NCBI GenBank assembly: GCA_900088475.1
Contig: FLMG01002572.1
Location: 1 to 40,775 of the forward strand
Direction of reading: 5' to 3'
Source of the DNA: Hyphochytrium catenoides
Lineage: Eukaryota > Protista > Hyphochytriomycota
Length of the DNA: 40,775 nucleotides
The translations under genes and the position numbers were made by a program. The notes below the pieces were generated by a model. That model worked only from the letters and a program-made list of their open reading frames with translations, had not been told where the DNA came from and did no database searches. Below, in pieces: positions 1-40,775 of the stretch (the stretch's first letter is position 1; each line of letters opens with the position of its first letter).

Positions 1-1717
1 GGCGCCAAGTGATATACTCTTCCTGGTCTGATAAGCGGCGTCCGGTGGACGTGCTGTCTTTCACCTCTAAAGATACCCGCGAACTGTGCAGTAACCAGTC
101 GCCTTACGCCTTGTAATGGACTTGCTTGTAAAGTGCCAGAAGCAGCTTGTGCGCGCAAGAGGCTTGACGGGAAGTAGCGCAAGTAGGCCCCGGTCTTTGC
201 TAGTGACCCAGTTAAAAGTGCTCCACCTTGGGTTTCGAGAGCTGCAACTCCTGCTATCAAAGAATAATCTCAACCTCGGACTGAGGGAACTTACTGGCGG
301 GTGCCCTACCCCAGACCGAGTCTAACACCCTTGAATGAGAGCTGATGAGCTGCATGGAGAGATGAGCAGATTGGACAAGCTTCTGAACTCTCTAGGAAGA
401 AGCTTGGCGTTGTCTGCTTCTGGATTCCTACCTGCACCACGCCTCCAACGTGGAGGTTTTAGCAAGGGAGCAGCAAGGAAGAACAAGTAGTTCCAAGGGC
501 GACAGAGTGAAAGGAGATAGAATGCTATGGAACATAAATAAACCTACTGAATACAAATAAAGAATACCCAAAGGCAGACAGAGCTCATTCGTGTAGAGAC
601 AGAGTTGACTTGAGACAAGTTCACAAGGAAAACAGGTCTAAGAATGTTTGTAGGAAGGCCACATGATAGGGGACTTAGTCTCAGACCAATAATTCCGAAC
701 TAGCGCCAGGTAGTTCTAAATAGAGCAATGTGGTGCTATGACTATTGAGAATTATTAGTTTTAAAGTTCACAACTATGAATTTATTGAAAGAGAAATGAG
801 TTTGTTACTCTCGTCCATAAAGCTCTAACATAAATACGCTTCATTTCCACAATAAGGGCAAAAAAGAACAGACAGAATATTTATTTTGTAAAAATAAGAA
901 CCACTGCCCGCATAGCCTTTGGAGCTTTGATGAAGCCTTGATGGAAACGTTCTGTTACCTGCAGGCAATAGAAAGAGCTTCATAAGTGTGAAGATGTAGT
1001 GCGAAGCTTAGCTCCTGCGGGAGGAGAGCGTTGAAGCTACAGTCAAAAAGCTGCCACCGCAAGAATCGAGATGCTTGAGGGGAGGTCTTAGGGATGCGCA
1101 ATATGTGCCTCGGCCGATGTTGATCGATCAGACGACCTGAGGCAGGGAGAATGCTTTGGTAGGCTATATCCGCATTAACTGTTACCTCCTTGGCACGTCA
1201 TAACCCTAAGCATGGTGCGCGGCTTGGCTCGATGGTCACCAAGCCTTCACCAAAGTAAGTCTTCACCTGCTGCACATCTGTTCCTAAAGACCCTCCGCCC
1301 TCCTTGGTACAGGTATGGTACAAGGAGTGCGCTACGAAGAACATGACCATCTATGCCCTGCTGCGCTCACCCTCATCATAGACCACGATGTTGGTGGGAC
1401 TCAAGAAGACATATGTACCCTCAGCAAATGGATTGGTGGGCCTCTGCCACTCGTTCGCTCTTCCAGATCGTCAATCGAGCGCCAATGAGGCTAGAGGAAA
1501 TGACGTCGCAACCCACACGGAAGAATGGCTGCCCACAAGTTAGCAAAACTAATGTCTTGATATCTTTTGAAAAATGAAGTCAATTATCCAAAACCCACTC
1601 GCTTTGCATGAGTATGCCCAACTACCGCAGCAGGCTACTTCTGCATCAGGGCGGCTCTACCACGTGCATCCCATATTTCTAAAAGCTTTTAATATGATCT
1701 CGTTAAGCTGCGGTGCC

Positions 1718-4695
1718 TCAATAAAGCCGGATCCTCGCTGTGACGGCCTGCCGACAGATCGGACAGAACGACATCTGTGGAGCGCAGACTTCGCAGAGTT
1801 GGTGGCCGCAGCTAGCACGAGAGCGACGAGAGGGTGAATAAAGCAATCAGAAAGCAAAGGATTTCAACGGTTAGTAAAGCAAACAATGACGGTTGCACTC
1901 TCATCTCACTTACTTGAACGCGGTATTCTTGGGTCGCTCCATACACACTGCAGAGGGGAGGCAATAAATGTTAGTCTACCAGGGCTTATAATTATAGAGT
2001 CTCGCTTAGTCATAGTGAGGGAAAGGTATCAGCATAGGCACTTCCACGTGGACAAAGCAGGCAGAAGGGCATTGCACTGGATAAAAGCTAACACTCTAGC
2101 CGTCGTTGCTAACCTGTGCACAACTTTTCGTCAGCCATAGGTGCTGGCGGTGCTGAGGCTGGTGAGAGGGAGTGTGCGCTTGCCTATAAATGTGCCGAGA
2201 ACGTTTCGGCCATCCGAGCTGTTAGACACGAAAGCTGTGTTTATGGCGATGACTCGTCCTTACCGGTGAGGTGTGGAAGGATGGCGATATAGAGTGCGCG
2301 CTTACTCGGGGAGCAGCCGTCCCGCATACAGCACATTGGGGAGCACCAATGACATTAAATGAGGTGCAGCCCTGACATTGCCATTGCTAAGAAGGAAGAA
2401 GTAATAGAATTTAGCTAAGGACTTTGAACACCTAAGTAAGTATGCCCGAACAGGATACAGCCAAAGCTCTGGTGTACCCAGCAAGCGAAAGGCAGGAAGG
2501 GTGCGGGTAGATGTCAGGAAAAGGAGGAGCTGTTGCGGAAGTGAAGCGGTAACGATTCCAAAAAGACACTACAGCCTAAGCTCTGAGTACCTGTGTTCCA
2601 GCAGTTTGAGCAGCAGGTGGAATTGGTGGCGCGACCGGTACCCCCACAGGTGGAACAGGATAACCAGGCACGCCGCCCACGACCTGACCAGGCATGGCAT
2701 ATGCAGGAACACCCCCAGGGACAGCAGCGGGGACCACAGCTTTCTTTGGGGGCGGAGGCAGGACCTTGATGTTTGGTACATAGACGTCTGCATTGCGGGT
2801 CAAGAAATGGTGAGAACAAAGTTGTAAGGGGTCTATTAATGCCCCAGGCCATCCAGCATACCCCGGCATTTACATTTAGGTGAGAAAGAGCAAACTAGGA
2901 GGTTACAGGGAATAAAGCAAGGAAAAACCTAAAGGTAGGGAGGAGGGAGTTCAGGATAGAAGAATTGTAGCTTACTGTTCATTCGTGTGCCCAGTCTGAG
3001 TCTTTGAATGGCTTTGTACTGATCTGGAACCTCCATCAAAGCCCTGAGGGCAAAGGCTGGCAGAGGATTATGGGGGAAGGTTGTCACCACTCTATGGAAC
3101 TCCACAAACTGAAAGTTGTCAAATGTCCGCTGGGGCAGGCTGTCATCAAATTGGCGCATCATATCCCAGGGGCCATCACCCACGCCCACCAGCACGATGC
3201 TGAGAGGAAAGTTGCTGTACAGCGGTAGGGAGAAGCGCGAGAACATGCATAGAAACCAGAGATTAGTCCAGGCTGTAAGGGGCTAGCGCGTAACTTAAAC
3301 GCTAGGCAGTGCAGGAAAAGGAGGTAATAGAGTGATCGACAACGCCACGGTATAACGAAAAGACCCAGAGCGTGAAGCAGACTAGCACCCTAAGAGCGTC
3401 TGGGGAGTCCATAGAGGACCCTCGCCTTACCTTGCTCTGACAATGGCATCGACCGTGTCCTGCTCTTGGGGAGAAAACTGCCCGTAGCGCAAATCTGAAG
3501 AGCGTGTCACCTGGCCGTCTGCCACAATGACGAGAATATGGTACTTCATCGTCCTCTTAACGATGTCAACTGCCTTGTTGATAATCGGACCAAAGGAAGT
3601 AGGCCCAGCCAAGTTGACGTTGGGCACAATCTCGCGGTAGCTTTATATTGAGCGAGCAACAACGTTCCCACAAAGAGAAGAAGAGCGAGCGCAGGATTAA
3701 TTGGGAATTATGTGTGAGATGATGTCGCAAGGAGGTGAGCTATGCATGGCGAGAGCAGCGAAGGAGATACTGATGTAAAGCTCAGAGAAAGGAAGATTGC
3801 CGAATTCAAAGAGGTAAACGGGGCAAACTTTACCAGCTAAGAACGTTCTGGAAAGTGTGGCATGGCTCCTCGTTAGGAAGGAAGCCAAAGACTCCCATGT
3901 CGCCAGTGGTAGCATCTCCGAACCCATATGCAGGAATGAGCTTGTCATCGTCTGTCGAAGCACAGGAAGAGTGTCCGAGGTTAGACCGTAGAAAATAGAA
4001 ACGGAGTGAGGGAGAGGAAAGAGAAAGCGTGGGAAGAATTATAGGGCAAGGGAACGAGAAGGAGCTTGCGGTGAGACGAGGGAAGCCTCGAAAAGGACGC
4101 ACCAAATGGTTCTAATGTCTGGCCAATGGTAGCGATAGCCTGCTCGTAAGGGTTCATGGCTCCAGGCAGCACATCATGAAGGGAACGACCGCCAAACGTT
4201 CGCTTTCCCGTCCATTTGTTCGAGCTAGTGACTGCACAAATGCCAAGGTAAATGGGGAGACGAAGCCAACACCAGAAGCCTTGACTTAGGAAGAATGGCG
4301 GACTAGTTCAACATGTCAGAAAGAATAAGAGAACGTAAGGAAGAGGAGTGCTTTAGAGATGGACAGGTGTCACAGGGCCAGAGCCTGAGGTTGCATTGAG
4401 ATGAAAGCGACCAGCAGGTAGCCCAAAGAGAAAAGGGTAAAAGATGTGAGGCTTACAGTCGACGCCCAGGATGAGGTTACTGCTTTCGAGTCCGGATCTC
4501 TGCAGCTCTACACAGCACGAGGACAGTTACTTGCCTGGAGCTCCACGGCATCTGATCCCTTTCTCACTTCTCTTCTTTACCTGCTGTCACCTGATCTATC
4601 GTCTGAAACCTGTCAGCAATGGCTTTAAAGTTGATGCTTGTGTTCTTGGGAGCCATCCCGGGCCGCCGCCCCTTTCCGCTCTGATTGTTACCCAT
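1718..4695 (-). CDS. RGLG: RGLG-type E3 ubiquitin ligase: N-myristoylation motif, copine/vWA domain, Pro-rich linker, RanBP2/NZF zinc finger, C-terminal C3HC4 RING (11 exons)
   Basis: Spliced translation starts MGNNQS, then [126 protein letters not shown]; ends [41 protein letters not shown] (TGA 1720-1718). All introns GT-AG and in phase. Confidence 0.93.
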
Positions 4696-5056
4696 CGCTA
4701 CAGAGCTTATCGGTCGGGGTTTCCGCGGAGGTTAGCTACGAGCGATGTGTTTGCACGGTATAATAAAGACAACGGAGAAAGGTGCTTTAGAGATTCTGAT
4801 GGGTTGTGTCGTCTGCCGATGCTGGACTGAGAGCCTCACCGCTAGACTGGAACAGCGACAGGAAGAGAAGAGAGAGAAGAGAGAGAAAAGAAAGCCAGAG
4901 AGACAGCCCAGTGAGAGAGAGAGAGTTGTGAGAGAGAGAGTGAAGCTGGAGACTGATAAGAAAAGGAGGTCCCTGTAGGTCGTACGAGTAGGTTGCTATC
5001 CGTCAGAGGCCATTGTGGGCCCAAAAGGAGGTTCTACTTGTACTGCCAGAGCGCTG

Positions 5057-5059
<3 letters not shown>

Positions 5060-5109
<50 letters not shown>

Positions 5110-5174
5110 GAGAGAAGAGAACGAAAAGCAGACTGGGCAAGAGGCAGAACCGGCAACGCAGCGAAGAGATACAA

Positions 5175-5209
<35 letters not shown>
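5060..5209. repeat. (GA)n microsatellites (two tracts, ~5060-5115 and ~5174-5209)
   Basis: Directly visible AG dinucleotide runs upstream of the RGLG start. Confidence 0.95.
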
Positions 5210-5654
5210 AGACAACCCATCTGTCCAAATTCTAAAAGTCTCCAGCACTACATAGCTCTTCTTAGAAGAAGGAATACGACGATTTGTAGTGACAGAACTA
5301 CGGCTTCTGGCTGTTACTAATATTGTAGTCAATACTGAAAGACTACTCCACTCCCCCAACCCTTTAGGGGCGTGTTATACGACTATAATGGGAACAAACA
5401 TCATTAACGACCATGGTTTGTCCTTGCGCCAGAGCTCATCATGTACTATAGCACGCCTATCCTTCGTGTGATGTCTCTTCTTCTCCTCTCTTCTTGTTGT
5501 TGATATGCTGGCTATGACGGCCATGATTGATAGCAGTAGCGCCTTTCACCTCTTTTCAACGAGTACAAGCTATAACAGCCACAGAAGAGAGAGAGTAATG
5601 AATCGTCCACCACAAGACCACAAGAGAATGAGAGATGTGGAAGCGGAGGATAGG

Positions 5655-5718
5655 TAGTCTTCCCTTCTTTACTCCGTAATGATAGTCTTCCCTTACTTTC
5701 GAATGATAGTCTTCCCTT
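5655..5718. repeat. Three copies of TAGTCTTCCCTT (starts 5655, 5683, 5707)
   Basis: Directly visible short degenerate tandem repeat. Confidence 0.7.
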
Positions 5719-6692
5719 GATTCGTAATCTCTATTCTCCTGCCTGGGCAGTAGCTCGCAATGCTTTTCTGTGCTACCCACTTCTATCTCCCTCAATGATT
5801 GTCGCAATAATGTCACCGGAAACAAGATAGTCCGTAGTACGAGATGGGAATGCATTAGCAGTAGCCCGGATGGCCGACGAAAATTTTATCTACTATGATA
5901 CGCAGATTTATTTTTTGAAGAAATAGCTGCCTGAGGCGATACCCTACCAAAACTCGATGGCCAAAGACGGGTCCACTCTTTTTCTTGGTTTCATTACTGG
6001 AGCGAGGAAGAGATGCGAACAGCAAAGGTAATAGAGAACCAAGAACGGGACCGCAGTCTTTGCTGGTTAGTCATGTTCTATAGTAGGTAGTACGCGAGAC
6101 TACACATGATTGCGGAGGATGAGAATACGCTCGAACAAGAAGAAGGAGGCTGCTGCTGAGTCAACTATGGTCTTGGCTTGAGAGCAACAAGGTCAGTCTT
6201 TTAGAAGGAATCCTTGGTTCGACGGGGAGAGAGCGCAACCTGAGACATCTCAATACATACAATGTTGCAGCGAAACGTAGAAGAACAGTGCAACAAGAGT
6301 CAACTGGAGTTCAACTTGAACAATGGGCAGACGTCCATCAACACTTAAATAAAGCAAACGTCCCTGCTTGGCAGAGCGGCTTGCCCAACACTGTACGATA
6401 GTGCTACACCTACACCACAAGTGACGAAGAGTAAGGGAGACCTGCTTGAGGCTGCTTCCTCTGCCGTCTCTTCACATTCTGGTGTTGATGGTGGGTGAAC
6501 CATCATCTTCCAAGCATGATGATTGGCGTCTAAAGAAAGAAATAGGAAGAACTGATAGCATCCCTTCTTCCTCGTAAGAGACATGTTGATCCTATCAACC
6601 GCTTTCTTGGCAGTGCCAGAGGAAGAAGGTAGGGCAACAGATACCATGTGAGACTACCTATTACGCGCTCGCTCATCATCACTGCTCCTCAC

Positions 6693-6714
6693 CGCTGCTG
6701 CTGCTGCTGCTGCT
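6693..6714. repeat. (GCT)n trinucleotide microsatellite
   Basis: About 7 GCT units. Confidence 0.85.
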
Positions 6715-7226
6715 GTGCTGAACGGTTCCGCACCATCGACCGAGGAAGATCTTTCCCGCAAAATGTCGCAGAGGTGGACCAGAACTCTGAAAGCTGAATA
6801 TCTCTTCAATTGTTCAATCCTAAATCGACAATTACGGATTGAGTTCGCCCAAAGCTCCGAGAGGGCTTGTCATACTTCCTGTTCAAGCCCGCCATGTTGG
6901 TTCAAAGAAAGGCGGCCCTGCTTATAAGAGACAGTCATACATTCTTCGCCATAATAAAGGCATGCCTCACCTGCTTACAGGGGAGGGGCTAAAGAGGGCA
7001 CGGAGCAAGTTTCGAGCACAGGACGAACCAAAGGGCCAGCTGTGCACCACCCACCCACCATCTTCTTATAGGCTTACACAGTAATATATGGTTTCTAGGG
7101 GCGGATGAGAATGCCAAAACTCACCCAATCACAAGCACACCTTCATCTTTTACGGATGTAATAATGTCTTGAACTCAACTTTCTATTACAGTTTACATTA
7201 TTGTTATTAGGTAGTAGTATGCCTGA

Positions 7227-7699
7227 TTGCTGGAGCTAAACACATCGCTGTACCGAAAATACATCATCAGGGCAAGAGAAGGGGCACGGACTATCTTCCA
7301 ATTTCTAGAGGGCCAGTCTCTTCCGTTACAAGGCAGTTGGAGGGTATGGCGGCGAAGGATTGGACCCACAGACTTGGTATGGATGGTGGAACTCTTTGAA
7401 GTTAACAATTTTTATTTTACCGCCAGACAGATTAACGTTAAAGGCCGTATACCTGGCGCACGAGATATAGACCCCAGAACCATATGGGAAGGTTAGCCAG
7501 AGTGGCAAGAGATAGTGGAGGGCGATAAACAGAGTTTCAACGAGGTACACCGACCAAGGTATAATAAATATGGATTTGGTCCAAATGGGCGAAACAGAGT
7601 ATTTGTGAGAAAGGAGGGGGATGAAGACGAGGCCGAAGAACAGCAAGACAGAGAGCATGGGACACAACAGACCCCAAAAAGCCTTTCCGGAAAATTTTC
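7227..7699 (+). pseudogene. Possible decayed intronless ORF (TE or viral relic?), unassigned
   Basis: ORFs 7227-7496 and 7515-7699 are in the same frame, separated by a single TAG (..RTIWEG*PEWQEIVEGD..); the frame runs into the N-gap; no family recognised. Confidence 0.25.
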
Positions 7700-7712
7700 N
7701 NNNNNNNNNNNN
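7700..7712. other. Assembly gap (13 N)
   Basis: Run of n characters. Confidence 1.
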
Positions 7713-7912
7713 CTGTCTCGTTCAACCCTCTGTGAGTTCCCCATTCTCTCTGTTCCCTGGTTCGGCTTGAAGAAGCGCCCTCCTGACAGCGCCCAAGCAC
7801 CCAAGCACGTCAAAAAGAGGCAGCACATTGAGGGCGGGGGGACGAGCGGCGAGCAAGACAGAGAAAGGGAAAGAAGGGGAGGAAGAGAAGGTTACAAACT
7901 GCTGGCATAAAA

Positions 7913-7913
<1 letters not shown>

Positions 7914-7945
<32 letters not shown>
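7914..7945. repeat. (CT)n microsatellite
   Basis: Directly visible. Confidence 0.95.
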
Positions 7946-7947
<2 letters not shown>

Positions 7948-8640
7948 CAGTCTGCTATCATTGTCTTCTCTAACACGGCAGCTCGCTCTTTCTCTCCCGC
8001 TTGTTCAGCGTCCTATCCCTCAACGGCAACAATCATTGCTCTGCGGTGTCGTGCGAGGGATGTTCCCGCAAGCCCATAGGAAGCCCATTGATTGCTTCTC
8101 TCGCACTTTATCCTCCTCATCTTCTTCTGCTTGAGCCGCAGTTCAACATAACAGAGCACAAGCTATCAGCCGTCAATCTGACATCACGGGAAGAGCCCAC
8201 CTATCACCCTTTCTCCCTTCCTGTTCCCATCCTCTTTCTCTTGTCTCTCTCTCTCTCTCACCTATAAGTGGTTCTCGTCCTTCCCCTCGACTGTGTGAGG
8301 CAACGCAGATTTAACCTCCTGGCGCCTCGAACCTCCAGAGTTCGTGCTGTGTATCATCACTTGGAGCAGCCACTGGTTCGCTTCTCTTCGGCCCTGCGGT
8401 TCCCCATGCGCGTACGGCCTTTGTCTCTCTTCAGTCCATTGACCTCAGACAGAGAGACACGTCTGTAAATTAGCTGCATCAGTCACTCTTTCAAGGTTGC
8501 GGTGAGACGCTACATGCCGGCGATGCCTCTCAGGCGACGAATTCCACTCTCCCTTCCCTACTGACAAGAGAGACACGACTATCCTCTACCTCAGAGGCAG
8601 ACACGTATAGGCTCTCTATAGCCTGAGCTCCGCGCATGCG

Positions 8641-11600
8641 ATGGGGAAAGCCTCCGGCCCAATAATGCCAAAGTGTCCCGGAGCTGTCTTCGCAAGGCTC
8701 CCCGCCTATAATCCTTTCGTGGGGACCTTTCACCATGCCCCAAGGTACAACCTGTCCCTCTCTCCTCCCCAACCCCGCGTCTTACTGTCCGATGGTCTTC
8801 TGCACGGCTAGTGTCCAATCTCTCTTGCTCTGTCTCCGCGCTCTCGGGTCTCAAAGTTCCTTGAGGCTTAACTCCTCTTGGTCCCCATTGTCGGACCCTT
8901 CCGCGATGCTTGTCTTCTTCTAATCATCATCTTTCTGTCTAGTGCTGGCAATAGGAGCGCAGTCTACTTCGCGGGGGAGCTTGTAACAACGGACGAGCTA
9001 GAACAGCGAAAGAAGTTCAAGCATCATCCACTGACTGGCACCTTCCACACCCTGCCTGGCTTCTATGACCCTCTGCACCATGTGTGGCGGATTGGCATGG
9101 CCGAAGCCGCAGGAGGAGGCGCTGCAGGAGGCAAAGATGTCCACGAAGTAAATGATAAGCTCACTAGCAGTCTTATGAGACAGCATGACCTCCTCTCACA
9201 AAGCAAGAAGTCTGATGCAGGGCTGGATAAAGGGGGCACAGCGCCTGGCTTAGCAGGCTTGACGGCAATGGTGAGCTTTGTCCGCTTGCTCTCGCTTTCC
9301 ATTGGCCTTCGCTCTCGATCCTCTCCTCTTCCTTGGATCTAGCGAGCCAGAAAGCTCTCATCTTACTCGTTACGATCTTAGACTGTCGAAGCTCTTTCCT
9401 TCTTCCCCATCACCTGCTCCGTATCTCATCGTTCTGCTGTTCTGTGCACATGTGTCCACGTTGAACTCTAAGTCGAGTTGCTATGGTTCGTAGGTTGAAG
9501 ATGACCTAACTTCAGACGAGAGTCAAGACCTCGAGAGCAGGCCTATGACGGACGGAGAAGCTCAATCCCTCTCTGTATGCTCCTCAGATGCAAGTTCGTT
9601 GGCCTTGTCAATGTCAGAGTCCGACGAAGAGGCCATCGAGCCGGTAGATCAGAAGGACCTAGAAAAGGATGTTTCGCTGTTGAGAGGGAGACGTTTCAGT
9701 GATCCTCTGATAGTCAGGGCGACCTCTCTTTCTCCCCCACCTGTCAAATATGCTATGAGAAGGGCCTCTTCACTTCTTGCGGCACCCAGTCTCTACGCAG
9801 AGAAACCTTACCCTGACGGTTTTGTCCTTGAAAAGGCGGCGTTTCGCCCTTCCGACCCTTTGTCTGCTCCTCCGCCACCTCCGGCCAGGAGGAGACCTCC
9901 GCCGACGCAGCCACTAGCGAAAGTCCAAGGTTCAGGAGGTACGTAGAGTAGGCCTGCTCTGTGACGTATGGCTTTTCCCCTTCATGTCCTTTGTTGCGGT
10001 CTGTGATGCTCTTGTCCCTGTTGGCTTGTGCTCTGTCTTCCATAGACTACTCAGCTCAGATGCTATTGGTCCCTTCTGACCTTTGTTCTGATTTTTCGCT
10101 CAATAACAATAGAAAAGCAGAGGACCCGCCTGAATAGCACTGCAGGAGCAGCATACAGCAATGGAACTCGAGCATATCGGGATATTCCCGGAAATGAAGG
10201 GATGCATATAGAGACAACCGTGCCCTCTCCAATCTTAAGGGCTAGGACAAAGAGCGAGCTATCCAGTTCGCCTTCCCTTAGGAGACGGGTCTCAGCAGAA
10301 AATCTTCCTCTAAATAAGGCCTCCCAGCCACTATTTATGGTCTCCCGCCGTCCGTCATGGATCGCTGATGGCTCCCCAGATCTCGTTCTGAACGCCGCAG
10401 ACTACGGAGATGAAGCTGAATTATATGACGCGCTAGAGGTAAGACTCACCCGCCAATGAACTCTAGACAATCACATGGGCTAAGAATCACCTTTTTCTTT
10501 GACTTATCTACCTATCGACGTATCTACCCGTATAGGGGGCTGGCTATATCTCCACAGGTCACGGCTCCTTTCAACGAGTGACACGGTCTGACCAGGAGAG
10601 TGCCTCTTCTCGTCTAAAGAGGGCTAGCAGATCTGAGGCCGGAAGATCTGACCCTGGAACTCGCTTGAGTGATGAGCAGGAGCCTCCTGCGCGGGCGCTG
10701 GCATTGCACCGCTCTTCGAGCACTCCTGCGGGAGGCGCTGTAAGGAGTGCGATGCGGGATGGTAGATCTACCTCTCCTATCAGAGAGTATAGCCAGGGTG
10801 CGCCGCAATTGCCATCAAATCCCTTCATCATCCGTCGAATGTACGACACTAGCGAGATCAGGTAATGACCCCAAATTCAGTCAGTTATGCCGTAGAACAC
10901 CAAGGGCTAACACACTTCGTGCTGGACTTCTTGCTCGTTTGATCTCTTTACGTAGCGCTCTCCCTTTGGGGCAGACCTTTCAACCACCGTCTGCGCTTCT
11001 GGTTAATGACCATGAGGTCACCCATTCCAGCGCTCTGCCACCTTCACCCAGGAGGCGGAGCGCCAGTGCCACAGCTGAGATGCGTCCGTACTTCATTCAT
11101 GAAGTGGCAGTCACGCGCGGTTATGACATAGAGCCAGGGGATGGTACACTAGGAGACGGCAGCTATGCGGTGGTACAACCTGCAGTAAGGAAGAGTAACG
11201 GGCTGAAAGTGGCCATAAAGCAGGTGCACAAGAAGTATCTATTAAACGACGAGGAAAAGGCTGCAGTGAGAAGAGAGGTAGAGATCCATCAGAGATTGAG
11301 ACACAAGCACATTGTCAGGCTGTATGAGGTCTATGAGACGCAAGAGTACCTCTATCTGGTGAGTTTGCCCTTTTGACCGCTTCCCTTCTTTGCCATCATT
11401 TCTAGTTCCGTAGCTGCATGAGACTAACTCAAACATCTGTGTATACTTGTCGCCCTTAGGTCATGGAGCTAGCTTCTAGAGGCACGCTGGAATCCGTTTT
11501 AAGGCGACATCGACGTTTCCCGGAGTCTTTTGCACGCAGGGTCGCTCAGCAGCTGATGAGGGCCGTGCTGCACCTACATGATCATGGTAAGCGCCTTCAG

Positions 11601-12648
11601 CTTCCCCCATCTTCCATCCATGGCTGCCGCGTCTTGTCTAGTTGAGACACTATTGAGGCAGATATCTCTCCACCCCACTCTCCTCAGACAACCTCTTCGT
11701 TCCTCTTATACGCTTCATCTTGCTGCCGCAATATCTGACGGCTGTCCAATCTTCCTTCAGGTGTGCTCCACTGCGATCTCAAGCCGCAGAACATTTTGCT
11801 GGCTGATCCGCCCCGACGGCCGGGCAGCCCTAACGTTCCCAGCGCATCTTATGACCTCATGGTAGGAAGTGCCCGCACCATACCTATCTTTCTTATGCTG
11901 AGTTGGTGCCTTTGGGTTCCCGCCCTCTTCTCCCTTGTTGGACGTGTCGTCGTGCTGTGTGAGTTGATAAATCAGCTGACTGTGTAGACCACTGACATCG
12001 CTTTTGATCCTCTGGGATGTCATACGATAGGAGGGAGATCTGCGCACACTAGATGTTAACTTGAAGCTCTGTGACTTTGGGCTGGCCAGAAAGGTGCCTG
12101 ATGTCCGCTTCTATAAGATCACAGGGGATGTGCATAAGGTACGCACTTATCAAAAATCTCTTGTCTATGGATGCCGCAGAATCCTACACTTCCGCCTAGC
12201 TGCTGCCGCCATAGCGATCAACTTCGTTTTGACCCTGTCACTCTCCACCCCGTCACCGTCTTGGGCTGCTTGACCTTAGCTTAGAGGGATCGACAATCTT
12301 ACGTGTCTGACACTCCTTGGTCGGTTCCTCTAGGTGCCATTCACTGGTGTTACGGGCACTCCGGGATACATTGCCCCAGAGCTAATGTTACGCCAGCCAT
12401 ATGGCAAGCCAGCAGATATGTGGAGTCTCGGCATCATACTTTATGAGATGCTTGTGGGATACACGCCCTTCTACCCTCCTCACGCTTGCCTGGAAGAAGC
12501 TGTGGTTTTTGACTCGAGGGCCTGGAAAGGCATAAGCGATGACGCACAGGATTTAATTCTTCATATGCTGGACCCAGACCCCGAGACTCGCTACACTGTG
12601 CATCAAGCCTTTACGCACAGTTGGTTTGAGTTAGCTTTCTCCTTCTAA
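8641..12648 (+). CDS. CAMK-group Ser/Thr protein kinase (non-RD, HCD) with long low-complexity N-terminus, ~856 aa, 10 exons; start codon uncertain
   Basis: Exons 8641-8744, 8955-9270, 9494-9938, 10113-10438, 10536-10861, 10956-11358, 11460-11586, 11761-11861, 12031-12138, 12334-12648 join in phase. Motifs [99 protein letters not shown]. Confidence 0.92.
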
Positions 12649-14117
12649 CGATTCCGCAGAATGTCCAGAGTAGCACGCCTACATTGGGCCTTAGCCTGCA
12701 GGGAAACACGTCGTTCTCTTGTCTGTCTTATTCTTAGCTCTTTCCTAGGTCTCTGTTTTCCTTTTCCTCTCTCCTTCCGCGTCTTTTATTTAACGAACTT
12801 CTTTGAGATCCAAATGCATTGGCTACACGCTCGTCTGTGTGCCTAGAGGAAGTCACACAGAGTGACAGACAAACAGCTTGAAGAGCTCTATAACTTATAG
12901 ATAAGCTTAAACAATCGGAGCGGACCAACAGACAAAATCGTTGGCGCTTCATTCCCACACATATAGGTATCTGCCCCTTTGATCTAATGAACTTTTTGCC
13001 TAACGTGGAAGTTGTCGTATGAGATAAGCCATAGCAAAGTTCCTGCCTACTGCCTAGTCCTTGATTACCTATCGCCGTTGACTCAGTGCAGTTCCTCATA
13101 TCTAAGCCATGGACGGATGGGAAAGTTATGACCCAAATGGGACCTTAAGGTCAACAGGAGGTGAGCTGAAGTCATCAGAAAGGTTGGGCTACAGCCTTCA
13201 AGGACCGAGTCTTTGGTCTGAGAGGTCATCTGCTCTCATCCGATATGGTTCTTGTTGGCGCCGATGGGCATGAGCTTGAGTAGGTGATAGGTACAGGGAG
13301 GCAAGGTGGATGGATCATGATGATTATTGGTCACTAGGCTCACCATCCTCCAATTGTCCGTACTTTCCTCATCCTTCTTTAGTGCTCTTGGTCTCTCGAT
13401 TTCTTAGGCGCACAGCTTCTCCTACTTCCGTTGAATGCATTGCCTGCAGAAGCATGGCGTCCGTCACGCGAACGATGGATGGGACAAAGTTCGTGGCCAC
13501 ACCCACAACCATCACAAGGGCGTAAGGTGGAAGTCAAGCACGCGGTGTGCCAACTTCTGCCTTGTGTTGGCACCTGGCCCCAACAAGTGGGCGCTAGGTC
13601 CACTTCCGACTAAGGAAAAAGGCAATCCAGACCCCGCAAAGCTGATAAGCTAGCTTTGTTCATCCCTTGCCTATCCCGCCTCAAGACCACATCTCTGCTC
13701 ATCCTCCTTCTGTTGTTGAGTGTGGAAACGAGTGCTGTCCGGCTCTGCGTTAACCAACCGGCAGTCATTCGTGAAGGGGAGCGACGGAAAGAGCACCATC
13801 GTACACTTGAAAGGACTGCTTTCGCTAGGCGAATAGACATTGGGCCATGGAGCTAAGAGGGGCGGCTGGAGGTGTGAGTGTGTGTGGAATGGGGGATAGA
13901 TCCTTCTTCGCAATGTTAAAGCAAGCTGAAGCTATCGGATTTCATAAAGATAGATTGTTGAGAGTGATCCGCTCACTCTTTTCCAGGTATATTATCGTGA
14001 CAGAGGTCGGTATTGTACAACAGAATGGGGAGCTACACCTTGACAGATCAATCCCGGGCGAGAGACATGCCGCAACTACACAGCAGCAGAGAGGGCGACG
14101 TTTGGAGGTGGTGGCTT

Positions 14118-17100
14118 CTAGAGGGAAAAGCGCTCCTGCAAAGCGCTTCTTCCCTGCTCTTCTCCTGTCCCATAGTTTTCCGCCACTGCTACGTCCACTG
14201 ACTTCGACAAGTTGGCATTATAGTAAAGGAAATGATGGTACTGGAAGTAAGCCAAGATCTCGACGAAGCCAACGTCACTGCTTTGCTCCTCGTTTCCTCC
14301 TTCGTCGCTTTCTCCTTCCATCATGGTCGCCGACCTCAGCACTGTGATATTCTTCTCGTGGGTTGGTCTTACCTCCCCTAAGGTCAAACCTACTACCTGT
14401 GGTGTCTCTCCCTGCGACTGAGACACCGCTGGAGAGGAAGGATTGGGTTCCGATGGGGCGACGTAGGACTTCCTCTTTTTTAGGAGCTCCACTTCCTTTT
14501 TGTGGAACGCTTCCGCCGCAATCTTACCGTCCTCGGCAGTGAGCTTGTTCTTCTTTTTCGCTGCTGCTTCCTGCTCAGGCGCATGACAGAAGCAGTGGGA
14601 TTAGCCACCGATCACAGGAAGAATTTTAAAGCGATGAGTCCGTCCGTGCGCGTAGAAGTGCTTCAAGGCAGAAGAGCATAAATGGACGAGCCACTGAAGA
14701 CGCACTCTCTACCCAGAAAAGATGTGGGGAAGAGAACCGAAGCATATCCTACCCTTTGTGCTTGTCTAAAGGCATCAATGCCTCGATCCAAGGCCTTCAC
14801 AAGAGAGAGTATCATATTGTTGGAAGATCCACGGTTCTTCAGACTCCATCCATCCTCCTAGAGCAACCATAACGCGATCGGTTGACATAGGAAGATGGAA
14901 GTCAGTCTGAGCTATAGTAGCCCACGGGGGGGCCACACTTCGTTGAACATCCAAGGCTTATGTTCCTATCCTGCGGTAGTCAACCCACTGTCTGGAGCTC
15001 TCCCCGTAGGGGCATGGTAGCCCCTCATCAAACCCATCGTCTTCTCCTCTCTCACATTAGGCTTCTATCTCGTTTGGTCATGAAACCTTTGGTGCCCTCC
15101 TGCTTGCCTGTCCCCTTTTTGCTCCTCTATCGCCCTTAGTCCTTACAGTTATTAGAGTCGCACCTTGAGAAATATCTTGAGCATGCAGCTTTCGTAGCCT
15201 TCACTCTTCGGTGGAAAGGCATGCACAACATCTTGGGCGTACATAATGTTCAGCAGCTGCGGAGTGCGGTAAAGTAGGCGCATTCGTGCGGCAAACCTAA
15301 GGCCCAGAAGGGTTAGGCAACACCAAGAGGGTCATCAGCAACTAGACAAAGAGGTAGTTTAAGGACCACCGGAAGGGGAAGTGAAGGTTCACTATGACAG
15401 TCGATCGGTATCCGTTGGACTAACTAAGTAAAGGTAGGCATAAGAAAGAGAAGCCGCCTAGAAGGGGTGTGAAGGACGTCAGCTACGAACCAAAATTAGC
15501 GAGCTTAAGAATGGAGGCACCTGAAGAAAGTTACTCACCCGGCATCACCAGCCTTGGGGGTCCCGAAGCCCACGACAGTAATCTTGTCAGTGGAAAGCCC
15601 CATTGACTTGACCTCATCCCCAAGCTTGAGAGCAAGCACTTGAGATAGCATTCCACCCATCGAGTACCCGGTAATATGGATTGGGGTACCCTCCTTCACA
15701 TACGACAAGAGAAGCGAGAGAAGGCCTTCTTCCATCATGTCTTGGAAATACTTATATACTGTCTCATGAACCCGCACAGTCTTGGCTTTCTCAATAACCT
15801 CTGGAGGGGCGGATGGAGCTTTCAGGGAGACAGAAGCAGGGTAAGTTCTTTATCTACCACCACTCCCGCTATCATGCCCTTCTAAAGGTCACCACACAGG
15901 TCTTTGGACAGGTAAAGAGTAGCCTGGATGGCATGACATGGGTCTCTCAGGCTCCAGACGGTAAATTTTTAAGGCGGAATACGAAAAGAAGCTGGAGAAA
16001 GCTGAGACAGAGAGGAGGCTCACCATCCTGCGCAATACGGTCCACGGGTTGCAAGTCCATAAACTCTGTAAGCCGTCTGTTCAAACCCATACTCCACATA
16101 TTCTCAAAAGACTGTCGAATGCGAGTTCTTTCGCCATCAGTCCAAGCTTTGGAAAGAGGCCGCCAAATCTGATCGAACAGAGCTGTAGCAGTCTGCCAGT
16201 CGCCTTAGATTGTGTAGAGGGAAAAGGCAGAGGAGGGATGAGCCAGGCCGCATAACATGGGAAAGGGACGTTATAGGAATGCTAGTCCATACACCAAAGA
16301 ACTTAGGTAACTTCATAAAAGCGTACCTGTCAGCGGAGCGGAGACAACTTCTAGAGTAGAGGTCCACGATAAATTCTTAAAGTCTGACATCATCTAATGG
16401 ACCAAGGCGTTGGCGTCAAAAAGGTCCTTAAAGCCCCTTCAACGATCAAGTAACCATTCTTCCCTCTATCTCCTCGATCGTCCTCCCTACCACGTTCCTC
16501 ATTGCCAAACAGAATTTATCTCCTAGCTCAGAACCCTCCCCTAGCCCGAACACTCATCATTTTCGCCATGGCATCTCCCTGGGTCTTACCTGTCTGAACT
16601 CCTCATCAGCCCAACCCGACCAGAAATCTCCCCAGAACTCCTTGATAGTGTCAGGTGTACCAGCGGGACTCAGGACCACCAGGACCTGAAGCAACCAACA
16701 AGCCTTTACTTAGTCTACTTAGTGGGTTCAGTATGTAGGCGGGGACAGAAACCCCACACGCACAACAAATAGAGCGGAAGCATATGTACCTCTCGCTTTG
16801 AACTCCCTTCAACAGTCTCCCAGACGTTGCACCTAAGGAAGCGTGAGAGCATTGATAGAAGGAGAAGGTAAGGCATTTACAAATGGGGTCGAATGAGAAT
16901 AACGCCGCGATCAACAATGTAAAGGTTCCCGATACCTGGCGCTATGGCTTGTGTTCTTGAATATGGCCTTCAAGTTATATGTCAAGCCGTTGGGGTCTCG
17001 CCTGTTCGGCTTCACCTTCACTCCTAACGAACATAGAAAGCCGTAAGCCGTAATCGTAATAGGAGCAGGGTCGTTTAACAGCGTCCGCAGCGCCTCATGA

Positions 17101-19571
17101 AAATGATCAGGGTCAAGTGGCAAAGACAAAAGTGAGGACCCTCATTAGCATGTGACCGTACCAACGTCCCACAGTACGTTTCTGTTGCCATCAGCATCCT
17201 CGTTGAGCACATCATTTTCCTTCATCTACGAGGAAAGGGTTAGCTGAGACTGTTCCTTCCTGCTCTAACCCCTCTCTCCTGTTATGGTACCATTCTCCTA
17301 GTTGTACATACACCGGGACTACTTTGGCGGCTGCCGACTTATCTGATAGCGTGTAAGACCTCCACAAGTTCCATCGGCTTACCATTGAAAACTTGGCTGA
17401 TAGGAGGAGTAGAGGCTTTGAGCTTCGAAGTATCTGATTGCCGTAGACAAAGTCCTTGTGCCTTCTAATCAGCAAAGTCGATACCTCTTTCTATTGATAG
17501 CACATGGATTAGAGGAAGATCATGGTGAAGGGTTCAACTCCAATCATCAGCAGTGGCAATTCGAGAGCTGAAGGCCTCCAATTAGTTAGTCGAGCTTTGT
17601 CTAGGGCTTCTGGATACCTCGAAAGCCCCAATAACGTCTAGATCTTGGGTCACAGGTGTCCTAAGCTCAATCTCCTCTCGTACAGTGACGAGCACATATC
17701 TGCCGCACAGGACGGACATTAGTTCGAAAGCAGGATCGAAGACCCGTGCTAGAATCGTACTTACCTCTGGGCGCCTTGCACGTCTGCCAGCGTAACATGT
17801 ACTCCGTATTGCTCTTGTTGTTGGTGGGCCAGTCGAATGGCACTCGACGGGTTAAGGCCTCTCCCGTGTCTAATGGTAATTATGAAAGCACCTGGGCACC
17901 AATCCTTCTTTAGACGGCGAAGGATTCCTGGCGTTTTAAGGAACATTACACCTATATTGAGAGGTATGTCAATGTGTGCCTCAGGAAAAGTGGGTTGGGA
18001 TAGATGGCTTCAAGAATAGCACGAGTCGGGGGAAACAGGATGAGAAGGGACAAAGAGGGAGAGAAAGGACATTGGGTGCAGACGCAGACGCTAGAGCAGA
18101 AACCCCGGTCAGCAAAGACTTCAAGAGAGGCAAGCTTGAGACGGGGAGGTCATTTAAGCGACAAGAGCTGAACACCTACCCTTATTATCGTCCTTGTCAA
18201 GGCTCAACTTCCTCCTGGATCTCGGCACGAAGTGATCGCTGACCAATGCCCCCAGAAACAGAAGGGCATGATGTCTGACGGGGGACAGAGCACGGCAACA
18301 TGCACGGAGGAGAAAGAGATATTCCTCCACCGTGAAAAAAGGAATAGGTAGGATGAACTCCTGTGCCGCCTTGGATTCGTCTAGTAGGCCTTTAACAATA
18401 CTCATATGCCTGCTCTCCGCCTTTGAGCCACTAACAATTGCGTTGATTTCCTCCTGCATGATCAGCGTTATCGGCAGGATGGATAAAGTCAGAGGAAAAG
18501 CCGGTAGTGAGGATTGAGCTTTTGAGGTAACAGGAACGTAGGGACAGCATGGAGAGGAGGTCGCAAAATGAACCAGGAAAAGGCGAACTAGAACTTCCAG
18601 CTCTCCCCGCGGCCGCTCAAAAGGTGTAGTCCTTCACTCACGTGTAGTCGTTCTGCCCAGTTCTTGTTCCTGAAGAAGGTGCTGACATGGCGAAGAAAGG
18701 GTTGAATGGACTCTTGGCGATGGAGATAGATCACCTAATCGACAAAGAATTTAGGGTCCCCCCTTGTTGCAGGAACCATGCCTCTGTCCTTCTTTTGACA
18801 TAACTTCTCTGTCTTCAACCCTGCTTCCCATCTAGCACTGTTCCCTTTGCCCCTCCCCCTTCGATGCGACAACACGCCGGGTCCTCCTTCTTTTGCACCT
18901 CTATAATTTCCTCTTCATCTTCTGCGCTGATCCAACTTCTCTCGTGTCTCATGGATGGAAAGGCTACACCACCCTATAATACATACCGCATAATTGTTTC
19001 TGACAAGATTTTCTGTGAAGGCCGCGGGCCGATTCCCGTTAGACCTTCCTTCAACCCACTTGCTAAGCTCGTCGTTCAGAGGGACTACGGTGCACCCAGC
19101 TGTAACTAACGCTAGACGTCGCCTACCAATATTGCGCTCAACGAAGGCCTGACCGACGAACGTGTAGAAAGGGTCAGTGATAAGGGCTTAGCACAAGCAC
19201 GCAGGAAAGATATACAATAGAACAAAGGATGTAGCCCAGAGCCACGTAGGTAACGAAGATCGGCAGAGAGAGGGGATGGAAAGCTGCCGGACCACCAGTG
19301 AGACGAACATAAAAGGACTATCAAGCCCCCACCTCGCTTGGGAGCTTTAACAGCCAAAACCAGTGAACGAAGGGAAAGGGCTAACTCATGTTCTTCTAGA
19401 GACATTGGAGAGCACAAGTGGCGAACGCACCTTTAGTTTATCTTCAGTCTCACCCAAATTTGCCGGTGGGACACTTTTATCGAAGAACTTGTCAATGTAT
19501 TCATCGGTCGTGTGGTCAGCAGTGGCAGCCGAGTAACCGACACTCTTAACGATCGATTGCCAAAGCGACAT
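14118..19571 (-). CDS. Fusion protein: N-terminal degenerate phosphopantothenate-cysteine ligase (PPCS/CoaB)-like domain + C-terminal class-3 (fungal-type) lipase, ~845 aa, 17 exons
   Basis: Exons 19571-19431, 19148-18987, 18734-18642, 18453-18180, 17951-17765, 17699-17618, 17490-17383, 17225-17162, 17023-16936, 16832-16790, 16685-16590, 16393-16327, 16203-16024, 15800-15539, 15296-15164, 14857-14753, 14570-14118 sum to 2538 nt with no internal stop. PPCS-like: LALVTAGCTVVPL, YAVIYLHRQES.QPF.RH, IPFFTVEEYLFLLR, LFLGALVSDHFVP, DWCPGAFII, LIRRH. Lipase_3: VLVVLSPAGT..IKEF.GDF, VRVH, IHITGYSMGG, VVGFGTPKAGD..FA, NIMYAQDVVHAFPP..EGY, YFQYHHFLYY. Confidence 0.82.
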
Positions 19572-21617
19572 CTTCTGTTTCTTCCTCTCTTATGCTTCTT
19601 CTCCGCTTCTGTCTAGGCTCCGCTTCGAGACAGATGAGGAAATCAAGGCTAGAAGCAAGCCTCCTCGACTGACGGTGACACAGAAGAGGACCGATTGTTT
19701 AATGCTCAGGATTGCAGTGTAGTCCGTGCCACGATGCAAGCCCAGGTGCTGTTGATGGAGTAACGTCCGGAACAGAGTAAGACCGTGCTGGGAGCATCAC
19801 AGTGATCGACGAGTAAAAACTTTTCTCCGTTACATGTCCGCTTGCCTCTTAGGTGGCTTCAGGAGCTCTGTTTCTGTCAGCTTGCAGAGTCTGTGCGGCG
19901 ACAGTGCAACCGGCTCCTCTCTCTGCCAAGCTCTTCCTTTCCCTTCTGATGGAAGAGCAGGCTACGGGGATTTACGACGTCGGATGGAGTTCTGCGTGAA
20001 GGTGCATCACGGTGGTTGCAGGCGAGACAGAGGACTAGACAGAGTGCCTCGAATATGGGACTTGCTGCTAGTCGTTAATAGTGAATAGGGAAGACAGAGG
20101 CTGAATGAACATAAGAGTTGAGATACACTACTCGATGGACTCACTATCTTCTGCCCCAAATCATGTCATCTCTCCCTCTGCTTTCCCATATCTCCACTGG
20201 ACTATATCCGCTTTATCTTATTACTCTGACTCGCTTGCGGTTGTTACTCTGACTAATCTCCTCCCACCCATCAAACAAGCCGAGAATAAGAACATTTGGT
20301 CAGAACGGAAACGGACTTGTATCTGACATTCTTCCTGTCTTAGTCGCTTATTCCTAATATCCAGATCAAAAACTTTTTATAACCGCTAGCCAATATGCAA
20401 AGGACTGCGCTATCTTATATTAACCCCGACAATGAACTCGCTCTGCCCCTAGAATAGTCGCATACTCGGGCAGATGACAGAGAGACAACATTACGAACTG
20501 GTGGGGGAGAGAGATGGCGCTCAGATATTATTCATAGGAAGATTCTTAGCTGGAGTTGAGTGACGGTGTGGGCAGTGTGGATGACGATGGATGATTATCA
20601 AGTGCTTGAGCAGCCAAAAGGACGGAGCACTGAGCTCGTGGTGGCGTCCTTTCTAAGCGTCACACTCAGACTGTCACCATCACTACCATAATAGGGAGCA
20701 GATAAAGGCCGACATTGGTGCTTTCTCCCAGATCTGATCTATGTTCTGTCCTCATCATGACAACGCCGCGACAAGGGCAAAGCCCTGGGGTTCCTCTTAC
20801 TATCACCATCTCAAAAGTGCTGCTGCATTGTCTTTGACTAATAAGCCATGATAGACTATCGCTTTCTTCTATACACACACTCGCGCAGTCTGCCCTTCTA
20901 AAGTTCGAAGAGAGAGAATTGCACTCACATTCGTCCCACAACATTGTCATGGTGGAGCAGCAGGACAGACACGCAAAGCTTAGAAAAGGTTAACGGATTG
21001 TTCACGATATAGTTAGGCTTCTAGATAGCTCTTGACGAAGGAAACGCGAGCCTCCCACATGGGTCACACCTCTTTCTTACACAGATAATTCTCAAGCTTA
21101 TACTTTGTGCTGTCCGCCTGGGCGTTTATAGCGCAAGATGTAACCAAAGAGCAACTATAGCACCGCCACTATGAAACAGCCCCCGGTTATCAGAAATGTT
21201 ATCTTGAGGCTGCGCGACCCGTGATACTTTACGCGTATGGAAGCGGATTGGCTATCATGCCACGATTCCATGTCCATCTGGGCAGAAAAGCCTGGCGCAC
21301 CATGTGATAATACCGTGTGGAGTCACACGTTGCCTATTGATGTGCCACCAAACGTGTGATAGCCCCTAGTCCCTGTGCTTAAGCGTCCTCCGGGCTCACT
21401 ACCGAAGAGTTTCTAGTACTGGGAATGTATGGGCTTTCGCCCCCGCTTTTGTTGGGATCCCTTTGCTTTTGCGAAAGACGATTTCTCTCACGTCGGCACG
21501 CGTACCTGGAGAGATCAACCAGCGTCAGACTCATGAACTCTACTAGGCCCTACAAGCCTCCATCCCTTACCATGAGAGCGGGCCTACGGCAAGAAACACC
21601 GGAAAGCCTACATCTAG

Positions 21618-22413
21618 GGCCTTCTTGGTACACCCTGGCGAGCAAGGGAGCGAAGATATGAATATTTGCAAACATGGAAAGCATAATGCATAGCCACGAG
21701 CAGCAAGCACGTACGATGGATTCTGTATCGGTTTCCTCCTACCAATAAGGCTGCAAAGGCTGCCAAGGTGAAAGATCCCTGGAGGCAAGGGATATTCCAG
21801 GGATTTGTAATGGTGGCCAACACCTCATCATTACTCGGCTTCTGTGGCCTACCATCCTGCTTCCCCGACGTGGACGACATTGCAACAGATCGTCTGCCTT
21901 TGCAGCAGATCGTCTGCCTCTCAGACCACTAGAGTTTGCAGCACTTCGCAATAAACAGCTGCAAGTTGTAGTCTCGGTTTGCTTCGAGCTCTACGATGCT
22001 GACTGTGTGTACCTGGATGGTTAATGCGACCAGATAGCTAGGGACTCCTTGTTGTGTCCGCTACCATTAGGCGAGCAGAAATGCGTCGCCGGGAAGAATG
22101 CCCGTCCAAGCTCTTGAGCTCCGGCGGCTAGCACCAACAGGCAGCAAGCAGCACCCAGATACCAGATATCCACTTCGGCGTGGTGGCCGTATTGCCTTGC
22201 TTGAGCTCTTGATTGCTCAGTCTTCGTTCCTGCTGCTCACTCAAGGAGCACATCGAGTATGTGGAGACAGACGAGGAAGCACCAACCCCTATGAAAGTCA
22301 CGCACACGCAAGCTCCAGAGATGAGAATCGATGAAGTAGATGGTATCTATTCCGGAGAAAGGCCTTTAGGATACGGAATCAGGACTGTCTCGTGTCAGTT
22401 ATTTGTTATTTGA
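21618..22413 (+). pseudogene. Possible decayed coding relic with a frameshifting 20-nt tandem duplication, unassigned
   Basis: TTGCAACAGATCGTCTGCCT (21880-21899) and TTGCAGCAGATCGTCTGCCT (21900-21919); removing one copy joins two protein-like frames; scattered stops; no family recognised. Confidence 0.2.
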
Positions 22414-23432
22414 GAGAGTTTACGTACATCGTGCTGCTGAATTCTACAACAGTATCTGGAAAAGAAGACATTATTAATACCGTGCCATCCTCGAGGCACG
22501 TTTACATAATAAAGCTCTACTCCTGTTAGTAACAGGTAATCAGCAGCACAAGCCACAACCCTTTGATTAGGATGACATAGAAGTAGTCTTGGCCTGACAC
22601 TCAGCTGTTAATCACTAGCTGTCATAGTGGTAGTAGTGGTGCAGCTGGTGGTGCTAGGTGAGCCATCGTAAGGGATAAGCCGAGAAGAATCTAGTGTCAA
22701 GGGCGTCGTGGTGGTGGATGAGGCTTTAGATCAAAGATGCGATAGCGATAAGAATTGAACCACATTGTCTAGGGGCGAGCTGAGTACGGAAGTGGCCCAG
22801 AGGTCTCTGGGGTAAGTGTACGTTGCCTACGGCATAGTAGTTTGAGTGTTAATCAAGGTTCTGGTCAATGGAGTCGTGCAAAGTTGGTCAAGGTTCCTTG
22901 GTCAATCGAGACGTGCACGCTGTAGTAAGGATATTCTGCTCAGGAAGGGAAGGATCCAGTACAGTCAGTTCTGAGGAATGACGCAGTCAGAAAGATGCAA
23001 TTGAGAATCCAATTCAGAAGAAGTGCGTTTTACTTTGATGAAACCCGTAAAACAAAGCTTGGTGAAGCCGAAGAAACAGCACACCTTTATGGATATGTTT
23101 GGCTTAGGAATTGAGGTGGGTCCTGCGAGACATGCACAAGGAACAAAGAAGACGGTGCTACCTTTGTGCGAATCGCCGGAGACGCTTTGTCTCCAGATCA
23201 GAGACATAAGACATAACTAGGTTGAACCTTGGCTGCTGTATAGTAGCCCACCACGCTTGTTAGAGGACCAGATGGTATTAGCGTAATTACTTCAGGTTAT
23301 GAACGATCAAGCAGAGCTTGATAAGATGAAAAGACTATTGCTCATCGAGCCGACAGGCAAGAATAATGACTCGCCACGCAAGGAGGAAGAAGAAGGATTG
23401 TGGGTTCTGTACACTAAGAATGCGTAACCCAA

Positions 23433-23768
23433 TCAATAATGTGGATCCACCCTGCGAATCCAGTTCTGTAGTAAGGTGTTCGTGTGAGACCACTATCGTC
23501 CAAGGTTCTCAAACGGAAGAAGCTCTCACCTTGTAGTCGGGATCATATAGAAACTCATTCTTGCCAAGGAATAGAATATCCGTGACGATTAGAATGAAAA
23601 GCATCATAGCCAAGGTCACCTGTCAAAGATTATAAGCTTCCCATGAACATCCATAGCGTCAAGATCGGTACTTACCCACTGAGGCCAGTACGATCCAGCT
23701 GCGGCAGCAATAAATAGAAGCAACACTAGAAGTGCAACCTCAATACGATGCCTCATGGATGACAACAT
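23433..23768 (-). CDS. 71-aa two-TM membrane microprotein of unknown function (3 exons)
   Basis: Exons 23768-23676, 23619-23530, 23465-23433; introns GTAAGT..GACAG (56 nt) and GTGAGA..TACAG (64 nt), both phase 0; protein MLSSMRHRIEVALLVLLLFIAAAAGSYWPQWVTLAMMLFILIVTDILFLGKNEFLYDPDYKNWIRRVDPHY*. Confidence 0.8.
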
Positions 23769-24779
23769 AGTGCCTATTCTGTTGGTTCAAAATTTTCCCG
23801 GGACACACCGAGTAGGATTGCGATCTTCAAAAGAAAGGGACCGCTAAGGAGTAACCTTAAGTCTCGGGGGAGGGACGGTCGTCGTGCCTTTAGGGGATAA
23901 TATCCCGACAGACGTTGAAGAGTCAGCTTTCGATAAAAGCCGTAGTGACTACAACGATGCTCACCGTTCCTAAGAAGTCGCAAGCTACAAACAACACCCG
24001 TCGATGAGCCCTATGATTCCAGTAAATAGCTCGTCTGAAGGAGGTCTTCAGAGGCCGTCCTGTAATAAAATCAGCAATGTGGAGGCGACACAGAAGTGTC
24101 AAGCCGCCAGCTACATTCTCGCAGCTTTGACAGATCTATGAGGAGTGTCAAGAGACTTTCCTCTCAGCCTTTACGTTGTACGGAGATTCTCCAGCTCTTC
24201 TTCCTCGGACAGGTAGAATACAAACAATCTTGAAGGCCTTGTACAGAAAGAATACGTTTTTACATTATTTGGGTCAACAGTGAAATTGTAGATTCCTCTA
24301 GTCCAGGATTTGGAACATGAGATATACTATTGAGAATATAATATATAAGTATCACAAATGACGCTTCTGTGACCGGCGTCCGCTAACGCCCTCCTGCCGC
24401 GAAAGTAAGGTTTATAGAGAAATAATGAACGCTGCCCTTCGTGAAGTGAAGCAGAGTCAGAACTGCAGTACGAGTTTCTATGGCTGATGCCAGTACTTGG
24501 CGAGTTCTATGAGTTCTTGCTTGCATTTACCTGCTCCTCCCATTCCAAGGCCTCTCTGTGGACTGCAGGTAGCGGCGGACGGCATCGGCTTCCGCCAATC
24601 GGTAATACTCTTTTCCTTATGTGCCGTAGATTCAACACCTGGACGCTAGTCAGCAGTGGGCGAGGCTTTCGCAGCATATACCTCTTTCTGTACTTCCTGC
24701 TGCAAGCTTTCTTTCCGACCTCCCCTATTGACGGGGTCCTTCTGATACTTTTGCTTGTGTTTGCTAAGGGTACGTCAAT

Positions 24780-27435
24780 ATGGATGGGGTTGATAGCCCG
24801 TTGAATCCAGGCACTTCGCTGCCAATGAAACAAAATAAGATGAGGCGAAAGCTGAAGGATATGGGCTTATTCTATAAGCCCACAGATAGAAGTAAACGGC
24901 ACTGTCGAAAGCGTGGACGAGCGGCTGGCGATTCATCCAAAGAGCCCAATAAAGCCAGCTATGCTTTATTCGGCGGTAACATCTTGTCACCTTATTGCTG
25001 CTGTGTAAGTTAGGCACCTTATTGACGTTGTACTAGGTCTTCGCTACGCCGCTCCCTACAGCTACGAGTTCAAAACTAGCGCGAAGCAGCGCTGGTATGG
25101 CAAAAAGCTGCTGGAGGTCTTTGTGACCGAGTTCGGGGCTAACGATCGGGCTTACTATGTGAGTGTTTACTGGAGCTTCAGGTGCAGGCAGGCTGTGAAT
25201 TATGTATTAGTAGATGCGCATCAGATTCCCTCCTGAGTCCATCTTGGTTTCTGTTATGCGACGTAAAGCAACCGAATTCACGAGCCTCTGTTCGCGTAAG
25301 GGTAGGAGAAAGCCTTGGAAGACGGGCGAATAACAGTCAATGGGGCTCCAGTAGACGTGGATTACATTGTTAAAAACGGAGACTCAGTCAGTCACAAGGT
25401 AGGGTGCACGAAGGTGCTTCACTATCTCTGGGGCGTCACAAGCTGCTAATTAGTTTGGACATCGCCCTAGATGGCCGACCCGCCGCTGAATATCCTTTCG
25501 TGTAGTCTTCACGCCTTCTAATGTCCCTTGCCCTTCCTTACCAAGACACACAGGCATGAACCGCCCATAGCTGGTGACGATATTAATGTTTTCTATGACG
25601 ATAATGATGTGGTAGGTGCCAACCTGGCCTCCTTGGGACTTCTGCATAGCTCCAAAAACAAATTTGCACATCGCAGGACTAGATCTGGTGAGGTGGTAAG
25701 CTGACCGATTTGTCTGTCACTTGCAGCTCGTTGTAAGCAAGCCACCATCTATGCCTACGCATCCATCAGGGCCCTTCAGGCACAACTCCTTGGTGAGCGT
25801 TAGGCCAACTTCGAAAGCCCAAAGTGAAGGGGAACTGAGTGGAGGAAGAACTGAGATTTGGTCTCTCCGTTTCTTTGCAGGCTTATATACTAGCTAACGA
25901 ACGCCCTCATGAGACACTCCACGTGGTCCATCGCTTAGATAGATTGACTTCTGGTAGGAGACATGGTCGCACAGACGTCGCATAGACTTAAGCCCTGTAC
26001 TCCCAATATTGGTGCGCCCTGACCTCAGACATGTAGGGCTTATTCTCCTGGCTAAGAACAAAGAAACAGCCAAGCGGCTTTCAAAGGATATTGGTAAGAT
26101 GAACATTTAGGCAGCTTCTCGGTGGAAAGAGTAGTTGGGAAAAGATACGTCAGAAAACAGCAGAGGCGGACAACCGGGCAGGCTATCCAAATCAAGCTAA
26201 CCATAAATTCTCAAAGCCTCCAGGGCGGCTCATAAACAGTATTATGCGCGCGTGAAAGGGGAATTTCCTGTCTCCCAATCTGGGTCCCCTACTTCCAGCG
26301 CTGACAATGGTGCGGATCCCAGCTGCTCTGCCATAGAAAATGCCCGGGTAAAGGTTTCCTCCAGCACTTGTGCCTGGGAAGAGGACGGATGGCTGAAAGT
26401 CTCATGCCCGTTGAGCTGTGCCTCCCAGAAGAACGGCATTTATGAATGTAATGGGGACGGAAAGGTCAGTGCTGATAGACTTGGAAATGAGCTGACACCT
26501 TCTGTAGGTCAGGGCGGCTGAACCTTATCGTCAATACAGCAACTCAAAGAACCATATGCTTCTTACTTTTTATGCCGCTAATCTTGCCTAAGTAGCTTGA
26601 AGCACTGTGGAGTCTTGTCGGACTAAACTGTATTACTTTCTTCTGTATTGTTGGCTACAGGAGTCGATCACGAGGTTCCGGCGGCTAAGCTTCAACGGAC
26701 AGACATCTCTTGTACTTTGCGAGGTAGGCCAAACGTTAGGTGCCAGGTAGTAGATATGTGGAGAAGGAAGCATAGTCCATAGCGTCACGAGACATGTCAA
26801 GGTAGATCTTGGCCTGCCGCGGAAAACCAACCAGGGTGCGACGTGCTTATAAAGAGAGCATACTGTTCAATCTAGGAGGAGAATAAAGCGAGTGCTAAGA
26901 GAGGCCGATAAAATTGAAGCAAGCAATAAGCTCTCTGTCCGCTAACATGATTCCCAACTCCTCAGCCTATCACTGGACGGACTCATCAGATTCGACTACA
27001 TCTTCAGCTACTGGGTCATCCCATCGCTAACGATCCCTGCTACGGAGGAGATATGAGATATGGCGGGAGATTGGCACCATCGACCCTAAGGCTACCACCG
27101 GGCGTCCAGTACCAGCAAGCAGCTAAGAAGGATGGAGGGAAAGAGGATGTCAAGAGTGAAGCGGAGGAACTCTTACGAGCGAATTGCCGATACTGCCTCC
27201 AGGGCGGCTTTGAGGATATGGAGGACGGCAATGAGAAAGAGCGCCAATGGCACTGCATGGAAATATGGCTCCATGCTTTCAAGTATTCGGTCCGTGGGCT
27301 TGGCTTGTTCTTCACGATATCCCTCTATCTGGACCTGCTGTTCTAACGATCTCTCTTGCTCGCTTATGTCAGGGACCTAAGTGGACGTATCAAGTCGATC
27401 CGCCATACTGGGCCGCAGATGACTTCGCTAAATGA
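24780..27435 (+). CDS. RPUSD2: RluA-family RNA pseudouridine synthase, RPUSD2/Pus8-Pus9(Rib2)-like, with S4-like N-terminal domain (11 exons)
   Basis: [66 protein letters not shown], catalytic [68 protein letters not shown]....PPYWA. Confidence 0.93.
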
Positions 27436-27526
27436 TCGAAAGTTTTACACGTACCCTACCTTTCCTAACTTTGGCATCTGTCCTACTGGTGTGAGTCTAA
27501 CCCAGCCTGGTCGGATTTGGCTTTTA

Positions 27527-28452
27527 TTAGTCATCCTTCTCCAACCGGGCCAACTCTTCCGGAGTGAGATCAGGCTGCTGGTTTCCAATTGGCACTATAT
27601 TCGTCATGACCCACCGAACGAGAAAGAAGAGGACGATAGGCAGGATCTGCATAATCAGCCTCATTGTCGAACTCATTTGTTGAGGCTCAGGCTCCTGTCC
27701 TTGCGGAGAACCCGCTGGAGGAGGCGATGATTGAGACGCTTCTTTCCGCTTCTGCTGTTGCTCTTTGCCCTTTTCTTTCCTATTCTTAACTTTCTTCATA
27801 GCGCTGCCCGTCTTCTCTTCCTCTCTTTCCCCTCTCTCTTCTAACCTGCCGGGTTCTCTGTCTTTGCTCTTGTCTTCTTGCTTGTGACTCTTTGTAGTGC
27901 TTAGTGCTCCATAGAGAGGATCCGTTTGACCAGCTAATAAAGCAGCCAGCGGCACTGGAATACCAGCTGTGGCGGAGACAGTCTGAAGCAACCTAATCTT
28001 GTCTAAAACGTTCATAACGCGATAGTCTTCTTGCCACTTCTCCGCTTCCTCATACTCTAGCCTCTTCCTCCCAGTCCAATGATCAATTGCCCGAAGTACT
28101 AAAAGTAGCAGGAGTAATGGAGGAGAAGAATGGGCGGTAGCATGTCAGGCATTCAGGGTTGCCCCCGCAAAGGTGCTAACGGTAGCTGCACAAGCTTACC
28201 TTCTGGGTGTCGAAGGTCATTTTGCAGCAAGTCATCTTCCTTGTACTTCTTTAGTAAAGCTGAGACAGCTTCAAAGTTCGCTTTCCGCTCTGCAGCCTTC
28301 TGCACTTCAGCTTCATAATAAGGCAGTAAGCGTCATTAGCCACAACCCTGAGACGGTAGAGCTTTCTGCTGCCCGAGTAAGGTGGAAGCCATAAACACGC
28401 TTCAATTACCTTCCTTATCGCGCTCTCTATCCTTTCCTGTCGACCAATCCAT
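27527..28452 (-). CDS. Hypothetical protein: helical N-terminal domain, charged linker, single C-terminal TM helix (tail-anchored-like), 3 exons
   Basis: MDWSTGKDRERDKE|AEVQKAAERKANFEAVSALLKKYKEDDLLQNDLRHPE|VLRAIDHWTGRKRL..WQEDYRVMNVLDKIR..; both introns phase 1; hydrophobic LIMQILPIVLFFLVRWVM about 24 aa before the stop. Confidence 0.75.
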
Positions 28453-29406
28453 TTTGAGGGTATGTTCCGGTTCTCATCAAAAGAAACGTCCGCCGCGGGC
28501 AGAACGAAGGGAACGGATACTCGTATGGGCTTCAAAGACTAAAGCTCTGACTCATGCTGAATCTCCCACCTCTCTCCCTCTCCCTTTCAACCAAGCTTAG
28601 CCTCTTCTACCTTCCTCTGGACTTCTTGCCCACCGCTGTCTCCACGCTGTCTCTGTGAGGGCGGAGGTGGAAGACCCAATAATCTTCACCAACTTGTAGG
28701 TGCTATCAGTGAAGGACGCTAACGGCACTCTCTGGCCTCTGACTGTTGTACGATGAAAGTGTACAACTACAGGCAGATGCCCTTCGTATTACTAATCCAG
28801 AGACGATTCCTGATCAATGAGGAAAGAGTATTCTTCATTAGGGGCTACTACTAGACCCTCTCACCTTCACCGTGGAACACTTCTTCACTCTCTTGTCCTA
28901 AACCCAGCCTATGTCTCTCTCACATTCTCACATCTCTCCCTCGATCTGTCTCTTAACTTAGCCGTCATCTCAATCTATAAGAAACTGTTATCTCTCCCTC
29001 TGTCTGTTTTGGTCCTCACTCTGTCTCTCATTGATCCCCGTTATGTTTCTTGTTTTGCGCCATCTGTATGAGAGCACAACAGGGCAGATAACCAAAACAG
29101 ACAGAGGTCATGAAGACTTGGCAATACCATGCGAAGCTTCGCATCATCGGCTCATCGGATGTGGAAGACATCTGAATCTCCAGATGTGCCACTGGGAAAG
29201 CTTCACCATATTCCGCATATTAGCGAACGCACTTGTCAGATTCCCCCATCTGGACAACTGTGCTACTCCTCGTGCCCCGCTAGTGGACGTCATTAGTGGA
29301 CAAGAGGTGTTCCTCTCCGATTACCTAAGTTTCCTACAACCTTAGAGCCGCAAAATTCTCAATCCACCCATAACTTGACAACGAAAGCGAGGGCCATCTT
29401 GGCAGC

Positions 29407-32222
29407 ATGTCCACCGCTGGTGGCGGTCCCATCGTGAGGTTGCGGATAAGGACACTCAATTCAACCAATCACACCGTAGAGGTCTCACAATCGTCAACTG
29501 TGTCAGACCTCAAGCAGCAGGTAAGAAGAGGATTTCAGGTGTTCTCTGCCTTCCTTAGACCTTTTGTTTATGTGCTTATACTTTACGTGCTCAGGTACAG
29601 CGTGCAACCGGCATCGTCATTGCACGACAGCGGCTGATATTTCAAGGCAAGGTTCTCAAGAATGATAAGAGCATTGAGTCATATGCTCTTCAAGATGGCA
29701 ACACTCTTCATCTAGTTGTCCGTCCTGAGGCCGCGACTAATAATGAGGTCTGCAGCATTTTAAGGCATCCACCTTAGACCTATCTCTCCAATGGCCATTT
29801 CTTCTTCTGTCTTTCTCTTCCTGTACAACTCTCGCAGGCGCTTGATTTGCGGAACCCAGACTGACTTGACTCTCTTTGTTCTTCCCTCACTGTATGCTCA
29901 CTGATAACCGAACCTTAGTCGGCCCAGAGCTCTAGGGAGAATGCCGCCCGCGGTGGCTCTTCTTCAAATACGCGTTGGCCGCCGTCCCAAGACACGTTCG
30001 GGTCTGAGGCCTTTTTCGTCCCCCAGGGGGTGCTAATGGGCGCTGCCATTTCAATTCCTGGCCTTGATGGACTGAACGGGCTTATCTCTAACGTCATGAA
30101 TGCGGTGCAGCAGCAGGTGCAGGGACAAGAAGCACCTCAGTTCCAGACCACTCATGTCGTAATGGGCTTTCCGGCTCGAGGGCCTGGTCCGTGGCAGGGA
30201 GAAATGCAGGAAAGACAACAGCAGTCATCGTCATCCTCTACCGCTACTCATAGAAATCGTAGAGCTTCAGACACCGCCCCTCAAAGAAACCATGCAGCAG
30301 CTCCTACTGCACCACCTACGGTGCGCAGAAGCTACCGGACTTCCAGGTCTGCTCAGCCTGCTGGACCGAACTTCGAAGCGTCAGCGGGTACCGCAGGCGA
30401 AGGGCAAGGCAGGGGAGACCCCCTATCTGGCACTATTTTGGTGGTAGAGGCGACCACTGCAGGAGACGGAGGCCCAGGGGAGCCCTTCATGGGCGCGTTA
30501 GGAGGGAGCATGAACGCGCTATTCAATCAGGCTAGAGAGGCAAGACCAACTAGGACTCCAGCTACGAGTGGCTCAGAGAGAAGAAGTCAAACATCAAGAC
30601 AGGTGCACCGTGATTCTACAGTCTTTCTCGTCGTTATTATGCCATTCACCTATATTTGAGAGTGCCTTTGCTAGCATTGAGCTCTGGTACTAAGGGTTGT
30701 CTGCCCTGAAGGGGCCATGTGTTATGCCCCTTGCAGTGAGTCGGCCTTGTAACACGTTATTATATGTAGGAAGCCGCCCAGAGGGTGATGCAGTTCAGAC
30801 AACACCTTCTTTCGATATCAAGCAGCCTATTACGGCTCAGTACAGACCTTCGCTTTCCGAACGCCTCCAGCCCTGCCAATGTAGCGCCCACCGTTGAAGC
30901 CGCTTTGCAGCAGCTGACTCCTTTACAGGAGCAAATATCTTCTGTCTCCTCATTGCTGAGGGAGATCCCGACTCTCTTCGGTCCTTCTCCTCCCTCCGCT
31001 CAACAGAACGCGAGGCCACCTAGCCATACCGCAAGAGCTAATAACCAGCCAGCAAGGGTAAACCCTACGTCTAGAGAAGGTCAGCAGACGACAAGACAGA
31101 GTGAAGGAGGGGAAAGGGTAAGGTCCTTGGAGGAGATTGCCCATTCCTCCCTACCTCGCGTTTGGGGTACAGGGCTACCGGAGAGAGTAGAAAACCTACT
31201 GCGTACGATGGGCTTCCCGGTCCCTTCTGTTGCGACGTCTGTTCCAACGTCAAGAGCTCCCTCCTCATCGCAGAGCGGAGGCACAAGGGGTGCCTCGTCC
31301 TCCTCACAATCATCTGGCGTGAGCACAAATACCCAGACGACATTGAGAGACGAAGGGCCAGGGGGCACTCGTGTCGTGATAATCAACTCGTCGCTACGGA
31401 GGCAGATGTTTCGCCTCTTAGAAGGCCTGGTACAGAGATCGGGCATAGACTTCATGCGAAACCTTCTCTCAGGGCAATGGAGAGGGCTCGACGAGCCTCT
31501 TAGGTGGTTGCAGAGGGAGATGGTGACGGGTATTGAATCTCTACCTCGCCTGACGGGACAGAATGCTCCAATATGGGCATCTGTTATCCTGGAGATATTA
31601 AGAGAGAGTCTAAGAAGTCACAGCGTTCCTGATCAGCTGAGGGCGGCATTGGGCGAAGAGAGGGCCAGGTGAGAAGAATGGAGGTGTCGTCATCTATGGC
31701 TCCTGGGTGGCTTTTCCGCAAGCTCCTGTCTCTGGGTCTTCCATAATCTTTTTGCTGGACCCTCTTATGTTCTGTTTGCAGAACATGCCATTAAGCGCTG
31801 ACCGCTGCTTTCCTTTACTGCCTGTCTGTCGCTTACCCTTCCCTTGTGCGCACTTATTCTCTTCAATCAGGCTTCTCATTACGGATGCTTTTCTGCCGGT
31901 CACACCCGCTGTGAGGCAATTTGTGGAATGGCTGTCAGCCCTTCCAGAAGCTAGGGAGGGGCAGGGAGACTGGCTACCAGACGATGAGATGGAGAAGTTG
32001 GCCAGGATCCTACACTCTTGTCTGTCAGGCGTTCGCTCTGTTATTCTACGACAAAACTTCCCACATTCAGCGGAGCTCCTCAGCGTCTTTATTGCTCACA
32101 TTTACCCTGCCATGGCGTGCAACGGCCGAAGTCGGGAGCTGGCCGATTTCCTCCTGCAAGACCATGGCTCCATTGACCGGGTTGTTCATCAGAGTGCAGC
32201 TAAGAGGAGGAGGACTGAATGA
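29407..32222 (+). CDS. Ubiquitin-like-domain protein resembling BAG6/Scythe (N-terminal UBL, long Ser/Pro/Gln-rich region, C-terminal basic NLS), 5 exons
   Basis: UBL: LRIRTLNSTNHTVEV....TVSDLKQQV....GI....QRLIFQGKVLKNDKSIESY.LQDGNTLHLVVRP (no terminal GG); downstream exons ~29919-30602, ~30770-31668, ~31871-32222 are in phase; ends AAKRRRTE*. Confidence 0.8.
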
Positions 32223-33204
32223 TGGTCTTCCAAATCGAGGACTACTTTTGCTAAGGGCCACACGGGCCGGAAGACCGATGGCGTTTTTGCTACTTAGAAC
32301 GATTCATCAGCCAAGACAGAGATAGTGTGACAGGCTCGGACCGTCGCAGACCGTCCGTTGGGGTTGAAGCCTTCACACGAAGTCACTCTCTTTCATCGTC
32401 CCCTCTGCACTATCCCTTCCTAGCTCTGCTCCTGTATACCAAGGTCAGCTTGCTGCTGGGTCTCGCCCATCTTCCTCCCCCCTTTCTTCACTATCATCTT
32501 TCCCCAGCCACGTCACGCTCACAGAGCTCTGCCCTTTGGACTCACATGCGTTTTCCTTCACTCTTGCGGTCAACAGTGCGGCAGACCATCCGCAGCTCCA
32601 TCGGCACAGTTCCTTGTCCTGATTATTGATCATTATCTGTAATATGAGAGTCATACACTGCCTATATTGGTAATTTCAACTGCGTTATTGAGAATCATAA
32701 TCGTAACGAACCCCAAATCTTTCTTAGAAAGAGCCGCTAACCGCTCAGAGTGATCCATGACTTCTCGTCATCATCGGCCCACGCCCGTCCGGAAGTGAAG
32801 AAAATGATGGAACTGATCTTCGTCTGTCTGTCTATCTGGGGGTCTGGGAGCTTCCCTCGCTCTGTGCTCTTGACAAAGGCTTGGCTGAGTGTCTGATGCC
32901 GTTTATCTGTTCCTCTGTGTGACAAGAGCGAATCTCTCAGCATATCGCTAACAGGAGCAGGCAAGCAGGATCTGCATTTGTCAAGGAAAGGATCTTCGTT
33001 TGTGGCCCCATCAGAACGAGTTGGAGACTACTGTCGCAGGCATATCATGCAGGCAACGAAGAGACTTCTTATCAGAGGCGATGCTGGCCGTCAGGTGCAT
33101 CTACATCCTTCCCAAGATATACACTTGAAATGTTGGAAAAAGTGGCTGACTGTCGCTATCTGCTTGCCTTTTATCATCTTCTGGGCAAATGCCTCTTCTG
33201 GGCA

Positions 33205-36200
33205 ATGCCTCTTCGCGGGTGTGAACGCGTCCCCTTCGCCCGTCGCTATCCCCAGCGGTTCGCAGCCTTTCGGCCTAGGTTTATCTCCTCTACCACTCGG
33301 CTGCTGGGTGTCAAGGAAGACTTCGATGCCAGCGTGGCGTCGCTTCAGAGCTTGCCCCAAGTCGACAATCAGGTCACACCCTGCTCCTACCTCTAGACCT
33401 TACCTCTCAAGCTTGTGTCCCGCTCTGCTTTGGACTCTCACTCGCTTTACTGAGTATCTTACCTCGTCGTTTCTCCCTGGAAGGATTCTCTTCTAACACT
33501 ACTGATGCCTGCCCGCCAGCCTTACCTGTGCTCCTTCGTCCTCCTAAAAACGGTGTCCTCCTGTCTTCTCCCTCACAGGTGAAGCTCAAGCTGTATGCTT
33601 TATACAAGCAGAGCACTGAGGGCGCGTGCAATACGAAGAAACCTGGAGCCTTTGACTTTGTGGTAGGAGTTGGAGGCCGCAGGGATACTCTCAGGACTCC
33701 TTGCGATAATCCTTCTGGCGTAACTCCATTGGGAGGGTTCCTATCTTATGTCCCTTGTCCTGTCTCCCTCTGCCACCCTCTCTCTTTACTCCTGCAAGCT
33801 TTCAGACGGCCATTCAAGACAAGCGCCTTCTTTCCTCATCTTCATCCATCTTCTACTCTGGCGTACAACGCTATCGGGCTGCTTTTCGGCCCTGACCTAG
33901 CGTCTGTTTCATCTTAGTCCTTCCTTTTTCTTAATTAATTTGCTATGGTCCTTTCCACCTCGTAGGGTAAGGCAAAATGGGAAGCATGGATGAACCACTC
34001 AGACCTATCGAAAGAGGATGCAATGAAGAGGTAAGTTGGAAGCTCTGATGCCGCTTGCCTTTCTGCCAATGATCCGTTCCTGCTTGTGGGTACCTCTTTG
34101 TCAGCCGTGATGACCCCGGTCTGAGATCAAGCTAGCTTAACTTTCTATTTCGCGTCTGTCCTATCCAGATATACCCACCTCGTGAGCACACTCTTGCCCA
34201 AGAAGGCTGAAGGAGGAGCGGGAGGCTCGGCTGCAGCCACAGACGACTTGATCATTGCAAATAAGTAAGAAATTTGCCAGCACAGTGGTTGTATTCCTTT
34301 CCTCTCTACATAATCTCCCCTGTCCCGGATCTCCAAACAATCACCACGTAAAGACGACAATGTATCCCTTGCCTCTTTGCTCCTACCACTGTTTGATATG
34401 TTTCTGCTTCCCTTTCTGCGGTAACGCCTTGATACTTCCATTTAACATTGGACTTTGTCGCTAGGGACGGTATCTTGAGTATGAGGTTAAATCGTCCAAA
34501 GAAGATGAACTCTCTTACAATCGAAATGTATGAGAAGATCACAACGACGCTGAATGCAGCTGCTGATGATGAAAGCGTCCGCATCGCAGTTTTGGCGGGC
34601 TCAGGAGCTTACTACTCCAGTCAGTCAATACTGTCTAAGTCTCCCTCCCTATCTACCCTCTGTGGCCGATGTGCTCTCATTCGTTTTTCTCTGAACCAAG
34701 CTCAGTTTCGCTCCTAAGTTCATCTCTTCCCTGCCGAGCATATCCTCTGTGCCCCAATCTGCTTACACTCTGCTGTCACACTCTGCTTTCCCTTTTCTCT
34801 CGTTATACAAATACAATTACACATCCAGCTTGCTTACCTTAGAACTGTTGACGGATCGACCGCCTTTTTGTCCTGAGTGTTCTGACTTGCTCCTTCTGTG
34901 GCTTACACAGACCATGATATGTCTGCCGCTCTTTCTTCCCCAGTTTCACCTTGACCTGCACTTTATCTAATTCCGGGGCCTTTCTAACTCCGTCCACCTC
35001 CGTTCCTGACTTACTCTCGTCATGTTTCTGCCCTATTCGACTCAGGCGGGACTGATCTCTCTGCCTTCGTTGGCCCGAACCCCCCTCCTCTGGATTCTGC
35101 CATCGATGTTATGATTCGCTATGTCGACAGCTTCATTAATTTTCCCAAGCCCCTGGTGGCGGCTGTTAATGGCCCGGCTCTCGGCATCTCAGGTACTGCC
35201 TCCCGCCGTTCCTGCAAGCCGTGGCGTTAACTGTCGACAACGTGGCTCCATAGTATTTTGATTACACTGTCTGCGGCCTCTGCAGGGCGTTGTAATTCTG
35301 CAAAACTATTCTGCTCCTCGGCTCTCATAATGTGATGGTTTGCCTTTTTCTGCACCGCTTCCCCTTTGCTACCTCTCACTCAAACTTGCTTGGCTCCAGT
35401 GACCACGCTTGGCCTCTGTGACTTCGTCTATGCGAGTTCCAGAGCTACATTTCAGACGCCATTCGCGGCCACCGGGCAGAGCCCAGAGGTAAGTCCAGAA
35501 GCCAAGCCTTTACCATCCGCATTAGGGAGGGATGGACGGCGAAGAGAAGGAGAGAAACGTGATTAGAACGAACAATTTGCCCAAGAGACGCGCTCTTTGC
35601 TGATGAGAGCAGGAACAACAGACTAAACTTGACCATATGGACTACACAGACCCGTAAACGCTGCTAATCAGAGTGTTTTAGGGCTGTTCTAGCTTGACTT
35701 TTCCAGAGCTGATGGGTCGGCAAAGGGCCAGTGAGATGCTCCTCTTAGGCCGAAAGTTTACCGCTGAACAGGTAATAACCTCTGGTGGTCCTCCTGCTTT
35801 TATACTTAAGACTGCAGAGAAACATTACGGCCCTTCTTTGGCTGAAAGTGCTTCTCCTTCTTCTCTAGGCTGCCGGTGCAGGGCTTGTATCACGGGTTTT
35901 CCCTCACGAAAGCTTTGACGAGGAGGTTCAAGGAGTCGTCAGGTAGGAAGATAACTAGGATTGGAAGGGAATAGTGGCACTTCCCAACTGGCAGGCCCCC
36001 ATGGCTTCACACTTGCTGCAGAAGCCATTATAGATGGGCACTAATGGGCAATACTCTCTCTCCCTCTTCTCTCGCTCTTCTCTCTCCTCTGAATTAGGAC
36101 TCTTGTCTCCCTCCCGCCCAGGGCGCTTCAAGCCGCGAAGCGACTAGTTTCTGAGAGGCGGATAGAAGAGTTAAAGGAGGTGAATAGAAGAGAGGCGCAG

Positions 36201-36287
36201 GTACTCAGGGGCCGATGGGAAGACAAGGAATATAAAGACGCGGTCCAGGCATTTTTGGCGAGAGCGAAAGGAAAAGCGAAGGCCTAG
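33205..36287 (+). CDS. ECI2: Enoyl-CoA delta isomerase 2 (ACBP domain + crotonase domain) with Arg-rich mitochondrial-type presequence, 10 exons
   Basis: ACBP: KLKLYALYKQSTEG.CNTKKPGAFDFVGKAKWEAW...DLSKEDAMKRY; crotonase: [58 protein letters not shown]...GQSPEGCSS.TFP.LMG...ASEMLLLGRK. An in-frame upstream ATG at 33130 is an alternative start. Confidence 0.93.
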
Positions 36288-36381
36288 ACGGGAGGACATG
36301 AGGGACAAGAGAGCTGGATCTGGAAAAACAGCTGTCAGTAGCTTGTCCTATTTCACACAGAGCGGGGAAGAAAGACTGAGA

Positions 36382-36384
<3 letters not shown>

Positions 36385-36416
<32 letters not shown>
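36385..36416. repeat. (GA)n microsatellite between convergent 3' ends
   Basis: Directly visible. Confidence 0.95.
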
Positions 36417-36420
<4 letters not shown>

Positions 36421-36546
36421 AGGCGGGGTCGACAATGAGCAGCCTTGGATCTTTCCCGCCCTTCTAGGGTTAACACCATATCCAAACACCTGGAGCCCGT
36501 CTAATGCATTAATAAGTAGATCATGAGGACGCGGTCCACGGGGCGT

Positions 36547-39500
36547 TTACTTCTTCTTCGCCTTCTTTGCAGCAGCTTTCTTTGCCTTCTTGGCTGCCTC
36601 TTCCTCTGCTAGTTTCCTTCTCTCTTCCTGCAGCTAAAGGAGCGAAGCGGTGTGTAGCTCATGAGAACAATCTGTAGAGTGCGTCTAGCGCTGTCGCACT
36701 TTTGCTAAAGAAAGAGAGAGAGGGAGAGGAAGGCTGATGATTGAATGAAGATGCCCACCTTGTATTCCTCCTTGTAAGCGGCTTTCAGCTTCATCAGCTC
36801 CTCTTCCACTGGTGTCAAGCGCTGAGAATCAACATTGGCCTTCTTCCCCTTGGACTTGAGGGGAGAGAAGGATGAGTAAGACTTCTTAACTTGTTCGTGA
36901 GAACTGGAAGGAGACGAAGTGCAGCACTGGCGACTTCACTTACTATGTGCTCCTCGAAGCCAGCGATGGCGTGCTGAAGCGCAGCGGTGAGTTCTTGGTG
37001 CTTGCTGCCATCAAAGCATTGGTACGCAGTTCCCTGGAGCACAGACAGTAGGAGACGAGAGTAACATGTCAAATTGGAGGCAGGGAAGAGACTGAGAGCC
37101 ATTTGTACGCTTTGTACGTTAAGCCAGGAGCGATAGAGAAAGAGGAACAATAGTCAACAAGAGCATGACATGGAAGGCTCCGAGAGAACCCTTCTTCCTT
37201 GACTAGTTGATCTTCTCAAGCTGTTGATCTCTTGTTACTTGCCTCGGCACCGCTTTCCGTCGCTGTGCTGGACTTCTGTGCCGTATAGGCAGGTATTAAG
37301 CCTTGCAGGTCAAGCTGCAAATAGAATGAGAGAATTGGACTGAGGCACTTCATCGCCTTGTCAACTAACTTCATCCCTCACCTCGCAACTAAGTTTGTCG
37401 CACAGCTCCTTAGCTTTAGCGAGGAGCTCAGAATTGGTTGGAAGAGCCTCTGCTTCCCTGATGGCTTCAGAAAGGCCAGAGATTGTGGACCTGAACTCCT
37501 GCCCTGAGGAAGAGAGAAGAAAATAGGATGGCTTAGAGAGAGAGGTCAAGACTCTGACGGACAAAGGTATGAGGTACCTCCCACAGGTATCTGGGAACAG
37601 ATAAGAAAATTTCCGTTCAGATAGATCTCCGCCTCTGCAGCTTCCAGAGTCTCTTCCGCCTTCCTTATCTCTTCCTCCTCCACTCCGCCCTCCCTAGCTG
37701 CCTGCAAGGCCGAGGAGACAAATGCCAGCCCAAAAGAGACCTGCAATGGCCTAGTGATGAAAGCAAGCGGGACATGACGACAGCCAGTCACCCATTAGCT
37801 GGAAGTATTAGACCGAAAGAGCACTACAAGTAGTCCAAGTCAACCTCGTTCTTCACTGACATAAGCGCGATTGTTGCTATGGCCATTGATGTGTCATAGG
37901 ATGTTTCTCTTTCTCTCTTCCCCTCTCTGTCTATCTCTGTGTCTGTCTCTCTGTGTCTCTCTTTCTGTCTCACTTTCGTCTGTCTCTCCCTCTACCAGCA
38001 TCCTCTTACTTGCTTTCGGCCATTCTTATGAATTCTACTGCTGTCATCTCTTCTTTCCTTTATCCAAGCACCCGTTTTCCTCACCTAATGCTCTCCAGAT
38101 CCTTCAACGCGGTCCGGAGTGCTGATTTTAGCGTGAGGCGCTTGAGAAAGATGCGCCCTTCGCTGATGAGCTCCACGTTTGCCCCAGCAGCCTGTGCGTC
38201 GATGAGCGCCTTCTCAAGAAGAGGAATGTCTTCTCCTTGGAGCTCTCCCAGGGCTTGGGCAGCAAGGGTAAGGATAAGTGAAGACTACGTGAGCACACGC
38301 GCGGGGAGCGACGCTTCAAGCGCGTAGAAGATCAGAAGAGATTAAGACCGAGAAGGCCGGTAACTCTTGGGCCTCAAGTCTTCTTCCCTTGTCAGCTTCC
38401 CCTCTTACTCCTCCCTCATTCTCATCTCCTTTCCTATCTCTCTCGCCCTCTATGTAAGCTTGGGACCCACGCTCTGATGCCTCTTTCATTCTCTCTCTCC
38501 TGTGGCCCTTGTAGCACGTGATGCTTACAGCTGGAGTCCTCTGGAGAGATCTTCATGGCAATGAGAAGCTCGCTCTCCGCCTTGTGGATAGTTTCGATGC
38601 ATTTCTTGCAGCAGCGAATGCGCTTGAAGAACGGAGACCCAGCCTCCTGAGGAATGTCAAACCTTCATCGTAGAGAAAGAGAGGGAAAGAAGGCAAAGCG
38701 ATAGAGTGACAGAAGAGACCATGCAGTCAGAGGTCAAAGTTGACGACGAGGCGCAGGCAAGAAATTTGAATAGAGTGACATGACAAATGGCAGACCCACA
38801 AACAACGGGCCAAGAGAAGGAACAGAAGAGAGATCAAAGTGGCAGGTCGTGCAACTGATAATGTCGCGTTTAAAAGGACATAACGAGCACGGCGAGAAGG
38901 CGGACGAAGCGCAGGTAATAGTTATGGGTGAGCTTCAGGGCAAGGTACCCGCACCAGAGACAGACAGCGCAAATATAGAGTGAGAAAAACCAGAAGAGAC
39001 GTGTTGCAGGCGTTACACCTACTGCTCGGTGCATTCCTGGGCAAAGAGGTTATTGCAGGAGTAGCAGAGAAAGCCTCTGGCTGAAGGAGTAAAGAGCCTG
39101 TGCGTCTCATTGCAGCGCTGCTGCCCTCCGATCTTAGATAGCAGCTCTCGCACGCGCTTGTCAGTGGCGAGCGCGATAGGAGGATTCCCATAAAGATTCT
39201 TTGAAGAAAGATCTAGGCCTTGAGATAGCAGGACCTGGAGGTAAGAGGTGCCACAAACAGACGTCGTATCAGAAGCAAGACCGCTCTCCTTTCCTTTCCC
39301 TTCTCTGTCTTTCTTTCTCTTTCCTCGGTCTTCTCTTTCTCTACCCATTTCCTCTCTCCCTCCATCAGTCCGTTCCTCTCGATTCCTATTCTGCTTTCTC
39401 TATTCCTTCCATGACTGGCCCTTGGAACGAAGGCTAAGGGCGATTCATGTCGCCTCCTTTCGTACTTCACCCTCGGTCTCCGTTCCCTTGTTAAGCTTCC

Positions 39501-39830
39501 GCTTTCGATATCGTGTTCTCATTCTCCCTTGTCCTCTCTTCCTCTCTTCTCACCTGCACTACTCCATAGTGGCCGTTTGCGCAGGCAAGATGTAGCGGAG
39601 TGTTGCCGCAGGAATCCTTCTTGTTGCAGGGGAAGCCCAGCTGCAGCAGCATCGAGACGATAGCCTCGTTGCCCTAGGGAGAGAAGGAAAGAGAGTAATA
39701 AGTAAGCTGAGAAGCACTCGTGTGGCAGCGGCAGGGTACATAAGTATTGACAGACAGTGGGGAGCGAGAGAGATGACGAGTGACGAGGATAGAACCAGGA
39801 AAAAGTACCCTCGTTTGTCTCATGCGCTAT

Positions 39831-39873
<43 letters not shown>

Positions 39874-40213
39874 CTCTCTCTGTGTGTCTCTCTGTGTGTC
39901 TCTCTGTCTCTCTCTCTGTGTCTCTCCCTCTTTCTCTCTCTCTCTCTGTCTCTCTCTGTCTCTCTCTCTCTCTCTCTCTCGCTCGATCTGTTCCGTTTCT
40001 CCTTCTTCTGCAATTGTGATCATTTGTTTCCCTTACGCAGTAGGCCGCAAGATGCATGGCCGTGGTTCTGGCATCATCACTGCTATTGTGCTCCACATCG
40101 TGAGTGCTATCTGAGCCTCCGTTCTGCAGGATAACCGAAGCAATCTGCATGATGGGACGACAGTAATATTTGAGAAGTCTGTGACCGTAACCAACTCTCT
40201 CTCTATCTCTATC

Positions 40214-40244
<31 letters not shown>

Positions 40245-40574
40245 CTCTCTCTCTTTCTCTCTCCGTCTCTCTGTCTCCCTCTCACTCCTTCTCTTGCGCT
40301 CTTTCTTTGGTTCTGGCGCACATCTCTTTCTCTCTCTCTCTCACTATCTATCGGAACTGTCGTCCTCATTTCTCTCTCCCCAACTTTCTGTTTTCGTCCT
40401 TTCCTCACTCCTTTGGGATTGCTCTTACTGCTGTGGAGTTCTTGGAGACGGCCCACATGAGGGGAGTCCACTCACTGCCTGGCTTTCTGAAATTGATGGG
40501 AGCGCCCATATCAATGAGATCCTCCACCCGAGCCAGATCTCCATTGTGCTTGCACAGGTATAAAAGCTCAGCCC
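36547..40574 (-). CDS. Ankyrin-repeat protein with degenerate FYVE-like zinc finger and C-terminal helical/coiled-coil, Lys/Ala-rich tail; 5' end lies beyond the window
   Basis: 12 exons in phase: GAPINFRKPGSEWTPLMWAV, TTAMHLAAYCGNEAIVSMLL..G, KDSCGNTPLHLACANGHYGVVQVLLSQG.D..SKNLYGNPPIALA; then RCNETHRLF..SARGFLCYSCNNLFAQEC..KRIRCCKKC; ends EEEAAKKAKKAAAKKAKKK* (TAA 36549-36547). Confidence 0.85.
37034..37242 (-). other. GC-AG spliceosomal intron in the ankyrin gene
   Basis: Donor GAG|GCAAGT; the only phase-0 donor that joins ..ESGAE to GTAYQCFDG..; nearby GT donors give stops. Confidence 0.7.
39833..39980. repeat. Compound (CT)n/(GT)n microsatellite in an intron
   Basis: Directly visible. 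Confidence 0.95.
40196..40345. repeat. Compound (CT)n/(ATCT)n microsatellite in an intron
   Basis: Directly visible. Confidence 0.9.
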
Positions 40575-40775
40575 CTGTTCAGAGAAAGAAAGAGACGTCA
40601 GAGAGAAAGAAGGGTGGTTTGTTGCCATGTGAATGTATGAGAGGTAAACGGATGAGGAGAACCACCACGTTTGGGCAGAGCCGAAGTGGTATGCGGTAGC
40701 TAGGGAGGGGAATTGAAGAGAGAGGGAGAGGCAAAAAAAGAGAAGAGAGAGAGAGAGACAAAGAGAGAAGGAGAA

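Follow-up and report, generated by a model that had tools for sequence, protein, structure and literature searches.

The known fusion of a PPCS fold to a second enzyme domain is bacterial CoaBC (Dfp), in which the partner is the N-terminal flavoprotein PPCDC, both domains act in the same pathway, and CoaB is active. The HKIQS loop of PPCS closes the active site from the partner subunit, and all PPCS enzymes known to us dimerize. In mycobacterial CoaBC, CoaB needs its partner domain for dimerization and activity (PMC7794376). In the human enzyme, N59 is strictly conserved and catalytically important, and R55, A180, S198′, K212 and K231 are ligand-binding positions of PPCS (PMC12985681). A literature search yielded no paper describing a PPCS-lipase fusion. 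Here we analyse such a fusion in Hyphochytrium catenoides, encoded in a window of 40,775 nucleotides (contig FLMG01002572.1).

Gene structure and conservation of the fusion

The fused gene lies on the minus strand (19571-14118), and its 17 exons give 2556 nt of spliced sequence, or 851 aa plus a stop (Table 1). The start ATG at 19571 is the first ATG downstream of an in-frame stop. All 16 introns are GT..AG, with lengths of 65-306 nt and a mean of 181 nt. From end to end (aa 1-827/831), the spliced protein can be aligned to intronless relatives of 842-976 aa, with E values down to 0. In comparison with intronless orthologues, seven of the 16 exon junctions lie within conserved blocks and show no gap where the exons meet; at E2/E3, E7/E8, E11/E12 and E14/E15 the whole displayed stretch of alignment is gapless, and at E8/E9, E12/E13 and E15/E16 small indels lie a few residues off. 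Because the PPCS matches are colinear, the Lipase_3 match is present, the family aligns from end to end and the splice junctions are gapless, the gene model is not a product of chance. At the level of sequence, one real gene is confirmed, in which a PPCS-like fold is spliced on into a Lipase_3 domain.

An earlier note on this DNA had proposed 17 in-phase exons forming one ORF, which stands, although its length of ~845 aa was slightly low. All the peptides that it quoted are present (LIRRHKDFVYGNQILRSSKPLLLLSAKFSM in exon 7, GYSMGG, AQDVVHAFPP and YFQYHHFLYY). Sequence and splicing likewise agree with its canonical phase-0 junction intron at 17382-17226 (157 nt; 5′ GTAAGC, internal GCTAAC, 3′ TAG), and its claim that the PPCS-like part continues into Lipase_3 is supported by four related loci (L001-L004), where the fused protein is a single uninterrupted ORF of 842, 847, 945 and 855 codons, respectively. 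The junction intron falls within the segment that the family conserves best, LLLLSAKFSM/MKEND (the slash marks the intron). Identity between H. catenoides and the family is 63% across the junction (aa 331-371), compared with 44% for the lipase and 28% for the PPCS-like domain.

The same architecture occurs in at least 44 public database clusters (37 in another search), and every named one is from an oomycete. Many of these clusters carry both Pfam domains precomputed, and the labels given to the clusters include 'Fungal lipase-type domain-containing protein', 'Lipase (class 3)' and 'phosphopantothenate-cysteine ligase'. When the lipase part alone was used as a query, in a search limited to protein lengths of 463-1473 aa, the proteins retrieved were all fused, and an unfused relative was not found among them. 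These comparisons of sequences show the fusion to be real, conserved and obligate. The earlier note knew of no PPCS-lipase fusion and had held that a catalogued architecture would count against its proposal; the first statement is not supported in that form, and the architecture is already public in those clusters, though we found no paper describing it. Since dozens of oomycete database proteins share it, the H. catenoides protein is, as its sequence places it, a divergent member of a catalogued family and not a new invention. The architecture is thus catalogued, yet functionally undescribed.

Table 1. Exons and functional positions of the fused gene, in window coordinates.
Feature	Coordinates	Strand	Content and support
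Whole coding region	14118..19571	-	851 codons + stop; ATG 19571-19569, TAG 14120-14118; aligned end to end with 37 family proteins
Exon 1, aa 1-47	19431..19571	-	N-terminus MSLWQS.., resembling family M(A/E)LWGTL; splicing, family alignment
Exon 2, aa 48-101	18987..19148	-	Degenerate nucleotide loop TAGCT (canonical TSGGT), PLN (PLE), EGRS (DNFS)
Gly81 codon	19047..19049	-	Position of PPCS catalytic Asn (human N59); residue table
Exon 3, aa 102-132	18642..18734	-	VIYLHRQESIQPF, conserved PPCS core strand; splicing, family alignment
Exon 4, aa 133-223	18180..18453	-	PPCS central helix; LGALVSDHFVP motif (canonical AAAVSDF), Asp205 kept
Exon 5, aa 224-285	17765..17951	-	TPG (canonical VPK), ITIRHGRG (canonical SFKLETD)
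Exon 6, aa 286-313	17618..17699	-	Splicing, family alignment
Exon 7, aa 314-349	17383..17490	-	Last PPCS helix (..LIRRHKDF..) into LLLLSAKFSM; splicing, family alignment
Junction intron, phase 0	17226..17382	-	Inside the family's most conserved segment; sequence, splicing, family alignment
Exon 8, aa 350-370	17162..17225	-	MKENDVLNEDADGNRNV.., continuing the conserved junction motif; family alignment
Exon 9, aa 371-399	16936..17023	-	First lipase-sheet strands; splicing, family alignment, structure model
Exon 10, aa 400-414	16790..16832	-	Splicing, family alignment
Exon 11, aa 415-446	16590..16685	-	VLVVLSPAGTPD..FWGDFWSGWA; splicing, family alignment
Exon 12, aa 447-468	16327..16393	-	Splicing, family alignment
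Exon 13, aa 469-528	16024..16203	-	Helical insert with conserved DGE.TRIRQS; splicing, family alignment
Exon 14, aa 529-621	15539..15818	-	Lipase_3 core, nucleophile elbow GYSMG; Ser581 codon 15663-15661; Pfam match
Exon 15, aa 622-666	15164..15296	-	AQDVVHAFPP; Asp644 codon 15232-15230; orthologue motif aligned to Rhizomucor lipase
Exon 16, aa 667-701	14753..14857	-	Splicing, family alignment
Exon 17, aa 702-851 + stop	14118..14570	-	Lys/Glu- and Ser/Pro-rich stretch where the family has zinc knuckles, then YFQYHHFLYYN
Putative catalytic His813 codon	14237-14235	-	Exon 17, within the C-terminal YFQYHHFLYYN motif

The PPCS-like and lipase domains

The N-terminal part (aa ~27-330) is homologous to eukaryotic PPCS over its whole length. 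Exons 2, 4 and 5 have separate matches to solved PPCS structures, in colinear order: exon 2 to Cab2 residues 74-122 (E 0.0022), exon 4 to Cab2, human PPCS (1p9o) and a near-identical PPCS sequence (7edz_D) at E ~1e-6, and exon 5 to residues 212-261 of 1p9o (E 0.07, weak alone but colinear). The spliced protein shares ~30% identity with canonical PPCS over ~300 aa (E ~1e-35), and the family profile matches Cab2 and human PPCS at full length (E 1e-47 and 1e-45, respectively). Both structure models are of the orthologue P0134, with a mean pLDDT of ~64; its PPCS-like part matches 7edz (human PPCS complex) and 6ai8 (Cab2) with target-normalised TM scores of 0.72-0.76 and E ~5e-21. In the N-domain tree, a single split (support 100/99) separates all fused sequences, that of H. 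catenoides included, from 33 canonical PPCS; the H. catenoides protein and P0185 sit on long terminal branches. Among the family-invariant residues, the H. catenoides protein keeps 19 of 23 in the N-domain and 12 of 14 at the junction, and the N-domain appears to be still under constraint. A Pfam domain search found no PPCDC domain in the fused protein.

Seventeen canonical PPCS sequences were compared with the H. catenoides protein and 15 family members. Invariant in the former and gone from all of the latter are the second Gly of SGGT, the Glu of PLE, VR, NF, HKIQS, the Lys of PK, the LET of FKLET and the Asn of AN.L; the catalytic Asn (human N59) is missing in all 16 fused sequences. Still present in H. 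catenoides are T-x-G of the P-loop, G.R, Glu93 and the metal ligand Asp205, while Arg251 replaces the FKLET lysine (human K231). The N-domain looks catalytically dead as a PPCS, that is, a pseudo-enzyme domain, and the loss of the catalytic residues makes a non-catalytic role likely. Lagenidium giganteum encodes a fully canonical, separate PPCS (P0125) alongside its fused protein; for the H. catenoides genome, we assume the same.

In the C-terminal part, exon 14 matches Pfam Lipase_3 (PF01764) with an E of 3e-8 and 34.1 bits (cut-off 22). The lipase set consists of Ser581 in GYSMG, Asp644 and the conserved C-terminal His813. Around both Ser and Asp, the motifs can be aligned to those of Rhizomucor lipase and FaeA, the orthologue motif PSDTVHAFPP corresponding to ERDIVPHLPP of the former, and class-3 lipase folds are the only matches to the model of the orthologue's C-terminal half. 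The His is assigned by invariance alone, across 29 and across 36 family sequences; neither the Pfam model nor the PDB alignments reach it, and its region has a pLDDT of <50 in both models. The C-terminal part is a class-3 lipase domain with its Ser-Asp-His set intact, the His being putative. The H. catenoides protein has no hydrophobic N-terminus and no segment exceeding a Kyte-Doolittle mean of 1.3.

Possible roles of the PPCS-like domain

Taken as a whole, these observations are very probably explained by one gene in which a pseudo-PPCS domain is the structural partner of an active class-3 lipase. Its product would be one soluble, presumably cytosolic protein of 851 aa. The N-terminal third is a paralogue of eukaryotic PPCS that kept the residues of the fold core and lost those of PPCS chemistry; its last helix, continuous through the junction in the orthologue model (H308-342), leads there as one long helix directly into the first lipase strands. 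The C-terminal class-3 (Rhizomucor/FaeA-type) alpha/beta-hydrolase would be the catalytic part, most likely an intracellular acyl-ester hydrolase with an acylglycerol or phospholipid substrate. The dead PPCS fold would most likely serve as a fixed structural partner, for dimerization or for positioning or occluding the lipase, and may yet hold a phosphate- or nucleotide-type ligand.

Another possibility, which follows the sensor idea of the earlier note and which we consider unlikely, is that a non-catalytic PPCS pocket binds a nucleotide, 4′-phosphopantothenate or -pantetheine, CoA or acyl-CoA, and that its occupancy acts allosterically on the lipase by way of the rigid and conserved linker; lipolysis would then be coupled to CoA or acyl-CoA status. 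The retained ligand-contact elements (T-x-G, G.R, Glu93 and Asp205), the constraint on N-domain and linker, and the obligate fusion are all consistent with such gating. Furthermore, mycobacterial CoaB is inhibited by CoA and acyl-CoAs, more strongly by longer chains and apparently at the active site (PMC7794376), and hence a PPCS fold can bind such ligands. However, the phosphopantothenate/phosphate contacts equivalent to R55, A180, S198′ and K212 (PMC12985681) are lost, the HKIQS-equivalent loop differs among family members in both length and sequence, and a purely structural role accounts equally well for the conservation of the N-domain. Retention of part of the phosphate/nucleotide machinery would also allow residual or altered ligase chemistry, so that the protein might be bifunctional, its N-domain acting either as a genuine PPCS or as a carboxylate-amine ligase that depends on NTP and has a new substrate. 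The full-length PPCS fold, the metal-binding Asp205, the P-loop remnants and the automatic ligase annotations point this way, but the strictly conserved Asn is absent from every fused sequence compared, the second P-loop Gly, HKIQS, the P-K Lys and the E-T of FKLET are lost, L. giganteum has a canonical PPCS besides, and the fused N-domains form a clade of their own with two long terminal branches. An active ligase is thus highly improbable.

We give still less credence to two adjacent genes, in which a PPCS-like frame would run on through the intron and terminate near 17212, while the ATG at 17225 would begin a separate lipase gene. That ATG does open exon 8 right behind the acceptor, and reading on through the 157-nt intron meets no in-frame stop before 17214-17212 (estimated chance ~0.08, from (61/64)^52). 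Against this, the intron has a canonical donor, branch-like site, pyrimidine tract and acceptor, its flanks join gaplessly into the family's most conserved motif, and the same stretch is a continuous ORF in four other genomes. Read-through would add 56 residues without a family counterpart and break the helix predicted in the orthologue, and two genes would leave no intergenic space for a promoter. Moreover, many species have Leu in place of Met immediately behind the junction, which excludes an internal start as a general mechanism.

Comparison with known systems

Like CoaBC, the fused protein joins a PPCS fold covalently to a second enzyme domain; unlike CoaBC, its partner is a C-terminal lipase, the PPCS-like part is without catalytic residues, and PPCDC is absent. 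With eukaryotic PPCS (human 1P9O/7EDZ; yeast Cab2 6AI8; Pfam DFP PF04127) it shares full-length homology and fold, core residues, the AAVSDF Asp and the C-terminal ..H.. helix. It differs in having lost the catalytic Asn together with most residues that contact substrate or nucleotide; the PPCS-like domain also does not stand alone but leads through its last helix into the lipase, and it falls in a separate clade. Compared with class-3 lipases (3TGL, Rhizomucor miehei; 1USW, Aspergillus niger FaeA; 7X0D, a plant DAD1-type PLA1), the Pfam match is above the cut-off, the GxSxG elbow and Asp strand motif align, and the orthologue model has the class-3 fold. In contrast, identity is ~20-25% over ~130 core residues, a large helical insert follows the first sheet (aa ~430-560), the Asp-to-His insert is long, and the protein carries a PPCS-like N-domain and no secretion signal.

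The closest counterparts are the oomycete PPCS-like/Lipase_3 proteins, such as Saprolegnia parasitica SPRG_12558 (P0175), Phytophthora infestans PITG_05669 (P0183), a 'Lipase (class 3)' (P0162) and Lagenidium giganteum N0F65_007175 (P0152). The H. catenoides gene differs in having 16 introns versus none in the four relatives checked, and its protein has no Cys/His ligand of three family-invariant zinc-knuckle-like motifs and more eroded P-loop and FKLET regions (A-G-C-T, and R for K). In the midpoint-rooted tree, its branch is the longest and falls outside every sequence from an oomycete. The protein nevertheless shares with these counterparts the domain order, a colinear end-to-end alignment at 33-37% identity, the junction motif LLLLSAKFSM(M/L)KE.D, the same degenerate PPCS motifs, the lipase motifs GYSMGG, D.VHAFPP and YF.(F/Y)H(H/D)F, and an N-domain that belongs to one and the same clade.

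Gene model and the fused protein family

Positions 13800-19900 were read on the minus strand by listing the open segments in three frames and then joining the exons. Seventeen exons (E1-E17) join in phase from an ATG at 19571, which is the first ATG downstream of an in-frame stop, to a TAG at 14120-14118, giving 2556 nt and a protein of 851 aa. The earlier note had proposed one spliced ORF of about 845 aa; the single reading frame holds, and only the length needs correction. All introns are GT...AG with compatible phases and measure 65-306 nt (mean 181), and the N-terminus of the window protein, MSLWQS.., resembles the start of its relatives, M(A/E)LWGTL. The junction intron between E7 and E8 (17382-17226, 157 nt, phase 0) contains GTAAGC, GCTAAC and TAG as previously described, and every peptide cited with them was found in the spliced protein. 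When compared with intronless relatives, 7 of the 16 exon junctions lie in conserved blocks and are ungapped at the splice point: for E2/E3, E7/E8, E11/E12 and E14/E15 the displayed stretch is wholly ungapped, while E8/E9, E12/E13 and E15/E16 show small indels only, a few residues off the splice point. A pseudogene or an assembly artefact was rejected, given that the reading frame stays open through all 17 exons and that most family-invariant residues are kept.

A search of 1.8 billion representative proteins with exon 4 returned chiefly ordinary PPCS, together with an 842-aa orthologue, P0134, that matches at the position equivalent to the window model. The two top matches (P0001 and P0002) were discarded as spurious, being long proteins built of tandem repeats, each with 16-17 weak matches and no relation to PPCS. 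P0134 has the same architecture as the window protein and reads ..LLLLSAKFCMMKENDILNEDA.. across the site of the window intron. Its use as a query yielded 37 clusters of 595-976 aa, many with precomputed PF04127 (DFP) and PF01764 (Lipase_3); all named clusters are oomycetes (Phytophthora, Peronospora, Plasmopara, Pythium, Globisporangium, Lagenidium, Saprolegnia, Achlya, Aphanomyces and others). The lipase part alone (residues 345-842), searched among proteins of 463-1473 aa, gave 44 clusters, all of the fused family, and no lipase-only relative was found in that search. Hence, the claim that the architecture was unknown fails: it is already in the databases, and the window gene is a divergent addition to a catalogued, functionally unstudied family, on which our literature search found no publication. 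In Aphanomyces stellatus the fused gene is present twice (P0177 and P0198).

The fused protein is a single uninterrupted ORF in all four loci that were fetched (see table). By local BLAST, the window model is colinear with family members of 842-976 aa over aa 1-827/831, at 33-37% identity. The junction (aa 331-371) is the best-conserved part, with a window-family identity of 63% versus 28% for the N-domain and 44% for the lipase; here the window carries the family signature LLLLSAKFSM(M/L)KE.D..NEDA.GN.NV, ungapped and at 56-71% identity, and keeps 12 of the 14 invariant junction residues. AlphaFold models the final PPCS helix of P0134 as a single unbroken helix (308-342), which runs on via LLLLSAKF to reach the lipase's first strand. 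Directly after the junction, Peronosporales and Pythiales have Leu in place of Met, and an internal start codon is therefore no general feature. Reading the region as a PPCS-like gene followed by a separate lipase gene would break this predicted helix, add 56 residues without any equivalent in the family alignment and leave no space between the genes; we consider such a reading extremely improbable. The structural reading of the earlier note, in which a PPCS-like fold is spliced into Lipase_3 within one gene, is right. The fusion appears to be obligate, and it is ancient.

Positions of fused ORFs and of features in and around the window gene
Feature	Sequence	Position	Strand	Remark
Fused ORF	L001	3322-5850		fetched locus
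Fused ORF	L002	1234-3777		fetched locus
Fused ORF	L003	6001-8838		fetched locus
Fused ORF	L004	6001-8568		fetched locus, Saprolegnia parasitica
Multi-exon protein kinase gene	window	8686-12645	+	tail-to-tail, downstream of the fused gene
Kinase orthologue	L001	5958-7805	-	same position beside the fused gene; intronless environmental relative
Kinase orthologue	L003	8984-11263	-	same position beside the fused gene; intronless environmental relative
Exon 17	window	14121-14570	-	holds a low-complexity stretch rich in Lys/Glu and Ser/Pro
ACBP (acyl-CoA-binding) segment	window	33279-33914	+	
Enoyl-CoA hydratase/isomerase segment	window	34433-34714	+	
Copine-domain exon	window	2932-3282	-	E 1e-18
Ubiquitin-like exon	window	29374-29634	+	
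Short N run	window	~7680-7700		points to a gap in the draft assembly
(CT)n/(GA)n microsatellites	window	~4900-5300, ~7800-8000, ~36200-36500, ~39500-40700		long

The PPCS-like domain

Comparison with PDB chains by phmmer gave colinear PPCS matches for three exons: exon 2 with residues 74-122 of yeast Cab2, exon 4 with residues 139-192 of human PPCS (1p9o; E about 1e-6) and exon 5 with residues 212-261 of the latter. Against canonical PPCS of ~300 aa, the N-domain (aa ~27-330) shows about 30% identity (local BLAST, E about 1e-35), and the family profile covers Cab2 48-364 (E 1e-47) and human PPCS 23-310 (E 1e-45). The model of P0134, which is an orthologue and not the window protein, matches the PPCS fold at a target-normalised TM of 0.72-0.79; for 7edz, a complex of human PPCS, and for Cab2 (6ai8) the range is 0.72-0.76. 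Pfam Lipase_3 is found on exon 14, whereas Pfam DFP is not reached on single window N-domain exons and is passed by the orthologues P0134, P0175 (Saprolegnia parasitica SPRG_12558), P0152 (the fused protein of Lagenidium giganteum) and P0151, at 29-48 bits against a cut-off of 22. NCBIfam coaBC_dfp gives 28-44 bits against a cut-off of 219.7, for the CoaB part alone; since the NCBIfam models are bacterial and canonical eukaryotic PPCS falls far under their cut-offs, they are uninformative on PPCS membership.

A maximum-likelihood tree was built from 16 fused N-domains, the window included, and 33 canonical PPCS. One split separates the two groups (support 100/99, in 100% of bootstrap trees), which fits one fusion origin. 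The long branches are those of the window and P0185; hence the exact place of the window N-domain within the fused clade is unsure.

From an alignment of the window N-domain with those of 15 family members and with 17 canonical PPCS, the columns whose conservation among the canonical sequences is 88% or higher were listed. What the window and the family retain is mainly core: the T-x-G of the P-loop, P-L, G.R, Glu93 and the strand YAVIFLHR..S..PF, along with F..(Y)L, A201, Asp205, Pro209, Pro231, Trp241 and His324. The catalytic Asn of the DNFS motif, N59 in human PPCS, where it is strictly conserved and catalytically important (PMC12985681), is present in 17/17 canonical PPCS and 0/15 family members; in the window, N-F of this motif is replaced by Gly81-Arg82. 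Nucleotide motif I, T-S-G-G-T, reads T-A-G-C-T in the window (second Gly to Cys66) and TSG(S/A/V)(T/A) in the family, and motif II, V-P-K-L-L, reads T-P-G-I-L (Lys to Gly232) and P-N, respectively; P211-K212 is strictly conserved in eukaryotic PPCS (PMC12985681). In the human enzyme, R55, A179 and A180 contact phosphopantothenate, and S198' and K231 contact phosphate (PMC12985681). In the window, V-R becomes Ser-Lys with K77 as the R55 equivalent, A179 is kept as A201, A180 is replaced by L202, and K231 of FKLET is replaced by R251; L-E-T is lost in both window and family. Furthermore, the Glu of PLE (Asn72 in the window) and the Asn and Leu of AN.L are lost, and the HKIQS loop, to which S198' belongs, has no counterpart. 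The site is closed by a lysine loop from the partner subunit (PMC7794376). The metal ligand D183 of human PPCS (PMC12985681), in contrast, is kept as Asp205 within LVSDHF; in the family, 8/15 members have D, four have E and the remaining three have some other residue.

Of the 23 family-invariant N-domain residues 19 are kept in the window, and so the domain is constrained rather than decaying. We conclude that this domain is a paralogue of PPCS that has diverged and been stripped of its catalytic residues. Lagenidium giganteum possesses both the fused P0152 and a canonical PPCS, P0125 (N0F65_002768), whose motifs are all canonical (TSGGT, DNFS, AAAVSDF, HKIQS, FKLETD). In this organism at least, the role of pathway enzyme does not fall to the fused gene. 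The annotation of family members as 'phosphopantothenate-cysteine ligase' is probably wrong, and metabolic reconstructions should not count the fused gene as a PPCS step.

The lipase domain and the window copy among its relatives

Exon 14 alone matches Pfam Lipase_3 (PF01764) at 34.1 bits against a cut-off of 22 (E 3e-8), and the orthologues score 33-46 bits. The window has a nucleophile elbow GYSMG with Ser581 and an acid strand AQDVVHAFPP with Asp644; the corresponding motifs of the orthologue line up with GHSLGG and RDIVPHLPP in Rhizomucor miehei lipase, and also with Aspergillus niger FaeA. The putative catalytic His813 (YFQYHHF) is assigned from its invariance in sets of 29 and 36 family sequences; the position falls beyond what the Pfam model and PDB alignments cover, and its region has a pLDDT below 50 in the models of P0134. 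A model made for the C-terminal half of P0134, again the orthologue and not the window protein, had all its matches among folds of class 3, namely FaeA (target-normalised TM 0.58-0.60), Rhizomucor lipase, PLA1 from plants, Lip2 from Yarrowia and EDS1; confidence is low for an insert of helices at about aa 430-560 and for the Asp-His stretch. A non-catalytic lipase of the EDS1 type was rejected, since both the Ser and the Asp motif are there, as is the invariant His. The N-terminus of the window protein is not hydrophobic and no segment looks membrane-like, which points to a soluble intracellular enzyme.

The window gene stands apart within the family. It has 16 introns, against none in the four relatives checked. 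In a midpoint-rooted tree its branch is the longest and lies outside every oomycete sequence. It also lacks the three CCHC-like zinc-knuckle motifs that lie between the lipase Asp and His. The Cys/His ligands of the knuckles, invariant in the other 29 sequences, are all replaced or gapped in the window, where a low-complexity stretch in exon 17 stands instead, and the 12 invariant tail columns kept (of 32) include none within the knuckles. An intron-rich outlier without zinc knuckles thus delimits the indispensable parts: the PPCS-like core, the linker and the lipase triad. No protein near-identical to the window protein was found in the large protein sets searched with exon 4, P0134 and the lipase part, and neither the exon-14 search nor a scan of JGI metagenomes gave close relatives of the window lineage.

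Next to the fused gene lies a protein kinase gene, whose orthologues in L001 and L003 are 51-89% identical to it per exon, a conserved N-terminal non-kinase motif included. This microsynteny is kept across deep divergence and suggests kinship of the window with the L001 and L003 lineages, which branch beside crown oomycetes in the tree. Elsewhere in the window, an ACBP segment is followed on the same strand by an enoyl-CoA hydratase/isomerase segment, and the two probably belong to a single ACBP-ECH gene (ECI2-like) at a distance of about 14 kb from the fused gene. The copine-domain and ubiquitin-like exons are ordinary eukaryotic neighbours, the microsatellites produce spurious SLSL/RERE frames on both strands, and tRNA and Rfam scans of the window gave no matches.

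Role of the PPCS-like fold and comparison with CoaBC

The lipase would be the active part of the fusion, with the PPCS-like fold as its non-catalytic partner. Every known PPCS functions as a dimer (PMC12985681), and in mycobacterial CoaBC the fused partner is required for CoaB dimerisation (PMC7794376); by this analogy, a dimerising or positioning role of the PPCS-like fold would be the simplest reading. Alternatively, in line with the sensor idea of the earlier note, the dead fold might sense CoA, acyl-CoA, a 4'-phosphopantetheine-type metabolite or a nucleotide and gate the lipase through the rigid, conserved linker helix. Some of the phosphate-binding elements are left, as is the metal Asp, and CoA and acyl-CoAs can bind CoaB (PMC7794376), but several of the named contact residues are lost, and we regard sensing as rather unlikely. 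If true, it would make the protein a lineage-specific, metabolite-controlled lipase that couples lipid mobilisation to CoA/acyl-CoA status in oomycete-like organisms. That the N-domain has a residual or altered ligase activity appears very unlikely.

In this family, a CoA-biosynthesis enzyme fold, minus its catalytic residues, has been recruited N-terminal to a lipase, of which it seems to be an obligatory partner. This arrangement is kept in all major oomycete orders sampled, important crop and fish pathogens among them, and in the more divergent window organism, and it offers a clean test case for the way in which a pseudo-enzyme domain may serve a hydrolase. In contrast to CoaBC (Dfp), no flavoprotein/PPCDC match occurs in any window exon or orthologue; the fusion family is an unusual pairing of a pseudo-enzyme with a hydrolase, and not a new kind of system.

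Follow-up and report, generated by a model that had tools for sequence, protein, structure and literature searches.

Among the enzymes of CoA biosynthesis, pseudoenzymes are known for the pantothenate kinase (PanK) step, with PANK4, in which a pseudo-pantothenate kinase is joined to a DUF89 phosphatase (PMC9352595), and the PPCDC step has moonlighting paralogues, the yeast proteins Hal3 and Vhs3 (PMC4626798). The eukaryotic ligase PPCS (phosphopantothenoylcysteine synthetase, EC 6.3.2.5/6.3.2.51; human 1p9o and 7edz, yeast Cab2 6ai8; Pfam DFP, PF04127) is a stand-alone enzyme of about 310 aa. In its dimers, each active site is built with residues of both protomers, and in Plasmodium falciparum PPCS1 and PPCS2 form a heteromer (PMC12985681). 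A literature search for a PPCS pseudoenzyme found no paper, nor did it find any describing the fusion family presented here or naming its locus tags.

The window, i.e., the whole stretch of 40,775 nucleotides of Hyphochytrium catenoides (contig FLMG01002572.1) that was analysed, encoded on its minus strand a PPCS-like domain (hereafter N-domain) placed N-terminal to a lipase. As judged from sequence comparison, the N-domain is probably (about 0.8) a pseudoenzyme domain of the lipase, derived from a PPCS, which lost catalysis before the family diversified and most likely has a part in dimerisation, regulation or ligand binding. The lipase fusion is the key to this likely role. Heterodimerisation of the dead domain with a canonical PPCS, tethering or regulating the lipase at CoA synthesis, appears unlikely: the shared active site of PPCS dimers, the Plasmodium heteromer and the PPCS fold predicted to be retained in an orthologue would agree with it, but the two subunits of P. 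falciparum have every catalytic residue in place (PMC12985681), which the H. catenoides domain does not.

Gene model and the lipase half

The modelled gene comprised 17 exons, with a CDS of 2538 nt and a product of 845 aa. Every intron was GT-AG and the reading frame was open throughout, as the first-pass annotation had described for the PPCS-like part. The extent it had given to the domain (17765-19148) covered exons 2-5 only, and had to be widened to 19571-17383, inside a longer gene. Exon boundaries were least certain for E13/E14, E16 and E17, and the E6/E7 splice that joins the two halves was predicted from homology and splice consensus. The features were as follows, exons being those of the gene model:

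14118..19571, minus strand: whole gene, PPCS-like N-domain then class-3 lipase (predicted splice model)
17383..19571, minus strand: probable PPCS-like (DFP-fold) pseudoenzyme domain, exons 1-7, aa 1-349 (homology, motif loss, tree)
14118..17225, minus strand: class-3 lipase part, exons 8-17 (Pfam Lipase_3, family-conserved triad, orthologue's fold)
19571-19431, minus strand: exon E1
19148-18987, minus strand: exon E2
18734-18642, minus strand: exon E3
18453-18180, minus strand: exon E4
17951-17765, minus strand: exon E5
17699-17618, minus strand: exon E6
17491..17617, minus strand: intron 6, with an in-frame TAA at 17584-17582 (family alignment gap-free over the E6/E7 join)
17490-17383, minus strand: exon E7
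17225-17162, minus strand: exon E8
17023-16936, minus strand: exon E9
16832-16790, minus strand: exon E10
16685-16590, minus strand: exon E11
16393-16327, minus strand: exon E12
16203-16024, minus strand: exon E13
15800-15539, minus strand: exon E14
15296-15164, minus strand: exon E15
14857-14753, minus strand: exon E16
14570-14118, minus strand: exon E17

The DFP plus Lipase_3 architecture recurred in 37 proteins of the databases; those with a named source were all from oomycetes (Phytophthora, Pythium, Saprolegnia and others). An apicomplexan origin, suggested at first by composition and repeats, was dismissed when this family search yielded none but oomycetes. By tblastn, the H. catenoides gene was colinear with 842-855-aa proteins bearing both Pfam domains, four of which (P0134, P0263, P0264, P0287) tiled it in order from 19151 to 14187. 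In the family the fusion is real, since each of the two members checked was encoded by one ORF without interruption, of 2529 nt in L005 and 2568 nt in Saprolegnia parasitica (L006).

Two separate genes, namely a 324-aa PPCS-like protein ending at the 17582 TAA and a downstream lipase, with the fusion as an artefact of the splicing model or one isoform, are quite improbable. Exon 6 read through its donor, i.e., with intron 6 retained, does reach an in-frame stop after 324 codons and yields a stand-alone protein of typical PPCS length. Against this reading, the donor GAG/GTATCC and acceptor caatag/AAA fit the family alignment without a gap, the C-terminal PPCS helix (LLIRRHKDF...) is encoded in exon 7, past the TAA, and both domains occur together in the 37 homologues. 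In L001, with which intron positions are shared, the conserved exons succeed one another within 100-180 bp. A six-exon, 324-aa model of the full gene was dropped, as L001 and P0134 showed colinear conserved exons past the stop.

Exon 14 matched Pfam Lipase_3 (PF01764) with an E-value of 8.5e-8 (32.6 bits, curated cut-off 22), and the predicted fold of an orthologous lipase half matched class-3 lipase structures. The catalytic triad was located as follows, each residue from its triad column:

15669-15652, minus strand: nucleophile elbow GYSMGG, Ser575
15238-15209, minus strand: triad Asp638 in AQDVVHAFPP
14246-14220, minus strand: triad His807 in FQYHHFLYY

These columns were conserved in 36/36 (Ser575), 36/36 (Asp638) and 33/36 (His807) family members, and the lipase part also held a highly conserved block, MKENDVLNEDADGN...SPAGTPDTI..WGDFWSGWA. 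By sequence, the C-terminal part is thus a lipase of class 3 (fungal-type) whose Ser-Asp-His triad is intact, and apparently an active enzyme. The Cys/His-rich knuckle cluster was absent from it, a Lys/Glu/Ser-rich stretch standing in its place, and a single Cys lay between the triad Asp and His, versus a median of 11 in the family. One Cys was also all that at least one database member had in this interval, so that the cluster is seemingly not obligatory for family membership.

PPCS homology and motif loss in the N-domain

Database searches were run exon by exon, while the joined spliced model was compared by alignment, by BLAST to canonical PPCS and family proteins, and in trees. Searched singly against solved PPCS structures, exon 4 matched yeast Cab2 (6ai8, E 5e-7) and human PPCS (1p9o, E 1.7e-6), exon 2 alone matched yeast Cab2 (E 2e-3) and exon 5 alone human PPCS (E 0.07). 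Canonical PPCS proteins aligned with the spliced model along some 285 residues, i.e., full-length, at 30-35% identity (E 5e-44). These single-exon matches and the spliced-model similarity bear out the homology to PPCS that had been recognised from the letters of the DNA.

A Pfam scan of the individual N-domain exons gave no match, and the orthologue P0134 matched DFP (E 1.6e-12). An ESM Atlas feature search with exon 4 yielded no more than weak leads to DFP. Phmmer with exon 4 against 1.84 billion representatives detected no near orthologue; its best matches, P0001 and P0002, were repetitive proteins with 16-17 matched stretches and were rejected as compositional. A profile search seeded with P0003 and the H. 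catenoides exons retrieved only canonical PPCS among the matches listed (at least 120). The fold was predicted for the orthologue domain P0134:1-334 (pLDDT 90.5, pTM 0.90), the H. catenoides sequence being more eroded, and its best matches were human PPCS 7edz (TM 0.79/0.86, E 1e-29, rmsd 2.2 A) and yeast Cab2, with the eukaryote-type fold shared including the extra helical region.

The motif replacements in the N-domain, read from the alignment, were:

19089..19106, minus strand: VTAGCT for the nucleotide-phosphate loop VTSGGT (Ser41 to Ala, Gly43 to Cys)
19026..19064, minus strand: SKWVEGRSNGNRP for VRF(I/L)DNFS.G.RG (residue roles from PMC12985681)
18232..18258, minus strand: FLGALVSDH for YLAAAVSDF (Ala180 to Leu, Phe184 to His; metal-ligand Asp183 kept)
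18181..18222, minus strand: RSRRKLSLDKDDNK, a loop in place of the HKIQS segment (motif not recognisable)
17926..17934, minus strand: TPG for nucleotide motif II VPK (Lys212 to Gly; Asn in the rest of the family)
17857..17877, minus strand: TIRHGRG for SFKLETD (Lys231 to Arg; Glu233 and Thr234 lost; 2-residue insertion)
17776..17793, minus strand: TLADVQ for VVANLL (Asn to Asp)

In SKWVEGRSNGNRP, Arg55 was changed to Lys, Asp58 to Glu, the catalytic Asn59 to Gly, Phe60 to Arg and Gly66 to Pro. All seven motif changes reported by the first-pass annotation were therefore present in the alignment, two of them with an added detail: SFKLETD also gained an insertion, and within the missing HKIQS segment the Lys195 column depended on the alignment, one placing the Lys of 'DKDDN' there and others a gap. 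We take the role of Lys195 to follow from that of Lys289 in E. coli CoaB.

Asn59, Arg55, Ala180, Pro211-Lys212 and Lys231 are strictly conserved, catalytic or substrate-binding residues of PPCS, Asn59 being strictly conserved and catalytically important across all three PPCS classes, and a role of Ser198' of the HKIQS loop has been described (PMC12985681). The Asn59 column held Asn in 51/52 and 15/15 canonical sequences and Gly in H. catenoides. Of the 4'-phosphopantothenate-binding residues Arg55, Ala179 and Ala180, which read Lys, Ala and Leu in H. catenoides, Ala180 was invariant in 61/61 PPCS representatives. The nucleotide loop SGGT and the Glu of PLE (Glu48), which became AGCT and PLN, were likewise stable (Gly43 in 48/48 and the Glu in 50/50 representatives). 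Asp183, Ala179, Pro211, Ser61, Gly63, Arg65 and a basic residue at 231 were kept. At the 41 positions at least 85% conserved across 61 eukaryotic PPCS representatives, the H. catenoides protein kept 17, while all 61 kept at least 83%; by sequence, this change exceeds normal PPCS variation by far.

The fusion family and probable selection on the N-domain

Among oomycetes, the proteins of same length and domain order are an uncharacterised 'fungal lipase-type domain-containing protein' family, including Phytophthora infestans PITG_05669, Saprolegnia parasitica SPRG_12558, Achlya hypogyna ACHHYP_03818 and Lagenidium giganteum N0F65_007175. The H. catenoides protein was colinear with them from M.LWG to the C-terminal ..YF..H.FLYYN.NL.KSV, with the same lipase triad and with PPCS catalytic residues lost likewise. 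It was about equally distant from every oomycete member (33-41% overall identity) and so represents an outgroup lineage. Its gene had 16 introns versus none in the two checked members, and its N-domain was more eroded at Ser41, Asp58, Gly66, Phe184 and Lys231 and more canonical at Ser61, Gly63 and Ser182. A convergent kinase neighbour was conserved beside the fusion gene.

Asn59, Arg55, Ala180 and Lys212 were replaced in essentially all of 36 orthologues, where the Asn59 column displayed V, A, L, Q, S, C or T and never Asn (0/36), and Lys231 was retained in 33/36. Loss of the second Gly of SGGT and of the HKIQS loop was common to the whole family. As the losses are shared family-wide, catalysis was probably given up in the common ancestor of this oomycete-type stramenopile fusion. 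Replacements at catalytic sites varied among lineages and hence define no new shared catalytic set, and the family alignment displayed no universal new conserved pocket motif, which argues for a structural role of the N-domain. In the tree, fusion-family N-domains, including that of H. catenoides, lay on one side of a branch (SH-aLRT 99) from 20 canonical PPCS, oomycete ones included; the H. catenoides branch was long (2.2), and its position within the fusion clade was not fixed by the tree. Oomycetes with the fusion also bore a separate, fully canonical PPCS, as in Achlya hypogyna (PPCS P0169, fusion P0288) and Aphanomyces euteiches (PPCS P0241, fusions P0286/P0296).

The N-domain was the fastest-evolving part of the protein, with an H. 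catenoides branch of 1.92 versus 0.93 for linker and lipase, and with 32% of its positions at least 80% conserved versus about 50% in linker and lipase; the H. catenoides copy was among the most eroded of the family. These figures could suit a decaying, unselected relic riding before a functional lipase, a reading that is very unlikely given that the frame stayed open over 7 exons (about 350 codons) with intact, consensus splice sites, despite an end branch of about 2 substitutions/site. In addition, of the 111 N-domain positions conserved in the family, H. catenoides had identical residues at 50% and similar ones at 75%, the domain was kept full-length in 37/37 family members across oomycetes, and the orthologue was predicted to fold with a pLDDT of 90. 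By these sequence measures, the N-domain still looks selected.

That the N-domain is a working PPCS or related ligase with unusual residues, perhaps the sole PPCS of the organism, is hardly credible, for the kept Asp183, Ala179, Pro211 and portions of the Gly-rich loop, a Lys alignable near Lys195 in one alignment, and a search for a canonical PPCS that covered the window and found none, are set against a strictly conserved Asn59 (PMC12985681) that is Gly here and non-Asn in 36/36 relatives, against lineage-specific replacements and against the separate canonical PPCS retained by related oomycetes.

Proposed role and comparison with known systems

The earlier proposal that the fold was maintained without ligase catalysis and repurposed is thus supported by the lost catalytic residues, the orthologue's predicted fold, the conservation of the domain and the separate oomycete PPCS. 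In the mechanism proposed for this pseudoenzyme reading, the N-domain descends from a eukaryotic PPCS, whose fold it would have retained. It has lost the residues for 4'-phosphopantothenate binding and for formation or resolution of the acyl-nucleotide intermediate (Asn59), as well as elements that hold the nucleotide (the second Gly of SGGT, Lys212 and the HKIQS loop), with the CoA work presumably performed by a separate canonical PPCS. The dead domain would then have a structural or regulatory function in the lipase, most simply as a dimerisation scaffold, because PPCS enzymes are obligate dimers. Residual ligand binding or other chemistry may also persist through the kept residues; a phosphate-bearing ligand may be bound via the T-x-G-x-T loop, Asp183 and the basic residue at 231, and such binding would control or localise lipase activity.

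More speculatively, and with low probability, the domain might sense a metabolite of the CoA pathway or a nucleotide (candidates being 4'-phosphopantothenate, 4'-phosphopantetheine, CoA or acyl-CoA, and CTP/ATP), or pair with the real PPCS, and in this way gate the lipase. Such gating would couple fatty acid release from lipid stores to the capacity for acyl-CoA activation, and would amount to regulation of the PANK4 kind, confined to oomycete-type stramenopiles.

As far as sequences can tell, the family shows a PPCS-fold pseudoenzyme joined to an apparently active lipase and conserved across oomycetes and in one or more intron-rich relatives that lie beyond the named groups. It offers a natural experiment on a PPCS fold without catalysis. 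Oomycetes include major crop and fish pathogens, and because the fusion kept to this lineage in the set of proteins recovered, it may merit attention as a component of lipid metabolism peculiar to oomycetes. Two members (P0270, P0298) carry the database name 'phosphopantothenate-cysteine ligase', and such names could spread by automated annotation and distort reconstructions of CoA synthesis.

Compared with eukaryotic PPCS, the H. catenoides domain shares Asp183, Ala179 and Pro211, and differs by the replacement of Asn59, Arg55, Ala180, Lys212, Gly43, Glu48, the HKIQS loop and Glu233/Thr234, by its place before a lipase and by its branch apart from all canonical PPCS. Hal3/Vhs3 and the P. falciparum PPCS1/2 resemble it as CoA-pathway paralogues in non-standard roles (regulators, heteromer subunits). 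However, Hal3/Vhs3 still contribute to PPCDC activity and the PfPPCS subunits keep the full catalytic set, whereas the H. catenoides domain appears devoid of such a set and forms one chain with its presumed client. PANK4 offers the nearest analogy, as it likewise combines a dead CoA-biosynthesis domain with an active hydrolase domain and is conserved across a wide clade. The likeness is one of function, and the two fusions are taken as non-homologous: PANK4 concerns the PanK step rather than PPCS, with a metal-dependent phosphatase instead of an alpha/beta-hydrolase lipase, and its hydrolase acts on a CoA intermediate, a link that for the H. catenoides lipase would be hypothetical.

Gene model and features of the locus

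As modelled, the PPCS-like (phosphopantothenoylcysteine synthetase-like) domain was part of a conserved lipase, the key addition to the first-pass annotation, which had placed a probable PPCS pseudoenzyme at 17765-19148. That interval (minus strand) comprised four exons with translations homologous to PPCS, while the gene as modelled was much longer. The window DNA was eukaryotic, rich in introns and of about 50% G+C. When exons were compared one by one with solved structures, exon 4 (18181-18453, minus) matched the yeast PPCS Cab2 (6ai8, E = 5e-7) and human PPCS (1p9o, E = 1.7e-6), exon 2 matched Cab2 (E = 2e-3) and exon 5 human PPCS (E = 0.07). The spliced N-terminal model aligned with canonical PPCS proteins along some 285 residues (E = 5e-44, 30-35% identity). 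The frame, described earlier as open and well spliced, proved so: about 350 codons over seven N-domain exons were open, all splice junctions were GT-AG with good consensus, and the read-through frame of every intron contained stops.

A first model of 324 aa, ending at TAA 17582, was dropped after conserved colinear sequence was found beyond the stop. The model was extended because of two matches of the exon-4 search: P0004, located on the 1.6-kb Logan contig L001, which was colinear with the window past TAA 17582 (RRHKDFVYGNQILRSSKPLLLLSAKFSMVS, DVLNEDADGNRNVLWDVG and other conserved blocks in order), and P0134, a protein of 842 aa with Pfam DFP (the PPCS family) and Lipase_3 domains that aligned with window pieces down to 14187. 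The exon 6/7 join gave a gap-free fit to the fusion-family alignment; E13/E14 and E16/E17 were the least certain junctions.

Features of the locus and of the P0134 contig (L005)
19571 to 14118, minus: whole predicted fusion gene, 17 exons, 2538 nt, 845 aa, based on L001/P0134 anchors and GT-AG sites
17617-17491, minus: intron 6, containing the TAA at 17584-17582
14290-14570, minus: Lys/Glu/Ser-rich low-complexity stretch (aa ~696-790), at the knuckle-cluster position between lipase Asp and His
8686-12636, plus: multi-exon protein-kinase gene, converging on the fusion gene's 3' end
L005 5637-7484, minus: orthologous kinase directly downstream of the fusion gene and likewise convergent, 55-89% identity per exon

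If the exon 6 donor were unused and intron 6 retained, the in-frame TAA (17582-17584, minus) would give a stand-alone PPCS-like protein of 324 aa. Two highly repetitive proteins, P0001 (961 aa) and P0002 (1699 aa), outscored all true PPCS in the exon-4 phmmer search, with 16-17 matched stretches against residues ~31-72 of exon 4 (LFLLRACCRAL...), and were set aside as compositional or repeat matches, not kin. Elsewhere in the window, an ORF translation at ~7515-7910 (plus) held a run of X, pointing to an assembly gap of N, and the right end (39500-40700) bore long simple repeats translating to ERE.../SLSL...

The lipase fusion family

Searching with P0134 retrieved 37 proteins of 595-976 aa, all named members being from oomycetes (Lagenidium, Pythium, Globisporangium, Phytophthora including PITG_05669, Nothophytophthora, Peronospora, Plasmopara, Aphanomyces, Saprolegnia and Achlya). 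Their annotations read 'fungal lipase-type domain-containing protein' or 'lipase (class 3)'; for two, P0270 (JGI) and P0298 (Phytophthora ramorum, nr), the source name was 'phosphopantothenate-cysteine ligase', probably an annotation error, the catalytic residues being absent from the family. The fusion was not a gene-prediction artefact, because it formed a single uninterrupted ORF both in L005 (2529 nt) and in the Saprolegnia parasitica contig L006 (P0287, 2568 nt). The kinase neighbour was orthologous in the window and L005, and local gene order was therefore conserved between both organisms. L001 (SRR9302959, 1579 bp) held an intron-containing orthologue from another organism, with two intron positions and phases in common with the window; its PPCS-like domain had degenerated differently (TSGSV, VETIGSGNRGA, SAGLTKKY, VPH), with SFKLQTD and VVANL kept. 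The window protein was about equidistant from all fusion members (33-41% identity), which fits an outgroup lineage.

Exon 14 matched Pfam Lipase_3 above the curated cut-off. The window protein had the lipase nucleophile Ser575 (GYSMGG), Asp638 (..DVVHAFPP) and His807 (..YHHFLYY); Ser, Asp and His were kept in 36, 36 and 33 of 36 relatives, respectively. The predicted fold of the orthologous C-terminal half (pLDDT 64, a moderate confidence, with a core above 85) matched structures of feruloyl esterase A, Rhizomucor lipase, plant PLA1 and EDS1-type class-3 lipases, and in this model the highly conserved 'linker' (aa 350-470) formed the N-terminal beta-strands of the lipase fold. Most relatives carried a Cys/His-rich knuckle cluster between lipase Asp and His that was missing from the window (one Cys vs a family median of 11). 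The N-terminus M-x-L-W-(G/Q) (19557-19571, minus, aa 1-5), 80-95% conserved family-wide, preceded a low-confidence segment in the predicted structure (residues 1-6 below pLDDT 50), possibly serving as a signal for targeting or modification.

Motif loss and predicted fold

Full-length PPCS representatives (61, from a phmmer search of 1.84 billion representatives with exon 4) were aligned with the model and scored at 41 motif positions at least 85% conserved. The window retained 17 (41%); none of the 61 fell below 83%, and the lowest-scoring of these looked truncated or mis-predicted. The loss of most active-site motifs was thus confirmed, and all substitutions listed in the first-pass annotation, already visible in single-exon structure alignments, were found: SGGT of the nucleotide loop became AGCT, VRF.DNFS.G.RG became SKWVEGRSNGNRP, AAAVSDF became GALVSDH, VPK became TPG, SFKLETD became TIRHGRG plus two residues, and VVANLL became TLADVQ. 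PLE also became PLN. HKIQS, reported absent, was unrecognisable, though one alignment put a Lys in the Lys195 column. In a 2026 study of a Plasmodium PPCS heteromer (PMC12985681), Asn59 is a strictly conserved residue important for catalysis in the PPCS of prokaryotes, eukaryotes and apicomplexans, Asp183 is the metal ligand, Arg55, Ala179 and Ala180 bind 4'-phosphopantothenate, and Ser198', Lys231 and Pro211-Lys212 are hallmarks of the eukaryotic nucleotide site; among its eight role sites, the window retained only Asp183, Ala179 and Pro211.

When 36 fusion N-domains were aligned together with the window and 15 canonical PPCS, the same loss was seen family-wide. Arg55 and Asn59 were kept in none of the 36, Gly43 was replaced in all (A, S, P or V), Glu48 in 35 (D, N or T), Ala180 was T or S in 34, Lys212 was Asn in 34, and an unrelated basic loop stood in place of HKIQS. 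Gly42, Gly66 and Pro211 were retained in 36/36, Asp58 and Ala179 in 35/36, Lys231 in 33/36 and Asp183 (D or E) in 32/36. Replacements varied among Peronosporales/Pythiales, Saprolegniales, the P0134/P0263 pair, L001 and the window, hence no new shared catalytic constellation; such variation would be expected once catalysis is given up and the fold kept. The window was more eroded than most members at Ser41, Asp58, Gly66, Phe184 and Lys231 and closer to canonical PPCS at Ser61, Gly63, Arg65 and Ser182, a sign of independent drift. IQ-TREE split 18 fusion N-domains (window included) from 20 canonical PPCS (SH-aLRT 99), with a window end branch of 2.2 vs a median of 0.58. Judged from the joint alignment, the ancestor of the fusion family had already lost catalysis. 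Canonical PPCS with every motif were found in Saprolegnia diclina (P0162), Achlya hypogyna (P0169, ACHHYP_02661) and Aphanomyces euteiches (P0241), co-occurring with the fusion in Achlya (P0288) and A. euteiches (P0286/P0296).

AlphaFold2 predicted residues 1-334 of the orthologue P0134 (47-row alignment) with pLDDT 90.5 and pTM 0.90, and Foldseek ranked human PPCS first (7edz, E = 1e-29, TM 0.79/0.86, rmsd 2.2 A), followed by Cab2, while bacterial CoaB reached a TM of only ~0.5. From this ranking of the orthologue's predicted structure, the eukaryote-type PPCS fold was kept in the family. The N-domain was the fastest-evolving part (32% of positions at least 80% conserved vs ~50% in the rest; tree length 11.5 vs 7.2; window branch 1.92 vs 0.93). 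At its 111 family-conserved positions the window was 50% identical and 75% similar, against 73/86 in the linker and 69/81 in the lipase core. Despite its fast evolution, the N-domain with its intact splice sites is, as far as sequence conservation tells, not neutral. The earlier proposal of a fold kept without ligase catalysis and repurposed was supported by the family-wide loss of the catalytic set and by the predicted PPCS fold of P0134.

Possible role and known analogues

A non-catalytic PPCS-derived domain fused to a lipase was the favored reading, at a probability of roughly four in five. In the predicted proteins, a PPCS-derived domain without its catalytic set was joined covalently to an apparently competent class-3 lipase, and the fusion was conserved over the whole clade alongside real PPCS. 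For the lipase, the dead domain would probably act in dimerisation, regulation or ligand binding. PPCS enzymes are obligate dimers (PMC12985681), and with the T-x-G-x-T loop, Asp183 and a basic residue at 231 still in place, the domain could bind a phosphate-bearing ligand.

In the literature searched, the fusion-family locus tags were not mentioned, and neither a pseudoenzyme with the PPCS fold nor a DFP + Lipase_3 fusion was found described. The proteins themselves are already in public databases, and a pseudoenzyme domain joined to an active hydrolase is a known design, of which the PPCS version is apparently undescribed. The closest functional analogy is PANK4, in which a pseudo-pantothenate kinase is joined to a DUF89 phosphatase that is active (PMC9352595). 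Hal3/Vhs3 (PMC4626798) are likewise repurposed CoA-pathway paralogues, as is the PfPPCS1/2 heteromer, whose subunits, unlike the window domain, keep all residues (PMC12985681).
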